Virus record (IMG/VR): IMGVR_UViG_3300044551_000118
Reading direction: 5' to 3' (one strand)
Source of the DNA: a virus
Taxonomy: Duplodnaviria; Heunggongvirae; Uroviricota; Caudoviricetes
Length of the DNA: 64,000 nucleotides
Below the pieces are notes generated by a model that was not told where the DNA came from, ran no database searches, and was given only the letters and a program-made list of their open reading frames with translations. Position numbers and translations under genes: made by a program. Shown in pieces: positions 1 through 64,000 of the stretch (the stretch's first letter is position 1; each line of letters begins with the position of its first letter).

Positions 1-1284
1 ATGGGTATCGTCATGAACGATGACAGATTCGGCAGCGTGATTGCGCGCAAGAACAGGAACGGCGACGCGGCCTCGTGGCGGGCGAAGTACCACAGTCCCA
101 TCGACGGCAGCCAGGTGACGCGCTCCTTCAGATCGAAGAGCGCGGCGTATGCTTGGCTCGATGATGAACGCGACCTCGTGCGCGATCACATCAAGGGCCG
201 GGCGGCATGGGTGCATCCGTCCGAGCGGGAGAGGCGCAAGAGGGGCGCGGACACGCTCTTGCGCGAATACGCATGGGCATGGTACCGCAGGCACGGGCGG
301 ACGCGCGACGGGCATCCGCTGGCTCCGGCCACGCTGCGCTACAAGGACCTGGCGATGCTTAGGCTCGACGCCGCGTTCGGCTCTCGCCCCCTGCGTTCCA
401 TATCGCAGCGCGACGTGGACGAATGGCTTGCCTCTCCCGGCTTCGGGGGACGAACCCCGCTGCGCACGGCCTACCTGCTGCTGCGCTCCGTCATGACGGC
501 GGCCCAGAAGGATGGCTTAATCGATCGCAACCCTTGCGAGGCGGCTGTCCCCGCCAAGCCGAAGAGCGCCAATCGGCTCATCGCGCCCGCGACCCGAGAG
601 CAGATCGCCCGCATCGAGGCGGCGATGCCGGAGTATTCGCGCATCGCCATACGGGTGGCGCTCGCGTTCGGCCTGCGGGCCGCGGAGATATGCGCGCTGA
701 GGGTACGCGACTTCGACATGGATGCCATGGTCCTTCGTCTGCGCCATTCCGTGCGCCGGGGCGAGGGGGATGTGGGGCCGCTGCGCCTGGACGGCATGAA
801 GACCGATTCGAGCCGGGAGAACATGCCTATCCCGAGCGGACTCAAGCCGGTATTGGAGGAGCATATCGCCCGGTTCTGCGATACGGCGGGCGACGCCATG
901 CTCATCCGCCCCGTGCGCTCCGCCGTACTAAGCCCGAACACGCTGCGCGCCCAGTTCGACAGGGCGCGGACGAGGGCGGGACGCCCCGACCTGCATCTGC
1001 ACACGCTTCGCGCCACGGCCATCAGCGAGGCGGTGCACCAGGGCGCCGAGCCCGCCGAGACCCAGCGCTTCGGGCGGCACGCGGATCCGCGCGTGAGCCT
1101 TCAGGCATACCAGCGCGCCCGGGGCGAGAGCCGCATGCGCGAACTGTCCGACGACGTGTACGCGAGCCTGTTCGGCCCATCGGGCCACGAGAGCGCCAAG
1201 GCGGAGCTGGAGCGCACGGTGCGGGAGGCGAAGCTGCTGAACGAGCGGATACTGCGATTGGAGCGGCAGGTGGCGCGAGGCTAG
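1..1284 (+). CDS. int: tyrosine recombinase / phage-type integrase
   Basis: 427-aa ORF. C-terminal catalytic region has HxLR-type (HTLRATAIS) and tyrosine-containing (LQAYQRA) motifs. N-terminal SAM-like core-binding region. Followed by methyltransferase and excisionase-like genes. Confidence 0.8.
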   Translation: MGIVMNDDRFGSVIARKNRNGDAASWRAKYHSPIDGSQVTRSFRSKSAAYAWLDDERDLVRDHIKGRAAWVHPSERERRKRGADTLLREYAWAWYRRHGRTRDGHPLAPATLRYKDLAMLRLDAAFGSRPLRSISQRDVDEWLASPGFGGRTPLRTAYLLLRSVMTAAQKDGLIDRNPCEAAVPAKPKSANRLIAPATREQIARIEAAMPEYSRIAIRVALAFGLRAAEICALRVRDFDMDAMVLRLRHSVRRGEGDVGPLRLDGMKTDSSRENMPIPSGLKPVLEEHIARFCDTAGDAMLIRPVRSAVLSPNTLRAQFDRARTRAGRPDLHLHTLRATAISEAVHQGAEPAETQRFGRHADPRVSLQAYQRARGESRMRELSDDVYASLFGPSGHESAKAELERTVREAKLLNERILRLERQVARG

Positions 1285-1354
1285 CGCCGCCGGATGCACA
1301 CGCGCTTGTACTTCGCCTCGCCGCCCACCATGCTCTTGGCGAGGTCATAAGGGG

Positions 1355-2227
1355 CTACGCCCCCGTTGACCGCGCCGAGCAGCTCGAACGCGGCATCGGG
1401 CGAGGGCGAGAGCATGTCCATGACATTGATTGGCGCGCCCATCGGGCCGTGATAATCGTCGGGTTGAGATTCTTCGAGTCGCAGTCGATGATGTCCGTCC
1501 CGTCGAAATACGGGTGCAGTTTCGGGTCGTATGCCACGCCGGTATGGGCGTCCCCGCCCTTGCCAATCAGTCCTGAGGGCAGATTCGTGAACCAGCGGAT
1601 GCTGTTGAGGGCGACCGCGCGACGGCCCTCCCGCTCCTTGACCAGCACCGCGTCGATGTCGAAGCCGTAGCTGTCCGGGATGCGGAAGTATGTGTGATTG
1701 TCGGCGGTGCGCCCCAGCCAGCATCGCCCTTCGACGAACGCGGGCAGCACGGCGTGGTTGAGCGTCATATTGAGGCTTCCTATCGCCAGGAACCCCTTGC
1801 GCGAGCGGTCGATCACGCGGAACCAGTCGTCCCAGAGCGAGAAGGGCGGGTTGCCCAGGACGACATCGCACTGTGAGAGCATATCCAGCGCCTCAGGGCA
1901 GTCGAACGAGCCGGAGCCGGACAGGGGGGTGGGGATGAACTCCCCGTCTTTGAGATCCCATCGCGCCCCGCCGTCCCCGCCGAAGATGGTGTCCGTATCG
2001 GGCGAGTAGCTGATGCCGGTCACAGAGCGCAGGGAGAGGCGTCCCGCATTGTCGGCGGCCCACTGCATGAACCGCGACTCCGGCCCGTCGTTGGTGTTGC
2101 ACAGGATGCGCCTGCCCGCCAGGTCGGCGTCGTAGTGCGCGAGCTCGCGGTCCACGGTCTCCCGGAGCGTGTAGTACTCGTCGCGCTTGGCGCGCTGGGA
2201 CATCAGGAGACCGGCATTTCGAGGCAT
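1355..2227 (-). CDS. DNA N6-adenine methyltransferase (NPPF motif class)
   Basis: 290-aa ORF with the motif IV-like 'VLGNPPF' catalytic loop and an AdoMet-binding-like N-terminal region. Divergent from the second MTase. High GC3. Confidence 0.65.
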   Translation of the reverse strand: MPRNAGLLMSQRAKRDEYYTLRETVDRELAHYDADLAGRRILCNTNDGPESRFMQWAADNAGRLSLRSVTGISYSPDTDTIFGGDGGARWDLKDGEFIPTPLSGSGSFDCPEALDMLSQCDVVLGNPPFSLWDDWFRVIDRSRKGFLAIGSLNMTLNHAVLPAFVEGRCWLGRTADNHTYFRIPDSYGFDIDAVLVKEREGRRAVALNSIRWFTNLPSGLIGKGGDAHTGVAYDPKLHPYFDGTDIIDCDSKNLNPTIITARWARQSMSWTCSRPRPMPRSSCSARSTGA

Positions 2228-2235
2228 GGGGATAG

Positions 2236-2252
2236 ATATGCGTCCGACGCAT
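2236..2252. promoter_or_regulatory. perfect inverted repeat TATGCGTC-c-GACGCATA in the 35-bp divergent MTase intergenic region
   Basis: Read directly from the sequence. It sits between the start codons at 2227 (minus) and 2263 (plus). It is built from the ATGCGTC/GACGCAT box that recurs across the window. Confidence 0.45.
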
Positions 2253-2262
2253 AAGAGGCTCC

Positions 2263-3042
2263 ATGCTCACTCTTGGAGACTCCTATGAAACCGTCCCCCC
2301 CTCCGGCGCCGCGCTGGTCCTGACTGATCCGCCCTACGGCACCACGCACAACGCATGGGATGACAGGCCCGACCACGCGCGCCTGTGGGCGCTGCTCGAC
2401 TCGTTCGGCTGCCCGGTCGTCTCCTTCGGGGGCTTCCGGCTCATCGCGGGGCTGGCGGGAGCGGCGGGCGATGCGTTCCGCTACGATCTGATCTGGGAGA
2501 AATCCTGGCCCGTGGGGTACCTCAACTCCGGGCGCCAACCGCTGCGCGACCATGAGACGATCGGCGTGTTCGGGCGCGAGGCCGTGCCCTACCGCCCCCA
2601 GCGCGGCGGCGAGACGCTGGCCCATCCCGTCGCCAACGTCGCCTCCTTGCTCCGGCGGGGCGACAGGAACTACGGCAAGTGCGAGAACCGCACTATATGG
2701 ATGGATGACGGCACGCGCTCCCAGTACTCGGTGCTGCACGCGGGCTACGGCCCTTATGACGCCAGACGCAACGGCTCCATGCACCCCACCGCCAAGCCCG
2801 TCGACCTGCTCCGCATGCTCATCCGCATGTACAGCGAGCCGGGCGATCTCGTCTGCGATCCGTTCGCAGGCTCCGGCTCCACCGGCGTCGCCGCGAAGCT
2901 GGAGGGCCGAAGCTTCTTCGGGGTGGAGCGCGACCCGAAGTGGTTCAAGACGGCATCATCCCGCATCGAGAGCGCGCAGCTCCAGCCGACCATCGACGGC
3001 GGGGACGAACCACTGCCGGACATGAACCGGTTCGCATCGTGA
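2263..3042 (+). CDS. DNA methyltransferase, N4/N6 beta-class (N6_N4_Mtase-like)
   Basis: Motifs 'LTDPPYG' (DPPY) near the N-terminus and 'HPTAKP' / 'DPFAGSGSTG' (AdoMet binding) near the C-terminus. This order is typical of the beta-class amino-MTases found with ParB-like or phage MTases. Confidence 0.8.
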   Translation: MLTLGDSYETVPPSGAALVLTDPPYGTTHNAWDDRPDHARLWALLDSFGCPVVSFGGFRLIAGLAGAAGDAFRYDLIWEKSWPVGYLNSGRQPLRDHETIGVFGREAVPYRPQRGGETLAHPVANVASLLRRGDRNYGKCENRTIWMDDGTRSQYSVLHAGYGPYDARRNGSMHPTAKPVDLLRMLIRMYSEPGDLVCDPFAGSGSTGVAAKLEGRSFFGVERDPKWFKTASSRIESAQLQPTIDGGDEPLPDMNRFAS

Positions 3043-3065
3043 GAGTCGTCCCCATCCCGGTCGTC

Positions 3066-3395
3066 ATGAGGCCGGACGAAGCCGCACGGAGGCTGCACTG
3101 CTCGCTCAGGCATGTCTACGACCTCGACATCCGCATGGTCAGGCCGAGCGCCCGCATCGCGTGGGTGCGCTCGGACAGGCTCAACCGGGCGTCCGGCTCG
3201 CATTTCCCCGAGGAGCGCTTCGTGAGCCACTGGCCCGCGGTCGGCGAGACGGCGGACATGCTGCATGTCTCCGCTAGCATGGTGCACCAGTGGATGAGCG
3301 ACGGGAGGCTGGAGTACCGCAAGCCGCATGCGCGGCTGGCGCTGGTCGACCCGGAGAGTGTCGTCAGGCTCGTCGGGGGAGCGGTGCGGCGCTAG
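3066..3395 (+). CDS. xis: excisionase / HTH DNA-binding protein (Xis-like)
   Basis: Begins 'MRPDEAARRLHCSLRHVYDL', a typical HTH_17 / excisionase N-terminus. Lies downstream of the integrase and MTases. An alternative in-frame GTG start at 3039 overlaps the MTase stop (GTGA). Confidence 0.55.
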   Translation: MRPDEAARRLHCSLRHVYDLDIRMVRPSARIAWVRSDRLNRASGSHFPEERFVSHWPAVGETADMLHVSASMVHQWMSDGRLEYRKPHARLALVDPESVVRLVGGAVRR

Positions 3396-3411
3396 AAAAG
3401 AACAGCAAGAA

Positions 3412-3455
3412 GCCCCCTGCGGCCCGTAATGGGCTTGCAGGGGGCTTCTCTTATA
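3412..3455. terminator. bidirectional stem-loop terminator between convergent genes
   Basis: Hairpin agaagccccctgc...gcagggggcttct followed by a T-rich stretch. Located between the excisionase (plus) and flotillin (minus) stops. Confidence 0.5.
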
Positions 3456-3469
3456 TCTGCTGTGAAATC

Positions 3470-4855
3470 TCAGCCCTGCGCGACGGCGGAGAGGCTGTCG
3501 GGACCGTTCTTGGGCCGTGCGGCGATGCCCGCGGCGCTTCCGGCGACCAGCGAGCCCATGAGGGACTTCAAGTCGATGCCCACGGCGTCGGAGAGCGCAT
3601 CGGAGAGCTGGGAGGCGGCCTTGGAGGTGTCGCCCACCAGCTTCGTCTCGTTGCCCTCGCCGTACATGGTGATGCGGTCGACCTTGGACAGCGGCTCGGA
3701 GACGGCCCGCATGATCTCGGGCAGCGCCTTGATGTACTCCTGCGCCAGGATGTAGGGGTTCGACATGGCGTTGTACGCCTCGCCCTGCGCCTTGATGCCC
3801 GCGGCCTCGCCCTCGCCCTTGGCTTGGATGGCCTCGCCGTCGGCCCTGCCCCTTACCTTGGTGGCCTCGCCCTCGGCGGCGGCCTGCACTTTGAGGGCCT
3901 CGGATGCCTTGGTGCGGGTGAACAGGTCGGCCTCAGCGGCCTGTTGGGCCGCGTACAGATCGGCGTCCGCCTGCTTCCTCACGGTGGCGTTGAGTTCCTG
4001 CTCCCTGACTGCGGCGTTCTTCTCGGCGAGCACGGCCTGGCGTTCTGCGGCTGCGATCTGCGCGTCCTGCTCGGCGACCTTGAGCTCCTTGGTTCGCGTG
4101 GCCGTCTCGGTCTGGTACACCAGATCGGCCTCGGCCTTCGCCCGGTCGGACTCCTTCTTCAGCGCGGCCTTCTTCAATGCCAGCTCGTTGTCGCGCTCCG
4201 CGACCTCCTGCTCGGCCTGGATGCGGGCGAGCTGCGCGGCCTTCTGGATGGAGACCGACTGCTCCGCGCCCATGGCTTTGATGACGCCTTCCGTATCCGC
4301 GAAGTCCTGGACATTGAACGTGACCAGCTCAAGGCCCAGATTGTTCATGTCGGATTCGCTGACATCGAAGACGGTCTGGTTGAACTTCGCGCGGTCGCGC
4401 ATGAGGTCGACCAGCTCCATGCCGCCGATCGTTTCGCGCATCTTGCCCACCAGCACCTCGGTCACGTCCGCCATCATGGCGTCGCGCTTCGCGTTGAGGT
4501 AGTTGCGGGCGGCTATCTCCTTCAGCCCGTCGGAGGTGCCGATCTGGAAGTTGGCGACGGCCTTGACGCGGATCAAAATGGCGTCCTTGGTGGGGATGAG
4601 CTCCTGGGTGACCAGCTCGCTCTGGATGGCCCCAAGCAAGAGCCTGTCGATGCGCTGGAGGAAGGGGATGATGAAGGTGCTGCCGCCGGTGATGAAGCGG
4701 CGCCTGCCCAGGCCCGTGACGACGAGCACGGCATCCGTGGGCGCGACGTGGTAGGAGGAGACGGCCAGGACGACCAGAAGGACGGCCGCGGCGCCGATGA
4801 GGATGTAGGTAAGCAAGGGATATGTCTTTCGTTTGGATGTGATGACGAAAGGCAT
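3470..4855 (-). CDS. flotillin-like SPFH/band-7 protein (YqiK-like)
   Basis: N-terminal TM helix (LLTYILIGAAAVLLVVLAV) followed by an SPFH domain and a long Ala/Glu/Lys/Gln-rich coiled coil, as in flotillins. Start chosen at MPFVITSK; the upstream in-frame extension is Arg-rich. Confidence 0.8.
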   Translation of the reverse strand: MPFVITSKRKTYPLLTYILIGAAAVLLVVLAVSSYHVAPTDAVLVVTGLGRRRFITGGSTFIIPFLQRIDRLLLGAIQSELVTQELIPTKDAILIRVKAVANFQIGTSDGLKEIAARNYLNAKRDAMMADVTEVLVGKMRETIGGMELVDLMRDRAKFNQTVFDVSESDMNNLGLELVTFNVQDFADTEGVIKAMGAEQSVSIQKAAQLARIQAEQEVAERDNELALKKAALKKESDRAKAEADLVYQTETATRTKELKVAEQDAQIAAAERQAVLAEKNAAVREQELNATVRKQADADLYAAQQAAEADLFTRTKASEALKVQAAAEGEATKVRGRADGEAIQAKGEGEAAGIKAQGEAYNAMSNPYILAQEYIKALPEIMRAVSEPLSKVDRITMYGEGNETKLVGDTSKAASQLSDALSDAVGIDLKSLMGSLVAGSAAGIAARPKNGPDSLSAVAQG

Positions 4856-4920
4856 ATATGCGCCTGCTGTTCGGCTAGGCGCGCGTCCCTGAGCATCCGC
4901 TGGACGCATATATCAGGGAT

Positions 4921-5847
4921 ATGAACAAGAAGACAGCGCTCACGCTGACCGCCATCGTCGTCGCCGCGGCCCTCGCCATCGGGGCATGGTGGATATTCCT
5001 TCGTCCGAAGGCAGCGGCCCCGAGAGCGAAGCCGAAGGCATCCGCGTCCGTCTCCGCCCCGACCGCGCCGAACGCCGACCAGATAGCCGCGCTGACCGAT
5101 ATGGCTACCCGCTTCGAGCACGCCTCGCGCGACTGGGGCGTGGATCCCAACGCGATGACGGACGTGGATGCGAACAAGCTCAAGGACGGCGCGGCGGTCG
5201 TGAGCCAGTACCGCACGCCGTCCACGCTGGACAACGGGCCGCTGGATGCTGTCTCGTCGATCGACCGCAAGGGCGTGGGCTGGGATGCTCCCAGCCCCGT
5301 GTGCGCCGACACGACTCTGGAGCCATGCCACGCCATGCCGACCATGCTTTCCTACTGGGCCAACCAGCACTGGTCGATGGGCGCGCGGCTTTCGAGCGTC
5401 GACGCGCAGGTGAGGGATGCGAGGACGGTGGAGGTCAAGGGCACGGTGCGCGTGGGGCTGTGGACCATGCCGGATGCCGACGTGACGCGCGTGTACGGCC
5501 CGCATGCCGCCTGGGGCTTCTCGCCCGCTGCGGGCGATCAGACCTTCGACGACGTGCTGACCGTGAGCGACGGCAAGGTGACGAAGCGGGAGGCGTCCGC
5601 CGCGACGGACTGGATCGCGGACCCCTACTACGGCTCATGGGCGAAGAGCGACAACCCCGCGGACGGCACCATGTCGTGGGGCAATCGCGTCCAGCCGAAC
5701 ATCCCGCTGCTGGGAGACCCCCCCTCGCTCGGACTCGACAGGCGCGACCCCGGCATGGATATGCTCAAGAGCAGCAACGATGCGTCGTCCCCCGACTGGA
5801 AGAGGATCATCGACGAGGCGAGCCATGACCTGCCGAACCACCCGTGA
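4921..5847 (+). CDS. hypothetical membrane-anchored exported protein
   Basis: N-terminal signal/anchor (TALTLTAIVVAAALAIGAWWIF) then a Pro/Ala-rich linker and a globular region. High GC3. Preceded by a GGACGCATATAT box. Confidence 0.5.
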   Translation: MNKKTALTLTAIVVAAALAIGAWWIFLRPKAAAPRAKPKASASVSAPTAPNADQIAALTDMATRFEHASRDWGVDPNAMTDVDANKLKDGAAVVSQYRTPSTLDNGPLDAVSSIDRKGVGWDAPSPVCADTTLEPCHAMPTMLSYWANQHWSMGARLSSVDAQVRDARTVEVKGTVRVGLWTMPDADVTRVYGPHAAWGFSPAAGDQTFDDVLTVSDGKVTKREASAATDWIADPYYGSWAKSDNPADGTMSWGNRVQPNIPLLGDPPSLGLDRRDPGMDMLKSSNDASSPDWKRIIDEASHDLPNHP

Positions 5848-7089
5848 TCAGCCCTTCTCGTAGCGCCAGTACTCGGTGAACTCGCTGTAGAAGCCCGGCT
5901 TCTCGATGCTCACCTCGCCGCCCTGATCACCCGGATTGCCGTCTTCGACGCCGCCGGGGTGAGCGTGGTGGGCGCCTACGGTGGCATTGTCGCCGTCGTA
6001 GAACTCCACATGCTCCTTCGGGTTCAACAGAATATCGCCTCGCTTGAGGTCTTTGGCGGGGTCGGACGGCATGTCATGACGCGCGAATCCCATCGTCGCA
6101 AGCTGCGAACCCATGCTGTAGGTCGTCCATGGCCACCCGTCACCGAGCGGGAACTTGGCTCCGTCGCGCATCGAGTACCATACGAAGCTGGAGCAGTCCA
6201 TATCGGGATTATGGACCCTTCGCTCCTGCGAATAGCCGATGGAGTCGTCGGCGGCGTACTTGTCCGCCTGCTTCATATAGGCTTCGACCTTGGCGTTGTC
6301 CGCCACCGCCCCGCCCGACGTCTCGGATCCGCACGATGCTGCGGGGGAGGCGGCGGATGCCCCCGCGCCCGCAGCCGGCGCCGCGCTGGCCGTGGCGGGG
6401 AAGCTCACGGATCCGATCTGCGCGTAGTACTGCTCCGCGGCGGTCCGGCGGGCATCCCATGTCGCGGAGATGCTCGCCGGCCGCTCCCAGCCCGCCTCCC
6501 AGGCCCCCGCGGCCACTTTGGGATCGGTGGCGGTCAGCCAGGTCGCATACAGGGAGTTGCCGGAGACCGGCAGGCCCAGCCCCGCCGCCTGGTCGATGAA
6601 GACGTTATTGAAGTCGCTCTGCGCGGTCATCGCCAGCAGCGTGGCCTGTGCGGACGGATCGGAATCCGACTTCCCTGCCAGCCCGTGCTGCGCGAACTGC
6701 GCCGCTATCTTCGAGCGGGGCGTCCACTGGGCCAGCCCGTACCCGTTATCGGGGCTGGCCGCGGTCGGGTTCATGCTCGATTCGGCCTGCAGATTGCCCA
6801 TCACGCCCGCAGTGGAGGCGCGAGTGTACCCCTTGTCCGCGAACGCCTTCGCCACCGTCAGGACGATGTCGCTCGCCGGCGCCGAGGTCGCCCCTGCGGC
6901 GGCATCGGCGACGGCACCCGGGCAGTCGGAACCCGAATCGCCCGCATTGACGACCTGGTTGCCCGCCGCGGCGGAGATGGAGGCGGACTGCCCGCCTATC
7001 GCGCCCATGCCGGAGATGACGAGCACCGCGACGACGAGCGCGGCGGCGCCTATCGCCAGCGCCTTGAGTCTGAAGAGTCTGCCCAGCAT
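5848..7089 (-). CDS. secreted two-domain peptidoglycan hydrolase (lysozyme-like N domain + Cys/His amidase-like C domain)
   Basis: N-terminal TM/signal, then a region with 'GYGLAQWT' typical of phage-tail/ICE lysozyme-like domains. C-terminal 'DCSSFVWY...H...EFY' resembles NlpC/P60 or CHAP-type papain-like amidases. Confidence 0.6.
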   Translation of the reverse strand: MLGRLFRLKALAIGAAALVVAVLVISGMGAIGGQSASISAAAGNQVVNAGDSGSDCPGAVADAAAGATSAPASDIVLTVAKAFADKGYTRASTAGVMGNLQAESSMNPTAASPDNGYGLAQWTPRSKIAAQFAQHGLAGKSDSDPSAQATLLAMTAQSDFNNVFIDQAAGLGLPVSGNSLYATWLTATDPKVAAGAWEAGWERPASISATWDARRTAAEQYYAQIGSVSFPATASAAPAAGAGASAASPAASCGSETSGGAVADNAKVEAYMKQADKYAADDSIGYSQERRVHNPDMDCSSFVWYSMRDGAKFPLGDGWPWTTYSMGSQLATMGFARHDMPSDPAKDLKRGDILLNPKEHVEFYDGDNATVGAHHAHPGGVEDGNPGDQGGEVSIEKPGFYSEFTEYWRYEKG

Positions 7090-7167
7090 GCGAAGAGGCT
7101 ATGCGCCGGGCTCACCGGGACGCATATGGCCTATGACACCTCACTATATATAAAGGAGCATCTACTA

Positions 7168-7263
7168 TGACCATCATCATCGCCATCGTCGCATTTTTCG
7201 CAGGCTCGACTCTCGGCACCGTGGCTGCGGCGCTCGCGTTCGCCGCCCGGCGCAACGACTAGA
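7168..7263 (+). CDS. possible small hydrophobic peptide (31 aa)
   Basis: ATG preceded by AAAGGAG at correct spacing and a TATATA -10-like box. Translation MTIIIAIVAFFAGSTLGTVAAALAFAARRND gives a single TM helix. Not in the ORF track because it is short. Confidence 0.25.
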
Positions 7264-7270
7264 GGGCGAC

Positions 7271-7708
7271 ATGGAATTTCTGGTCGTCCACCAGCTCATG
7301 CTGGCAATGGAGCCGCGTCAGGCGCGGCTCGTCTACGAGGGACGCAAGAGCGTGGAGCCGCGCCGCGTGACGGCGCTTTCGCCTTTCGATCGCACATACC
7401 TCTACGAGGCAGCGCCCGTCGGCATGGTCACCGGGTGCGCGGATGCCGTGCGCATCGGCTACGGCGACCCGGAAGGGTTCTGGGAGCGCTACGGCGACCT
7501 GACATGCCTGACGTATGAGGAGTTCAAGGGCCTGGTCTGCGAGAAGGACTCTGATTGGGCCTATGCGCCGGGCCGGCGCCTCGTCGGCGGCTATGTGCTC
7601 ACGAATCCGCATCGCTTCGAGACCCCGCAGCCGCTCTCGCGGTTCGGCGTCAGGTGCGCCCCGCAGAACTTCGCGTACTGCAATTCCGACGCATACGGGC
7701 TGCTATGA
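7271..7708 (+). CDS. ASCH-domain protein
   Basis: Contains the GxKxxExR signature (EGRKSVEPR) near the N-terminus, as in ASCH/PUA-like domains. The true start may be an internal Met at 7298 or 7307. Confidence 0.5.
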   Translation: MEFLVVHQLMLAMEPRQARLVYEGRKSVEPRRVTALSPFDRTYLYEAAPVGMVTGCADAVRIGYGDPEGFWERYGDLTCLTYEEFKGLVCEKDSDWAYAPGRRLVGGYVLTNPHRFETPQPLSRFGVRCAPQNFAYCNSDAYGLL

Positions 7709-8130
7709 CCGAGAACGCAAGCGAATACACGCCCACGATGGGGGGCTACGGGCTGCTCTCCAACACGCCGGACGAGGACAGGGCGACCGACATGCTGCAC
7801 GCACTGGTCATGCCGCGCACGACCGGAGGCCTGTTCGCGGCGCGCAACCGCAACAACGGCCGCCTGCTCGTCGGGCGGCGGCAGACGGGCGGCGTAGCCG
7901 AGCTGGCGCCGGATGTCGAGGAGGGCAGGGTCTACGGCATATCCTGGGTGCTCTGCAAGTACGACATGGAGCATATCGAAGAGGCGGAGCTGGGCTTCTT
8001 CGATGAACGCTGGGCGACCCGTGCTTCGAGCGCATATGGCGAGTGGTCCGGCATGGCCCCGACCGCGCTCGACGACCCGCTGCTGGAGGAGACGCTGCTT
8101 CAGGGGCTGCTCTTCATACTGGAGCTATGA
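7705..8130 (+). CDS. hypothetical protein
   Basis: Start ATG overlaps the upstream stop (ATGA), which suggests translational coupling with the ASCH gene. 141 aa with no recognisable motif. Confidence 0.45.
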   Translation: MTENASEYTPTMGGYGLLSNTPDEDRATDMLHALVMPRTTGGLFAARNRNNGRLLVGRRQTGGVAELAPDVEEGRVYGISWVLCKYDMEHIEEAELGFFDERWATRASSAYGEWSGMAPTALDDPLLEETLLQGLLFILEL

Positions 8131-8229
8131 GACGAAGCCAAAGGGCCTGAACGCCCTGTATGGCACCGTCGCTCGGCGGCATGCAACGAACATTCTAAGC
8201 TCTCCGCGCATGGACGCATATCGGCGTCC

Positions 8230-9399
8230 ATGACTGATCAACATATGCCGCCGCTGCTCCACGCGCTGGACGGAGCGGACTTCGCCAACCCCTGGATGTG
8301 GGCCGTGCTCTCGCTCGTGCTCGTGTGCTATCTCCTCGCCGCCCACGCTTGCGAGAGCACGGCAGGCAGGGTCTTCTTCGCGCTCCTCGCGCTGCCGGCC
8401 GCATGGCTGGGCTTCTGCGCCCTGGACTTCGCCTTCGCCATCTTCACGCCGAGCGGGCAGAGCGTGAACTTCTTCGCCCGCATCATCGACTGGCCGTTTC
8501 GGCTCATCGTCGGCATCGGGCTCTTCATTCTCACGCTCATGCCGCCGTGGCTCAAGAGCGAGGAGAAGAACATCTCCGCCCCCGCGAAGAAGACGCCGGC
8601 GAAAGCGGGAGGGCTGGCCTCTCTCGCCCGGCGCTACGGCATCGCCAAGGCCGCGCCCGGCGAGAGAGCCGTGCAGGGCTTCAAGTGCGTCGACCACGAT
8701 GCGGGCGGCGAGGCCACGGCGCTCTATGGCAGCTCGCAGTGGATAAATCTGGAGGACGAGCGCAGGGCGGGCCGTCTCTACGGCACTCCGGGCGTGGGTC
8801 TGGAGTCCTCTGGATTCGGCTCCGGCTCGATAGGCTCGGGCCGCCGGGGCGAGGAGACGCTCGCCTGCATGATAGCCGCAAGCCATCTCAACGTCATCGC
8901 GTTCTACTCGCTGTATGGCCGTGATGCGGCCGGCAGCCGCACGGATGCCGACATCGACTGCGTGCTGCTCGGCGCCGACCTGCAGGGCCATGCGCGCGCA
9001 TGGTTCGTGGATGCGAAGAACTACAAGGGAGGCTCCGACACGCGCTACGTGGATGCGGGCAACGGCTCGCTGGCCCGCATCTCCAAGTCCCTTCACGCCT
9101 TCGTGTCCGGCTCGAGGGGATCCGTCACGCTGCCCATGAGCGGCAACATGGCGGCGCAGCGCGCCCACTGGGAGGGCGTCCTCAGGTCCCACGTCATCGC
9201 CTCGACGTGGTGCGTGTGCATGACGCCCACCGGCGAGCACGGAGCGCCTGACGCGTCCGGCGTCGCATGGCCGGGGAGCGTCCCCGCATGGAGTGTGGAG
9301 CAGCTCGCGTCGAGCATCAGGAGCGCGGCGCTCGCGCCGGTCGACTCCATACGGGCGGCGGACATCAATCTGTTCCGGTCGGCCCTGAAAGGCGCATAG
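8230..9399 (+). CDS. membrane-anchored NERD-like (nuclease-related domain) protein
   Basis: Three N-terminal TM helices. The C-terminal region 'GRRGEETLACMIAAS...DIDCVLLGADLQGHARAWFVDAKNYKG' matches the NERD pattern (G..GE, D.D, E.K). The start codon lies inside the palindrome CATGGACGC-atatcg-GCGTCCATG. Confidence 0.5.
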   Translation: MTDQHMPPLLHALDGADFANPWMWAVLSLVLVCYLLAAHACESTAGRVFFALLALPAAWLGFCALDFAFAIFTPSGQSVNFFARIIDWPFRLIVGIGLFILTLMPPWLKSEEKNISAPAKKTPAKAGGLASLARRYGIAKAAPGERAVQGFKCVDHDAGGEATALYGSSQWINLEDERRAGRLYGTPGVGLESSGFGSGSIGSGRRGEETLACMIAASHLNVIAFYSLYGRDAAGSRTDADIDCVLLGADLQGHARAWFVDAKNYKGGSDTRYVDAGNGSLARISKSLHAFVSGSRGSVTLPMSGNMAAQRAHWEGVLRSHVIASTWCVCMTPTGEHGAPDASGVAWPGSVPAWSVEQLASSIRSAALAPVDSIRAADINLFRSALKGA

Positions 9400-9408
9400 C
9401 GCGACGGC

Positions 9409-9966
9409 ATGAGCGACACACAGCCAAGGAAGCCCGACGGGCGGTTCGACAACGACCCGAATGCAGGAGGCGACGACCTGCCGGCGCTGGTCGACCCGGC
9501 GGACGAGTGGGACGGCGGCATTCTGACCGGCCCAGGCAAGGCGCGCGACCCGCACGAGCTGGCCGCGGCCACGCCATTCATCGACAAGGCGAAGGCTGGC
9601 CGCATCTCGTCGCGCCTATCAGATGCGGGCGTAAGCGCGGGCGTCATCGGCGACGAGGAGACGCGGTTCGAGTCCTCGGGCGGGCTGGTCGTGAAGGCCG
9701 CGGGATCGCGCGGCGAGGCCACGGTGCAGGGGCGCTTGAAGTACTATAGCGTGAGCAGGCTCTCGCGGCGGCGCATGTCGCTCCGCGAGACCATCTCCCG
9801 CAAGGGCTTGTCGCACATGAACGAGCGCGCCCGCGTGGACTTCGGGCCCGACACCTATTACGAAACGGAAGAGCAGGCGGCGGATGCCGCCATCGCATGG
9901 TGCCGGGACGGCGAGCTGAGGCCGGGCGTTGGCAGGGACCATTACAGCGATATCAAGGGATTCTAG
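9409..9966 (+). CDS. hypothetical protein carrying the shared N-terminal 'RKPDGRFDxDPNAGxxDLPxL' module (family member 1)
   Basis: N-terminus MSDTQPRKPDGRFDNDPNAGGDDLPAL aligns with the N-termini of the genes at 45683, 48999 and 52659. The C-terminal ~150 aa has no recognisable domain. Confidence 0.6.
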   Translation: MSDTQPRKPDGRFDNDPNAGGDDLPALVDPADEWDGGILTGPGKARDPHELAAATPFIDKAKAGRISSRLSDAGVSAGVIGDEETRFESSGGLVVKAAGSRGEATVQGRLKYYSVSRLSRRRMSLRETISRKGLSHMNERARVDFGPDTYYETEEQAADAAIAWCRDGELRPGVGRDHYSDIKGF

Positions 9967-10415
9967 TCCACAGGCCTCGTGCCCACTCCGTCCTCGAGCC
10001 CTTTGACGGCGAGCTGGAGACGGGCGGCAAGGGCGCCGTCGTCCGCCATGCGTCTCATGCCGGATTGGGCGTTCTTCGCGCTGAGGTGTTTTCGCGCATC
10101 GCCGACGATGATGCCCAGCTCATGGCGGGCGTGGGCGTTTGCCCACCACGCATCGTCATGAGGCGTGTCGAAGTCGGCGCGCGCGATGACTTCGCCCGTG
10201 CGTATATCGCGCACTGCGATGGCCGTGCGGCTCGACAGATCGATGCCGTAGCGCTCGGAAATCGGGACGGGTCTGAATTCCAGATTGGCGAGTGTGCCGA
10301 AGTCCTCGTTTTCGAGGAAGCGGAGCGGGAATAGCGACGGGTCGAGAATCGCCCACGCCAGCGGCGGCAAGATGCTAATCGGAAGACGAAGGGCCTTCGG
10401 TCTGTTGACAGTCAT
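9963..10415 (-). CDS. hypothetical protein, tandem paralog A
   Basis: Shares the LPPLAWAI block and overall collinearity with the next gene. GC3 on the minus frame (~80%) exceeds that of the overlapping plus-strand ORF (~60%). The motif 'GIDLSSRTAIAVRD' is faintly reminiscent of RuvC/YqgF-type nucleases. Start chosen by alignment with paralog B. Confidence 0.4.
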   Translation of the reverse strand: MTVNRPKALRLPISILPPLAWAILDPSLFPLRFLENEDFGTLANLEFRPVPISERYGIDLSSRTAIAVRDIRTGEVIARADFDTPHDDAWWANAHARHELGIIVGDARKHLSAKNAQSGMRRMADDGALAARLQLAVKGLEDGVGTRPVD

Positions 10416-10542
10416 GCCCATGATCGTATCCGAGGGCATCTCCAGGGTCGGGATGCTGCGGCAAAGCATCGGAGAACGGATTGGCGTATACCGGCGTGCA
10501 GTCCGCCTTGGTGAATCCTATGAGCTTGCACATGCCGTCCGC

Positions 10543-10980
10543 CTATGCCACCGTTCCCTCGCCGTCGCCCCACTCATGCACCGCCAGCGGCAGTCGCGCC
10601 GCGCGCGCGCCGCTGCCCGCGAGCGAGAGCATCGCCATATCCACGTTCGCCGCGTGTTTGAACAGCGCGAGATTGCCCATGATGATGCCCAGCTCGCCCC
10701 GGGAGCGGGCGGCTCTGGCCCACTGCGGAGGATGGGCCTCTCTGAACGCGACCGAGAGGAACGCACTGCCGTCGGAGTCGATCAGCTTCAGCGCCCTGCG
10801 GTCCGCGAGGTCAGCGCCCAGCCCGCTCGCTATCGGCACGGGCTGCTTTTCCAAGGCGAACAGCGAGAGGAAGCCGTGCTCCTTCGCGAAGCCTGCGGGC
10901 AGCGCGGCATCGGAGACGATGGCCCACGCCAGCGGCGGCATCAGATCGACGGACAGACGGAGCGCGAGCATGCGGCTCAC
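10543..10980 (-). CDS. hypothetical protein, tandem paralog B
   Basis: 145 aa, paralogous to 9963..10415 (MPPLAWAIVSD..., ELGIIMGN... blocks conserved). Confidence 0.4.
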   Translation of the reverse strand: MSRMLALRLSVDLMPPLAWAIVSDAALPAGFAKEHGFLSLFALEKQPVPIASGLGADLADRRALKLIDSDGSAFLSVAFREAHPPQWARAARSRGELGIIMGNLALFKHAANVDMAMLSLAGSGARAARLPLAVHEWGDGEGTVA

Positions 10981-11261
10981 GATTTCGCCCCGTCGATCTC
11001 ACGGAAGAACGCATCCGCGTCGTCTACGACGTAGACCTTCTGCCCGCGCTTCTCCAGCCGCCTGTGGATGGCGAGCTGCGCGGGACGGGCCTTGCCGCCG
11101 GGCCTCTTGACCTCGACGAAGTAGAGGCGCCCGCCGGGAAGGAACACGATGCGGTCCGGCACGCCGGCGGTGCCCGAGCAGGCCCACTTGGCGGCCCAGC
11201 CGCCATGGCGCTTCGCCAGTTCGACTAGACGGAGCTCGACGGTGCGCTCGCGCGTCCTCAT
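10977..11261 (-). CDS. VRR-NUC domain nuclease
   Basis: 94 aa with 'GVPDRIVFLPGGRLYFVEVKRPGGKARPAQ', the PD-(D/E)XK VRR-NUC signature. Overlaps its neighbours by 4 nt at both ends, indicating an operon. Confidence 0.65.
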   Translation of the reverse strand: MRTRERTVELRLVELAKRHGGWAAKWACSGTAGVPDRIVFLPGGRLYFVEVKRPGGKARPAQLAIHRRLEKRGQKVYVVDDADAFFREIDGAKS

Positions 11262-11707
11262 GAGAAGAAGCCCTTCCTCTTGCGCTTCTCCCGGGCCGGG
11301 GGAGCGGGCATCGCGCGGAGGATGTTCGCCGCCGCGCTCATGCCGAGGGCATCGAGCACCTCGACGTCCATGCTCCCGGCCATCCGCTCGCGCTGGGCAT
11401 CGCCGAGCGTCTGGCGCTTCGCCAGCGCGCGGAGCACGACCGGCTCTTCGTCCCACGAGAGGTCCTCGATCAGATCGTCGGGCAGTCCGCTTCGCCCCGC
11501 GACCTCGGCGCGCACGGAAGCCGCGGAGTCGCGGGCCAGGTCGCCCAGCGCGCGGCTTCCGATCGCCACCATGCGGGCGGCGGCCCAGCGCACCGGCTCC
11601 GCATCGTCGTACGCGGCGCCGTCCGCATCCTTCGCTCCGGTCAGCACGCCGGTCGCATCGTCTACCCAAGTCATGCAGGTACGTATGCGTCGTGGGCGAA
11701 GAGGCAT
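11258..11707 (-). CDS. hypothetical protein
   Basis: 149-aa ORF translationally coupled to the VRR-NUC gene. Alternative start at 11674 (MTWVDD). Confidence 0.4.
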   Translation of the reverse strand: MPLRPRRIRTCMTWVDDATGVLTGAKDADGAAYDDAEPVRWAAARMVAIGSRALGDLARDSAASVRAEVAGRSGLPDDLIEDLSWDEEPVVLRALAKRQTLGDAQRERMAGSMDVEVLDALGMSAAANILRAMPAPPAREKRKRKGFFS

Positions 11708-11782
11708 CGAAGAGGAGAAGAAGCAAACATTCCCGATGTGCGCTTTCCGCGCTGGGAATCCGCTTCGACGAGCGGTTTTGCG

Positions 11783-12044
11783 CCGAATATGGGCACATGG
11801 GCCGTATGCAGTGACTAGTACCCGTATGCGTTTTTCGTTGTTTTTTCAACGAAAATGGGCGAAACTGCATACAGAACATACAGGTGCATACGGCCCATAT
11901 GCACCCCTCAGCCCTACTGCCAGTAGGGCTTTAGCCCCCCTGCATATGAGCATATGGTTTATAGAGGCTTTGGCATGTTTTACCCCTATTTCGGGGTCTC
12001 TATAGGAAAAGCCGTATGCATATGCAGTCTCGTGCTTTTCGGGG
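11783..12044 (+). repeat. structured ~260-bp repeat element, copy 1 (MITE-like)
   Basis: Near-identical to the copies at 16538, 17176 and 18581. AT-richer than its surroundings. Contains the palindromes GCATATGC and CCCTACTGCCAGTAGGG and a hairpin with a T6 loop. Confidence 0.7.
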
Positions 12045-12196
12045 CGGAATCGACGGCGAGAACGACGCCTCCTCTGTCGTCGCCCGCGTGCATCGCACAT
12101 CCCAAATCGATGCCTCGCGAGGACGGACGCCGCAGACGCATAGCGGCGAGCTGAACACCAAGATCGGTCGAATCCACGATTGAAGGAGATAGACAA

Positions 12197-15100
12197 GTGA
12201 AACAAGGAAAGGCGACACGCGCCGCGGCGCTGGGAGCCACGCTGGCGATGCTGGCGGGAGCGGGGGCAGTATCTCCCGCCGCACTGGCGGACCCGCGCGC
12301 CCAGGATCAGCCGGGCGATTCGGGCTCGAACCCGGGCACGGGATCCACGCACACGGTGACGTTCGATACCGGCGTGGACGGGCAGACCTACCCGCCGCAG
12401 ACGGTCAACGACGCGAACGCCGCGGACCTGCCGACGCCCACGAACGGGGGGTCCCGCTTCGACGGCTGGTACAGCGGCGAAACGAGGTATGACGACAGCA
12501 CCCCCATCACCCAGGATGTGACCCTCACGGCCCGCTGGTCGAAGGCGGTCATGGTGACCGTCGAGTACGGCAACGGCCAGGAGGACGTGAGCGTGCCTGC
12601 ATTCGAGCACGACCTCTTCTCGCTCCCCGCCACGCTCGACCGCGCCGGCTATCGGTTCACCGGCTGGTCGCCCGACCCGACTACGCCGCTGAGCGAGGAT
12701 ACGACCTTCACGGCCCAGTGGGTCGCCGTGCATCAGGTGACGTTCGACTCCGACGGCGGCTCCGCCGTCGACTCCCCGCAGAGCGTGGACGACGGCACTC
12801 CCATCGCCAAGCCTGACGACCCGACGAAGGACGGACAGCTCTTCTCGGGCTGGACGCTCGCCTCTACCGGCGCCCCCTACGACTTCAGCCAGCCGGTGAC
12901 CGGCGACCTGTCGCTCAGGGCGACGTGGCGCGACGCCGTGCATCAGGTGACGTTCGACGTGAACGGCGGCACGAGCGTCGACGCGCAGTCCGTGCCCGAC
13001 AGCCAGAGCGCCGCGAAGCCCGCCGACCCGACGAAGGCAGGCGCCCGCTTCGATGCGTGGCTGGATGCCCACGGCGATCCGTACGACTTCAGCCAGCCGG
13101 TGACCGGCGACGTGAGGCTGACCGCCAGGTGGGTGACCCAGCACACGGTGACGTTCGACACCGGGGATGGCGGCTCGCCCGTGCCCTCGCAGAGCGTGGA
13201 CGACAAGGGCACCGCCACGAAGCCCGCCGACCCGACCCGCGACGGCTTCCGCTTCGACGGCTGGGACTACGACTTCTCGGCTCCCGTGACCGGGGATGTG
13301 ACCGTCACAGCCAAGTGGCATGCACTGCACCACACGGTGACCTTCGACACGGGCGGCGGCAGCGCCATCGCGCCCAAGACCGTGGACGACGGCTCCGCCA
13401 TCGGCGCGATGCCCGCCAATCCGACCCGCGCGGGCTACCGCTTCGCAGGCTGGCTCGGGACCGACGGCAAGGCGTTCAACGCCTCGACGCCCATCACGGA
13501 TGACACGACCATCACCGCCAAGTGGGTGGCCCAGGTCACGGTGACGTTCGACCCCGCGGGCGGGGCACTGGCGGCTCCCGCCTCCCAGACCTTCGACGCG
13601 AACGCGAACGCCTCCAAGCCCGCCGACCCGACGAAGGAGGACAGCGAATTCCTCGGCTGGTTCGCGCCCGGCGCGAGCGCCCCGTTCGACTTCGCGAACA
13701 CTCCGGTGACCGCCGACCTCACGCTCACGGCCCGCTGGAAGGCGCTGCACCATATGGTGACGTTCGACGCCAAGGGCGGCAAGGTGGCGGGGCTGGCGAG
13801 CCTCAAGACCACCGTGGCGACCGGAAGCCCTGCGACGAAGCCCGAAGACCCGACGTGGGCTGCCCACCGCTTCGATGGCTGGTACGGCCCGGACGGCGCC
13901 AAGTACGACTTCGCAACCCCCGTGGACGACGACATCACGCTCACGGCCCGCTGGACCGCGCTCTACGACGTGACGTTCGACTCCGAAGGCGGCTCGCAGG
14001 TGGCTTCGCAGACCGTGCCCGACGGCGAAACGATCAAGCCCGTCGCCGACCCGGCCAAGGCTTGGAACGCCTTCCGGGGCTGGACGCTCGACGGGCGGCC
14101 GTTCGCCGCGACGACTCCGATCACGAAGTCCATCACGCTCAAGGCGACGTGGGCCCCGGCTTCGCTGACCGTCGTCGCCTTCGGCGCCCTTCCCGCCGAC
14201 GGCGTGAAGACGTTCAACAGCGACAAGCCGCTGCCCGCCTCGCTGACCGTCACCGACGGCACGGACAGCTTCACGGCGCCGCAGGTCTCTCTTACGCACG
14301 ACGACAGCCAGGCGTTCGGGCGGATCGTGGACACGGGCATCTACGCCCAGTCGGCGACGGGCGGACAGCCGAGCGCGAACGTGACCGTGGTCTCCACCCA
14401 GGGCTCCGCGCTGAACGTGGACGGCATCGCCTTCGCCCGGAATGGCGACGGCACATGGTCCGCGACCGTCTCCCGCGCGCTGGACAAGGGCAACGACTCC
14501 GCGAGCCGCACCATCGCCCTCTCGGACGGCACATCCGCCGACTGGACGTGGAACGCCCCCGCCGCGGCGGCGGGCTCGGGCTTCGTGGCCCGGCAGGGCA
14601 CGGCGACGTTCGCGCTGCCCAACGGACAGAAGGGCGTGGTGCACGTCAACGCGCAGCGCAGCTACGACGCCTCGCTCTCGCTGTCCGTGAGCCGCACGGA
14701 TGCGAGCGGCAATACGTCGGCCATCCCGGTCATGACCGGCACGGCCGATGCGCCGGGCGGCCCCTACGCGCTGGGCAAGCTGCCGCACTCCGCCATCTCG
14801 GATGCCTACCGCGTGTCCTACGCGGCCGGCCCCGACGTGACGGGCGTGGACGTCGCCCCGGGCCTGGGCGCGCACGGCGAGCGCACGTTCGCCGTGACCA
14901 TCCATTACCTGGATGCGAACGGTGCGGCGCAGACCTCGAACGCCTCCATCACGCTGCCCTTCGATGCGGCCTCCGCGCAGCCGAGCGCTCCGAGCTCCGC
15001 GGCCCTCAAGGCCATCCTGGTCAACGGGCAGCCGATCGCGGGCTGGAACCCCGACGTGCTCGACTACACCATCGTCGCCCCGGACGCCTCCACCACGTAT

Positions 15101-16111
15101 CTGGTGAGCCCGCAGGCGGGCGACGGGCAGAGCGTGGTCGCGGGCGACAGCGTGAAGTCCGCCTACGCCACCAAGCAGCTGTGGACGGTGACCGGGCCGG
15201 ACGGAGCGAAGCGCGCCTACTCGGTCACGGTCGTGCGCCCGCACACGACGCCCACCGCCGACGAGAAGTTCGTCCCCGCTCTCTCCAAGGACGTCGGCGG
15301 GAGCGAGGCCGCGCCGGATGCGACCTCCACGGCGCTCAGGTCCTACGGGTACGTGGACAAGGATGGCAAATACACGCCCGTCGCGGGCGGCTCGATGGTC
15401 ATCCCCGACGGGGGGACGTTCGCCTACGAGACGTACGCGGGACAGGTCGCCAAGGTCACCCGCACGAAGGTCTCGGGCACCACGTGGAGCTACGACGTGG
15501 ATGTGTTGAGCCCTGACGGGGCGCACGTGGCCCGCACCACCGTGAAGGCCACGTACGTCACCCCGGCCACGCACGCCGCGGCCCTCACGGGCGTCAAGTT
15601 CGACGGCGCGGCCCTGAAGGGCTTCGACCCGAACAGGCACGACTACACGGTGGGCGTGGACAACCCCGACCGCTACGTGATCACCCCGCTGTTCGACGCG
15701 ATGGACGGCATGAGCGTGTCCGTGCGCAAGACGGGCCATACCGCCACGGTCACCGTGACTAGCGCGGACGGCCTGACGGTCGCGGTCTACACGTTCCACG
15801 TGACCACCCGCGAGCTCGCAGACGCCATCAACGGCGTGAAGGGCGCCTCCGCCGCGCTGACCGGGAACGGCGATGCGCTTGCGCAGACCGGCGCGAAGCT
15901 CACGGTCGGCATGGTCGTCGGACTCGCCGCCGCCGCGATCCTCTGGGCGCTCGCCGGTCTCTCGCTGGCGCTTCGCCGCCATCTGAGGAAGTCCGAGGGC
16001 GAATCCGACGTGACGGACGAGGGCGCGCAGCCCGAGGCGGCGGGCGAAGAGCCTGAAGCCCCGGAGCCGGAGGTCCCGGACGAGAGTGCGGAAGGCGCAC
16101 CGGAGGAGTAA
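12197..16111 (+). CDS. LAxTG-anchored surface protein with Listeria-Bacteroides (Flg_new-type) repeats
   Basis: Signal peptide. At least 10 repeats of the 'TVTFDxxGG...PxDPTKxGxxFxGW' module, then Ig-like regions. C-terminal LAQTG + hydrophobic segment + RRHLRK, followed by an acidic tail. Confidence 0.8.
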   Translation: MKQGKATRAAALGATLAMLAGAGAVSPAALADPRAQDQPGDSGSNPGTGSTHTVTFDTGVDGQTYPPQTVNDANAADLPTPTNGGSRFDGWYSGETRYDDSTPITQDVTLTARWSKAVMVTVEYGNGQEDVSVPAFEHDLFSLPATLDRAGYRFTGWSPDPTTPLSEDTTFTAQWVAVHQVTFDSDGGSAVDSPQSVDDGTPIAKPDDPTKDGQLFSGWTLASTGAPYDFSQPVTGDLSLRATWRDAVHQVTFDVNGGTSVDAQSVPDSQSAAKPADPTKAGARFDAWLDAHGDPYDFSQPVTGDVRLTARWVTQHTVTFDTGDGGSPVPSQSVDDKGTATKPADPTRDGFRFDGWDYDFSAPVTGDVTVTAKWHALHHTVTFDTGGGSAIAPKTVDDGSAIGAMPANPTRAGYRFAGWLGTDGKAFNASTPITDDTTITAKWVAQVTVTFDPAGGALAAPASQTFDANANASKPADPTKEDSEFLGWFAPGASAPFDFANTPVTADLTLTARWKALHHMVTFDAKGGKVAGLASLKTTVATGSPATKPEDPTWAAHRFDGWYGPDGAKYDFATPVDDDITLTARWTALYDVTFDSEGGSQVASQTVPDGETIKPVADPAKAWNAFRGWTLDGRPFAATTPITKSITLKATWAPASLTVVAFGALPADGVKTFNSDKPLPASLTVTDGTDSFTAPQVSLTHDDSQAFGRIVDTGIYAQSATGGQPSANVTVVSTQGSALNVDGIAFARNGDGTWSATVSRALDKGNDSASRTIALSDGTSADWTWNAPAAAAGSGFVARQGTATFALPNGQKGVVHVNAQRSYDASLSLSVSRTDASGNTSAIPVMTGTADAPGGPYALGKLPHSAISDAYRVSYAAGPDVTGVDVAPGLGAHGERTFAVTIHYLDANGAAQTSNASITLPFDAASAQPSAPSSAALKAILVNGQPIAGWNPDVLDYTIVAPDASTTYLVSPQAGDGQSVVAGDSVKSAYATKQLWTVTGPDGAKRAYSVTVVRPHTTPTADEKFVPALSKDVGGSEAAPDATSTALRSYGYVDKDGKYTPVAGGSMVIPDGGTFAYETYAGQVAKVTRTKVSGTTWSYDVDVLSPDGAHVARTTVKATYVTPATHAAALTGVKFDGAALKGFDPNRHDYTVGVDNPDRYVITPLFDAMDGMSVSVRKTGHTATVTVTSADGLTVAVYTFHVTTRELADAINGVKGASAALTGNGDALAQTGAKLTVGMVVGLAAAAILWALAGLSLALRRHLRKSEGESDVTDEGAQPEAAGEEPEAPEPEVPDESAEGAPEE

Positions 16112-16130
16112 TCTCCTCCAGAGACAACGA

Positions 16131-16177
16131 AAAGCCCCGCAGCAAGCCCATATTGGGCCGCTGCGGGGCTTTTTTCG
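16131..16177. terminator. rho-independent terminator
   Basis: aaaagccccgcagc...gctgcggggctttttt: a perfect stem with a T-run immediately after the surface-protein stop. Confidence 0.6.
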
Positions 16178-16185
16178 TATTCTGG

Positions 16186-16464
16186 CTAGTTCTCTTCGGG
16201 TGCCATGCCCCCGGCCCGTACGCAGGCCGCCGCGGTCAGGGCGTTGAGCCTCGCCGCATCCCCCAGCCCCATGCCGGAGTTGGCCTGGGCGAACGCCTCG
16301 TCGAGAACGGCGCGATCGGGCGCGGGGAGCGCGGAGACGATGGAGCGGGCGCGGGCGAACAGCCGCGCGTCGGATGCGGAGCGCTCGCGCAGATCCATGA
16401 GCCGGGCCCCGCCGAGCCTGTTCACCGCTCGGGCCGCATTGTCGATGTCTGCAGTGCTTGTCAT
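16186..16464 (-). CDS. hypothetical small protein
   Basis: 92-aa ORF ending just outside the bidirectional terminator. Ala/Arg-rich. Weak support. Confidence 0.3.
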   Translation of the reverse strand: MTSTADIDNAARAVNRLGGARLMDLRERSASDARLFARARSIVSALPAPDRAVLDEAFAQANSGMGLGDAARLNALTAAACVRAGGMAPEEN

Positions 16465-16504
16465 GACGGGCAGTATGCGTCAGAGGCGGAGGCTTCGATT
16501 CAGG

Positions 16505-16800
16505 GCGCCGAAAGAGGCGATCTGGTACTTTATTGCTCCGAATATGGGCATGTGCGCCATATGCGCCGGCTAGCACCCGTATGCGTTTTTCGTTGTTTTT
16601 TCAACGAAAATGGGCGAAACTGCATACAGAACATACAGGTGCATACGGGCCATATGCACCCCTCATCCCTACTGCCAGTAGGGCTTTAGCCCCCCTGCAT
16701 ATGAGCATATGGTTTATAGAGGCTTTTATATGTTTAAGGGCTGTTTCGGGGGTTCCATAGGAAAAGCCGTATGCATATGCAGTCTCATTGTTTTCGGAGC
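16505..16800 (+). repeat. structured repeat element, copy 2 (with extended left flank shared with copy 4)
   Basis: Core 16538..16800 with terminal inverted repeat GCTCCGAA...TTCGGAGC. The extra ~33-bp left flank gcgccgaaagaggcgatctggtactttattgct is shared with 18548..18580. Confidence 0.7.
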
Positions 16801-17175
16801 TGAATCTGCAAGAAAAGCGCATGTCGCGGAAAAACGCCCATCCCGCTTTTCATCGGACCCGAAAAGATGCGAAGAGCAGTCAAGAAAGGAGCATCGCCTG
16901 CCGACGAAAATGCGCAAGTCCGAGGAACGCTCAGATGTGCCCTCCTCGGACTTGCGCGATCCGAAAACCACGAAAACGACTCTCCGCGACCCCGAGGAGC
17001 AATGCGGGCAAAATCTATCGCCTGTGACGCGAAAGCTCGTCAGAGGCCATTCTCGTAGCCCTCAGAGGCATGTCCGCGCTTCTTCGCCGTCGCACTGGGC
17101 AAGAGCATCTGCGAAAAGGGGGCCCGTTCTTCGAGAAGAAGGGCCCCGATGGCGCAGAGTCCAGAACTTTCAGCC

Positions 17176-17439
17176 TCGAATATGGGCATATGCGCCGTAT
17201 GCGCCGGCTAGCACCCGTATGCGTTTTTCGGCGTTTTTTCGCCGGAAATGGCGAAAACTGCATACGGAACATACAGCTGCATACGGGCCATATGCACCCC
17301 TTAGCCCTACTGCCAGTAGGGCTTTAGCCCCCCTGCATATGAGCATATGGTTTATAGGGGCTTTGGCGTGTTTAGGGGCTGTTTCGGGGGTTCCATAGGA
17401 AAAGCCGTATGCATATGCAGTCCCGTGCTTTTCGGGGCC
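17176..17439 (+). repeat. structured repeat element, copy 3
   Basis: Same architecture as the other copies. Carries the compensatory hairpin variant cggcg-tttttt-cgccg (other copies: cgttg-tttttt-caacg). Confidence 0.7.
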
Positions 17440-17557
17440 ATATCTACGAAAAAGAGGACGCCTCTGCATTCGTGGTCCAGAACTTTCGCAAATGCCGCCC
17501 TGCGAGCAATCTATCGCCCATGATGCGAAAGGACGCCACGGGCGATCCTCGCGCCTC

Positions 17558-18532
17558 TCAGCGCCCATCCAGCGCGGGCGGAAGGCGCCAGCCGGCGGCG
17601 GAGGGCAGCCCCAGCCGCGCGACGAGCGTATCCATGTTCGCGCGCATCCAGTCGCGTTCGGGGGGCGCGCCCTGTGCGACCGGCGCGAAGCCGTCATCGC
17701 AGGATATCCGCTCCAGCCAGCAGGACGCGGGCGCCGCGTGCATGCGCGGCTCCCCGGCGCAGGCGCGGTCCAGGCGCGAGAGCACGGAGCCGTCGCGCGT
17801 GGCGTCGAGCCAGCACACGTGGATATGCTCGCAGCCGGGGTGGGCCAGCGCCTGGCGCCAGCGCTGGAACTTGCCCTCGATGCCGGTCGTGCTGGCGGTC
17901 GTCTCCACGCACAGCGCGGTCGAGGCGTCCATGAGGATGGCATCGGGCCCGCCCCGGCCCATGAGCGCGTCGCCCGTCATGTCGCAGAACCGCCCGAACG
18001 CCTCGCCGTACGCGGCCCAGCCCTGCCGGACGCCAGCCAGTCCTATCTCGGCGCTCATGAGATTGTGCCGCTCGGCCTGCCGGGCGCGGTGATGAGGCCC
18101 GGGCCCGAGGGAGGCTATCTCGACGGGGGAGGCCCCCAGCGCTTCGAGCGCATCGTCGACGTCATGCACGGACAGGCGCAGCGCCATGAACGAGGCGCGG
18201 AACGGGCTGGCGGACATACGCCCGTCCGTGGATACTGGGAAGCCCGCCTCCAGGATCCCCGCCCCTATCAGATCGAGATAGAGCCGGGAGGCTGGCGTGG
18301 CAGGCACCGACGGGTCGAAGCGGCGCATCTGGCCGGTCTCCAGCGTCCGCCACGAGTGGACGAGCCGGATGGCGCGGAGCGTCTGCGCAAGGCGCGCCCG
18401 CAGCCTCGCCTCCGCTTCGGCACGCTCCGGCATCCAGCCCGGACGAGAGTCTTCGGACGGCTCCAGCCAGTTGAGGAAGGCCCCGGCGAGCCAGTGGGAG
18501 GGGTCGAAGGGATCGAAAATCTGCTGCGGCAT
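17558..18532 (-). CDS. hypothetical protein (single gene bracketed by two direct copies of the structured repeat)
   Basis: 324-aa ORF with high GC3 and no recognisable catalytic motif. Sits exactly between repeat copies 3 and 4. Confidence 0.45.
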   Translation of the reverse strand: MPQQIFDPFDPSHWLAGAFLNWLEPSEDSRPGWMPERAEAEARLRARLAQTLRAIRLVHSWRTLETGQMRRFDPSVPATPASRLYLDLIGAGILEAGFPVSTDGRMSASPFRASFMALRLSVHDVDDALEALGASPVEIASLGPGPHHRARQAERHNLMSAEIGLAGVRQGWAAYGEAFGRFCDMTGDALMGRGGPDAILMDASTALCVETTASTTGIEGKFQRWRQALAHPGCEHIHVCWLDATRDGSVLSRLDRACAGEPRMHAAPASCWLERISCDDGFAPVAQGAPPERDWMRANMDTLVARLGLPSAAGWRLPPALDGR

Positions 18533-18547
18533 GAGGGACGGCTATGC

Positions 18548-18845
18548 GGCGCCGAAAGAGGCGATCTGGTACTTTATTGCTCCGAATATGGGCATGTGCG
18601 CCATATGCGCCGGCTAGCACCCGTATGCGTTTTTCGTTGTTTTTTCAACGAAAATGGGCGAAACTGCATACAGAACATACAGGTGCATACGGGCCATATG
18701 CACCCCTCATCCCTACTGCCAGTAGGGCTTTAGCCCCCCTGCATATGAGCATATGGTTTATAGAGGCTTTTATATGTTTAAGGGCTGTTTCGGGGGTTCC
18801 ATAGGAAAAGCCGTATGCATATGCAGTTTCGCTGTTTTCGGGGCC
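18548..18845 (+). repeat. structured repeat element, copy 4
   Basis: Core 18581..18845 plus the shared left flank. Downstream flank contains GTCCAGAACTTTC, which is also present next to copies 2 and 3. Confidence 0.7.
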
Positions 18846-18951
18846 ATATCCGCGAAAAAGGGGATGTCGCGCCACTCGCAGTCCAGAACTTTCGGATGGC
18901 CTCGCCCCTAATCGAGGCCATCCTCGCACCTTCCGACGCATACCGCCCTTC

Positions 18952-20322
18952 ATGACAGACACTCCCGAAGACTCTTTGGCATTCGACGCCGAGGCGATGG
19001 CGCGGCTCGACGATCCGAACGCCGTCACGTTCCTGACCGGCAAGGCGGGCAGCGGCAAGAGCACGCTCATCCGCCACTGGCTTCGCACCTCGGCGCCCGC
19101 CAACACGCTGGTCGCGGCGCCCACGGGCATCGCGGCACTCAATGTGAACGGGGTCACGCTCCATCATCTCATCCACGCCAAGCCCGGCATCACCCCCGAC
19201 GAGGCGGAGGGGCTGGGCCATCGCTGGAAGGGTTCGCCCTACAGCGACCTCGGCGCCCTGGTCGTCGACGAGATCAGCATGGTCCGCGCCGACCTCATGG
19301 ACTGCCTGGATCGGTTCCTCAAGGCCGCGCGCGGCTCCACGCTGCCGTTCGGAGGCCTCAAGCTCGTGCTGGTGGGCGACCTGGCGCAGCTGCCCCCGGT
19401 GGTCACGCGCGAGGACGCGAAGGCGTTCGATGGCTCGATATGGCCCGGCCCGTGGTTCTTCCAGTCCCATGCGATGGCCGAGGTCATGAAGGGGCTGGAC
19501 GTGGGACTGCGCGGCATCGAGCTCACGGAGATCCACCGCCAGAGCGACCCCGCGTTCATCGCGGCTCTGAACGCTCTGCGCGACGGGCGTCCGTCCCGCG
19601 GGTCGCTTGCGACGCTCAACGCCCGCGTGGCGCCGATGGGCGCGGACTGCGGCATCGTGCTCGCGGCCACGAACCGGCGCGCGGACGTCATCAACGCCGC
19701 CATGCTGGCGCGCCTACCCGGACCATCCGACGTCTTCACGGCGCAGATCGGCGGCGAGTGGGCGAAGTCGCTGAGGCCCGCCCCCGAGCGCCTGGAGACG
19801 CGGCCCGGCATGCGGGTCATGATGCTCACGAACGATCAGGGGGGCCTGTGGGCGAATGGCTCGATGGGGGAGCTTCTTCGCGTCGAGGACGGCGTGGCTG
19901 AGATCAGGCTCGACGACGGCAGCATCATCGAGGTCGGGCAGCACTCGTGGGAGGTCACCCGCCCTGTCGTGCGCGAGGTGGAGATGAACGACGGAGCGGG
20001 CGGCACGCGGAAGCGTAAACGGCTAGATTCGGTGGTCATCGGCTCCTACCGCCAGATGCCGTTCGCGCCCGGCTGGGCCGTGACCATCCACAAGTCGCAG
20101 GGCAAGAGCTTCGAGCGCTGCCGCATCGAGCTGCCGCCCGGCCCGCTGTTCGCCGCAGGGCAGGCGTACGTGGCCCTGAGCCGCGCCACGGGGCTGGACG
20201 GGCTGACCCTGAGCCGTCCGCTCTACCCCCGGGACGTCATCGCCGACCCCGCCGCGCTGGGCTTCCTGGAGGAGCTGCGCAAGGGCTTCCCGCAGCCGGC
20301 GGTGCAGGAAGGGCTGTTCTAG
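18952..20322 (+). CDS. Pif1/RecD-like (AAA_30 + UvrD_C_2) 5'-3' DNA helicase
   Basis: Walker A 'GKAGSGKST', 'VVDEISMV' (Walker B), 'LVGDLAQLPPV', and C-terminal 'TIHKSQGKSFE'. Typical of Pif1/RecD/TraA-family helicases on mobile elements. Confidence 0.8.
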   Translation: MTDTPEDSLAFDAEAMARLDDPNAVTFLTGKAGSGKSTLIRHWLRTSAPANTLVAAPTGIAALNVNGVTLHHLIHAKPGITPDEAEGLGHRWKGSPYSDLGALVVDEISMVRADLMDCLDRFLKAARGSTLPFGGLKLVLVGDLAQLPPVVTREDAKAFDGSIWPGPWFFQSHAMAEVMKGLDVGLRGIELTEIHRQSDPAFIAALNALRDGRPSRGSLATLNARVAPMGADCGIVLAATNRRADVINAAMLARLPGPSDVFTAQIGGEWAKSLRPAPERLETRPGMRVMMLTNDQGGLWANGSMGELLRVEDGVAEIRLDDGSIIEVGQHSWEVTRPVVREVEMNDGAGGTRKRKRLDSVVIGSYRQMPFAPGWAVTIHKSQGKSFERCRIELPPGPLFAAGQAYVALSRATGLDGLTLSRPLYPRDVIADPAALGFLEELRKGFPQPAVQEGLF

Positions 20323-20491
20323 TCGCAGAAATGCGAGAAACGCCCGTCTGCGGGCCTGACGTGCGCTGGTGGTAGGGGATGTATCGCCTTTCGCATATCA
20401 GGCACGCAGACGGGCGTTTCCGTTCGTCCTGCGGACATGCGTCCGTTTCCGCCGCGCCTCTCGAAGGGGGTGGCTTGTCTCCCTGTTTCGC

Positions 20492-21331
20492 TTATCCCGC
20501 GGTTCGAGCCGCGGCGTCGTTCCGCCCGTCCGATGCGTCCTTCTTTCCGTATTCGGGCAGCTCCGCCTGACGGAGCAGATGGTTGAGCGCATCTGCGATG
20601 ATCCCGCACTGCATCTCGACGGCGCCGGGTCGCACGCCCCGCTCCGTGAGTGCATCGTCGAGCCGCTTCGCCCCGAGGTCACCCCACGGGCTCACGCCGT
20701 GGCTTCGCATCACGTTTTCGAGCGCATCGAGCCGGACCAGTTCCTCTTTCTTCGCTTCGACGTCCAGCCGCTCGCGCTCCAGCTCTTCGAGCCGCCTGCT
20801 CATCGCCGTGCCGAAGCGCAGTCCGACGTTGCGCCAGTCCTCTTTCTCCTCCAGGAACCCCCTGGCATCCGCGTAATGCCGGTACCGGTCGCGCTCCCGG
20901 TTCGCGAAGCACAGGCGGGTGAGGATGGCGTCGCGCACGGCGGAGATGTTTGCGTCCTCATTGAACACAGGCCTGCGCCGGTAGCGCAGCGCCCCGGAGG
21001 ACGGCGTGTACCACATCAGCCCGATGGCCTGGGGCACCTCTTCGCGCGCGATCATGCCGGACGGGCACACGAGTGTGAGCGAATTCACATACTGGGCGTA
21101 CAGCGTGTACTTCGCGTCTCGCAGGAAGTCGCCCCGGTCGACCTTGATCTCGAACCCGTGCGCCTGCATGCCCGGCGCGCGGCGCACCAGATTCACGCCG
21201 TCGAGCCGGAGATTCCCGTTGGCGTCCGGACCCACGGCTATCTCCTCGAAGAAGCCGCAGCTCTCGAAATGGTAGCGCTTGGATAGGGCCCGCTTAATGT
21301 CGGACGATGTGACTTTCGCTTGGATTGACAT
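20492..21331 (-). CDS. MmcB-like PD-(D/E)XK family protein with C-terminal coiled coil
   Basis: 'GFEIKVDRGDFLRD' and surrounding blocks resemble the MmcB/DUF1052 nuclease-like core. The C-terminal half is Glu/Arg/Leu-rich coiled coil. Start chosen at MSIQAKV (internal Met). Confidence 0.4.
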   Translation of the reverse strand: MSIQAKVTSSDIKRALSKRYHFESCGFFEEIAVGPDANGNLRLDGVNLVRRAPGMQAHGFEIKVDRGDFLRDAKYTLYAQYVNSLTLVCPSGMIAREEVPQAIGLMWYTPSSGALRYRRRPVFNEDANISAVRDAILTRLCFANRERDRYRHYADARGFLEEKEDWRNVGLRFGTAMSRRLEELERERLDVEAKKEELVRLDALENVMRSHGVSPWGDLGAKRLDDALTERGVRPGAVEMQCGIIADALNHLLRQAELPEYGKKDASDGRNDAAARTAG

Positions 21332-21361
21332 GGGGGAGGATATGCGTCGGAGACGGAACAA

Positions 21362-21403
21362 GGGGCCTCCTGCGGAACGAATTCCGCAGGAGGCCCCTTG
21401 TTC
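21362..21403. terminator. strong stem-loop (ggggcctcctgcggaa-cgaa-ttccgcaggaggcccc)
   Basis: 16-bp perfect stem directly downstream of the minus-strand gene ending at 20492 and upstream of the plus-strand region at 21728. Confidence 0.5.
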
Positions 21404-21727
21404 CGATGAGTCCGACTACACCCGGCTCCTTCGCCTCTCGTAGGCCAGCAGCGCCCCGATCAGGGCGAGTGCGGCGCCGCCCGCGATGGCGGCGGGCAGG
21501 ACGATGCGGCGCATTCCTTCTCCGCCCGTCTGCCCAAGGCTGCTCGCGAGCGGCAGCTGCGCATTGGCGAAGACGGGGCTGCCGGTCATGTTCGTTCCAT
21601 CCCGCGACCGCTGCGCCGTGAACGGCAGCGGCCCGTCGCCGTCCGGCTCGCATGGGCGCGAGGCTCGGGAGCGCGGCGCAAGGCCGCTGAGTCGTTCGAC
21701 GCTCGCAAGGCCGCGCACGAGAAGGCG

Positions 21728-22155
21728 ATGGCGCGCTACGCGGACGATCTCGGCGCGTACGCCATCGCCCATGAGCGGTACGAACGGGAGCGCTCCGACT
21801 ACTCGCAGACGCTGAATGCGTTCCGTCAGGCCCGCGAGCACAGGGAGGCCCAGATAGAGCAGCGGCGCAACGAGTCCGAGCGGCGCCGCCGGCAGGCAAT
21901 CGCGGATGCCATGGCGCAGGCCCAGCGGATGGTCCCGCAGGCCATCTGCTGGGCGACGCGGAATCCGATAGGGAAGCTGCGCGAGTACGCGGGCATCATG
22001 GCCGGCGCCCAGCGTGTGCAGACCCCCCCCGCCGCTGCCCGACGCGGTCATCCCCGACATCGCGCCGCTCGAATCAATCCCCGAGCAGGCCCCGCACATG
22101 CGCGCCGAGCTCGAAGCGATGCGCGAGGAGGACGGCGCGCAGGACGTCTTCTGAC
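21728..22155 (+). pseudogene. coiled-coil protein gene interrupted by a frameshift at a C8 homopolymer (22019..22026)
   Basis: Plus frame has ~85% GC3 and a protein-like translation (MARYADDLGAYAIAHERYERERSDY...). After the C8 run the +1 frame continues as PLPDAVIPDIAPLESIPEQAPHMRAELEAMREEDGAQDVF* ending at 22155, whereas the original frame runs into Arg/Pro-rich junk. Confidence 0.35.
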
Positions 22156-22169
22156 AAGGCCCGGAGATA

Positions 22170-22212
22170 CGGCAGAGCGCCCCTGCGGATGATTCCGCAG
22201 GGGCGCTCTGCC
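22170..22212. terminator. bidirectional terminator hairpin
   Basis: cggcagagcgcccctgcgga-tgat-tccgcaggggcgctctgccg, between convergent genes. Confidence 0.55.
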
Positions 22213-22228
22213 GTATTCGGATCGGATC

Positions 22229-24010
22229 CTAGCGCATCCGCCGCGCGAGCGGGATGGTCGCCCCGGCGCACGAGAGCAGCAGCCCGATTGCCAGCAGCGG
22301 CATCACGCCGCCCGCGCCGGTCTGCGCGAGCCTGGCGCTCTGTTCGGGCTTGGGTTGCGTGGGGGCCGGCGTCTTCGCATCCGCCAGCGCGACCGCCGTG
22401 CCGTCCGCGCCGATCCGGTCGGCCTTGTCCGTCGTCACGTGGATGCCATTAGCATCCGTGCGGATGGTGATGGCGAACGACCGTCCGTCGAGCGCGTAGC
22501 CTTCCGGGGCCTTGGTCTCCCTGAGCGTGAAGTCGCCGTCCAGCCCCTCGATATGCGTCGCGTTGCCATTCAGAACGTTCTGCCCGTTCGCGTCGGGGAT
22601 GAGGCGCGAGCCGTCCTTCACGAACGTCATGGCTTCGTCCGTGCCTTTGCGGTTCAGGCTGAACTGCGCCCCATCCAGGGCCCTGCCGTTAAGGTCGGTC
22701 TTTTTGAGATCCAGCGCGCCGGTGTACACGATGGCCGGGTCGCCGTGCATGAGGCCGTCGTCCTGCCCGTCGTTCTCGGTTTCAGCGGATGAGGCGCGAG
22801 CCTCTGGAGCCCCGGTCGCGCCCGCGAACACGCCCGCGGGCGCGACCGGGTTGCCGTCCCTGCCGATGACCGCGCCCTTGTCGAGGATCGCGTCGAAGGA
22901 GAACGAGACGACAATCGGCTTGTCCGAGTCGGGCAGAGCGAGACCCCAGTCCGTACCCCAGTACGGGCTCTCGCCCCCGGCGTCCCACACTTGTCCGAAC
23001 GTGGCGGTCGCGGTGGAGCCGTCATGAGCGATGAGATAGTCGCCGTCCGCCGTGTCTTCCGGCAGATCGCCGTTCTCGTCCGGCTGGGCGTCCAGGGCCT
23101 TGAGGCGCTTCCCGTCGATGCTCACCTCCTCGTTGCCCGCCCAGGCCAGTCCCTTCGAGAGCGCGGCCTGAAGCATGCCCTTGTTCAGATGGGAGGAGTG
23201 CAGCGTCTGGGAGATGCTCACGCGCACCGTCTGCCCGATGGACGCCCCGGTCGTCGGCTTGGCATCCACGGCGGCGATGGGCTTGTCCATGAGGTCGGCG
23301 GCGGATGGTTTGCCGAGATAATAACTGCCGTTGCCCCAGGTGCCTATCCACGAGTTGTCTGTAGGGACATTGGGCGCGATCTCCGTGAAGACGATCGCAG
23401 GCGTGCTCGCGTGCGGGGAATCGGCGGACGTGCGGATGAGATACGCGCCGGGCGCAAGCCCCGTGAAGCCATCCCCGTCGCCCGTGGAGAAGGTTGCGGC
23501 GGGCGCGGGCAGCCCATTGCTCGCAGCAAGATTCTCCGCGAAGGCCTGCATGTCATCGGAGACGTCCCCCTTTGCAGTCGCATCTGCGACGCTCTGGAAC
23601 GGATTGCCCGGATCCGCATGGGTCCTGAAGTCTGTCGGCATGGCATCGAGGAGAACGGAGGCATCGGCGATGGGATGCATCCTCACGTCTTCGATTCCGT
23701 ATTCTCGCAGGTTCTCCGGGATGTCATCCGTGCAGGGGGTGTCCCTATATCCAGGATAAGGAGTGAGGCAGGTCATCGTCTCGCTCGCCGAGGCGTACCC
23801 CGCCAGCGGGATGGCCTCAAGCCTATAAGCGCCCTTCTCGGTCAGCGCCGGGATGTCCTGACTGACGCTGATGGTCGTGAGCGACGTGATATCAGGCTGA
23901 TAGGGCGATTCCTCGGCCTGCGCCGGGATGGCGCCGATCATGGTCATGGGGATGACGGCCAGGAGCGCCATCAGCGCTTTTACCGCCCCCCCTCCTATGC
24001 TTTTTCGCAT
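22229..24010 (-). CDS. LAxTG-anchored pilin-like / adhesin protein with CnaB-type (SpaA-like) domain
   Basis: Signal peptide. 'DGDFTLRETKAPEGYALDG' matches the LxETxAPxGY pilin/CnaB isopeptide-domain motif. C-terminal LAQTG + TM + RRMR. N-terminal ~200 aa is paralogous to the 56946..57968 product. Confidence 0.75.
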   Translation of the reverse strand: MRKSIGGGAVKALMALLAVIPMTMIGAIPAQAEESPYQPDITSLTTISVSQDIPALTEKGAYRLEAIPLAGYASASETMTCLTPYPGYRDTPCTDDIPENLREYGIEDVRMHPIADASVLLDAMPTDFRTHADPGNPFQSVADATAKGDVSDDMQAFAENLAASNGLPAPAATFSTGDGDGFTGLAPGAYLIRTSADSPHASTPAIVFTEIAPNVPTDNSWIGTWGNGSYYLGKPSAADLMDKPIAAVDAKPTTGASIGQTVRVSISQTLHSSHLNKGMLQAALSKGLAWAGNEEVSIDGKRLKALDAQPDENGDLPEDTADGDYLIAHDGSTATATFGQVWDAGGESPYWGTDWGLALPDSDKPIVVSFSFDAILDKGAVIGRDGNPVAPAGVFAGATGAPEARASSAETENDGQDDGLMHGDPAIVYTGALDLKKTDLNGRALDGAQFSLNRKGTDEAMTFVKDGSRLIPDANGQNVLNGNATHIEGLDGDFTLRETKAPEGYALDGRSFAITIRTDANGIHVTTDKADRIGADGTAVALADAKTPAPTQPKPEQSARLAQTGAGGVMPLLAIGLLLSCAGATIPLARRMR

Positions 24011-24092
24011 TTTCTTCCTTTCGTTCGGTTCCTACGAGGTCATCCCGCGCTATGCATCGGACGCATGCTCGGACGAGGCATAGGAGGAGTGC

Positions 24093-24656
24093 ATGGCGAA
24101 GAAAGCGAAGACGAAACCGAAGAGGCCGGTGCGGTCCGAATCCCGCACGCGGGCCGAGGCTCTGGCGGCGGCCAAGGCGTTCCTGCGCGCGATGCTGGAG
24201 CTCTACGATCTCGACCGCGGGGACGCGGGCGTGTGGGGCGAGCGCGAGTGGCTGGCGGTGCGCATGGAGGGGCCGAATCTGGCGCAGGTCGCCGCGCGGC
24301 TGTCCATCCGCCCCGGCTACGCCTTCCGCGACCTCATCGAGCCGCTACGCGACGCGCTGCTCGGCTACTCGCCGGACGACGACCTGCTCGACCTCTGGGA
24401 GCCGAACGTGCTGGGACGCATGGGCGGATCGAGGAAGCGCATGAAGGACATGCTCGACGCCGACCAGGCGCATTTCGCGGATGTCGCCGCGAGGCTGGAC
24501 GCAGACGACATAGCGAGGGCCGCGGGAGCGTTCGCGGCCCGCTCCAAGAGCCTCGGCATCGCCGAATACGACGAGGAGGAGGCCGAGGAGCGCAGGAACG
24601 GCGGGAGGGTCGACCTCTCGCTGACGATGAACGGAGGAGATTCTACTGATGAATGA
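24093..24656 (+). CDS. hypothetical protein
   Basis: First gene of a tightly packed plus-strand cluster (24093..25921) with overlapping stop/start codons. Preceded by a GGACGCAT box. Lys-rich N-terminus and acidic C-terminus. Confidence 0.5.
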   Translation: MAKKAKTKPKRPVRSESRTRAEALAAAKAFLRAMLELYDLDRGDAGVWGEREWLAVRMEGPNLAQVAARLSIRPGYAFRDLIEPLRDALLGYSPDDDLLDLWEPNVLGRMGGSRKRMKDMLDADQAHFADVAARLDADDIARAAGAFAARSKSLGIAEYDEEEAEERRNGGRVDLSLTMNGGDSTDE

Positions 24657-24867
24657 CGGCTATCAGATGCTCACGGTGAGCGCGGAGGCGACGCAGCGCG
24701 CCACGAAGACGCTCTCCGTCGTATGGCCCGACTCTCTTGGCGAGCCGACCCCCGAGCACGTGCTCGCGGAACTGAAGCGCGGCGGCCTTGAGGTCGAAGA
24801 GGTGGACAGCGACGAGGACGAGCCGACGTACGAGGACTGCGCCGTGCTGAATGCGGAAAGGGAGTAG
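24649..24867 (+). CDS. hypothetical small acidic protein
   Basis: 72 aa. Start overlaps the upstream stop. Confidence 0.4.
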   Translation: MNDGYQMLTVSAEATQRATKTLSVVWPDSLGEPTPEHVLAELKRGGLEVEEVDSDEDEPTYEDCAVLNAERE

Positions 24868-24873
24868 CGCACG

Positions 24874-25335
24874 ATGGAGCTTGACGGACGGAGATACCAG
24901 CGCATCGACGACGTGAACGAGGCGATGCCGGGCGACCTGGCGCAGATGGGCCACTGGCGCCAGGTTGAGATAGACGAGGTGGAGCGGGACGACGAGGGCG
25001 ATGTCATCCGCCTTCTCGCCGGCACCTGCGGATACGAGGTGGGCGAGCTGCCCATCTACATGCGCGGGATCAGGTTCCTGCTGCGCCCCGAGGGCGAGCT
25101 GCCGAGCGAGCCGGGGCTCTACCGCTCCGCGGTCATGGACGAGACCACGCTCTACCTCCGCTCCGGGGACGAGTGGCTGGCGAAGCGCTGCAACCCGTGG
25201 ATGCTGATCGAGCCGGATTGCGGCTACTTCCTCCATGGCTCGCTCTCCGACGCGCAGCTGCTGAACATGCTGGGCGGCAGGGAGCTGCTGCCCGTCAAGA
25301 CCGAATACGCGAACGACAAGGAGGCGACCCGATGA
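24874..25335 (+). CDS. hypothetical protein
   Basis: 153 aa with high GC3. Operon member. Confidence 0.5.
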   Translation: MELDGRRYQRIDDVNEAMPGDLAQMGHWRQVEIDEVERDDEGDVIRLLAGTCGYEVGELPIYMRGIRFLLRPEGELPSEPGLYRSAVMDETTLYLRSGDEWLAKRCNPWMLIEPDCGYFLHGSLSDAQLLNMLGGRELLPVKTEYANDKEATR

Positions 25336-25754
25336 GCCGCAGGAGGAAGAGCGCCAAGGCGCCGAAGGAAAATCCCAAGGCGCTCGGCATGCCGCCGGAT
25401 GCCATCCATCCCGGCGACATGATCACGCTGGGCGACGGCAACACGTACACGGTCGCCGGGGTCGGCGACGATGGCGGCGTCCGGTTCAGCACGGAATTCG
25501 CGGCAGGCGTCGTCAAACCCCAAGATATCGTCACATTGACCCCTAGGCCGTTCGAGCTGCCGAGCGAGGAGGGGCCGTACGCCGACGCCGCGCACGATTT
25601 CTCGCTCTGGTTCCATCAGCCGAATCTCGCCGCATCATGGATCCCCCTGTGCGACGGGAACGGCGGAAAGCCCGAGCGAGACGCCCCGCTCTCGGACGAG
25701 GAGATGTCCGAGAGCCGCCCCGACCTCAAGTCATTGGCGGTCAGGACATCATGA
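25332..25754 (+). CDS. hypothetical protein
   Basis: ATGA overlap with the upstream gene. Lys/Arg-rich N-terminus MSRRRKSAKAPKENPK. Confidence 0.45.
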   Translation: MSRRRKSAKAPKENPKALGMPPDAIHPGDMITLGDGNTYTVAGVGDDGGVRFSTEFAAGVVKPQDIVTLTPRPFELPSEEGPYADAAHDFSLWFHQPNLAASWIPLCDGNGGKPERDAPLSDEEMSESRPDLKSLAVRTS

Positions 25755-25921
25755 GAGCGCTCTCCGAATCCCAGCTCGACGCGCTGGCCCTGCTTCGCTA
25801 CGGGCCGGCGTACGCCTGCGACGGCTACCGTCGCCGCACCTTCGAGTCGCTGGTGTCGCGCGGCCTGGCCGCAAGACATGGCGACCGGTACTACGCTCAG
25901 GGGCGTTCCATCGAGGACTAG
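25751..25921 (+). CDS. hypothetical small protein
   Basis: 56 aa. ATGA overlap with the upstream gene. Confidence 0.35.
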   Translation: MRALSESQLDALALLRYGPAYACDGYRRRTFESLVSRGLAARHGDRYYAQGRSIED

Positions 25922-25989
25922 CTCTGCACGGACGCATAACCCCTCTCAGCAATCATCACGATTCCTGAGAGGGGTTCGCGTATGTGGAA

Positions 25990-26253
25990 TCAGATTTCCT
26001 TCAGCTCGAAAATCTCCTCCAACTTCGGCACCTCGTTCTGGCTCAGCACCGCCAAGGGATTGCCATTGACGCGAAGCGTGAACCAGAAGGCGTAGCTTCC
26101 GCTCTTCGATGAGGTGAAATCCCTAGCCGATCGCTCGATGTCGACTGACAGCTCCAGCAGGTCGCCCACGCGCACGCCATGCGCATACCGCGCCCTGCTC
26201 TTGCGCCTGATCACCGTCACTGTCAGCGGCGCCGAGGTCATGCGGATGCTCAT
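25990..26253 (-). CDS. hypothetical protein
   Basis: 87 aa. Last gene of a minus-strand cluster (29460..25990) of small overlapping genes. Confidence 0.4.
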   Translation of the reverse strand: MSIRMTSAPLTVTVIRRKSRARYAHGVRVGDLLELSVDIERSARDFTSSKSGSYAFWFTLRVNGNPLAVLSQNEVPKLEEIFELKEI

Positions 26254-26471
26254 TGCCTCTCCTCTGTTTTCCGCTTCGCCGCGCGTATGGCGGCGCTCGC
26301 GTCATCCAATGCATCCAGTATGTCGCTTACGGACAGAATGAGCGCGTTCGTGCCGCCGGGATTGGCGGGTGCTCCGCCGAGCTGCCCGTACAGGCTCTCA
26401 GCGGAGACGAACGCTGCCATCGTCTGGCTCTGGATGGCATCCAGCGCGCGCAGCGCGATTTCATCGTCCAT
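26250..26471 (-). CDS. hypothetical small protein
   Basis: Start chosen at MDDEIAL. 4-nt overlap with the downstream gene. Confidence 0.35.
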   Translation of the reverse strand: MDDEIALRALDAIQSQTMAAFVSAESLYGQLGGAPANPGGTNALILSVSDILDALDDASAAIRAAKRKTEERQ

Positions 26472-26484
26472 GTTGGAATTCCTT

Positions 26485-26667
26485 TCAGCCAAGAGCATCT
26501 TCAAGCCAGTCGCAGTCGCGGCACAGCCATTCGCCGACGCATCCATCATAGGACGCCGCGCACTCGAAGCAGACGAGACGGAGGCAGACATGGCATGGCA
26601 CCAGGCAATCCCCCCTGCCGAAGATCGTGCGGAAGAACATGATCTGCGCTTCACCGTCGCGCTCCAT
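26485..26667 (-). CDS. possible Cys-rich (zinc-ribbon-like) small protein
   Basis: 60 aa with a CxxC...CxxC...CxxC pattern (CHVCLRLVCFECAASYDGCVGEWLCRDC). Confidence 0.3.
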   Translation of the reverse strand: MERDGEAQIMFFRTIFGRGDCLVPCHVCLRLVCFECAASYDGCVGEWLCRDCDWLEDALG

Positions 26668-26687
26668 CAGCGTCAGCGTATCGTCTG

Positions 26688-27047
26688 TCACGCCCGCCCC
26701 GTGCGTCCCGCATCCGAGATCGCGCCGAGCACCAGCGTCAGCATGTCCTCCGCCTCGTCGCGTTCGCAGTGCTCTCGTCGCATGATGGAGCGAATGACAT
26801 CCTCCCATCCCGTCCTGTCGAGCTTCAGCGGCTGGGCATCGTGCGCGGCGAGCGCACGGGTCGCCTTGGCGCGGACGGCATCCTTGAGCCTGTCGAAATG
26901 CTCTTGGTCCCAGCGGGGAATGCGGTCCTCCCACTCCCTCGCCATGATGGAGCGCAGCGTAAGCCCTACATAGGCGTTGACTATGTTCTCCATCGTGGGG
27001 TCGGGCGCATCTCGCGCCTCGCCGATGATGGCGTCCAGCTCGCTCAT
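26688..27047 (-). CDS. hypothetical protein
   Basis: 119 aa with natural composition. 4-nt overlap with its upstream neighbour. Confidence 0.45.
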   Translation of the reverse strand: MSELDAIIGEARDAPDPTMENIVNAYVGLTLRSIMAREWEDRIPRWDQEHFDRLKDAVRAKATRALAAHDAQPLKLDRTGWEDVIRSIMRREHCERDEAEDMLTLVLGAISDAGRTGRA

Positions 27048-27415
27048 AGGCTTCGCTCCTTCCGGGATTTCGCCACGGCCTTCAAGATGGCGTGGATGAT
27101 GTACGTGTTCGTGATGACAGGAGCGCCGAGTTTTCGGGCGGCATCCTGCGCTGCCCTGATATCCTCGTCATCCCAGCCCAGGCGTTCGTGGAATCGCCTC
27201 TCCTCTCTCACGGAGCGCAGCGTCCAGCCGCCGAAGCGGATGCGGAAGGTATCCCAGCTCTCGTGCCAGTCGCCAATGGCATCGGAGCACATCCAGACGG
27301 CGGTGCCCGCCTCGCCTTTCCTGCGATAGGCCATCAGCGTCTCGCCGGAAGGGTGCGAGAGCACATAGCGGCCCGGCTTCAATGGCTCAACAGAGTCGTA
27401 CTGCAATTTGGTCAT
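27044..27415 (-). CDS. hypothetical protein
   Basis: Start chosen at MTKLQYD (internal Met of the 199-aa ORF). ATGA coupling. Confidence 0.45.
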   Translation of the reverse strand: MTKLQYDSVEPLKPGRYVLSHPSGETLMAYRRKGEAGTAVWMCSDAIGDWHESWDTFRIRFGGWTLRSVREERRFHERLGWDDEDIRAAQDAARKLGAPVITNTYIIHAILKAVAKSRKERSL

Positions 27416-27786
27416 GACATCTTCCTGTATTCCCTGACCGCCGCGAACGCCTCGTCCATGACGGTCAGGCGCTTGTCGCCGTCCGGCGCGTAGCGCTGCT
27501 CCTCTCCGAATGCCTCCGACGCTATGGCGGACTCCTTGCCGCGGAGCACGAGCGCCTCGTCGCGCACGGCGGCGATGAAGTCGTCGAACAGAATGATGCG
27601 GTAGGCATCGCTCGTATCGAGCAGATCGGCGATGTCGGCCCACGCCATCCTCTCGCCGCCGTACGTGAAGCCGTCCGAGTCGCGCCAGAAGGCGTCCACT
27701 GCGACGTCGGCTTCAGGATCCAGCGCCAGATACAGGCCGAGCGCGTCCGGCTCGGTCATCGCTTCGTTCGTCAGCTGTATTATCAT
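27412..27786 (-). CDS. hypothetical acidic protein
   Basis: 124 aa. Operon member. Confidence 0.45.
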   Translation of the reverse strand: MIIQLTNEAMTEPDALGLYLALDPEADVAVDAFWRDSDGFTYGGERMAWADIADLLDTSDAYRIILFDDFIAAVRDEALVLRGKESAIASEAFGEEQRYAPDGDKRLTVMDEAFAAVREYRKMS

Positions 27787-28223
27787 GCTTCGGTCCTTTC
27801 GATCTCCGCCTTCACGATGCCCGCCTTGCGGCGGTACTCATTGCGGATCATGGGCGGCAGCCCGAGCCACGCGCTCCAGTGCTCCGATTCGCCTGGGTCG
27901 GGCGAAGCCATGTTCGCATCCGCCTTCCATATGCCGTAGGCGATGGCATCCAGCACTCCGTCCGGAGCGCCCTGCGGCTCGGGGGCCGTGCTGATGGCGG
28001 GCACGCGCTCCTGTTCCTCTTCGTTCCAGCGCGAATGCTCGGGGCAGTAGAGCAGGGGGGCCTTGCCCTTGCGTTTCACGCTCGCCCAGTCGCCGTCCCA
28101 CGCCGCCTCTACAAGATCGTCGATGTCGTAGAACCAGTTCGCATCGCCGTCCTCGCCAGCCTCGGCGGAGCAGCCCGGGGCATCGCAGATGCCTTTGAGG
28201 AAGATGTGCCGTTCGCAGGTCAT
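27783..28223 (-). CDS. hypothetical protein
   Basis: Start chosen at MTCERHIF. Cys/His-containing N-terminus. Confidence 0.4.
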   Translation of the reverse strand: MTCERHIFLKGICDAPGCSAEAGEDGDANWFYDIDDLVEAAWDGDWASVKRKGKAPLLYCPEHSRWNEEEQERVPAISTAPEPQGAPDGVLDAIAYGIWKADANMASPDPGESEHWSAWLGLPPMIRNEYRRKAGIVKAEIERTEA

Positions 28224-28423
28224 CGCTTCGCCTCCGTCATGCCGTCGAGCAGCTCTCCGATGCGCTTGCCCGCCGCATCGCGCCGCTCGGACGAAAGCGG
28301 AATCGCCCCCGAGCGCCATGCTCCGAGCGCACCGAGCAGGCCATGCAGCTCAAGGCCCTTGGCGATGCTCTCCAGCGCTTCGGTCTTCCGCGCCGTCATC
28401 GGGTCCTCATATCGAGCCATCAT
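28220..28423 (-). CDS. hypothetical small protein
   Basis: 67 aa. ATGA coupling. Confidence 0.35.
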   Translation of the reverse strand: MMARYEDPMTARKTEALESIAKGLELHGLLGALGAWRSGAIPLSSERRDAAGKRIGELLDGMTEAKR

Positions 28424-28698
28424 CGATGCTCCTCCCTGTAGTCTTCGAGCGCCGCTTCAAACCCGGCGCGGTTCGCCTCCGCCGCGACGCGGAACGCATC
28501 GCGGATGTCGCCGGTCCTCTCATAGACGACTTCCGCCATCGCGGCGGTGCGATCGCCCGGCGTGAGCGCGGAGGTGACGAACGCCGAGAGCGCCTCCATC
28601 GCCGCCTCCATCGCCTCGTCGCGGCTGGCGTACCGCCCCTCCGATGCCTCCATATAGGCGAGCACCAGCTCGGCTATCTTCGGAATGTCCTTCGGCAT
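28420..28698 (-). CDS. hypothetical small protein
   Basis: 92 aa, Ala/Glu-rich. Confidence 0.4.
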   Translation of the reverse strand: MPKDIPKIAELVLAYMEASEGRYASRDEAMEAAMEALSAFVTSALTPGDRTAAMAEVVYERTGDIRDAFRVAAEANRAGFEAALEDYREEHR

Positions 28699-28701
28699 GG
28701 C

Positions 28702-29460
28702 TCAGTCCTTTCCCACGATTTCGCGCATGTGCATCAGCGCTTCTTTCGCCTCATCACGGTAGGTCTCGACCAGCGCGTCGTCCCACGCGCCGGGCAGTCC
28801 CTTCTCGTCCTTGCCCAGCAGCCGGGCGATGGCCTGACGGTACAGACCGTACAGCCGCTTGGACATGGCCGCTATCTCGGCCTCGGACGGCTCGGCGGTG
28901 CGGCCCGCGACGTAGGCGTCTTGCTCGGACCTGATGTCCGCGTTCTGGCATTCGAGGTCGTAGTTGGGTACTTCGCCTTCGTCCAGTTCACTGCGGTCGG
29001 CGACTGGCACGAGAAGCGGATAACGCTCCTCTGCTTCGTTCTGCGCGATGCTCATGGCTCTACCTCGCTCAAATCCGGGCACGACGTTCTCGGGCTTGAG
29101 GACGACCTTGTAGTGATCGGGGCTCACATTGGCGGAGTCGACCTGCTCGACGAAGTACGTCACGTTGTCCGAGAGCCCGAGGAAATGCTTCTTGTACTGG
29201 TCGGGCCCGGTCTTGCAGGTGACCTCCAGCTGGTGGTCGTCGCGGTCGACGAGGATGGAGCAGAAGCCCTCGATGGAGAGCAGGTACTTGTCCGTGATCC
29301 CGTTGACGAAGACTATCTTGCGGGCGACCTTGAAGTTGTCCGAGTCCTGCGAGAGGTTGTGCGATGCGGTATCCGCATCCGAGCACGCCGACAGGGAGAG
29401 CACCGCGGCTATGGCGGCGAGCCCTGCGACGATGCGCTTGGGCTTGATGCGAATTGTCAT
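28702..29460 (-). CDS. lipoprotein (signal peptide with lipobox LSAC)
   Basis: MTIRIKPKRIVAGLAAIAAVLSLSAC... followed by a ~225-aa domain. First gene of the minus-strand cluster, just downstream of inverted repeat copy 5. Confidence 0.55.
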   Translation of the reverse strand: MTIRIKPKRIVAGLAAIAAVLSLSACSDADTASHNLSQDSDNFKVARKIVFVNGITDKYLLSIEGFCSILVDRDDHQLEVTCKTGPDQYKKHFLGLSDNVTYFVEQVDSANVSPDHYKVVLKPENVVPGFERGRAMSIAQNEAEERYPLLVPVADRSELDEGEVPNYDLECQNADIRSEQDAYVAGRTAEPSEAEIAAMSKRLYGLYRQAIARLLGKDEKGLPGAWDDALVETYRDEAKEALMHMREIVGKD

Positions 29461-29710
29461 GCTCTCCATATGCGTCCCGGATGGGCGGGTATGATCGATT
29501 CCCGCGAGCGACAAGAGCATTAGGGATATGGGGCCGGACGAGCTGAAGGCTGCGGCGACAGAGAGCGAACAGGCGCGCGCCGCAGTGGACGCCGAGCGAC
29601 GACGGCGATGGGATTCGTTCAAGGAAATCCTGAAAACGCCTTTCAAGAGCATCCTCGACTAGGCGCGACGCGCCCGGCGTCCATTAACTGAATCCCCGTA
29701 AATCATCGAA

Positions 29711-29948
29711 CTGCATATGCATACGGCTTTTCCTATGGAACCCCCGAAACAGCCCTTAAACATGCCAAAGCCTCTATAAACCATATGCTCATATGCAGGG
29801 GGGCTAAAGCCCTACTGGCAGTAGGGATGAGGGGTGCATATGGGCCGTATGCACCCGTATGTTCTGTATGCAGTTTCGGCTGTTTTCGTTGAAAAAACGC
29901 CGAAAAACGCATACGGGTGCTAGCCGGCGCATACGGCGCATATGCCTC
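29711..29948 (-). repeat. structured repeat element, copy 5 (inverted orientation)
   Basis: Reverse complement of the 16538-type element. Lies between two divergent gene clusters. Confidence 0.7.
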
Positions 29949-30418
29949 TTTCTGATGCGATGCGCCGCATCTCCCGACGCACACAGCGGGGCATGACACT
30001 GCTCAATGATTATCTGAAGCCTCTTGAGAAGTCCGGCGTTCTGGAGCCCTCCGAGCTCGCGGAGCGCATCCTCGCAGGCCTTTCCAAGCCCGACGCCAAG
30101 TCGTTGCTCGCCGAGGTGCTGCCCGGAGCCATCGCCACGGCCCAGTCCCGCGAGCGCATGCGCCCCTCGCGCACGCCGACCATGACCAGCGGCAAGGTCG
30201 CGGCCCAGCGGGCCATGTTCTCGCCCTTGTTCCATGTAGTGATTCCGCTCGCCTCCGGGCGCAAGCTGCTCGCGGACTGCGTGAAGGGCGATCTGCTCGA
30301 ATACGCGGAGACCTTGCGCACGCACGCCCGCATGACGATGGCGAAGGCGGACGAGTACGAGCGCATGGCGAACGAGCTGCCGGACGATACGACCACAGTC
30401 ATCGAGGCGTTCGGATAG
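29942..30418 (+). CDS. hypothetical protein
   Basis: 158-aa ORF starting at the edge of repeat copy 5. Alternative start at MTLLNDY, 29992. Confidence 0.4.
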   Translation: MPLSDAMRRISRRTQRGMTLLNDYLKPLEKSGVLEPSELAERILAGLSKPDAKSLLAEVLPGAIATAQSRERMRPSRTPTMTSGKVAAQRAMFSPLFHVVIPLASGRKLLADCVKGDLLEYAETLRTHARMTMAKADEYERMANELPDDTTTVIEAFG

Positions 30419-30674
30419 GCGGGGTGCATGCAGGAGAGCGAGGAAGCGGCGATTCCTCCCCGCCCACAAGGGGCGGAGTTTCCTCGCCGCAAATCTCATG
30501 AAGCCCCCGCGCGAAGCCCAAGCATCTCTCGGACAACCAAGAAAAAGACGGCTTCGCGCGGGGCCTTTTTCCTCAAGCGGGACGCATCAGAGAGGCAACG
30601 AGGGCGCTCAGAGGTCGTCCGAACAGCCAATATGCTGGCAGCGCCCTCGCCCAACCTATAGAAGGAGAACCCAT

Positions 30675-31505
30675 ATGAAGACTCTAGATGACCCGGCTCT
30701 GTCTAAGCTCGCGGACATGCTCGATGATCTGGAAGGCGAGCGCAAGGCCACTGCGAACCGCGTGCGCATCCTCACCGCCGCCACGCCCGACGAGGACGGC
30801 GTCATGCGAGGCTTCGCGCTGTCCGCCGACGATCCGTCCGTAAGGACCATGGAGGCGCTCAACGAGGGGCTCTCCAAGCTGGAGCACGAGGCGGTCCTCC
30901 AGCTCCAGCGGGTCATGCGCAAGCACCCGCTCGGCGCATGGCAGAGGGCGCAGAAGGGCGTGGGGGAGAAGACCCTCGCCCGTCTGCTCGGAGCCATCGG
31001 AGACCCGTACATCCGCCGCGACGACGGGCAGCCGCGCACCGTGCACCAGCTCTGGGCGCTGTGCGGGCTCCACGTCATCGAGGGACGCGCTGCAAAGCGC
31101 ACGAAGGGCGTGCAGTGCAATTGGAGCACCACCGCCAAGACCCGGGCCTACTTGATTTCCGAGGCCATCGTCAAGGCCGGCGTGCGCACCGCCGAGGACG
31201 GCTCCAAGATCGCCCTCTCGCCCTACGCGCAGGCGTATCTCGACCGCCGCGCCCACACCGCGCTCACGCATCCCGAGGCGAGCGCAGCGGACGAGAGGAA
31301 GGGTCTGGGCTGGACAAAGGCCCACGCCCACGCGGATGCCATGCGCATCGTCTCCAAGACCTTCCTGAAGGCCCTGTGGCGCGAGGCCAAGCGATTGCAC
31401 GAGGAGGAAGGCGGGGACGACGGCTCGCTTCTTCTGGTAATCGATGGAGTGAAAGACTCCGACTTCGCCGCGCTTGAGAGCGAAGCGTCGCTCGCGAGCG
31501 CCTGA
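30675..31505 (+). CDS. hypothetical protein with a region resembling the C-terminal domain of IS110-family transposases but lacking the DEDD/RuvC-like N-domain
   Basis: Good RBS (AAGGAGAA). 'KGVGEKTLARLLGAIGDP...LWALCGLHVIEGRAAKRTKG...' loosely follows the Transposase_20 pattern (GiG..tA..Ll.eiGD...r.....l.a.aGL.P...sG). The N-terminus is coiled-coil-like. Confidence 0.45.
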   Translation: MKTLDDPALSKLADMLDDLEGERKATANRVRILTAATPDEDGVMRGFALSADDPSVRTMEALNEGLSKLEHEAVLQLQRVMRKHPLGAWQRAQKGVGEKTLARLLGAIGDPYIRRDDGQPRTVHQLWALCGLHVIEGRAAKRTKGVQCNWSTTAKTRAYLISEAIVKAGVRTAEDGSKIALSPYAQAYLDRRAHTALTHPEASAADERKGLGWTKAHAHADAMRIVSKTFLKALWREAKRLHEEEGGDDGSLLLVIDGVKDSDFAALESEASLASA

Positions 31506-31563
31506 CGAAGATTTGCCGCATGCCCATCGTCCCACCGTGCAGCCTAAAGCAAGGCGCTTCTTG

Positions 31564-33441
31564 CTAACCCTGTTCCATGATTCGCGCCAGCTCAGAGGCA
31601 TCCATGAGCTGGGCCCCGGTGCCCATATCCTTTGGTTTTGGCTTCGTGCCCGTGCCGTCATCTCCGCCGCTCGGCGCGGGCGTAGGGGCCTCTCCGCCGA
31701 ACTCGGCTTTTGAATCCTCCCACCCCTCCTTGAGCAGCCGAAGGATGCTGTCGGTGGCGAGCGCCTTCTGCAGCGGCAGATCGATGCGCTGGGTGAGGAA
31801 GTTCATGAAGGCGCCGTCGATCTGGTCATCAGGCCCGTGCTTGCGCAATGTGTCAAGGTACTTGCCCCTGTCCACGTCGTCCGGCAATCCCAGCAGGTCG
31901 ACCAGGCGGCGTCCGAAGACCTCTACATCCGACATGCCGTCGCGACCGGCCCAGTAGGTCTTGTATACACGCCCGCGCTGCCCCGAGAGCTCGGCTCGCC
32001 CCACGCCCTTCGACACGCCGCCGTCCCTGATGTAGACGGGAATCTCCGGCATGTCATGCTGATCATGGAAGGTCGCCAGGATGGCGGAGCTGGGGTTCGC
32101 GCCCTGCACCATGCGGTGTCCGAAGAGATCGCGGGTCGTGGGCCCCAGCCCGGAGCGGTCATTCACGGTCTGCGAGGCCAGGATGAGGATGTACCCCTGC
32201 GCTCGGGCGGTGCGCAGAATGCGCAGGGCCTTCATCTTGATGTCGTACTCGGCCTGCCCGTTGTATTGCTGCTCGAAGATGGCGGGGGGCACCTTCTCCG
32301 GATTCGGGATTGATTTGACCATGATGGCGGCATCGACGAGCGAGGAGAACTCATCCACGACCACGACGTGCCGCGGGTATTTGGCCTTGGCCCAGTCGGG
32401 GATGGAGTACCAGTTTTGCCAAGCATTCTCCTTCCACACCTTCGCGCGTTCGCCATGCTCCACATCCTCGATGAGGAGATTGAGGACCCCTGCTGACTGC
32501 TGCACGGACTCGCAGCCCCAGTGCCCCGGCGTGACCCACGGGCGCAGCCAGTAGTAGTCGGTGGCTTTGTTCGACAGGTCGATGATGGAGAGGAGCGGCT
32601 TCTGCGCGACCAATCCCGCGAGGATGTTGTTGATCGCCACGCTCTTGCCGGAGCCTCCCTCGCCGCCGATCAGCAGGAACGAGGATTCCTTCCAGTCGAC
32701 GGACGCGGTTTCGTAGTCGAGCCCGCCCGCCTTGGGCAGCAGCACGCCGAACGGGGTTCTGGAGAACTGCTCTGGAGAGCCGAGTCCGTCAAGGGGGAAG
32801 GGGTGCACGGGAAGAAATGTCGGCGGCTCGCCGGGATGGATGTCGATCGTGCCCTCTCGCGCGTCCGCATCGAAGTACCAGCCGGGCCGGCCTATCTGCA
32901 GGCAGGCGGACTGCACCTTGGAATCGTATTTGTCGGACGTGTAGATGATCGAGGAGTCGAGCGCGCAGTGCCAGCCGCCGTCCTTCGCCGGCTCGACTTT
33001 CGCCTCCCATGGCTTGAGTCCCATCGCGGCGGTCAAAAACCCCCGCGCGGTCGTTTGCTCGGGGCTCAGCCGCTCGAAGATGGCTTTGCCCTCGTACGGG
33101 CGGAACTCCGTCATCTTGAAGCCCGGCAGCGAGCTCTCGTAGTTCGCCTGCACCTTGGCCGCCGCGCTCGGCGTGCACTGGGACGCCGCGAGCTTGACGA
33201 CCTTGCGGTCTCCGTTGTCCTCCACGGAGGCCACGGAGCGGTCCACCAGCACGGCGACGTGCCGCTCCGCATCGATGTAATCCAACTCCGCGTCGGAGGC
33301 CTCTGGCGTCTCGCGCCTGAATTTGTCGAGCATGCGGTCGAGCAGGGCGCGGTGCGAGGCGTCGCCCACGGGGTCGAAGACGAACGACGCGCCCGCCTTG
33401 TTTTTGATCTTGGATGGGTAGCTGCACTCAAATTTCTGCAT
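31564..33441 (-). CDS. FtsK/SpoIIIE-family DNA translocase (TraB/TraSA-like conjugative dsDNA transfer ATPase)
   Basis: Walker A 'GGEGGSGKS', Walker B 'HVVVVDEF', and the FtsK-type motor-domain blocks. This family drives conjugation of actinomycete ICEs and plasmids. Confidence 0.85.
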   Translation of the reverse strand: MQKFECSYPSKIKNKAGASFVFDPVGDASHRALLDRMLDKFRRETPEASDAELDYIDAERHVAVLVDRSVASVEDNGDRKVVKLAASQCTPSAAAKVQANYESSLPGFKMTEFRPYEGKAIFERLSPEQTTARGFLTAAMGLKPWEAKVEPAKDGGWHCALDSSIIYTSDKYDSKVQSACLQIGRPGWYFDADAREGTIDIHPGEPPTFLPVHPFPLDGLGSPEQFSRTPFGVLLPKAGGLDYETASVDWKESSFLLIGGEGGSGKSVAINNILAGLVAQKPLLSIIDLSNKATDYYWLRPWVTPGHWGCESVQQSAGVLNLLIEDVEHGERAKVWKENAWQNWYSIPDWAKAKYPRHVVVVDEFSSLVDAAIMVKSIPNPEKVPPAIFEQQYNGQAEYDIKMKALRILRTARAQGYILILASQTVNDRSGLGPTTRDLFGHRMVQGANPSSAILATFHDQHDMPEIPVYIRDGGVSKGVGRAELSGQRGRVYKTYWAGRDGMSDVEVFGRRLVDLLGLPDDVDRGKYLDTLRKHGPDDQIDGAFMNFLTQRIDLPLQKALATDSILRLLKEGWEDSKAEFGGEAPTPAPSGGDDGTGTKPKPKDMGTGAQLMDASELARIMEQG

Positions 33442-33646
33442 GCTGCGCTGCTATGCGAAGAGAGGAGCGCCGCCGGTCGACGCGCGGTCGTTCGCATAAT
33501 CCATGGGGGGCGCTCCTGCCGTGGCATATGCGTCAGAAGGAAGAAAGGGCGCCGGCGGCGCACGTGTGGTTGTGCGCGCCACTTCCCGGGCCTTGCGGCG
33601 CTCTGCGATATCCGATGCGTCCCGCACGGGACGCATATGCCCCTTC

Positions 33647-34180
33647 ATGAAGAATCTACGAGAACTGAAGCAGCACTACATGCCGGATATCTGCACCGTA
33701 TCTGCGGCGCTCATCCGCTCCGGCGTGTACCTGTGCCTGTGCGACAACTGTCTGACCTATCAGGAGACGGGCCGCGAGGGCGCCATCGCCTTCCTCGCGC
33801 GCCACTACCCGCACGGCATGCACCATGTGATCGACGTGCCCATGTCCGGCGATTTCGACGCGGTGCGCATGGACGGCTTTCGCACGTTCCGCAACTCCCG
33901 CGAGGCCGCTGCGGGGCTGGGCACGGCGAACGGCATGCTCCTCGCCGAACCGGAGGAGATCGTCGCCGCGGCCTGCGTGAACGGCGAGGCCTACGGGCAC
34001 CGCTGGGCGCTGCCCAACCGCATCGTCATGGATGGCCGCGAGACGTTCTCGTGCGACAAGGCCGCTGCGGACGCCATGAAGAGGAACGAGAACTCCAAGG
34101 CGAACGCGGGCAACATCGCCCGCGCCGCGAGCCGCGGGAACGGCGTGGCGTACGGTCATCGCTGGGAGTGGGCGCTATGA
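33647..34180 (+). CDS. hypothetical protein with duplicated 'NG(E/V)AYGHRW' motif
   Basis: 177 aa. A palindrome ATGCGTCCCG-ca-CGGGACGCAT sits 10-33 nt upstream of the start. Confidence 0.45.
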   Translation: MKNLRELKQHYMPDICTVSAALIRSGVYLCLCDNCLTYQETGREGAIAFLARHYPHGMHHVIDVPMSGDFDAVRMDGFRTFRNSREAAAGLGTANGMLLAEPEEIVAAACVNGEAYGHRWALPNRIVMDGRETFSCDKAAADAMKRNENSKANAGNIARAASRGNGVAYGHRWEWAL

Positions 34181-34761
34181 GCGCCCGTCTCTTCCTCGAC
34201 TTCGACGGCGTGCTCAACGTGCTGGGCGATGCCGCGCATTTCCACGACGATGCCCATTTCGACGCCGATCGCGAGGCGTACGCGCCCATCGACGGCATCG
34301 CCTACCATCTGCGCTGGTCGGGCGAGCTGGCGGACCGCCTTTTCGCGCTCTTCGCCGACTGCGAGGCGACATGGCTCTCCACGTGGGAGCCGTACGTGGG
34401 CCTCCTGGAGCCGAAGCTCGGCTGGGACCCGCATGCCATCGGCACCGTGAAATGGTACGACCCGGTGACGTGGATAGGCCGGAGCACCGGCAAACTGGAG
34501 ACCATCCTCTCCGCCGTGCGGGGCGGCGGCGCCGAGCCCATCATCTGGGTCGACGACGAGGAGTGCGGGATATACGCGAAAAAGAAGATACAGCACCTAT
34601 GTCCGGCCATGCCGGTGCTCATGGTTCAACCCAGCCCTGTGACCGGCATATCGAAGCGGCAGTTGGCACTGATCGAGCACGCCGTGCATGGCAGCATCGC
34701 GCCCGGCGTGACGCTGGACGACGAGGCGCGTTTCAGCCCTACTTCGCACCAAGGCCTCTGA
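34177..34761 (+). CDS. HAD-superfamily phosphatase-like protein
   Basis: N-terminal 'LFLDFDGVLN' (DxDG motif I of HAD) and a C-terminal 'IWVDDEE' motif-IV-like block. ATGA coupling to the upstream gene. Confidence 0.5.
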   Translation: MSARLFLDFDGVLNVLGDAAHFHDDAHFDADREAYAPIDGIAYHLRWSGELADRLFALFADCEATWLSTWEPYVGLLEPKLGWDPHAIGTVKWYDPVTWIGRSTGKLETILSAVRGGGAEPIIWVDDEECGIYAKKKIQHLCPAMPVLMVQPSPVTGISKRQLALIEHAVHGSIAPGVTLDDEARFSPTSHQGL

Positions 34762-35257
34762 GCCACTCCTCCTCGCCGATGGCGTAGCGCTCGCGGGCCA
34801 GCGGGGCGAAGCACCCGAGCGTGTAGGCGTCCGCGATGTCCGCAAGAAGCACGGAGTCGCCCGCCATCTCGGCGATAAGCATGCCGTCCTGGAAGAACGC
34901 CAGCCGCCCCGGGCGCCCGGTGCGCGAGTACGCCGCCCAGGATGCGTCCCCGCCCGGCTGGACGGCCTTCACGCCTTGCCTTGAGTCGTCGCAGCCCGTC
35001 CAGCCGATTTCGTAGGCGCGGTACGCCGCCCGGCGAAGCGGGCTCACGCCCCGGTGCCGGCGCTTCACCGCCCCCCCCCTCGTCGGCCTCACGCGAAGAC
35101 GGGCCGCGGGATAGAGCCGCGCCATCGCCTTGCGCGCGCGGCGGGCCTGGGCGTATGTGGGCAGAGGCGAGCGCCGGGCAAGCACGATGCCGCCGCGCTC
35201 CATGACGTCCGTCCACTGCGTCAGATTCGCCGCCTTGATCTGCACGCTCCACTCCAT
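34739..35257 (-). CDS. hypothetical protein
   Basis: 172-aa ORF convergent with the HAD gene. Natural composition in its C-terminal half. Confidence 0.35.
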   Translation of the reverse strand: MEWSVQIKAANLTQWTDVMERGGIVLARRSPLPTYAQARRARKAMARLYPAARLRVRPTRGGAVKRRHRGVSPLRRAAYRAYEIGWTGCDDSRQGVKAVQPGGDASWAAYSRTGRPGRLAFFQDGMLIAEMAGDSVLLADIADAYTLGCFAPLARERYAIGEEEWLRGLGAK

Positions 35258-35502
35258 GGCCTTGCCTCGCTTTCCGCATCGACTCGGGGGCTATGCGCAC
35301 AGCCGCGCATGATGCAGCAAAGAAAGCCGCTGCGCTGAGGCAGCAGAGGCGCATCGGATATGCTCCCGGCGACTGCTCGCCGAGGGCCTCCTTATATCCG
35401 CCCCGACCTTAGGCATAGCCCCTGTCCGGGCGGGCCGCGAAGCAGGACGCATGCCGCTCATGTGAAAGCGGGAAAGTCTCCCGCGACAAGGAGAGGAAGA
35501 AC

Positions 35503-38001
35503 ATGCGCAAGCAGTTCATCGCAGGAGCCGCGGCGGCCATCGCCATCGCGGCGCTCGCAAGTCCGTCGGTCGCCATGGCCGACGAATCCAACGGGGTCCA
35601 GCCCGACGCGGTCGGGGCTGTCCAGAGCGCGAAGAGCGCTGCGGCAGATGCTGCGCAGGCCACGGCCAAGGCGCAGGAAGCCACGCCGCCGCAGGTGCGA
35701 GCGGCCCAGAGCAACGTGACGCAGGCCGCGCAGGGCGTGACTCAGGCCCAGAGCAACCTGAACGCCGCACAGAGCGCAGCCGGGGCCGCGGCGGCCCAAG
35801 TGCCGCCCGCCCAGAGCGACCTGAATGCCGCGAACGCGCAGGTCTCGCAGGCCCAGAGCGCGAATGACGCCGCCCGGATGAACCTCGAAGCGGCCCAGTC
35901 CGACCCCGCCGTGCAGCAGGTCGCATCGGCTCAGGCCAGCCTCGACCAGTCCGCCAAGAACCTCGACGCCGCCTCGCAGGCGGTGAACGACCAGCAGAGC
36001 AGGGTTGATGACCTGTCCAGGCAGTCCGAGACGGACGCCAAGGCCCAGAGCGATGCTCAGGCCAAGGCCGATGCAGCCGACAGGGCGAAGGGCGCCGCCT
36101 CGCAGAATCTGACCGCAGCCAAGGAGCAGCCCGCCCCGACCCAGCCGGATGCCTCCGATGCCGCCAAGGCGGACGCCTCCGCGAAGTCCGCCGATGATGC
36201 CGCCAAGGCATCCGATGCCGCCGCGAGCAAGGCCAAGGGCATGGCGGACGCGGCCTCCAAGGCCCTCTCGGACGCCAATGCCGCAGCCGCCAAGGCCAAG
36301 GGCATGGCGGACAACGCGAACAGCCCTACCGCCAACAGCGCCGTGGGCTTCTTCGACGCCACCGGCTTCCCCGGCGCGGCTCAGGCGCTGACCGACCCGA
36401 AATCGCAGCTCGGCCCCACCAGCGACGCCTCCAAGGACACCAGCTGGCTGCACGTGGGCGACAAGGACTCCTCCACGAGCCTCGACAACATGCTCAAGGC
36501 CCTGGACCTGATCGACAAGGGCAACGCCATCCGCAAGTCGTTGGGCCTTCCCGAGTGGAAGATCAACTACAATCAGACCGCGCTGGCCGAGCTCGCCGCC
36601 GACTACAACACGTACTCCGGCAACATGGAGCACCTGTGGGGCACGTACACGTGGAACCAAAACCTCGCGTGGGGCTGGAACAACCCGTACGACGGCTGGT
36701 ACACGGCCGAGAAGGCGACCTTCGACGCCTACGCCAAGGACCATCCGGGAATCAGGGGCCTGCCCGCCTATCGGGTCTCCCAGCAGTACCCCGGCATCTA
36801 CAAGCAGGTGGGGCACTACCTCAACATCATCGACCCCGGCGTGAACGTGACCGGCTTCGCCCACGCCATCGGCGGCTACTACGGCGTGACGGATGCGCAG
36901 GACGCCGCGTGGATGGACGACTACGACACCAACCCGCACATCTTCACCACCGCGCAGGCCCGCTCCCAGATCGCGCGATACCAGAGCGACCTGAAGAACG
37001 CCTCCAAGCTCTACGCCGACGCGAAGGCCAAGGTCTCCAAGGCCTCCACCGCCGCGGCAGCCGCGCAGAGCGCCCTGAAGGCGTTGCAGACCCGAGCCGA
37101 GGCGGCCCACGCGAACGCGGATAGACTCGCTGCGGATGCCAAGAGCGCTCAGGCCGCGTACGACAAGGCAAAGGCCTCCTATGAGGCGAAGAGCGCCAGC
37201 CGCACGCAGGCCATCGCCGCCGCGCAGAGCGCCTACGACAAGGCATCCGCCGACGCCGCGGCCGAGCACTCCGCGCTGTCGCAAGCCAAAGCCAACGCCA
37301 CACAGCTCGCCGCCTCTCTGAACAAGGCAAAGGCCGCGCTGCCCGGAGACATCGCCGCCCGCGACGCCGCAGCCAAGGCTGTAGCCGCCGCCAAGGTCAA
37401 CCTCGCCAAGGCGAATGCCAAGGGCGATGCCCTGGCACGGCTCGAAGCCGCGCAGGACAAGGCCGCGAAGGCCGGCGCGGTGCTCGAAGCCGCTAAAGCC
37501 AAGGCGTCGGACGCCGCCAAGGCGCTTGAGGCCGCCAAGGCGAACGCCGAGACGACCGCGAATGCCGCAAGCGAGGCGCAGCGCAAGCTGGATGCCGCGC
37601 AGCGCGCGCTGACGGACGCCAAGGCCGCTCTGGAGCAGGCCAAGGCCGATGTCGCCAAGGCCGCATCCGACGCCGCCAAGGCCAAGGCCAAGGGCGACAA
37701 GGCCGCATCCGATGCGACGGTTGCGGACGCGGCGGTGAAGGTCGCCAAGAAGGCCGCCCAGCAGCCTGCGGCAGCGGTCGTGTCCGCGAGCGAGCAGAGC
37801 GCCTCCGCCCCGAAGAGCGAGACCAAGGATGACGCCAATGCGGCGCAGGCCCCCAAGGGCATGGTCGTGACCGGAGCCACGAACGCCGGCTCCGAGCCGC
37901 TGGCGTCCACGGGAGCCAGCGCGGACGTCGCGCTCGGCCTCATGGCCATCATGGCGGTTGCCGGAGTCGGCTGTACGCTGGTGCGCCGCCGCTTCGAGTA
38001 A
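35503..38001 (+). CDS. LAxTG-anchored surface protein with Ala-rich coiled coils and a CAP/SCP-like domain
   Basis: Signal peptide. Long AQSA/AKAxA heptad-like repeats. The central block 'GNMEHLWGTYTWNQNLAWGWNNP...GHYLNII' resembles CAP (SCP/TAPS) signatures. C-terminal LASTG + TM + RRRFE. Confidence 0.7.
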   Translation: MRKQFIAGAAAAIAIAALASPSVAMADESNGVQPDAVGAVQSAKSAAADAAQATAKAQEATPPQVRAAQSNVTQAAQGVTQAQSNLNAAQSAAGAAAAQVPPAQSDLNAANAQVSQAQSANDAARMNLEAAQSDPAVQQVASAQASLDQSAKNLDAASQAVNDQQSRVDDLSRQSETDAKAQSDAQAKADAADRAKGAASQNLTAAKEQPAPTQPDASDAAKADASAKSADDAAKASDAAASKAKGMADAASKALSDANAAAAKAKGMADNANSPTANSAVGFFDATGFPGAAQALTDPKSQLGPTSDASKDTSWLHVGDKDSSTSLDNMLKALDLIDKGNAIRKSLGLPEWKINYNQTALAELAADYNTYSGNMEHLWGTYTWNQNLAWGWNNPYDGWYTAEKATFDAYAKDHPGIRGLPAYRVSQQYPGIYKQVGHYLNIIDPGVNVTGFAHAIGGYYGVTDAQDAAWMDDYDTNPHIFTTAQARSQIARYQSDLKNASKLYADAKAKVSKASTAAAAAQSALKALQTRAEAAHANADRLAADAKSAQAAYDKAKASYEAKSASRTQAIAAAQSAYDKASADAAAEHSALSQAKANATQLAASLNKAKAALPGDIAARDAAAKAVAAAKVNLAKANAKGDALARLEAAQDKAAKAGAVLEAAKAKASDAAKALEAAKANAETTANAASEAQRKLDAAQRALTDAKAALEQAKADVAKAASDAAKAKAKGDKAASDATVADAAVKVAKKAAQQPAAAVVSASEQSASAPKSETKDDANAAQAPKGMVVTGATNAGSEPLASTGASADVALGLMAIMAVAGVGCTLVRRRFE

Positions 38002-38011
38002 TCGGCATACG

Positions 38012-38066
38012 AGACGGCAAGGGGCCGTCTGCAGGACTTCCTGCGGACGGCCCCTTGCCGTCTCGC
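38012..38066. terminator. long perfect hairpin terminator
   Basis: gagacggcaaggggccgtctgcagga-cttc-ctgcggacggccccttgccgtctc immediately after the surface-protein stop. Confidence 0.6.
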
Positions 38067-38089
38067 TATTCAAGATTTGAGCGGCAAGG

Positions 38090-38426
38090 ATTCCCCGCCC
38101 CTTGTGGGCGCGGGAGGAATTGCCGTCCTTTCGCCCGCCCTTCCAGACGCATACATGCACTCATGAAACGGAAGAGCCCGAGCGCCAAGCGGCGGGAGAG
38201 TGCGTCTTCAAGTTCTCGCGTCCGCGTGCTCAACATGCCTCTCGCCTTCACCGAGGAACAGTTCGCGCTTCTGCTTCATGCAGCCGACCTCTACAGTCGC
38301 TGCTGGCAGTCGATAACAGAGTGCGCTGCGCCCATGATGGACGAAGCGCCTGCGATGGCGTCTGCTCTGCAGACAGTCGCAGGAATCACGCTCACGTCCA
38401 AGCCGCAGGGATCGTCCCTGCGGTAA
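38090..38426 (+). mobile_element. tnpB: IS200/IS605-family remnant: left-end-like hairpin plus 5' fragment of tnpB (OrfB_IS605 N-terminal region), copy 1
   Basis: 'RVRVLNMPLAFTEEQFALLLHAADLYSRCW' matches the TnpB N-terminal 'lk.rl.Pt.eQ...l......R..yN' region. ~250 bp (including upstream ccccgccccttgtgggcgcggg) is ~85% identical to 55705..55965. The ORF is truncated after ~90 codons. Confidence 0.55.
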
Positions 38427-38509
38427 TTGACATCCAGCCGCACATCCGTGAAACATGTTGCGCGTAGTCTTTTCCGATGTCAGAGAAGACCGAAAACAAG
38501 GAGAGAACC

Positions 38510-38842
38510 CTAATAAGAGACCGGCCTCGGGTCGTCCTCGAACCATGTGGCGTCTTCATCGCACTCGAAGCCGAGCGCCTTGAACTCCTCTGGAGTCTCG
38601 GCGGCTCCGCGCATGTCCGTAGGCACAATCCCGCCGTTCGGCCTATGGAAGAGCCTTACGCGCATGTCGAGAATCACGTCCTGATCAGGGTCGCACAGGC
38701 TCTCCAGTACGGGCAATGCCAGTCGTCGCGCCTCGCGATTATCCCTCGCGGCGACGAGGATGACCCATTCAGGGGAGTCTGGGCCATAGGCGTGGGCGCA
38801 GTACACGTGGTTGCCGGGATGACCGGCTTCAAGTCCGCTCAT
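38510..38842 (-). CDS. hypothetical protein
   Basis: Start chosen at MSGLEAG (internal). Weak support. Confidence 0.3.
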   Translation of the reverse strand: MSGLEAGHPGNHVYCAHAYGPDSPEWVILVAARDNREARRLALPVLESLCDPDQDVILDMRVRLFHRPNGGIVPTDMRGAAETPEEFKALGFECDEDATWFEDDPRPVSY

Positions 38843-38971
38843 GACCACTCCTCCTCGCTCTCGAAGAGCCTGTCGAATTCGGGGCACAGATGCCGCAGCC
38901 GCTTCGTCTCGCGCCAAGCATCCGCGCCAGCCGATCCGTCGGTGAAATCATCATGCCCGACGGTATGCGTC

Positions 38972-40246
38972 TCAGGCGAACGGCAGCAGATGCGCCAGCA
39001 GCAGTCCTGCGTACGTGAGAGCAGTCAGCCCCATGATGTCCATGTTCAGCCGCCGTTCGTCGTATGTGCGCAGTCCTCCACCCGGCATAAGCATCGCGGC
39101 CAGCGGCAGCACCGGCGCGAAGTACCGGCTCTGCATCCCCTCGGCATACCCTCCCGGAGTGCCGAGCCATGTGGAGACCATCGCCAGTACGGTCAGTGCG
39201 AGGAACGCGCACAGCGTGGCGCCTGCGGCCCATCGCATCGAGCACGGCGCATGGCGCGCGGCGCCGATGCCCGCGAGCACGAACGCCACGAGGATGGGCG
39301 CCATGACCGGCAGCGGCAGCAGCGCGAATTCGCTGCCGGTCACCAGCTGCACGTTGCGCGTGATATTCCGCCCGCCCTCGACCGTGGAGACGTCCAATGG
39401 CTGGACGAGGCTGCGGCCTACGGATTCAAACAGCAGCACGGGATGGGAGAGCAGCTGATGCTGCGCGGCGGCGACGCCTGCGACATCCTTCACGCCGGGG
39501 GCTATCATCCGCGTGGCGTGGCGCCAGAGCAGCGCGGGAGCCAGCGCCGCGAGCGCGGGCAGGGCGAGCAGCGCGTTCCGCAGGGCGTCCCCGCGCTTCA
39601 GGCAGACGGCGAGCAGGACGAGCAGCGCCAGGTTCGTGGGCTTCGTGGCGCCCAGCATGGCGGCGCACGCGGTCAGAGCCGCAAGCGACCACGGCCAGCG
39701 GCGTCCGGAGTCTTTCAGATGCAGCGCCAGGGCGATGAACAGGAACGCGACGGACGTGTTCACGGCGTCCGCAGTGGGATAGAGATAAGAGAGGAACACG
39801 GTCGGCATCAGGGCGGCCATCGCCATGAGCATCGCCAGCCGCCCGCTCAGAGCGATGGCCAGAGCAGTGAGGGCCGCGCAGCACAGCAGCGTCAGGGCCG
39901 AGGCGATATGGTAATGCCCGGGCGCGAGCGCCGAGGGGAAGTAGAGGAGCGGCGAGTAGACAGACGTGTTGTTGAACTGCAGGAAGCCGCCGTGCACGTC
40001 GATCGAGCCGTACTGCGCGGGATTGGCGGGGTTGGGCAGCGCCCTCAACTGCCCGGATGCTATCTGACAGGCGCGCCACCAGTGTTGCCCCTCGTCGTTG
40101 CGCGACGGCCTGCGATCGAAGAGGATGAGCGTCATGCCGCACAGGGCCGCGAACAGGAAGTACAGGCCGGCGATGCGGATGGGCATATGGCACGCGCCGG
40201 TGCGCTCGCCCAATGCGTGCCGGGGGATAGACTCTTCGATTCTCAT
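38972..40246 (-). CDS. polytopic membrane protein (DUF2142 / glycosyltransferase-87-like topology)
   Basis: At least 10 predicted TM helices with large Ala/Leu-rich hydrophobic segments. Start chosen at MRIEES; other in-frame Mets at 40258 and 40186. Confidence 0.55.
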   Translation of the reverse strand: MRIEESIPRHALGERTGACHMPIRIAGLYFLFAALCGMTLILFDRRPSRNDEGQHWWRACQIASGQLRALPNPANPAQYGSIDVHGGFLQFNNTSVYSPLLYFPSALAPGHYHIASALTLLCCAALTALAIALSGRLAMLMAMAALMPTVFLSYLYPTADAVNTSVAFLFIALALHLKDSGRRWPWSLAALTACAAMLGATKPTNLALLVLLAVCLKRGDALRNALLALPALAALAPALLWRHATRMIAPGVKDVAGVAAAQHQLLSHPVLLFESVGRSLVQPLDVSTVEGGRNITRNVQLVTGSEFALLPLPVMAPILVAFVLAGIGAARHAPCSMRWAAGATLCAFLALTVLAMVSTWLGTPGGYAEGMQSRYFAPVLPLAAMLMPGGGLRTYDERRLNMDIMGLTALTYAGLLLAHLLPFA

Positions 40247-40370
40247 GACCGCTCGCATGCGTCGGACGTAGGGCGCGAGGTTATCGCTACTGCATACAAG
40301 CGAAGGCCCGCGACTGATTCCTTGCAAAGAAGTCAGGCGCGGGCCTTCGCTATCATGTCCTCTATTGCGC

Positions 40371-40724
40371 CTACTGCGCAGACAACACCTCAGGCCACTT
40401 GTCCTCGGCGATGCTCTCGCACTGCTCCTTCGAGGGCGCGTAGACCCAGCCCTCTCCGACCACAGGCCCGTCTTCGCAGACGCCCCGGTAGTCGGGTCCC
40501 AGACAGACGGCTTCGCAGAAGCCGCGTTCCATCGACCAGAGGTCGCCCAGGCCGGCATCCGTCAGCACCGTGAGTCCTTCGATGAAATAGCGCTCGTACT
40601 CGCCCGGGGACGAGGCCTTCACCCGCGCCGCGATGCGCCTGGCGTCCTCCGCGCTCGCGCACGCGCAGATCGTGCGGAACTCCTCGCCCGTGTCGCCGGA
40701 TATCAGATAGATCCTATCGGGCAC
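40371..40724 (-). CDS. hypothetical protein
   Basis: 117 aa with several Cys. High GC3. Confidence 0.4.
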   Translation of the reverse strand: MPDRIYLISGDTGEEFRTICACASAEDARRIAARVKASSPGEYERYFIEGLTVLTDAGLGDLWSMERGFCEAVCLGPDYRGVCEDGPVVGEGWVYAPSKEQCESIAEDKWPEVLSAQ

Positions 40725-40845
40725 GATGCCGCCTCTTCCTTCGTCAGACGTTCTCTATGCGATACGGACCGATCAGCGCATGGCGCGCGGCGAACAGAAG
40801 CGGGTCGTCGAGGAAGAACGCCAGGTCCGACATGCTTGCGCAGCA

Positions 40846-41637
40846 TTACGGCCTCCATTCCATAGGGCTGTTCACGGCCCTGAATGTCCGTTCGTCGCCG
40901 TCCGCCTCCATCAGGAGCATGCTCCCGTCGCCGATAGGCTCGCCGTCCGGCGTGGCGCTCATCGTGTCGCAGAAGAAGAGCGACCCGGAGCTGCGCACGG
41001 TCGGCATGGGCGTGTGGCCCACTACCTGCGGATATCGCCTGTCGCCGAACGCCATCAGCTCCCCGGCGTCCGTCCAGAGCGGCGAGGGGACGGCATTCTC
41101 TGCTCCGCCGCGAGCCGGGCCGACATCGCACATGAGCGAAGGCAGACGGAACGCGCCGAGGATGAAGAGATTGAGCAGGGATGCGATCTCATCCGGCGTA
41201 TCCTCGCCATGCCCGTGCGCATCCAGCCACTGGCGGGTGACGCCCGCGTGCGTAGCCAATACCTTGCCATCCGACCATGCGACCTTGGGGCAAAGCTCGG
41301 CCATGACCGACTCGTGGATGTGCCGGTAGGCTCCGGGGCGGAAGCCCGGGCAAAGGCCCGCGTCGCGCAGCTCGCGGCACTGAGTGCGCCCCACGACGTA
41401 GGGGATGTCGTGGTTGCCGAGAAGGTACACGCTCTCGCAGGGCAGCTGGCGCGTCCATCGCACCAGCGCGTCGTACGCCTCTATCTGCCGCTTGTTCGAG
41501 ATATTCCAGTCGTCCATGTAGTCGCCGAGGAACACCATGCGGTCGGCTGCGGTGATGCGGGCCAAGTGACAGGCCCGCTGCATCGCGAGATCGGACTTGG
41601 CATGGATGTCGCCCACGAAGAGCGTGCGCTCAGACAT
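40846..41637 (-). CDS. calcineurin-like metallophosphoesterase
   Basis: Motifs GDIHAK (GDxHG-like), GDYMDD (GDxVDRG-like) and GNHD, in the canonical order of the PPP/ApaH-type phosphoesterase fold. Confidence 0.75.
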   Translation of the reverse strand: MSERTLFVGDIHAKSDLAMQRACHLARITAADRMVFLGDYMDDWNISNKRQIEAYDALVRWTRQLPCESVYLLGNHDIPYVVGRTQCRELRDAGLCPGFRPGAYRHIHESVMAELCPKVAWSDGKVLATHAGVTRQWLDAHGHGEDTPDEIASLLNLFILGAFRLPSLMCDVGPARGGAENAVPSPLWTDAGELMAFGDRRYPQVVGHTPMPTVRSSGSLFFCDTMSATPDGEPIGDGSMLLMEADGDERTFRAVNSPMEWRP

Positions 41638-41639
41638 TC

Positions 41640-42286
41640 TCCTGCCTTTCGTTGAGCGTGATGACGTCCCATCGCGTGTATATGGCTGTCACCTGGCCCG
41701 ACGGAGCGACCTTGCCGCCCGCCCGGTCGATGATGCAGAGCATCGTGCGCCCCTCGTTCGGCTCCGCCGCGTACGCATCGGCGGGCCATTCGCTGTAGTC
41801 GCCGCCGACGTAGACGCGGAACGGCTTTCATCGTCGCGCCGTCCCCTCGAATTCGAGGTTATTGACGTACAGGGTGGCCTGCCCATCGTGGATGCGGAGT
41901 TTTCCGGCGCTGGGACGACCGTCCGGGAGATGCAGCCAGACTCGCTGCACGCTGGCGTCCGTGTACCCGTCCCATCCTTCGAGGCCGGTGACATGGTAGG
42001 CGTCCTCGACCTTCGAGATGTTGGTTTCCGCGATGCGCTTGTTCTCCGGCTGCCGGATGATGCCGCGCACGCCGAAGAACAATCCCGCGAGGACTCCAAC
42101 GCCCGCTAGGGCGGCGATAATGAAACGAATGGCTATTTTTCCCCTATGCGAGTCGAACTTAAGCTCAGGCAGAATCATGAACAGTACCATCCCGGCGAAT
42201 GCGATGAAGAACGCGGCCGCCAGTCCCGGCGCTATCGCATTGGCGGCGGATGCCGTCTGCTGGATTTCGGCTGATGCGAGCGTCAT
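41640..42286 (-). pseudogene. membrane-protein gene interrupted by an in-frame TGA (stop at 41828..41830)
   Basis: The 152-aa ORF 41828..42286 (two or three TM helices) continues in the same frame after TGA as KPFRVYVGGDYSEWPADAYAAEPNEGRTMLCIIDRAGGKVAPSGQVTAIYTRWDVITLNERQENV, whose stop overlaps the phosphoesterase ATG (ATGTCTGA). Confidence 0.45.
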
Positions 42287-42540
42287 GACTTGGCCTCCGC
42301 ATCCGGATACCGCTGCGCGAATTCCGCATCGTCGAAGAGGAGTATGGATTCGATCTCGCCATACGGGATCATCATGAGCACGTCCACCTCCGGACCTTCA
42401 TGGGACATGAAGTTCCTGAAGCAGGCGGGGTCCTCCACGATGCGACCTATGGGGCGGAAAGACAGGAAGTGTTCGTCCTCGCCGTATCCGTCCGCGACGA
42501 GGACGCGGCTGCGGCTCCTGACATTGACGAGGATCCTCAT
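42283..42540 (-). CDS. hypothetical small protein
   Basis: 85-aa C-terminal part of a longer Arg-rich ORF. Start chosen at MRILVNV. Coupled to the upstream gene. Confidence 0.35.
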   Translation of the reverse strand: MRILVNVRSRSRVLVADGYGEDEHFLSFRPIGRIVEDPACFRNFMSHEGPEVDVLMMIPYGEIESILLFDDAEFAQRYPDAEAKS

Positions 42541-43073
42541 TCCGTCCCCTTCGGCGCTCCGGGCAGCAGCCGCTGCATCACGCGGCCGAAGGATTCGAGC
42601 GCGAACGGGCGGGACTCCGCGCCGCCCGCGAGCTTGACGGTCACGCCGCCCCTGCGTCCCGGCTTCCACGCCACGCCATCTGGGATGGCCCCGTCGTGCG
42701 CGGCGATGGACTTGGACAGCCACGCGGGGCTGGTGACCTCGGGCACCGGGTAGTTCACGGTGATGACGCTCGGGCGTCCGCCCACGGTGATGTGGTGCTC
42801 CACGAGGAAGTCGCCGAACGCCAGTGGGTCGGACACCTCGTATCTGCCCTCGCCGTCCTTGGACACGCTGATGGTCGCGGAGGGGGCGCCGTCGAACACG
42901 GCGTCCTCGCTCTCGGAGTCCGCATCGTGCGTGCGCAGGTACTCGGCCTTCGCGGCCTTGAACGCGCCGTCGATGCGCTTGGAGAGGATCTGCATGCCCG
43001 CCATCGCGGCGCGCAGCTGGTCTTCGGAGAGGTCGGAGAAGTCGAACTCGTCCGCCTTGGTCTTCTTGGTCAT
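42537..43073 (-). CDS. hypothetical protein (coiled-coil N-terminus)
   Basis: 178 aa beginning MTKKTKADEFDFSDLSEDQLRAAMAGMQ. High GC3. Confidence 0.45.
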   Translation of the reverse strand: MTKKTKADEFDFSDLSEDQLRAAMAGMQILSKRIDGAFKAAKAEYLRTHDADSESEDAVFDGAPSATISVSKDGEGRYEVSDPLAFGDFLVEHHITVGGRPSVITVNYPVPEVTSPAWLSKSIAAHDGAIPDGVAWKPGRRGGVTVKLAGGAESRPFALESFGRVMQRLLPGAPKGTE

Positions 43074-43149
43074 GGCTCTTTTCCTTTCGATGGGCAGAAT
43101 CGCCTATGATTCCTACATGCGTCCTATTCGCGCAATCCTGTGACGCATA

Positions 43150-43714
43150 TGCGTATCCAGCGCGCGACGTCAACGTTCTCCATAAAGACGATGGCGGCGG
43201 CAGAAGCCCCTTACTGCTTCGTAACGGACCGGGCCAGCGCCGCGCGCATTGCTTTCCTTCGGGACGCATACGAAACACTGCGCGGCGTCAACGTCGCTGC
43301 GTCGAATGGTTTCAACAGCATTCGGCGCGGAGCGATGGCGGGGAGCAGCCCGATCGATCACCTCGGCAAGCCACGACCCCCGCCAGCGCCGCGCCTTTTC
43401 CTCTTATCGGACGCATAGCGCGTATCGCACGGCGTCAACGTCGCCGCCGCGGATCCTTTGAGACAGTCCGTGGGCGGATCGATGGCGGGGATAGGACGAT
43501 TTAGACAACCTTTTTCGTCTGCTGAAGCCCCGCCAGCGCCGTGCATTTTCCTTATCGGACGCATAGGCATTATCAGAACGCGGCGTCAACGCCGCTGCCC
43601 TGCGGGCTTTACGGGATCATTCACTCGCGGGATTGCAGAACGATGGCGGGCGAGGATGGTCTGATAACCTTCCACCCGATGACCCCGCCAGCGCCGCGCT
43701 CTTCCTCTTTTCAG
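43150..43714. repeat. tandem array of four ~120-150-bp non-coding direct repeats
   Basis: Unit starts near 43150, 43270, 43417 and 43565. Conserved blocks per unit: GCGxCGTCAACG, GATGGCGGG, CCCGCCAGCGCCGCGC and TTTCCTxTTATCGGACGCATA. Confidence 0.6.
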
Positions 43715-44404
43715 AATTCCGGCTCGTCCGGGTCTGCGATGAACGAGCCGCGCACCTCCCTGATGCCCGCCAGCCTCTTCCAGACACCCTCGGGGATGTC
43801 CACTCGCTCGCCGTTCGGCCCGTCCACGCGCTTCACGCCCCAGATGCCCACCAGCGCCGCGTCGTGCAGCGCGTGGGAGAAGTCCGGGCCGCTCACAGGC
43901 AGCGCTCCGGGGATAGCCCAAGCGTTGAACGGGGCATCTAGGGGATCGAGCGTGGGGCGCGGATGCTCGGGGGGCTGGTATCGCTTCGGCGCGACGGCGA
44001 GCAGCGCATGCGCGAACTCGACCGGCATCTCGCGGGCGACGTGCGCGACTGTCTCAAGGGACAGGGCGCGGGCCATGGCCTCGTCGCCGTCCATGCCCCG
44101 GACGTGCAGCGCCGAGGCGAATGCGGCGGCCGTGGCGAACGGCATTCCGTTCAGGCCCAGCGCCCCGTAGCGAGAGCGCAGCCACGACCATGACTCGCCG
44201 TCGTCCTCAGGCACGCGACAGGGAACATCCGGCAGGAACTCGAAGTACGGGCGCCAACTCAGCTCGCCCTCATGCATCGCCGCATCCCGCTCGCGCCCGT
44301 GGCCCGGCTGCTCCGCGCGATGCATGGCGATGGCGGCGTCCGCCGCGCGGAGCAGCCCGTCGTCGGCGGAGGAGAGCGCGAAGCCGTTGAAATCTATGGT
44401 CAGC
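43711..44404 (-). CDS. hypothetical protein
   Basis: Start chosen at MLTIDFNGF (internal Met of the 247-aa ORF). No recognised motif. Confidence 0.4.
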
Positions 44405-44483
44405 ATGGACTGCGATATGCGTCGGAAGACGCCAGCGGCCCGTGCAGGAGACATCCCGCACGGGCCGCTCTGTTCGATGTCTT

Positions 44484-45683
44484 CTAGGCTTCCTGCTCCT
44501 CCATGCTCACGTCGATGTAGCCGTCCTGCGCGTGGTAGTCATGCATCGCATCGACGTCATAGGAGGTGTACTGCTCTCCGGCCTCGCGGCACAGCCGCAT
44601 GGCGCGGCGGGTCTCTTTCGAGGGCACGAGCATATCCGTCTGCGCCCCCGTCAGCTCCTCGCCCGCGTCGTAGCGGCGCTGCACGTCGTCGAAGACGGCC
44701 TGTATCTGCGCATCGGTGGCGGAGCCGCCGAGCTCGAAGACGGCGGCACGACGCGCACGCCCCTCTGGGGAATTGACCCCTCGGACAATCGCATCATGCA
44801 TGCCCGGAGTCGCGTACGCCCTGCCCTTCGGCGGATGGACGGTGATGTGGGCCTGCCAGCCGGTGCCGTAGTCGTCGGTGCGGCAGCTGACCTTGTAATC
44901 CGCCGGTATCTCGCCGCGCCTCTGGAGGGCCTTGATGTCGCGCCGCATGCCTTTGACCCGCTCGGCGGGGGAGAGATGCGAGTCGTAGCGCCCGCCCGTG
45001 AAGGCCGTGCCGCCGGTCTGGCCCACGGTGGTCGTCCCCGGCTTGATGGGGTTGGGGATGCCGGAAAGCTCTCCCTTGATGTAGTGCGCGGCATCGTCCG
45101 CGTTTGTGAAATGCCTGGAATCCGCGTCGTTCCAGTAATCCTTGTCATCCTCGTGCACCTCGACGGAGCACGCCCCGCCCAGATGCTCGACGGCCACCAG
45201 ATGCGTGCCGTCGCCCTTGTCGAAGAAGCGCCTGAAGTCGGTGCCCGCCCGGCGGGAGCCGTCCTCCCTGAGGCCGAGCTCCGCGAAATCATCCGGCGGC
45301 GCTTCGATGGGGCGGGAGCTTCCCCCCAGCTGGACCGCGATGTAGGTCGCCGCCTCGAACGCGGTTGCGAAGTGGTTGGAGTTCACGGCGTTCTGGTAGT
45401 CGTCATCGTCTGCCGTGCGCAGCTCGACATCGCAGCTCCCGTCCGCGTTATCGGTGGCCCACAGCTGCTCGCCGTCTCCCTTGGCGAAGGACCGCCTGAG
45501 CTGGTTGCCGCTATTCCAGACATCCTCCGCTTCGAGGCCATACTCCTCGAAGACGTCCTGCGGCCCCTGTGCTGCGGATGCACCGAGGCTCGGCAGGTCG
45601 CCTGCGCCCGCGTTGCCCTTGCTGTCAAACTCGCCGCCCGTGCTTGCGGGCGATCCTTTCGGTTTCCTTGCCTGATTGCTCAT
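44484..45683 (-). CDS. hypothetical protein carrying the shared N-terminal module (family member 2) and an internal tandem domain duplication
   Basis: N-terminus MSNQARKPKG-[8-aa insert]-EFDSKGNAGAGDLPSL. Two consecutive ~95-aa repeats (FAKGDGEQLWATDNADGSCDVEL...HFATAFEAATYIAVQLGG / FDKGDGTHLVAVEHLGGACSVEV...HFTNADDAAHYIKGELSG). Confidence 0.55.
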   Translation of the reverse strand: MSNQARKPKGSPASTGGEFDSKGNAGAGDLPSLGASAAQGPQDVFEEYGLEAEDVWNSGNQLRRSFAKGDGEQLWATDNADGSCDVELRTADDDDYQNAVNSNHFATAFEAATYIAVQLGGSSRPIEAPPDDFAELGLREDGSRRAGTDFRRFFDKGDGTHLVAVEHLGGACSVEVHEDDKDYWNDADSRHFTNADDAAHYIKGELSGIPNPIKPGTTTVGQTGGTAFTGGRYDSHLSPAERVKGMRRDIKALQRRGEIPADYKVSCRTDDYGTGWQAHITVHPPKGRAYATPGMHDAIVRGVNSPEGRARRAAVFELGGSATDAQIQAVFDDVQRRYDAGEELTGAQTDMLVPSKETRRAMRLCREAGEQYTSYDVDAMHDYHAQDGYIDVSMEEQEA

Positions 45684-45691
45684 GATGCCCT

Positions 45692-45973
45692 CTATGCGAA
45701 CCGGAGCTGGCGATACGGCCCGTACGCCTCGATGAGGCTGGCGGGCACCACGTCCAGACGGGCCAAGCGATTGCGCTCCGATATCCATGTGACATGGGGC
45801 ATCTCCGCTTCGCGGTAGAGGCCGGGCGCCAGATGCTTCGCGTTCCCCTCTTCATGCCGGGCGACGACCAGCTCGGTGCGGTCGCCCTCGGCGAGGTAGA
45901 GGTGTCCGTCCGGAGTGCGGTAGGCGCGCTGGCGGGTGTTGCGGATGAGATAGGGAGTCGGGTAGGTCTTCAT
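45692..45973 (-). CDS. hypothetical small protein immediately upstream of family member 2
   Basis: 93 aa, ending 9 nt before the downstream start. Confidence 0.4.
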   Translation of the reverse strand: MKTYPTPYLIRNTRQRAYRTPDGHLYLAEGDRTELVVARHEEGNAKHLAPGLYREAEMPHVTWISERNRLARLDVVPASLIEAYGPYRQLRFA

Positions 45974-46023
45974 GTCCCGAGGAATGCGTCCTGCAGCAGA
46001 ATCGCTTCGAGCAGGGCAGGCAT

Positions 46024-46256
46024 GCCGTCCTATGGCTTTCCTAAGAGGACCCCCGAAAACCCCCTATATATCCTATTATCCCCCTATAATCCATAGGACG
46101 GTATGTATAGGGGGTTTAATACTTACTCGCAGTAGGGCTCAGGGCGTCCTATGGCCCATAGGACACCGTATGATCCATAGGACGTTTCCGCTGTTTTCGA
46201 AGCCGAAAAGCCGCAAAACGTCCTATGGATCATACGGCGTCCTTTCGCGCGCATGC
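46024..46256 (-). repeat. divergent variant of the structured repeat element (copy 6)
   Basis: Same block order as the inverted 16538-type element, but the GCATATGC/CCGTATGC units are replaced by TCCTATGG/CCATAGGA units. The ...cccccgaaa..., ...gcagtaggg... and ...gttttcg...gaaaa... blocks are retained. Confidence 0.5.
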
Positions 46257-46477
46257 CGCTTTTCGCCGACGCATAACCTGACTTAACCCCCGCGCGAAGC
46301 CTGCCCGAGGCGCCATGTCGTTCCACATCGTTTCTGGCGCCGACGGGCCTTCGCGTGGGGCGCCTCGTATCCGGATAGGGGAAAGCGCGGCAGCTGCCGG
46401 TCCACTGGCCGTACGTTTCCTCGATGAGCTGCGACGCTATTGTCGGCAATCCGTCCCATCCGCGCATAGACATCCAT

Positions 46478-46774
46478 ATGTCTGCAACAAACATCGCCGC
46501 CACCGGATGGCGCGCATTCTGGGCCAACCTTCTCAATCCCGGCACCATGAGCCTTTTCATCGCCGTGGTGCTGTTCATCGTGCTGCTCGGCTTCGTGTTC
46601 CGCAACACCGTCAGCGCCTTCAGTTTTGCGCTCCGCGCCGGGGCCTTCGTGCTCGCCGCATGCATGGTCATCGGCTTCGCCGGCGTGCTGGGCATCACGT
46701 TCAATGGGCTGGCCCCGATAGTCAACTGGCTCCTGGAGATCGTGCACGCCCCGCTCTACATGCCGGAGGCCTGA
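46478..46774 (+). CDS. hypothetical membrane protein
   Basis: Three predicted TM helices. Start chosen at MSATNIA. Confidence 0.4.
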   Translation: MSATNIAATGWRAFWANLLNPGTMSLFIAVVLFIVLLGFVFRNTVSAFSFALRAGAFVLAACMVIGFAGVLGITFNGLAPIVNWLLEIVHAPLYMPEA

Positions 46775-46780
46775 CCCATC

Positions 46781-47779
46781 ATGGCGAATCGCAGAAGCGG
46801 ATCCTCCGGCGGGATCGGATGGTTCATGGGGTTCCTGGGCACCCTGTTCGCGGTGTGCTGCCTGATGGTGGTGCTCGTCTCCTCGGGCATGTGGCGCACC
46901 CTCGTCGAGACGTTCGGCATCGGCGACGGCGGCGCATCCACATCTCAGCTGACGACGCCCGCCCCCGCGCCCACGCGAGAGTCGGGGGCGAAGACGCCCG
47001 CGCAGTGGCTCTCCGAGCTCTTCGGCCAGGCGACGGGAGCGGCTCCCGAGGCGCCCGCTCCGGCCCTGACGGCGAAGCCGGGCGCCATCCCGTCCATGCC
47101 CAAGGTCGCGATTCCCTCCATTCCCGCGCCCTTGGCCCCGGCGAACGGCTGGGGCGGGCATATCGCCGCCTATAACGCGGCGCTGGGGCAGCTCAATGGC
47201 ATCGCGGTCGCCAAGCCTGCGATAGGCGGATACAATCGCGACGCGCAGTTCGGCGGCTGGGCGAACAGCGCCGCCCTGTGCGGCAAGGGCACGACCCGCG
47301 ACGCCATATTGAAGCGTGATCTGATAGGGGCGACCTCGGACAAGGACTGCCAGGTGACGCTGGGGCTGCTCCACGACCCGTACACGGGCGCGGACATCCC
47401 CTTCAAGCGCGGCACCGGCACTAGCGCCGCCGTGCAGATAGATCATGTCGTCGCCCTGCTCGACGCCTACGGCTCGGGGGCGCGCAGCTGGTCCCAGGCC
47501 AAGCGAGTGCAGTACGCGAACGATCCCGACGTCCTTCTCGCCGCCGACGGGCCGGCGAACATGTCCAAGGGCGCAGGCCTCGACTTCAACGGCACGGCCC
47601 AGTACCGCGCCCAAGGCACGGTCGCGCCCGATGTGTGGATGCCGGACAACAAGGCATATAGGTGCGATTATATGACCAAGCGCGTGAATATTAAAGCCAA
47701 GTACGGCCTGACGATGACGGCGCGCGAGAAGCAGCAGACAGTGCAATACATCGCGGCATGCGCCGCAGGGAAGAACTGA
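46781..47779 (+). CDS. membrane-anchored DUF1524/HNH-like (His-Me finger) nuclease-domain protein
   Basis: N-terminal TM, then a Pro/Ala linker. C-terminal 'VQIDHVVALLDAYGSGA...DPDVLLAADGPANMSKGAG' matches the GmrSD-C/DUF1524 nuclease signature. Confidence 0.55.
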   Translation: MANRRSGSSGGIGWFMGFLGTLFAVCCLMVVLVSSGMWRTLVETFGIGDGGASTSQLTTPAPAPTRESGAKTPAQWLSELFGQATGAAPEAPAPALTAKPGAIPSMPKVAIPSIPAPLAPANGWGGHIAAYNAALGQLNGIAVAKPAIGGYNRDAQFGGWANSAALCGKGTTRDAILKRDLIGATSDKDCQVTLGLLHDPYTGADIPFKRGTGTSAAVQIDHVVALLDAYGSGARSWSQAKRVQYANDPDVLLAADGPANMSKGAGLDFNGTAQYRAQGTVAPDVWMPDNKAYRCDYMTKRVNIKAKYGLTMTAREKQQTVQYIAACAAGKN

Positions 47780-47786
47780 GGAATCC

Positions 47787-48179
47787 TTGGCATCACTCAT
47801 CGCGCAGTGCAATCAGGCCCTTGAGGCCGCCGGCTGGCAGCCGAAGGACAACAGGGATTACTTCACGAAGTGGCATGGAAGGATGGTGCGCGTGCTCATC
47901 ATCGCGGCGTGGGCCGAGGACAGGCACTACGGCGAGCTCATCATCCGGCGCGCGGAGTGCGAATCCTCCGCCCGGCCCGACCAGATGCGGCACATGGCCG
48001 CGTTCGCAGACACTGAGGCGATTCATTTAGGCGAGTGCGAAGGGAGTGCGGATGCGCTGACGAAGCTCCTGACCGGCCTCGACTACTGGTCGGAGCAGAA
48101 TCCGTTCCATGACTCCGCAGAGAAGAGGAATGCCGATATGGCGCTGTTCCGAAGGGGAAGCGCTGCAAGAAAAGGATAG
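47787..48179 (+). CDS. hypothetical protein
   Basis: 130 aa with natural composition. Confidence 0.45.
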   Translation: MASLIAQCNQALEAAGWQPKDNRDYFTKWHGRMVRVLIIAAWAEDRHYGELIIRRAECESSARPDQMRHMAAFADTEAIHLGECEGSADALTKLLTGLDYWSEQNPFHDSAEKRNADMALFRRGSAARKG

Positions 48180-48267
48180 AAAGAGCGGAGAGCCGCTGCC
48201 GGGCCAAGTATGAGCATGCGCTTAATGTTTGTGTAGCAGCTCTCCGCTCGTCATCCTTCATGCGTCC
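48179..48267. repeat. ~90-bp hairpin element, right-flank copy (R1) of the Doc-like module
   Basis: gaaagagcggagagccgctgccgg...gcagctctccgctcgtcatccttcatgcgtcc. Related to 49533..49624, with a compensatory stem change. Confidence 0.45.
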
Positions 48268-48273
48268 GTCATC

Positions 48274-48999
48274 TCAGGGCCGAATGATGGCATGCTCCCT
48301 GAGCCACCCCGCAAGCTCCCGATCGTCGTCACTCCCGTAGTAGCGCAGCAGCATGCCGCGCACGCTCGTGTCCATTTCGGACTGAGGAATGGAGAGCACG
48401 CCCGCGCGTTCTTTGATGAGCAGATGATTGGCGAGCATGATGGCGGTGCGCTTGTTGCCGTCCGTGAACCACTGTCCCCGGCATGTCTGGCAGAACAGAG
48501 ATATGCCGCGATCAACAGGGTCGGGCACATATTCCAGATTGCCTAGGCGCATCTGGATACCCTCCAGCGACGGCGGCATCGGCTTCCATGACGTGCCCGA
48601 GATGCGCACGTCCTCCCGGCGCATGGCGCCTGGATTCGTCGTCAATCCGCCTGCTCCCAGCGTGCGGTTGTACGCGCAGGCGGTGAGCCAGTCGGCGGGC
48701 TCCTCCTCCACTGTGTCGAAGAGCTGCTGCCATGCGTGCTTGATGTTGTTGACGGTCATCACCTTGCTGGCCTGCATGGTGTGCGGCGTCACGCCCTCGA
48801 AAATCTGTTTGGTCTCCGGGAACGTGATGCCCGGCACTTCGATCCCTGCCGTTGTCCACACCAAGTCAATGACCTTGCGCTTGGCGAGTTCGATGCATGG
48901 ATTGCCCGTCTGCGATGCGGCAGGCAGCTCCGGCAGGTCGTTCGCCCCTGCGTTGGGGTCGAAATCGAATTTGCCATCAGGCCGTCTCGGCTGCGTCAT
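48274..48999 (-). CDS. Doc/Fic-family protein with shared N-terminal module (family member 3); catalytic His replaced by Gln
   Basis: N-terminus MTQPRRPDGKFDFDPNAGANDLPEL. Fido motif region 'QWFTDGNKRTAIMLANHLL' matches the Doc signature HxFx(D/N)(A/G)NKR except for Q in place of H. Confidence 0.65.
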   Translation of the reverse strand: MTQPRRPDGKFDFDPNAGANDLPELPAASQTGNPCIELAKRKVIDLVWTTAGIEVPGITFPETKQIFEGVTPHTMQASKVMTVNNIKHAWQQLFDTVEEEPADWLTACAYNRTLGAGGLTTNPGAMRREDVRISGTSWKPMPPSLEGIQMRLGNLEYVPDPVDRGISLFCQTCRGQWFTDGNKRTAIMLANHLLIKERAGVLSIPQSEMDTSVRGMLLRYYGSDDDRELAGWLREHAIIRP

Positions 49000-49523
49000 G
49001 CCGCCATCCTCTCCTTCAGGGGGATAATGATGTTCCCGTGCGCATACTCGCGCAAGGCGGCCTCATCGGGAAGCAGGGACAGATAGCGCTCCCGGTCATT
49101 CGCGGGCACGACCCATACGCCCTCGCCGCTCTGCATCGCCGCATGATTGGCGAGCAGGCCGCCCAGAACCGGGCTGTCATGCAGAACGCTTGCGATATGG
49201 ATGGCATCCCCTTCGAGAGGCACCGCAGGGAGCTTGATTCCGAGAAGTGCGGCATATCGTTTCGCAGCGTCGGCAAGCGACTCTTCATGGCAATCCGCGG
49301 CATATGAGATGCATGATGCAAGAGAGAACACCAGTGCCACATCGCCGACCGGCATGCCCTCGCTCGCCCATCCTGACGCGACGATGCCCGAGACCTGCGT
49401 GAAGCCGATCGACGGCGAGGCGAGGCAGGCCAGCCCGAAGGCCATGTCCTCCGCGCTGGAAAGGAGGAGCCGCTGGATGTCTGTGATCTGCATGCCACTC
49501 ATTCTAGCCGCCGTTCGTTTCAT
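48996..49523 (-). CDS. hypothetical protein, upstream partner of the Doc-like gene
   Basis: 175 aa. Its stop overlaps the Doc-like start (ATGA). Confidence 0.45.
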   Translation of the reverse strand: MKRTAARMSGMQITDIQRLLLSSAEDMAFGLACLASPSIGFTQVSGIVASGWASEGMPVGDVALVFSLASCISYAADCHEESLADAAKRYAALLGIKLPAVPLEGDAIHIASVLHDSPVLGGLLANHAAMQSGEGVWVVPANDRERYLSLLPDEAALREYAHGNIIIPLKERMAA

Positions 49524-49532
49524 ACCGCGATG

Positions 49533-49624
49533 AGAAAAGAGCGAAGAGCCGCTGCCGGTCGTTTTTTTGGGCGTGCGTGTCGATTCTGGGCTATGGCTCT
49601 TCGCTCGTCACCCTTCATGCGTCC
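49533..49624. repeat. ~90-bp hairpin element, left-flank copy (R2) of the Doc-like module
   Basis: gaaaagagcgaagagccgctgccgg...ggctcttcgctcgtcacccttcatgcgtcc. The stem AGAGCGAAGAGCC/GGCTCTTCGCTCG covaries with R1 (G-to-A change compensated by C-to-T). Confidence 0.45.
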
Positions 49625-49675
49625 CATCTTTCTTGACGCATATTCCATCTCAACCCAATAAAGGAGAGAAGTTTT

Positions 49676-50281
49676 ATGAAAACCAAGAAAACGCTCTGGA
49701 TCACCCTCGGCTCCATCGGAGCGGTGGTCGTCCTGCTCGTCATCTCGCTCATCGGCTCCTATAATTCGATGGCAAGCTCAAAGAACGACGTAGAGAATGC
49801 ATGGAGCCAGGTCGAGGTGAGCTACCAGCGCCGCGCCGACCTCATCCCCAATCTCGTGAAGGTCGCCCAGCAGGCATCCGTGCGCGAGCAGGATATCCTC
49901 ACCGCAGCCCTGAACGCCCGCTCCAAGGCCCTGAGCGCCAACGTCGCGCCCGGAGACGCCAATGCCCTTGCCCAGTCGCAGGCCCCTGTGGACAGCGCCC
50001 TGAGCCGCCTTCTGGCGCTCAATGAGTCGTATCCCGACTTGAAGAGCAACCGGAACTGGGAGGATCTGCAATCCCAGCTGGAGGGCACGGAGAATCGAGT
50101 GGCGGTATCCCGATCGGACTACAACGACGCGGTGCGCGGCTACAACGACCGCATCGTGCGCTTCCCCGGCAACGCGCTCGCCGGGATGTTCGGCTTTGAG
50201 AAGGTCGGATACTTCGCCGCCCAGCAGGGTGCGCAGGATGCCCCGTCCATCATGTTCGACAATCCGAGCGCGACCAAGTGA
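49676..50281 (+). CDS. lemA: LemA-family protein
   Basis: N-terminal TM and the conserved LemA core (NAWSQVEVSYQRRADLIPNLV...RYNDAV). Confidence 0.8.
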   Translation: MKTKKTLWITLGSIGAVVVLLVISLIGSYNSMASSKNDVENAWSQVEVSYQRRADLIPNLVKVAQQASVREQDILTAALNARSKALSANVAPGDANALAQSQAPVDSALSRLLALNESYPDLKSNRNWEDLQSQLEGTENRVAVSRSDYNDAVRGYNDRIVRFPGNALAGMFGFEKVGYFAAQQGAQDAPSIMFDNPSATK

Positions 50282-51042
50282 GCCGCGCTCTTCCCAGGCG
50301 GCTGATCGCCCTTGCGCTCGCCCTGCTCTCGCTCATCGCACTGGCCGCGTGCGGCGCGATCGCGGACCCGCAGGCCATTCCCAAGGCCTCCACGCTCATG
50401 CGCCCGGTGGTCGACATGACCGGCACGCTCTCGGACTCCGACATCGATGCGATATCCAAGGCCGCGGACAACAATGCGAAGAATCACACGTCCCCGCAGG
50501 TGGCGGTGCTCATGGTCGGCTCGCTGCCCGGCGGCGACACCGGGGAGCAGGCATCCCTCAAGGCCGCCCGAGCGTGGGGGATAGGCGGCAAGGGCATGAA
50601 GAACGGCGTGCTGTTCTATATCGCCAAGGACGACCACGAGATGCGGCTGGAGGTCGCGGACGGCGTGGGCGACCGCCTCACCGACCTGGAGTCCGACCGC
50701 ATCCTGGACGACCATGTGAAGCCGCTGTTCAAAAAGGACAGGTACGCCGAGGGGATCGAGACGGGGGTGAAGCTCGTGCGCGCCGAGATAGGCGGCAGGC
50801 CGGGGACGACGCACGTTGGGAGTGGGCGGAAGAGCGCCGACGCTGCGGACAAGGCGAAGGCGCCCAACATCTTCGTCGGCATACTCTCCTTCGTCCTGCT
50901 GTTCGCGCTGCTCTTCTTCATCCTGCCGTTCATCCTGCTCTTCGGCGGCTCGTCGTCAAGCTCCTCCTCGTCATCCTCCAGTGGCTCGTCGTTCGGCGGA
51001 GGCGGCGGCTTCTCGGGCGGCGGAGCATCGTCGGGCTGGTGA
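50278..51042 (+). CDS. TPM-domain (TLP18.3/Psb32/MOLO-1 phosphatase-like) protein with Gly/Ser-rich tail
   Basis: GTG start overlapping the LemA stop. 'VVDMTGTLSDSDIDAISKA...VAVLMVGSL...GVLFYIAKDDHEMRLEVADGV' matches the TPM domain. LemA-TPM gene pairs are a conserved association. Confidence 0.75.
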   Translation: MSRALPRRLIALALALLSLIALAACGAIADPQAIPKASTLMRPVVDMTGTLSDSDIDAISKAADNNAKNHTSPQVAVLMVGSLPGGDTGEQASLKAARAWGIGGKGMKNGVLFYIAKDDHEMRLEVADGVGDRLTDLESDRILDDHVKPLFKKDRYAEGIETGVKLVRAEIGGRPGTTHVGSGRKSADAADKAKAPNIFVGILSFVLLFALLFFILPFILLFGGSSSSSSSSSSSGSSFGGGGGFSGGGASSGW

Positions 51043-51107
51043 GTCCGAATAACACGAAAAGACCGACGCCGCAGATACCTCTATCTGCGGCGTCGGTCTT
51101 TTTTATG

Positions 51108-51878
51108 TCAGCCTAGAAGACGAAGTCTCGGACTGCTTTCGCAACCGTCTGCGCGATGAGCCCCCCCCTCGTCGCGGGCCGCGCTCTTGCGCATCTCGAT
51201 CATGACCGATGCCAGTCCGTGCTTCGGGTCATCGAGATTGTTGGGGACGATGGACCCCTTGAAGACCTCATTGAGACCCACGCCCAGCCCGAGGAATTCC
51301 AGTTGCTCGCCGAGCATACTCGCCAGCTCCATGCCCCGCGCGTCGCCGTTGTGCCCGAGGCATACCTGCGGGCGTCCATCGTCCGCGTGCAGCTCATAGG
51401 GCCACGGCTCGTCCGAGTAGGTGTGCACGTCGAGCAGAACGCACTGGCCGAACTGGGCGATCATGCGCTGGGCGACATGGGTCAGCATCGCATGGTAGGG
51501 CCAGTAGACCTCGGCCATGCGGTCGCGCACTTCCAGATCGTCCGGCTCCTGACCGGGCCTGTAGATGGGATCGCCGTTCTCGTCGCGCGTGTAGACGACG
51601 CCCATACCGACGGCGTTCATCTCCTCGCGCTCGTCGGGATACCGTTCGACGTCGCAATATACCCGACTGACATCGGTGCCTAGCAGCTGGCCCATGGCGC
51701 GCTGCGCGATGGTCTCGCCCACGACATCGGCGTAAGAGTCCGCGAGATTGCAGATGGTCCGCTGCGTGCGCCTGACATCCGCCAGTCGCATGGAGTCGAA
51801 ATCACGAGCGAGGCCCGCATGCGGCACGGAGACCAGCGCCGGGAAGTCGCCGAAGGAGTTCAGTGAAAGAGTCTGCAT
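51108..51878 (-). CDS. N-formylglutamate amidohydrolase-family (FGase-like) protein
   Basis: 256-aa C-terminal portion of a longer ORF. Start chosen at MQTLSLNSF. Conserved blocks VSVPHAG..., DVERYPDE..., DVHTYSDE... resemble the FGase/zinc-hydrolase family. Confidence 0.5.
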   Translation of the reverse strand: MQTLSLNSFGDFPALVSVPHAGLARDFDSMRLADVRRTQRTICNLADSYADVVGETIAQRAMGQLLGTDVSRVYCDVERYPDEREEMNAVGMGVVYTRDENGDPIYRPGQEPDDLEVRDRMAEVYWPYHAMLTHVAQRMIAQFGQCVLLDVHTYSDEPWPYELHADDGRPQVCLGHNGDARGMELASMLGEQLEFLGLGVGLNEVFKGSIVPNNLDDPKHGLASVMIEMRKSAARDEGGAHRADGCESSPRLRLLG

Positions 51879-51978
51879 GCGATGTTGTATGCGTCCGGAA
51901 AGAAGGAGAAACAGCCGCCGCGCGCGCCTGGGATATACGGATTGGATGAGGGCGGCTGTATAACTTCTCTTATGCGTC

Positions 51979-52659
51979 CTAGTCTTCCGCGACCAGCCTT
52001 GCCGCTTCGACCGCATCGTCGTACTCAACATACGGCGGATTCTCCGGCGCATTATCTGCGACCGCCATCGCCACCACGTCGGGTCGTCCCAGCCTCTCAT
52101 AATTCCACCCGTCAGGGGCGTATTCGTCATTCCACGCCACGCGGGCGACAGGCCTGAAGCCGTGGCGACCATAGAGGCTCGGCAGACCCCCTCGGATGTC
52201 GTAGCAGTCGAGCCTTCTCGCGCCCCTCTCCACGGCCTTCTCGACCAGTGCGTCGCCGCCGTGCTCGCCTTTGTACGAGAACACGGATACCAGCTCGTCG
52301 CCATCCGCGATGGCGAAGCCGGTGCGCCCGTCCTCGTCCAGATAGAGGTCGTCGCGCAGATAGTCGTCCGCGTCGTGCACATCCACCGCCGAAGCCATCG
52401 GATTGTTCTCCTTGAGCGCCGCGATGCGATCGCGAAACAATTCGGCGTTCTCCGGCGTGGCGTCCAGCTTGAAGAAGAGCTTCGGCGATGCGCTGGGAGC
52501 CGCGCCGTCCAGACTCACGCCGCCTACAGGCTCGCACGGGACCTTGTTTCCGCCGATGCTCAGGTACGCCTTGCGCGGGTTCAGGCTCGGGAGGTCGGAT
52601 GCCCCCGCGTTCGGGTCGAAATCGAATTGCCCGTTGGGCTTCCTAGGCTGATTGGTCAT
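51979..52659 (-). CDS. GNAT-family N-acetyltransferase with shared N-terminal module (family member 4)
   Basis: N-terminus MTNQPRKPNGQFDFDPNAGASDLPSL. C-terminal region shows a GNAT fold pattern (..VSVFSY...GDALVEKAVERGARRLDCYD...LYGRHGFRPV). Confidence 0.6.
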   Translation of the reverse strand: MTNQPRKPNGQFDFDPNAGASDLPSLNPRKAYLSIGGNKVPCEPVGGVSLDGAAPSASPKLFFKLDATPENAELFRDRIAALKENNPMASAVDVHDADDYLRDDLYLDEDGRTGFAIADGDELVSVFSYKGEHGGDALVEKAVERGARRLDCYDIRGGLPSLYGRHGFRPVARVAWNDEYAPDGWNYERLGRPDVVAMAVADNAPENPPYVEYDDAVEAARLVAED

Positions 52660-52691
52660 GCCGTCGCGCTATGCGAGCGGCGGCATGCGTT

Positions 52692-52919
52692 CTACTCGAA
52701 GTGGACGACCTGCCAGATGCCGAGCGGCTCCATGCTCTCCGCCGTCACGATGGCCTCCGTCTCGCTCTCACAGTCGAGCGCTGCGGTGCGGATGCCATAT
52801 TCGGCGTCCTCGCGGCTCAGCGTATCGGGGTACTGGGCCATGATCTCCTCGACCCGCTTGGCGACCGCTTTTTCGATGGCGGGCGTGCTTTCTTTGAGTC
52901 CCACTCGGTTCGTCATATT
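52692..52919 (-). CDS. hypothetical small acidic protein upstream of the GNAT gene
   Basis: 75 aa from MTNRVGLK; the ORF may extend to 53030. Ends 33 nt before the GNAT start. Confidence 0.35.
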   Translation of the reverse strand, partial: NMTNRVGLKESTPAIEKAVAKRVEEIMAQYPDTLSREDAEYGIRTAALDCESETEAIVTAESMEPLGIWQVVHFE

Positions 52920-53313
52920 CGTTCCTTTCGTTTCCGCATCATATGCGTCCTGCAATCCAAGGCCGTTGCCTGGCTCCAGCCTATCATTTTCGCTCTGGAC
53001 GCATTCCCGGTATGCTAACCCGTAGAACATAGGGAAAGATTACGAAAAGGAGTGCAGAAAGCGTGGCAAAGCCCTCCCAGCCGTGCGCGAGGCGTTCGGA
53101 GAGCCTGGTCTCGAATTCCTCGAAGCCGGTCGAGTATGCGACGTCGATGTCGCGGCAGACAAGGCCGCCCACGGGCCGCAGGGCCGCCAGCCGAAGGGCG
53201 CTCCCGGAGGAATCGGCGGACGGTTCGCCTAGCGTCGCTCTGAGCGCCTAGCTGCGGCTGATGCTGCAATGATGCCCGGCGTTGCCATCAGGCCTGGAGT
53301 TTGCACCCGTCGC

Positions 53314-53676
53314 ATGACAGAGTATGTGCATCCAGCGCATAGCGCGAATCCCATGAGACTCTTCCTGTGCTCCGCCCAGCCGTACATCGCCAGCATGTTC
53401 CTGCTCGCGATCGTCGTCTACATACTGCACGTCCAGCCGCATCATCGCTCAGCGCCCGCGTGGCTGAACGCCGCCATGGCGCTCTCGGCGCTGGGCATGG
53501 GCTCCTGCGAGCTGACCATCGATCTCACGGGCTATCCCATCGCCATCCCCGCGGCGCTGGCATTCTTCGCGCTGTCCGCCGTCATGGGACGGATGGCGTT
53601 TCGTCAGCTCTTCGGGCCGAGCGCCGCGTCCAGCCGCGCCGTGAAGCCGTCCAGCGACTTCGCGTCCCGCTCGTAG
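53314..53676 (+). CDS. hypothetical membrane protein
   Basis: Three predicted TM helices. Start uncertain (53269 or 53314). Confidence 0.3.
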   Translation: MTEYVHPAHSANPMRLFLCSAQPYIASMFLLAIVVYILHVQPHHRSAPAWLNAAMALSALGMGSCELTIDLTGYPIAIPAALAFFALSAVMGRMAFRQLFGPSAASSRAVKPSSDFASRS

Positions 53677-54060
53677 CCCGCCTTCGCCGCATCTGTGCCC
53701 ACGGTGCAGTCGCGCGACTTCGGAGCCGGCACCGGCTTCTCGACCAGCGAGACGACCGCGCCCATGTCCTTCACGTCCGCATCGAGCGACTGCACGGCCT
53801 TCACGCCCCTGCCGTACGCCGCGTTCGCTCGGTCATAGGATGCCGACGTGAGGGCGCCTGCGGACGCGCATGCGGAGATGGAGGCGCGGAGTGCGGTCTC
53901 ATGGCGCGCCGCGGCGTACAGATGCCAGCCGCCGACGCCCAATGCCAGCGCCAGCACGGCCAGGACCGCCCCGAGGCGCAGGGCGAATCGCCAGCGGCGG
54001 TCGCGTCGCTCGATGCGGTAGTCGTTGAGGCCGCGGGCCAGCGCCCGCTCGAAGCTATCC
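53604..54060 (-). CDS. hypothetical membrane-anchored protein
   Basis: TM segment FALRLGAVLAVLALALGVGGW followed by a ~110-aa soluble domain. The N-terminal part of the 235-aa ORF is Arg/Ser-rich and overlaps the next gene out of frame. Start approximate. Confidence 0.3.
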
Positions 54061-54327
54061 AACGCTCTGCCTTCTGAGCGAATACTCGACGACCGCGCCA
54101 TCGCGCGTCCGATCGAAGAGCTCATGCCCCCGCTTCGAGATCTCCAGCGCATGCATGACCGCCTCGGGGGCCGTGCGGATGTCCAGGCGCGGGCGATGCA
54201 CTGCATCGGCCCACTGGTTCTGGATGACCGTGAGCTCCACGCGATTCGCGCTGGACACCTGCCATGACTGGCGTTCGATGCGATGCGCGACGACGAAGGC
54301 AGCGGCGACATCTGCGAGCGATCTCAT
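54055..54327 (-). CDS. hypothetical protein
   Basis: 90 aa. ATGA-type coupling with the upstream small membrane protein. Confidence 0.35.
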   Translation of the reverse strand: MRSLADVAAAFVVAHRIERQSWQVSSANRVELTVIQNQWADAVHRPRLDIRTAPEAVMHALEISKRGHELFDRTRDGAVVEYSLRRQSVG

Positions 54328-54524
54328 GATGCGCTCCCTTTGCCCATGCGAATCTCTCGAATGCCTCCGCGCGTGACGATGGCGACCACGGTTCCCGAGA
54401 ACAGGAAGAACCCGGCGCTCAGCGCATCCTGCCAGCGGTCCGATGCGAGATAGAGAACCGCGTTCATGGCGGCGGCGGCGAACAGCAGAGCGATGACGGC
54501 GAAGCAGACGAGATAGTAGCGCAT
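54324..54524 (-). CDS. hypothetical small membrane protein
   Basis: 66 aa with two TM helices. Confidence 0.35.
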   Translation of the reverse strand: MRYYLVCFAVIALLFAAAAMNAVLYLASDRWQDALSAGFFLFSGTVVAIVTRGGIREIRMGKGSAS

Positions 54525-54872
54525 CTATCGCGCCTCCCGGATGTCGAGCTTCACGACGTTGCGATGCGAGACCTCAAGCGGCTCCGCATGCGGCTCAGGA
54601 TGCTCCAGCCCGCCGAGCATCGCCAGGCATTCGGCATCCGAGTACGTGCCATCCCCATAGCCGCCGCCGATGAGGTTGATGGCGCCGCGCACGCCCTGCT
54701 CGAGGTCGGCGACGGAGTACATGAGCTCGCCCTTGGGGTGGAAGGGCCACTGGTGCGTGAGCACGACGTAGCGCTCTCCCCGCGCGCGGACATCCCACCA
54801 GTAGCTGGATTCTGATTCGGGGATGGCGAAGCGCACCTGCCTCGCATCCTGCGGCATTTCAATGTTGGTCAT
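54525..54872 (-). CDS. hypothetical protein
   Basis: 115 aa. First gene of a four-gene minus-strand operon, preceded by an ATATGCGTCGG box. Confidence 0.45.
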   Translation of the reverse strand: MTNIEMPQDARQVRFAIPESESSYWWDVRARGERYVVLTHQWPFHPKGELMYSVADLEQGVRGAINLIGGGYGDGTYSDAECLAMLGGLEHPEPHAEPLEVSHRNVVKLDIREAR

Positions 54873-54905
54873 GAAAGAATATATGCGTCGGCGGTTGCTC
54901 TTGTC

Positions 54906-55622
54906 TTAGAGCACCCTCCGTATCACATACCCGCCCGGGAACACATTGCCCACCGTGTTCACGCGGGTGCCGGCGCCCGGTGTCTCGGCGCCGATCTCCA
55001 TGCCGTTGCCGATGTAGATGGCGGCATGATGGCTGTTGGCGAGGATGTCGCCGGGCTTCGCGTCCGCCAGCGAGGCGACCGCGACGCCCGCTCCCGCCTG
55101 CGCCCCCGAGTAATGCGGGAGGCCCACGCCGAAATGCGCGAACACGTACATGACGAACCCCGAGCAATCCCAGCCGGAGGGCGTCGTGCCGCCCCAGGCA
55201 TACGGAGCGCCCTGGAAGCCCAGCGCGAACGCCGCGGGCGACGCGCCGTCGGGTACGGGCACAGGAGCCGCAGATGCGCTGGATGGAGCCGCAGGGGGCG
55301 TCTCAAGCGGCTCTCTTTCGGCGGAGCGGCTGGCTGCCTGCGCGGCCTCGCGCTCGCGCTGCGCTCTCTCGGCGGCAGCCTTCTCCGCCGCCCTCTCGTC
55401 CGTGCTCTTGGTGTGCGGGACGTTCAGCGGCTCAAGCCCGCCCCAGCTTCCCGTCACGCTCGTGGCGGTCGACTCGGCGAGCAGATCGCGCTTCGGCTGC
55501 ACCGCCGCGAACGACCGAACGGAGGACACGGGGCCGGATGACGGCGCGGCCATCGCCGTCATGGGCAGGCACAAGGCGATCGCCGCAGGGAGCGCGAGCA
55601 GCGCCTTCTTCGCATGGTTCAT
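54906..55622 (-). CDS. secreted NlpC/P60-family peptidoglycan endopeptidase
   Basis: Signal peptide (MNHAKKALLALPAAIALCLPMTAMA) and a Glu/Ala/Arg-rich coiled region. C-terminal 'APYAWGGTTPSGWDCSGFVMYVF...H...' is the NlpC/P60 Cys-His core. Confidence 0.75.
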   Translation of the reverse strand: MNHAKKALLALPAAIALCLPMTAMAAPSSGPVSSVRSFAAVQPKRDLLAESTATSVTGSWGGLEPLNVPHTKSTDERAAEKAAAERAQREREAAQAASRSAEREPLETPPAAPSSASAAPVPVPDGASPAAFALGFQGAPYAWGGTTPSGWDCSGFVMYVFAHFGVGLPHYSGAQAGAGVAVASLADAKPGDILANSHHAAIYIGNGMEIGAETPGAGTRVNTVGNVFPGGYVIRRVL

Positions 55623-55699
55623 GGTTGGGCCTATGCGTCGGCATGTGACGCATATGGGACGAAATGAACGATTTCTCGATTTCCATGATTTTTGCGGCG

Positions 55700-56125
55700 A
55701 GGCCACTCCTCCCCTTGTGGGCGTGAGAGGAATCGCCGCCTCCTTGCTCCCCCATATGCGCCCCCGCTCTGACGCATACATGCACTCATGAAGCGGAAGA
55801 GCCTGAGCGCCAAGCGGCGGGAGAGTGCATCCTCAAGCCCTCGCGTGCGCGTGCTCAACATGCCTCTCGGCTTCACCGAGGAGCAGTTCTCGCTTCTCAT
55901 GCGCGCAGCCGATCTCTACGGTCGCTGCTGGCGGTCGATAACGGAGTGGTGCTGCGCCCATGAGTCGGCATCGCGCAAGACGGTGCATGAGGCAAATTAC
56001 TACAGGCTGCGAGAAGCGTATCCCGAGCTTCCCGCCCAGTTCGTCATCCGCGCCATAGCTTCGGCCTTAGGCGCGGTCAGGAGCTGGAACTCCGACCATC
56101 CAAGGAGGAAGTGGCGGCATAAGAA
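55700..56125 (+). mobile_element. tnpB: IS200/IS605-family remnant: left-end-like hairpin plus 5' fragment of tnpB, copy 2
   Basis: MKRKSLSAKRRESASSSPRVRVLNMPLGFTEEQFSLLMRAADLYGRCWRSITEW...ANYYRLREAYPELPAQFVIRAIASALGAVRSWNS matches TnpB N-terminal blocks and then degenerates. ~85% nucleotide identity to copy 1. Ends at a hairpin (56120..56168). Confidence 0.55.
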
Positions 56126-56189
56126 GGCCCCTGCGCGTCGAAGTCAAAACGACGTGCAGGGGCCTTCTTATGCCGTTACGACGAAAGCC

Positions 56190-56735
56190 TCAGCCCTTGG
56201 CGTTGTAGTCCGCAGCCAGCGCGTTGAGTGCAGTGAAGAGCTTGTTCACATATACGCACGGGCCGATAATGGCGAGCAGATCGAGAGCGAACCAGCCGGG
56301 AGCCACGAGATTTGCCAGCAGTGACACCGGCACCGAGACGATGAGCGCCCACAGCACGCTCCACAGCCAGTAATCACGGGCGGACACGGTACGCTCCAGA
56401 CCGCGCCGTGCCAGCTCGTCGCCGATGCGGTTCGAGAAGTTGTTGTACCACACCAGCCCGGCGATGCCGAGCGTGATCGGGGAGACGAGGAACGCCAGCA
56501 GGCAATAATGCATGGTCCGCTTGCCGTCATGCGCGGCGATGTTGACGGTGTTCGCGCTCTCGGTCAAGACAACGATATCGTAGATCCCGAGCGTGAGAAT
56601 GCCGAACCCGAGGTACTTGAGCAGCGTGCGGTTCGTCTTACGCGGCGCGATGGGAGCCGTGGAAGCAGAAGCCGCTACCGGTGCGCCTGCAGGCGGGGTC
56701 GGCGGTTCGAGCGGGATGGGATTGGCTTCGGTCAT
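56190..56735 (-). CDS. DUF4234-like small membrane protein
   Basis: Start chosen at MTEANPIPLE. 'LLKYLGFGILTLGIYDIVVL' and repeated TM helices match the DUF4234 pattern. Confidence 0.45.
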   Translation of the reverse strand: MTEANPIPLEPPTPPAGAPVAASASTAPIAPRKTNRTLLKYLGFGILTLGIYDIVVLTESANTVNIAAHDGKRTMHYCLLAFLVSPITLGIAGLVWYNNFSNRIGDELARRGLERTVSARDYWLWSVLWALIVSVPVSLLANLVAPGWFALDLLAIIGPCVYVNKLFTALNALAADYNAKG

Positions 56736-56945
56736 AGGGTCTTCTTTCCTTGGATGCAGGGCGTTCAGCTCAGATGCGGAACGCCCTGCATGGAATATGG
56801 CTATGCGCTGCTGGACGCATGACAAGAGACAAGCCGCCCGCCCAAAGCGTGCACGAACGCCCGAAAGATCTTCGGCGGACGACCTTATGCAACAAGAGGC
56901 CCCCTGCGGAAATCGCTTCCGCAGGGGGCCTCCGTCTCTCCGCTA

Positions 56946-57968
56946 TCAGCTCTTCTGGCTCTTGGCGCGATGCCTCTTGACGGCTGCAAGCGCAATGCCG
57001 GCTCCCGCCAGCACGACGGCCGGGGTGACGACCGCGCCGATCTCGGCGCCCGTCGTGGCGAGCTGGGCCTCCGGCTGTTTGGCTGCGACTGGCGTCGGCT
57101 TGACTGCGGAGGCCGGCGCAGTGGACGGCTTGCTCTTGTCCGTCACGGGCTTCTTCGCGGCATCAGCCGGCTTGGTCGTGCCCTTGTCCGGATTGTCGGG
57201 AGTCACGGGATTGTCGGGCTTCGTCGGGTCCACTGGAGCCGTGGTTGAACTGTCGTTCGCTCCGGTGGCGATGAGCGGGAACCCCGAATCCCAGACCGAG
57301 GCTTCGCTGCCGTCGGCGGCTCCGACCGGAGTGGCCCTGACGGCGGGCGCGATGGCCCTCTTCGATCCGGGGGCGGTGCGGATCAAATAGACGCCCTCGC
57401 TCAGCGTGAAGGCGTCGTCGGCCGACGTATCGATGATCTGGGCGGCAGGCGGCAATCCGTCGCTCTTCGAGAGCGCATCCGCGAACGCGGACATATCCGC
57501 ATCGGAGACGAGTGGGAGAAGCCCTTTGTTGAGATTGTCGAAGACAGCCTGGAGCGGATTGGACGGATCCGGCTTCGCGGTGGTTCTCATGCCGTCCGGC
57601 ATCGCCTTGTAGACGAGCGCGGGATCGAATCCGGCGACCGGCTCCATGACGGCGGTCGAAAGCGCGCACTGATGGTCGCCTTCGTCGCACGATCCCACGG
57701 TCACGTCGGTGTAGGTCGCCAGCGGGATGGCCTCGATCAGGACGTCGCCCTTGGGGAGCGGCCTCTCCGCATTCGTCGTCGGGTCTCCGAAGTTGATGGT
57801 GATGTGCGTATCCCTGCCGATGTCGAAATAGCCGCTCGGGTCGCTTGCCATGGCAGCCGGCGCGAATGACAGGCATGCCGCCAGCGCCGCGGCGGACGCC
57901 AGGATCGTTTTTCTTCTCAAGATCTCCCTTTCTACGGGATTGTCGTTGTCGTCGGAATCGCTATGCAT
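56946..57968 (-). CDS. LAxTG-anchored surface protein, paralog of the N-terminal region of the 22229..24010 pilin-like protein
   Basis: Signal peptide. Block 'EAIPLATYTD...AMPDGMRTTAKPDPSNPLQAVFD...MSAFADALSKSDGLPPAA...GVYLIRTAPG' aligns with the 22229 product. Pro/Thr/Lys-rich stalk. C-terminal LATTG + TM + KRHRAKSQKS. Confidence 0.7.
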   Translation of the reverse strand: MHSDSDDNDNPVEREILRRKTILASAAALAACLSFAPAAMASDPSGYFDIGRDTHITINFGDPTTNAERPLPKGDVLIEAIPLATYTDVTVGSCDEGDHQCALSTAVMEPVAGFDPALVYKAMPDGMRTTAKPDPSNPLQAVFDNLNKGLLPLVSDADMSAFADALSKSDGLPPAAQIIDTSADDAFTLSEGVYLIRTAPGSKRAIAPAVRATPVGAADGSEASVWDSGFPLIATGANDSSTTAPVDPTKPDNPVTPDNPDKGTTKPADAAKKPVTDKSKPSTAPASAVKPTPVAAKQPEAQLATTGAEIGAVVTPAVVLAGAGIALAAVKRHRAKSQKS

Positions 57969-58042
57969 CGGCGAAAAGCGCCAAGGACGCGGCGGCGGAT
58001 CACCCTACGGGGCGATCCGCCGCCGCGTCCTTGGCGGAGAAA

Positions 58043-59485
58043 TCAGGCCCTGCGCCGCCGCGCGGCGGCGAGCATCCAGCCTGCGGTCAGCAGCATGGCG
58101 CTCAGCACGGCGAGAGGCATTGCGTTCACGCCGGTCTGCGCGAGCTTGACGGGGGCCTGGGCCTCATGCTTCACGGGCTGCGGAGCCGGTGCTGCGGGCT
58201 TCGGCGTCAGGTCGGTCACGCTGATGTTATCCAGCGCGAAGTCGTTGCCGTTGCCGTTGTTGCTCGGCACCTTGTCGTAGTTCTGCCCGACGAGGCCGGA
58301 GGCGTTGGTCCGATCGGTCGGCCAGCCGTACTCCATCGAGAACGTCCTGCCGTCGCGCGTGAACTCATTGGGCGAGCCGTCGTTGTAGTTGTTGTCGGAC
58401 GACCACTGGAAGCCGGGACGGGTGCCATCGACGGGCTTGAAGAACATATTGCCGTCAGCATCCCAATCCTGAGTCAGCCCCGGCAGCTGTCCCGGCCCGA
58501 CCTCGGAGTTCGGGTAGTTGCCCACGCCGGTGCCGAACGAGCTGTGCGCGGATGCGTCGGTGACGTGCAGCGTGATGCCGCCCGTCACGTCGGGCACATG
58601 CACGACGGCTGTGACGCGCCCGTAATGCACCGCGTTGTTCCCATCCGTGTAGCCCTGCCATTTGGCGGATGGAGTGCCGTCGTAGTCGGCGAACAGCGCC
58701 CCCGCGTTTTTGAGATGCAGCGTCCTGAAGCCGTCCTGCGTGCAGGGGTCGATGGGGGCGCCGACCGGATGGCTCACGCCGCCCTGCGTGTAGGAGAGCT
58801 GGAGGCTCGGGTGCGTGTCCGCAGGCGCGTCGCAGTAGGTGGCTGCGGCGTCATAGGAGAATGCGATGTCGCGCCCGGAGCCGTCCGGGAACGTGATGGG
58901 CTTCGTCGTGCCGAAGACGTCCGCATCCGGCTTGCCGCCCGATGTGTTGTCCGCGAGGGCGCGGTTGGATGCGGCCTTGTCCGGGTCGCTCAGCAGTCCC
59001 AGCGCGTACGCCTTGGCCCGAACGGCGAGGAAGTCCGCGTATGGGGTCGTGGTGCTGCCGTCCCAGCCGATGTTGCGTCCGCAGTACGTATCGTCCACGG
59101 CGCGCTGCGAGGGCTGTCCGTGATCGGGATCCGAAACGATCGCTCCTTCGCCGACGTCGCCGAAGGCGTCGGGCATCCAGTTGGGGTCGGTCTGCTCGAT
59201 GGTCTGGCCGTTATCCTGCAGCGTGGTGCTGGCGTCGCCGATGATGCCGTTGCAGTATCCGGCGTTCGAATAGTAGTCGGAGGCGGACAGTCCCTTGCCG
59301 TACGCTTTGAGCGTGGTCAGACCGCCCGTGCCGAAATCCTCCGAATAGACTACCGTCCCATTATTCTGCGGGGGGGGGGTGCCGTTATCGGCCATCGCCG
59401 CCGGGGCGATAGCCAGGCATGCGGCCAGGATGGCGCCGGATGCCGCGATGGGCTTGCGTGGTTGCAAAATCATTCTCCTTTCCAT
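58043..59485 (-). CDS. LAxTG-anchored surface protein (hypothetical, Gly/Asp/Thr-rich)
   Basis: Signal peptide, a ~400-aa domain without recognised motifs, and C-terminal LAQTG + TM + RRRRA. Confidence 0.7.
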   Translation of the reverse strand: MERRMILQPRKPIAASGAILAACLAIAPAAMADNGTPPPQNNGTVVYSEDFGTGGLTTLKAYGKGLSASDYYSNAGYCNGIIGDASTTLQDNGQTIEQTDPNWMPDAFGDVGEGAIVSDPDHGQPSQRAVDDTYCGRNIGWDGSTTTPYADFLAVRAKAYALGLLSDPDKAASNRALADNTSGGKPDADVFGTTKPITFPDGSGRDIAFSYDAAATYCDAPADTHPSLQLSYTQGGVSHPVGAPIDPCTQDGFRTLHLKNAGALFADYDGTPSAKWQGYTDGNNAVHYGRVTAVVHVPDVTGGITLHVTDASAHSSFGTGVGNYPNSEVGPGQLPGLTQDWDADGNMFFKPVDGTRPGFQWSSDNNYNDGSPNEFTRDGRTFSMEYGWPTDRTNASGLVGQNYDKVPSNNGNGNDFALDNISVTDLTPKPAAPAPQPVKHEAQAPVKLAQTGVNAMPLAVLSAMLLTAGWMLAAARRRRA

Positions 59486-59601
59486 GAAGATAATTCAGAA
59501 GGACATATGCGTCCATCAGGAGAAGGAAAAGGCGGAGCGCCGCGTCGGGGATGGATGCTCGGGGCATTGCCGGGCGCTCCGCCTATCGCACTGCATGCGT
59601 C

Positions 59602-60552
59602 CTAATCAGACAAAGCCGCCGCATACGCCTCCATGAGCCTGCGCACGACAGGAGCCATGTCCGCAGGCAGCCTGTAGTCATCGTCTCGCAACGCCACGAT
59701 GCGCAACCATCCCTCGTCCAGCTCGGCCTTCGACATCGAAGCCGCCTTGGCGGCTTCTGGCGCATCGACGCCTGCGGCAAGCGCGAGCATGCCCGTCCTA
59801 TCCGCCGCATCGAGCCGCATGCGGGCCTTCGCCATATTGCTGTACGCCGCGGCGCGCTGCTCCTCCGTCCACGTCAGGCTCTCCTCCACGCCATCCGCCG
59901 CCAGCCGGGCGTTCGTCACGGCCTTGCCCAGGCACACGATGCCGCGCACGTTCAGCCAGCCGACCTGAACCCGGTGCTGGTCGCGGTAGAGCGAGCGGGC
60001 CGCCTTGCGGGCGGCATCCGCGGTATCGGGAGCCGGCTCCGCCATCCATGCCTTGAGCGCATCCGAGAACCGATCGACCTTCGGCTCTCCCGGCTGTCCG
60101 GTCATATGCCAGACGATCAGCTCGGACACGACCGCTCCGTGCGCGCGGGCGCGCCGTGGCTCGTCGAGCCATGCACGGCACTCGGGCCACCAGGCGGCGG
60201 CGTAATGCAGGTCATCCGCATCGCCGATCGAAGCCAGCATGCGGATGAGCGAAGATGCAAGCGGGTCGTCGCCCGGATGCGATTTCGGCTTGCGCGGAGC
60301 GTTCTTCGTTTCGACAGGCGCGCATTCGGGGCAGCGCACGCGCTTGGGGAACAGGTCAGTCGGCTTCTCGCCATGGAAGTTCGCGGAGAAGCGGGAGACT
60401 GCATGCCCGCATTCGAGCCTCAGCTCATAGCGCCTGTTGAGCCAGTAGTGGTAATGCTGGCCCCAGATATCCGAGTCATTACCGCGATCGTGGACGACGA
60501 TGGATGCGACCTTGCGCAGGGGCTGAATTTGTTTGCTCATAGGCGATGACAT
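59602..60552 (-). CDS. hypothetical protein (N-terminal Cys/His cluster)
   Basis: 316 aa. N-terminus has a CGH...CPEC arrangement suggestive of a zinc finger. High GC3. Confidence 0.5.
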   Translation of the reverse strand: MSSPMSKQIQPLRKVASIVVHDRGNDSDIWGQHYHYWLNRRYELRLECGHAVSRFSANFHGEKPTDLFPKRVRCPECAPVETKNAPRKPKSHPGDDPLASSLIRMLASIGDADDLHYAAAWWPECRAWLDEPRRARAHGAVVSELIVWHMTGQPGEPKVDRFSDALKAWMAEPAPDTADAARKAARSLYRDQHRVQVGWLNVRGIVCLGKAVTNARLAADGVEESLTWTEEQRAAAYSNMAKARMRLDAADRTGMLALAAGVDAPEAAKAASMSKAELDEGWLRIVALRDDDYRLPADMAPVVRRLMEAYAAALSD

Positions 60553-60650
60553 GCGTCTAGGAGGGAAAAAGGCGGGGCACCGAGCGCGATCTGGGCATTC
60601 GCAAGGCGCTTGGGCGTTCCGCCTACCATCCCATATGCGTCAGGCGCAAT

Positions 60651-61373
60651 CTAGTAGTGGATAAACGAATGCTCTGCAGCTTGTTTCGCGGAGAACGTGC
60701 GCGACATCGTCCGCCCGTCCAGCGCCGCGCCGCTCTCGGATGTCGTGATCGAGCCGTCTCTGCCGATGGATTCCACGATGGCGACGTGGCCGTACTGCGC
60801 GGAGGAGCCGTCCTGCCCGGCTGCGAACACCATGACGTCGCCCGCGTGCCGGGGAACATCGTCCACCCAGTAGCCGAGCTTCCGGGCTGAATCCGCCCAC
60901 ATGTCCCCGTTGCCCAAGTGCGAGCCGACTGGAAGGCCGAGCTGATGGCGGCGCACGTAGGCCCACCAGGTGCACTGCGAAAACTCGTAGGCATTGCCGC
61001 TGTCCCCGGTCGGATGATCGGGGTTGAAGCCGGATGGCAGCAGGCTCTCGTCCGTCCCGTTGACCCACGCCCGCACCGTCGCATTGGATGCCGGGATGGC
61101 GGACAGGCTCTTCGCGTCGATGCCACCACCGCTCTGCCAGACGCCCGTGACGGGCGTGCGCGCGCTTGAGCGCGAGACCTCGCCGCCGGCATCCGCAGGG
61201 CGGCTCAGGGCGATGCGGGAGGCGTTCTGAGAGGGTGTCGCCGGGGCGTTCGCCATCGCCAGCGAGGGTACGAGCGCCAGCAGCGAAAGCGGCGCGAGCG
61301 AGAGCCACATGGCCCGCTTGCGCTTCCGTCTGCTCTCCCGCCGCGTCGGAGCAGGCTTGTGCCGCGCGCTCAC
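60651..61373 (-). CDS. secreted CHAP-domain peptidoglycan amidase/peptidase
   Basis: Signal peptide. 'EFSQCTWWAYVRR...GHVAIVESI' gives the Cys...His CHAP arrangement. Such hydrolases commonly accompany Gram-positive conjugative transfer clusters. Confidence 0.75.
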   Translation of the reverse strand: MSARHKPAPTRRESRRKRKRAMWLSLAPLSLLALVPSLAMANAPATPSQNASRIALSRPADAGGEVSRSSARTPVTGVWQSGGGIDAKSLSAIPASNATVRAWVNGTDESLLPSGFNPDHPTGDSGNAYEFSQCTWWAYVRRHQLGLPVGSHLGNGDMWADSARKLGYWVDDVPRHAGDVMVFAAGQDGSSAQYGHVAIVESIGRDGSITTSESGAALDGRTMSRTFSAKQAAEHSFIHY

Positions 61374-61669
61374 GCGCCGAACCTCAGCCCGCTCACTGCA
61401 GCGTCCACGGCCCAGACGCTCGACATGAAGCGCTTGTGCATGAGCCGCACGCGGCGGGTCTTGGGACTGTTATGCATCACGCCGCCGAGATACGGCATGT
61501 CCGCGAACACCGCGGACTTGGTCACCTGCACCACCGGCGCGTCGATCGCGTTCACCACGTCGCGCGGCTTCGTGGCCTGCCCGGACGGAAGGTAGGTGAA
61601 GGACGCTGTGCCGCCCTGGACTGGATTGAGCTCGATGAAGCGCCCGTCCGCGTATGTTCTGATCGCCAT
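61370..61669 (-). CDS. hypothetical protein
   Basis: 99 aa. ATGA-type overlap with the CHAP gene. Confidence 0.4.
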   Translation of the reverse strand: MAIRTYADGRFIELNPVQGGTASFTYLPSGQATKPRDVVNAIDAPVVQVTKSAVFADMPYLGGVMHNSPKTRRVRLMHKRFMSSVWAVDAAVSGLRFGA

Positions 61670-61681
61670 GATGGAATCTCC

Positions 61682-62701
61682 TTAGTCGGACGAATCCGAT
61701 GAAGCGTCCGTATCCGTGGATGCGTCCAAGGGCGCGGGCGATGCCGAATCGGATGCGCCTTTCGGCTTGGCGGGCGCCGGACCCGACCAGCGGTTCGCGT
61801 AGTCCTTGATGCCCGGCCCCGTGCCCGCAGGCCCCCATGCCAGGATCTTCGGGGTGCCGTCGGGGTCGCGCAGAATCACGTCGTAGTCGAAGCGGGCGCC
61901 CTGCGAAGTGTCATCCGGGGCCTTGGCGGTGATGGTCACCGAGACGACGGCGGTATCCGAGCTGGACTTGTCGCGCGCCACCTTGCCGCGATCCAAGTAT
62001 GCGCCGTTGTTCACTGTCACGCTGTCCGCGCCGCCCAGGGACAGCGGCATGTAGGAGGCCCCCGGGTTCGGGTCCGCCACGATGGTGGTCAGCAGCGATC
62101 TGTCCGAGCCGAACAGGGCATTGCCCCAGTTGGTCAGCAGCCGGGAGGCGGCGCCCGGAGGCGCGTACTGCTTGATGGAGCTCGGCCAGGAGTGGCCCGC
62201 CCCCGCGCCGGATGCGACGGACACGGGAGCCGAGAGCGGCGTGGCGGCGGGGTTGCCGATCGGCTGCCCGCCCGGGCCGATGACCGCATCCACCGTCCAC
62301 CAGCGCCCGTCCTGGCCCTGCACGGTCATCGTGTGGCGCATGGCCGTGAACGCCTTGTTGGACGTATCTCCGGACACCTGCAGCGCCTGGGCGCCGTTCC
62401 AGCTCACGATGGATGCGGGGCCTCCCAGCGGGCTGCCGGAGCCCAGCCACGACTCGACCTGCTGGTAGGCGGACTGCTTGCCAGACGGATTGAAATCGGG
62501 TTTGATGGGCGGCTTGGGCGGGGGCATGGAGCCGATCGTCATGATCAGATAGACGAGCAGCCCCAGGATGACGTACCAGACGATCCGGTACCACCGGGTG
62601 CGGCCCGCCACCAATTTCACGAACTCCTTGTCGGGGTCCGGCTCCTTCTTGACCGCCTCGGCCCAGACGTCCGCTTCCTTCTTCTTCGCTTTGAGTGCCA
62701 T
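61682..62701 (-). CDS. hypothetical membrane-anchored protein
   Basis: N-terminal Lys-rich segment, one TM helix (IVWYVILGLLVYLIMTIGS), then a ~270-aa exported domain and a Ser/Asp-rich tail. Confidence 0.5.
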   Translation of the reverse strand: MALKAKKKEADVWAEAVKKEPDPDKEFVKLVAGRTRWYRIVWYVILGLLVYLIMTIGSMPPPKPPIKPDFNPSGKQSAYQQVESWLGSGSPLGGPASIVSWNGAQALQVSGDTSNKAFTAMRHTMTVQGQDGRWWTVDAVIGPGGQPIGNPAATPLSAPVSVASGAGAGHSWPSSIKQYAPPGAASRLLTNWGNALFGSDRSLLTTIVADPNPGASYMPLSLGGADSVTVNNGAYLDRGKVARDKSSSDTAVVSVTITAKAPDDTSQGARFDYDVILRDPDGTPKILAWGPAGTGPGIKDYANRWSGPAPAKPKGASDSASPAPLDASTDTDASSDSSD

Positions 62702-62804
62702 GTATCCACGCTATGCGTCCGCGCGGCGCATAGCGATGCCGCGAGCGCGCCGAGAGACGGCGCGGACATCCTCTCCCCCAAGAGAAGGAAGGAAGCACAT
62801 CCCC

Positions 62805-63176
62805 ATGATCACCGGAAAATCCATCGACCTGGCCTACGGCTTCGGCACCATCACCAATCAGACCAAGGGGGCGGCGGCCCTGTTCGCCTCCACTGTCGCA
62901 GGCTCCAGCTTCGGCACGGCGCTGAAGGTCATCGGCGCGCTGGTCGTCTTCGTCTCCGTCGCCGTCATCCTCATCCGCAAGTTCTGGCCCAACAGCCCGC
63001 TCGGCTCGATGGTTCAGGGCTCGAGCATCTTCGTGTGGGTCACCTGCGGCATCCTCCTGGGCGTCACGATGTTCGCGCCCGGCACCATCCTGCCGATTGT
63101 CGGCGTCATCGTCGGCATCGTGCCGGACGTCGCCGTGTGGGCGGCCTCCAAGCTGTTCCCGGGCATCGGACTGTAG
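62805..63176 (+). CDS. small polytopic membrane protein (possible conjugation-associated, VirB2/PrgI-like size class)
   Basis: RBS GAAGGAAGGAAG. 123 aa with three hydrophobic helices. Confidence 0.4.
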   Translation: MITGKSIDLAYGFGTITNQTKGAAALFASTVAGSSFGTALKVIGALVVFVSVAVILIRKFWPNSPLGSMVQGSSIFVWVTCGILLGVTMFAPGTILPIVGVIVGIVPDVAVWAASKLFPGIGL

Positions 63177-63192
63177 GGGAAGAGGGGACGCG

Positions 63193-63600
63193 ATGCTCTT
63201 CGACATCACCCGCATCAGCGGCAACAGGGTCGACCAGGTCGACGAGCTCAAGATCACGCAGCGCATCTGGTTCCGCTCCACCGATCTGCTCATCGCCCTG
63301 GCCGGGCTTCTGCTCGGCGCCCTGGCAGCCGTCCCCTTCTTCGCCCTCTTCGCCTCCACCTGGCCGCTGGTCCTGAGCCCCATCGGCATGGTGATCGCCC
63401 TGACGTTCTTCACCCGCAAGCGCTCGGTGGCCGGGGAGTTGAACCCCCGGCGCTTCGACCGCATGCGAGACCGCGCCAAGGCCCTGGACGGGCAGTTCAT
63501 CCTGCCCGGCTCCGGCGAGCCCTTCAGCCCCAACAGCTACCGCATCGTCGAGCAGTGGAGGCGCCCGATATACGGGCGCAAGCCGTACAAGCTGGAATAG
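63193..63600 (+). CDS. small membrane protein
   Basis: 135 aa from MLFDITRISG with two TM helices. Follows the previous gene by 16 nt. Confidence 0.4.
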   Translation: MLFDITRISGNRVDQVDELKITQRIWFRSTDLLIALAGLLLGALAAVPFFALFASTWPLVLSPIGMVIALTFFTRKRSVAGELNPRRFDRMRDRAKALDGQFILPGSGEPFSPNSYRIVEQWRRPIYGRKPYKLE

Positions 63601-63714
63601 AGGCGTCGCGATGCGCGAAGCGGCCCTCTGCATTCTCTCGTTCTTCTTGTGAAGGATGGGGGAGGCGGAAAGGCCGCTTCTTGCGTCTCTGGGGGTGGAT
63701 GCATACGAGAGGGC

Positions 63715-63888
63715 ATGATTAGCTTGCTTGCTCTGGGGATATCCGCCGCCGTATTCCTGACGGTCTCGATCTGCTCCTTCGTCGCTCTGCGAGACGACAT
63801 CCTGAATCTGGAGGACCTGTTCGCCGCCTCGGAGCGGAACCGCGCCGCATGGGACGCGATGTTCGAGCAGCTGCGGGGCGAGCGATGA
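63715..63888 (+). CDS. hypothetical small membrane protein
   Basis: Start chosen at MISLLALGI. One TM helix. Weak support. Confidence 0.3.
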   Translation: MISLLALGISAAVFLTVSICSFVALRDDILNLEDLFAASERNRAAWDAMFEQLRGER

Positions 63889-64000
63889 GCATAATGGCCC
63901 TCGTCCTTCTTCTGCTCTCGCTGGTCGTCGCCTCATTCGGCTACGCCCTGCACCGCATTCTCAGCCACGGAATCGATTGCCGCGGCATTGACGGGCGTTC
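63885..64000 (+). CDS. hypothetical membrane protein (5' partial, runs off the window)
   Basis: ATGA overlap with the upstream gene. MSIMALVLLLLSLVVASFGYALHRIL... Confidence 0.3.
   Translation, partial: MSIMALVLLLLSLVVASFGYALHRILSHGIDCRGIDGR

Follow-up and report, generated by a model that had tools for sequence, protein, structure and literature searches.

Morons of phages and plasmids are accessory transcription units that carry a promoter and a terminator of their own and are inserted between backbone genes. The attC sites of integrons are imperfect palindromes of ~60–140 nt with conserved arms and a variable center, and they occur at cassette borders. REP/BIME sequences, the Correia elements of Neisseria and the RUP and BOX elements of pneumococcus are short, structured, lineage-specific repeats at gene boundaries, which can have promoter or terminator activity and can act as recombination hot spots. 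Bidirectional intrinsic terminators place a G+C-rich stem with a loop of 3–8 nt between convergent genes. In the Bifidobacterium megaplasmid pMP7017, a plasmid-family motif that is absent from chromosomes overlaps the -10 region of 19 promoters distributed over the plasmid, and no attached hairpin family has been described (PMC10832533).

The stretch of DNA analyzed in this study (64,000 nt, hereafter the window) is a Bifidobacterium-type conjugative element with conjugative-type genes, including those for FtsK/SpoIIIE-like, NlpC/P60, CHAP and pilus/adhesin proteins. A plasmid database contained no close relative at the DNA level and only distant actinobacterial megaplasmids at the protein level; pMP7017 is likewise only distantly related, with 28% identity between the FtsK-like proteins. 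The element uses a canonical short-loop terminator at 51057–51102. Elsewhere in the window, two structured direct repeats, R1 and R2, flank a Fic-like gene and its partner. The original prediction proposed that these flanks serve either site-specific cassette exchange of the attC type or as paired terminator/insulator structures.

Each of the systems named above shares certain features with this locus. Similar to a moron, the Fic pair is a discrete accessory unit of lower G+C content (~61% vs. ~66% for the window) with its own putative transcription signals, and its two neighboring genes stand side by side in related strains. However, both of its boundaries belong to one repeat family that also punctuates backbone genes. 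R1 and R2 have the general form of attC sites, but neither RYYYAAC nor GTTRRRY occurs on either strand (the ends of the repeats read AAGAGCG... and ...CATGCGTCC), IntI and an attI platform are absent, and no array with one site per cassette was apparent. The dispersed repeats are matched by 11 homologous copies at unrelated intergenic sites in the window (E<0.002) that have loop positions in common. Unlike those repeats, the copies described here lack terminal inverted repeats, show no duplicated target site other than the box itself and have very long loops, and a promoter-type box of 8 nt stands at a fixed 10 nt from the stem. The only copies detected came from this element and its close relatives. 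The GGACGCAT box behaves like the pMP7017 motif, although the two sequences are unrelated (a 34-bp AWAYATGYTATACTGAATATGTCCACATAAAAWA vs. an 8-nt box). Finally, R1 resembles a bidirectional intrinsic terminator in having a G+C-rich stem between convergent genes and a T-rich tail on one side, whereas the loops of the family span 31–52 nt, R2 separates divergent genes, a position in which a terminator would not be expected, and a promoter-type box stands just upstream. A terminator scan of the hairpins flagged only a 5-bp mini-hairpin inside one arm.

Results

Structure of the flanking repeats

The module, its boundary elements and the neighboring box are as follows.

48274..48999, minus strand, Fic/Doc-like gene, 241 aa (Pfam PF02661, 32.1 bits; cut-off 24)
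48996..49523, minus strand, partner gene, 175 aa from the first ATG (alternative starts 49502 and 49493)
48171..48267, minus strand, whole R1 boundary element (best covariance-model match, 95.5 bits); in minus-strand order, box GGACGCAT 48267-48260, spacer 48259-48250, arm 48249-48235, loop 48234-48198, arm 48197-48183, T/C-rich tail 48182-48171
49527..49624, minus strand, whole R2 boundary element (covariance model, 85.1 bits); in minus-strand order, box 49624-49617, spacer 49616-49607, arm 49606-49595, loop 49594-49551, arm 49550-49539, T-rich tail 49538-49527
49634..49641, plus strand, TGACGCAT box of the LemA promoter region, back-to-back with the R2 box (ATGCGTCC-N10-TGACGCAT)

According to the original prediction, R1 (48179-48267) and R2 (49533-49624) are direct repeats that fold into stems with a compensatory change and that flank the two-gene module, and these claims were borne out. 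The repeats were seen both by reading the sequence and with a repeat finder. Their 5′ blocks (48180-48202 and 49536-49558) agree at 22/23 positions and their 3′ blocks (48239-48267 and 49596-49624) at 27/29, the 37–44 nt between the blocks are unrelated loops that cannot be aligned, and the longest exact identity never exceeds 14 nt. Each block occurs exactly twice in the window, whereas 0.01 and 0.00 occurrences are expected from shuffles. The stem of R1 joins 48183-48197 to 48235-48249 (15 nt, 93%) with one bulged base, and that of R2 joins 49539-49550 to 49595-49606 (12 nt, 100%) with none. The pair G48188-C48244 of R1 corresponds to A49544-T49601 in R2, and the orthologous R1 of the related strain L008 also has A-T at this position. 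In an alignment of eight sequences, this pair and two others change on both sides, and 87.5% of the cells are paired, compared with 38–57% when the partners are slid; the stem is under selection.

Folding was examined on both strands. As RNA, R1 reaches -40.5 kcal/mol on the plus strand (z -3.8) and -33.3 on the minus strand (z -2.8), and R2 reaches -34.9 (z -1.4) and -32.9 (z -2.5), respectively. Single-stranded DNA folded with DNA parameters forms the same stem with weaker z values (-1.0 to -2.6). The loops measure 37 nt in R1 and 44 nt in R2, and in a manual comparison of R1, R2 and the L008 copy of R1, the arms were ~90–96% identical and the loops ~40–58%. On the minus strand, the stem is followed by the U-rich tract TTTCTATCCTTTTCTT in R1 and TTTTCTCATC in R2.

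R1 lies between the stop codon of a 130-aa gene (48177-48179, plus strand) and that of the Fic-like gene (48274-48276, minus strand; 6 nt from R1). R2 lies upstream of the partner gene, 9 nt from its first ATG (49523), in a divergent region shared with LemA. The conserved 3′ block ends in an 8-nt motif, ATGCGTCC, that recurs throughout the window, a recurrence that had been overlooked in the original prediction. A small peptide starting at the ATG inside the box was rejected as a candidate: the reading frame is not conserved, and the L008 copy stops after three codons.

The Fic-like gene and its partner

The description of the module as Doc-like holds for the Fic fold (PF02661) and fails for the catalytic histidine, a recognized antitoxin and the DOC_P1 score (19.7 bits, below the cut-off of 38.65). 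The protein reads QWFTDGNKR, with glutamine at the expected catalytic histidine, and matches neither HxFx(D/N)(A/G)NKR of Doc nor HxFx(D/E)GNGRxxR of Fic; a homologue in the relative L029 (46% identical) also has glutamine in this motif. The partner gene, to which metagenome gene callers assign 168 aa, overlaps the Fic-like gene by 4 nt. Its product has no match in Pfam, NCBIfam or PDB, and no Phd/YefM, VbhA or other recognized antitoxin was found upstream of the Fic-like gene. The partner protein of L029 is weakly Fic-like. Upstream of more distant Fic homologues, a 185-aa protein is encoded that weakly matches a ribbon-helix-helix model and has no significant similarity to the partner described here. 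The Fic-homologue loci of Bifidobacterium sp. BRDM6 and of the P0008/P0009 type show little or no box enrichment; at these loci, the hairpin search covered only the box-adjacent sites in L030.

A promoter-type box

ATGCGTCY occurs 36 times in the window, compared with 6.9 occurrences expected, and it is also enriched in related elements within the genomes of four Bifidobacterium species. Because it commonly sits 10 (9–11) nt upstream of start codons, the GGACGCAT box looks like an element-specific promoter box. The back-to-back arrangement of the R2 and LemA boxes is repeated at other divergent gene pairs (e.g., 2238-2252). In some strains, the box after a 226-aa gene has been deleted with no other change.

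A family of hairpins at gene boundaries

R1 and R2 are not a unique pair but the two most similar copies of a hairpin family with at least 11 members. A search of the window with a covariance model built from eight copies retrieved 11 elements (E<0.002), including seven that were not in the seed, and related contigs contain further copies. All members in the window sit at gene boundaries; in addition to R1 and R2, they include the following.

59518..59602, minus strand, between two minus-strand genes (63.9 bits), with boxes on both sides (59595-59602 and 59507-59514)
60558..60642, minus strand, downstream of the CHAP gene (58.9 bits), at the right-hand junction of a 4.9-kb indel
51900..51979, minus strand, between the 226-aa gene and the FGase gene (37.1 bits; outside the seed alignment), with boxes on both sides
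33453..33622, minus strand, two tandem members (32 and 21.8 bits) directly upstream of the FtsK/SpoIIIE-like gene (start codon 33441)
30485..30659, plus strand, two adjacent members, the second in the 5′ leader of a gene starting at 30676
46372..46456, minus strand, a weaker member (21.3 bits) with the degenerate box GGACGGAT

On the bottom strand, the layout is box GGACGCAT, a 10-nt spacer, a G+C-rich stem of 9–17 bp, a loop of 31–52 nt, the second arm and a pyrimidine- or T-rich tail, for a total of ~85–100 nt. The tails begin with TTTC, TTTTC or TTTCC, the stems mostly start with a purine, and the loop positions GCCC, CGNA, CCA and CGGC are kept across the family. The box-to-stem distance is 10 nt in most copies and reaches 15 nt; a long-loop hairpin follows at 10–15 nt in seven of 49 box sites, compared with 2% of random positions (p=5e-5). 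Four copies lie 0–8 nt past stop codons (R1, 51979, 59602 and 60642), others stand just upstream of genes (R2, 33535 and 30580), and the orientation is always that of the gene concerned. At 43.1–43.7 kb, the window also contains four tandem box-led structured units. The suggestion that the loops are hypervariable was rejected: strains share a conserved loop in the 51900-51979 copy, and the difference between the window and L008 in the R1 loop fits neutral divergence (the segment is ~13% diverged).

The opposite strand folds more stably than the box-led strand in all 12 copies examined. Such strand asymmetry, together with the conjugative-type gene content and the orientation bias of the copies, would be compatible with hairpins acting in single-stranded DNA during conjugation, as priming signals or as single-strand promoters on the transferred strand. 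However, the orientation of the copies follows that of the genes, which points to transcription, the fold with DNA parameters is only marginally better than that of shuffles, and the stems contain no -35/-10-like sequence. We consider a role in conjugation extremely improbable.

The position of the box admits another explanation, according to which each box and its hairpin form a small transcription unit. The box would direct initiation at the first base of the stem, and the product would be an RNA of ~75–85 nt ending in a U-rich tail or, where a gene follows, a 5′-terminal leader hairpin. This RNA would regulate or stabilize neighboring transcripts, and R1 and R2 would be RNA genes or leaders rather than mere terminators. 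Consistent with this explanation, the stem lies as far from the box as the ATG does in putatively leaderless genes, stems usually open with a purine, and the loop positions are conserved. Moreover, at R2, 33535 and 30580, the hairpin and the gene that follows are not separated by another box, so that the hairpin would be the leader of the gene, and the tandem units at 43.1–43.7 kb have the same box-led arrangement. However, the fold is weaker on the strand that would be transcribed, and some strains have lost the box after the 226-aa gene with no other change. Furthermore, no Rfam family reached its gathering score in the window (a relaxed search of 48150-48300 and 59480-60680 only yielded far sub-threshold microRNA-precursor and snoRNA models), and the R1 and R2 loops have no antisense matches elsewhere in the window that are longer than expected by chance. 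On balance, independent small units appear unlikely, although by no means negligible.

Beyond the element and its close relatives, the family was not detected in 84 kb of related elements from four Bifidobacterium species, even with the search filters off. Exact-pattern scans for the hairpin found no match in one-genome-per-species contigs or in JGI metagenome contigs, a collection apparently without samples carrying the element. In viral contigs, the 3′-block pattern had no match, and the three matches to the 5′-block pattern were rejected as chance occurrences inside coding sequence.

Strain polymorphism and mosaic junctions

Two segments of the window differ from related strains in a manner that bears on the history of the module.

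48060..49700, patch differing from the empty-site strain L018; outside it, the two are mostly 97–100% identical
55640..60557, four-gene 4.9-kb segment absent from L018 and L006, bounded by ATGCGTC direct repeats (the box sequence, at 55633-55639 and 60551-60557)

The presence/absence polymorphism that the original prediction suggested looking for does exist. In strains L018, L019 and L021, the module is missing, and the 130-aa gene is followed directly by LemA with a single hairpin left between them. Strain L020 has two hairpins at a site where L018 has one. The 5′ arm and loop of the empty-site hairpin are those of the first L020 hairpin, its 3′ arm and tail resemble those of the second, and it pairs less well than the first; the single hairpin of the empty-site strains has the appearance of a hybrid. 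In L020, the 55 nt that separate the two hairpins have no significant match to the Fic module and therefore provide no evidence of a deleted module. The ends of the 48060..49700 patch fall inside the 130-aa gene and inside LemA codons 1–8, not in the hairpins. A mosaic junction is located at R1, where the identity between the window and L008 shifts from ~86% to ~100%. Between the 130-aa gene and LemA, no alternative cassettes were seen, only the presence or absence of this one module.

These observations bear directly on the proposal that the hairpins are sites of a dedicated attC-like exchange, in which the folded hairpins would be cut by a recombinase and gene cassettes, the Fic pair among them, would be inserted or excised. 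The conserved arms around variable loops, the compensatory stem changes, the retention of exactly one hybrid-looking hairpin at the empty site, a second indel bounded by family sequences and two mosaic junctions at elements are all compatible with such exchange. However, further copies also stand between backbone conjugation genes and as gene-free tandems. A single tyrosine recombinase was found in the window (1-1284); it is 47 kb from the module and scores 19.2 bits against the integron integrase model TIGR02249 (cut-off 265). The attC-like reading is therefore unsupported: the R″/L″-L′/R′ consensus sequences and an integron integrase are absent, copies lie among backbone genes and in tandem pairs devoid of genes, the breakpoints relative to the empty-site strain fall in flanking genes, and R2 occupies a divergent promoter region with its box back-to-back with that of LemA. 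Moreover, a single kind of cassette is found at the site, and the pattern scans of public genome and metagenome collections returned no further copies. We regard dedicated exchange of this type as very unlikely.

Alternatively, the hairpins may be non-autonomous mobile repeats, comparable to REP elements or IS200/IS605-derived palindromes, that are moved as single-stranded DNA by an HUH/Y1 transposase recognizing a hairpin at a fixed distance from a box target, and the flanking of the Fic pair would be incidental. With the box at a constant spacing on the 5′ side of the hairpin, the elements are organized in a way that resembles the IS608 left end and REP elements. The family is also confined to one lineage (11 copies in the 64-kb window vs. 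none in 84 kb of box-bearing Bifidobacterium elements), several copies have boxes on both sides, the copy number at one site differs between L018 and L020, and in a related element an IS605-type TnpA/TnpB pair adjoins the same nuclease gene. However, no Y1 transposase was found among the window ORFs scanned, the hairpins are much longer than those of REP or IS200 ends, no single element was observed as a clean insertion polymorphism, and the box has an independent promoter-like role. Mobility of this type is, in our opinion, rather improbable.

Discussion

We believe, with moderate confidence, that R1 and R2 are lineage-specific transcription-boundary repeats, each combining a terminator or leader hairpin with a promoter box, and that they also serve as junctions for ordinary recombination. 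Of the two readings in the original prediction, the terminator/insulator reading fits best because the family occurs at many gene boundaries, is co-oriented with transcription and has T/C-rich tails; the site-specific exchange reading was not supported. R1 would terminate the partner-Fic operon and, in the other direction, the convergent 130-aa gene, and R2, which heads the operon and adjoins the divergent LemA promoter box, would serve as its leader or insulator hairpin. Flanked by the two elements, the Fic pair would be a self-contained, moron-like accessory transcription unit, and the loops of 31–52 nt would be fast-evolving sequence around a conserved stem. Because many gene boundaries carry these short sequences as direct repeats, hairpins and boxes could serve as ordinary recombination junctions, and recombination between repeats would leave the unit present in some strains and a single hybrid-looking hairpin in others. 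The analysis establishes how the elements are built, that they form a family, that their stems are under selection, that strains differ at the locus and where the breakpoints lie; we infer the terminator or leader activity of the hairpin, the promoter activity of the box and the mechanism of recombination.

Several features stand against transcription punctuation. Intrinsic terminators do not usually have loops of 31–52 nt, and in all 12 copies examined, the fold is better on the strand that would not be transcribed. It is also odd for a terminator-like hairpin to follow a promoter-type box at exactly 10 nt, and this arrangement would better fit a hairpin transcribed from its own start. The loop positions conserved across the family suggest more than a generic terminator. 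With respect to recombination, the exact identity between R1 and R2 (≤14 nt) is short for a RecA-dependent process. A more active role is also conceivable: the box and hairpin units would be elements of a new kind, either promoter-driven hairpin RNAs or hairpin sites of a further recombinase or HUH enzyme, that have spread within this conjugative element and mediate the gain, loss and shuffling of modules. We consider such a role rather improbable. If either version were true, the element would contain a non-integron cassette system in which the junctions double as transcription signals.

If the transcription-boundary reading is right, one element-specific box and one hairpin family punctuate most transcription units of a gut-bifidobacterial conjugative element, and accessory modules are gained and lost between strains at these same short repeats, as seen in two indels. 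This case also cautions that structured direct repeats flanking a toxin-like gene should not automatically be considered integron-like. The fixed 10-nt spacing between box and stem, the long loops with conserved positions and the restriction to one lineage are unusual and leave room for a more specific function. The repeats would then offer a concrete and testable way to approach gene regulation and modular evolution in mobile elements of a family that has been little studied.

Genomic setting and the Fic module

The window encodes FtsK/SpoIIIE-like, NlpC/P60, CHAP, phage-type lysozyme and SpaA-like proteins, a PIF1-type helicase, two DNA methylases and one tyrosine recombinase. Relatives of the FtsK-like protein with 53-56% identity occur on contigs of Bifidobacterium castoris, B. 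canis, B. cuniculi and B. animalis, and more distant ones on actinobacterial megaplasmids, pMP7017 included; the plasmid collection held no close relative of the window. The window thus belongs to a conjugative element, either an ICE or a megaplasmid, from a high-G+C, Bifidobacterium-like host. The recombinase at the window edge (1-1284, plus strand; Phage_integrase, E 1.5e-13) and the two DNA methyltransferases among the scanned ORFs are consistent with an integrative element.

Features at and near the module
48179-48267, hairpin repeat R1, direct repeat with R2
48274-48999, minus strand, Fic-fold gene, 241 aa (PF02661, 32 bits)
48996-49523, minus strand, partner gene, 175 aa, no family match
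49533-49624, hairpin repeat R2, direct repeat with R1
51979-52659, minus strand, acetyltransferase-like ORF, 226 aa

The two-gene module has a secreted GmrSD_C/DUF1524-type nuclease gene and a 130-aa ORF on its left, and genes for LemA and a TPM-domain protein on its right. The Fic fold is present and the motif QWFTDGNKR is Doc-like, but Gln occupies the position of the catalytic His; the DOC_P1 score is under the cut-off, no antitoxin is recognisable, and the partner matched nothing in Pfam, NCBIfam or PDB. The Gln recurs in a 46% identical Fic homologue from a more distant relative (L029), whose partner protein shows a weak resemblance to Fic proteins (E 3e-6), so the window pair may be two Fic-fold paralogues instead of toxin and antitoxin. 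In that relative (1453-4522), the pair immediately follows the GmrSD_C gene, has the opposite orientation and lacks flanking hairpins; the link between this gene pair and the nuclease gene therefore predates the hairpins. At the site that the 130-aa gene and the module occupy in the window, a related element from the same JGI project (L034/L035, 9533-11088) has an IS605-type TnpB and a Y1 TnpA just downstream of the homologous nuclease gene. The Fic-like protein (48925-48999, minus strand) and the 226-aa ORF (52582-52659, minus strand) are alike over a segment of 23 N-terminal residues (PRxPxGxFDFDPNAGAxDLPxL; 78% identity, E 7e-10), the remainder of both proteins being unrelated; the segment may serve two cargo enzymes as a common targeting or secretion signal.

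Structure of the two repeats

R1 and R2 exist as the original prediction described them. They share a 23-nt block (48180-48202 and 49536-49558, one mismatch) and a 29-nt block (48239-48267 and 49596-49624, two mismatches), each present exactly twice in the window (expected, 0.01 and 0.00), and the 37-44 nt between the blocks are not alignable. In R1, 48183-48197 pairs with 48235-48249, and in R2, 49539-49550 pairs with 49595-49606. The covarying pair that had been claimed is borne out: G48188-C48244 in R1 has A49544-T49601 as its counterpart in R2, and because the R1 orthologue of the related strain L008 also has A-T there, the double change is evidently a genuine compensatory event. When eight copies are aligned, three stem pairs are seen to change on both sides, and 87.5% of cells are paired compared with 38-57% when the partners are slid. 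The proposed folding of RNA and single-stranded DNA gave RNA folds on both strands of both repeats, the plus strand being stronger in each, and DNA-parameter folds with only a slight margin over shuffles. The last 8 nt of the conserved 3′ block are a short promoter-type motif (the box), which at R2 stands back-to-back with the LemA box as ATGCGTCC-N10-TGACGCAT.

A lineage-specific hairpin family

A first profile of six copies gave weak intergenic matches elsewhere in the window, and these sites, when read directly, have the architecture of R1 and R2: on the bottom strand, GGACGCAT and a spacer of ~10 nt lead into a stem of 9-17 bp that closes a loop of 31-52 nt, with a pyrimidine/T-rich tail behind the return stem. 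A covariance model of eight copies, run on the window with filters off, found 11 elements at E<0.002.

Hairpin elements found with the covariance model
30485-30576, plus strand
30580-30659, plus strand
33453-33535, minus strand
33537-33622, minus strand
46372-46456, minus strand
48171-48267, minus strand, R1
49527-49624, minus strand, R2
51900-51979, minus strand
56813-56897, plus strand
59518-59602, minus strand
60558-60642, minus strand

The match at 56813-56897 is probably marginal; it is a plus-strand element between two minus-strand genes, and its box resembles the upstream half of a palindromic promoter site. In the model-based alignment, loop positions are kept across the family (GCCC, CGNA, CCA, CGGC just ahead of the return stem), and the copies are therefore homologous over their full length. 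A hairpin of this type follows 7 of 49 box sites, compared with 2% of random positions (p=5e-5). R1 and R2 thus flank the module as predicted but are not a pair unique to it, as other members lie between backbone genes or in tandem.

Rfam gave no gathering-score match anywhere in the window, and relaxed searches of 48150-48300 and 59480-60680 returned far sub-threshold matches only. The family was also not matched, with filters off, in 84 kb of four related Bifidobacterium elements; it is confined to the window's lineage. The hairpins do form a dispersed repeat family, and a related element carries IS605-type TnpA/TnpB beside the same nuclease gene, as might be expected if they were a mobile REP-like element; no IS605-type TnpA/TnpB gene was present among the ORFs scanned in the window, and we regard this origin as quite improbable.

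The box motif

The window has 36 occurrences of ATGCGTCY where 6.9 would be expected, an over-representation of about five times, and 57 of the 7-mer where 16 would be. Many genes, on either strand, have the box in the GGACGCAT orientation 10 (9-11) nt ahead of their start codon (for example, 2238-2252, 4902-4909, 8212-8219, 29470-29477, 38145-38152, 51889-51896, 60551-60558 and 62713-62720), and divergent gene pairs have back-to-back boxes between them. The box often has a partial inverted copy upstream (ATGCG-N6-13-CGCAT). Such geometry is that expected for a -10-region promoter box of leaderless mRNAs, or for an operator overlapping one, and we consider the motif to be probably an element-specific promoter/operator box for leaderless genes. 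It is enriched upstream of genes in the four related elements (B. castoris, canis, cuniculi and animalis) and absent or rare in unrelated Bifidobacterium loci. A precedent is the plasmid-specific 34-bp motif of pMP7017, which overlaps the -10 region of 19 promoters (PMC10832533).

The box copy after the 226-aa gene is dispensable, since a 14-nt indel (TTCTCTTATGCGTC, 51965-51979) removes it in some strains that are otherwise identical (comparison with L001/L008). A long near-identical stretch over box and gene start (...CCTTGTGGGCG.GAGGAAT.GCCG...GACGCATACATGCACTCATGAARCGGAAGAGCC.GAGCGCCAAG) is common to 38100-38190 and 55720-55810, which points to gene starts that are paralogous or to duplication of a promoter-plus-5′ module. 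The 640-nt intergenic region at 43100-43715 (plus strand) contains four tandem units of ~147 nt, which Tandem Repeats Finder did not report. The units open with (G/T)GACGCATA, hold GGCGTCAACG(T/C)CGC, GATGGCGGG and CCGCCAGCGCCG(C/T)GC, and continue into a T/C-rich tail; they may form a long-range stem (GCGCGGCG/CGCCGCGC) and could be iterons, an oriT-type region or tandem small RNA genes.

Strain comparison and junctions

The module, both hairpins and the same neighbours occur in eight metagenomic contigs. Empty sites, reached through a 95%-identical homologue of the 130-aa protein, include the module-less strains with one hairpin left that the original prediction had named as a check: in L018, L019 and L021, LemA directly follows the 130-aa gene with a single hairpin between. 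In L020, two hairpins (L020a and L020b) stand 55 nt apart with no gene between them. In the single hairpin, the 5′ arm and loop are those of L020a, and the 3′ arm, tail and downstream box resemble L020b. It pairs less well than L020a and looks like a recombinant of two copies.

On either side of the module, the window and L018 are mostly 97-100% identical, with a fall to 84-92% at one patch (46986-47584). The divergent patch at the module runs from 48060 to about 49700 and ends within the 130-aa gene and within the first codons of LemA, which argues for homologous recombination in the flanking genes as the exchange between these two strains. Against L008, identity jumps from ~86% to ~100% within a few nt of R1. 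A second indel of 4.9 kb (about 55640-60557), with genes for a DUF4234 protein and three ORFs without family, occurs in the window, L007 and L010 but is absent from L018 and L006, where the CHAP gene directly follows NlpC/P60; direct ATGCGTC repeats mark its ends, and the 60558-60642 hairpin lies at one junction. The identity switch at R1 and these indel ends show that boxes and hairpins repeatedly mark mosaic junctions.

A dedicated hairpin recombination system is nevertheless a very improbable cause. The attC-like exchange originally proposed is contradicted by the absence of the core-site consensus from R1 and R2, by an integron-integrase score of 19 bits against a 265-bit cut-off for the window's only tyrosine recombinase, and by the copies between backbone genes and in tandem; we therefore rejected attC membership.

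Among the window R1, the L008 R1 and R2, identity is about 90-96% over arms, spacer and box, compared with about 40-58% over the loops (manual comparison); the segment of the R1 orthologues diverges by about 13% overall. These values suggest that the loops evolve roughly neutrally, that the arms are constrained or homogenised, and that R1 and R2 are old paralogues. A fresh duplication from an insertion event was rejected on the same values.

A proposed transcription-linked role

R1 and the copies at 51979, 59602 and 60642 start 0-8 nt past the stop codon of a bottom-strand gene, the TAG stop overlapping the box in two of the four, and R2 and the copies at 33535 and 30580 lie directly upstream of a same-strand gene without an intervening box. 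The copies are thus co-oriented with transcription; their tails start TTTC, TTTTC or TTTCC. This arrangement favours a function tied to transcription, whether as terminator, insulator or leader. The terminator/insulator alternative of the original prediction agrees with the stem, the T-rich tail and the co-orientation, but the loops are very long where an intrinsic terminator has a short one, and all 12 of the 12 copies examined are more stable on the opposite strand. A third point against a plain terminator is that the element also has a canonical one; ordinary terminators are therefore used by the host as well. That terminator (51057-51102) is bidirectional, with a 20-bp stem, a 4-6 nt loop and T runs on both sides, and sits between the TPM gene and the FGase gene. 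The hairpin's own box may drive its transcription, and the main rival explanation takes the box-hairpin units to be small RNA genes or leaders themselves, which we consider unlikely.

Judging from these comparisons, we lean modestly towards a reading in which R1 and R2 delimit an accessory transcription unit that is self-contained, both being members of a lineage-specific family that would punctuate the whole element. Through their repetition in direct orientation, the hairpins and the box they carry would be preferred junctions for ordinary recombination, and this preference would give the module its cassette-like presence and absence.
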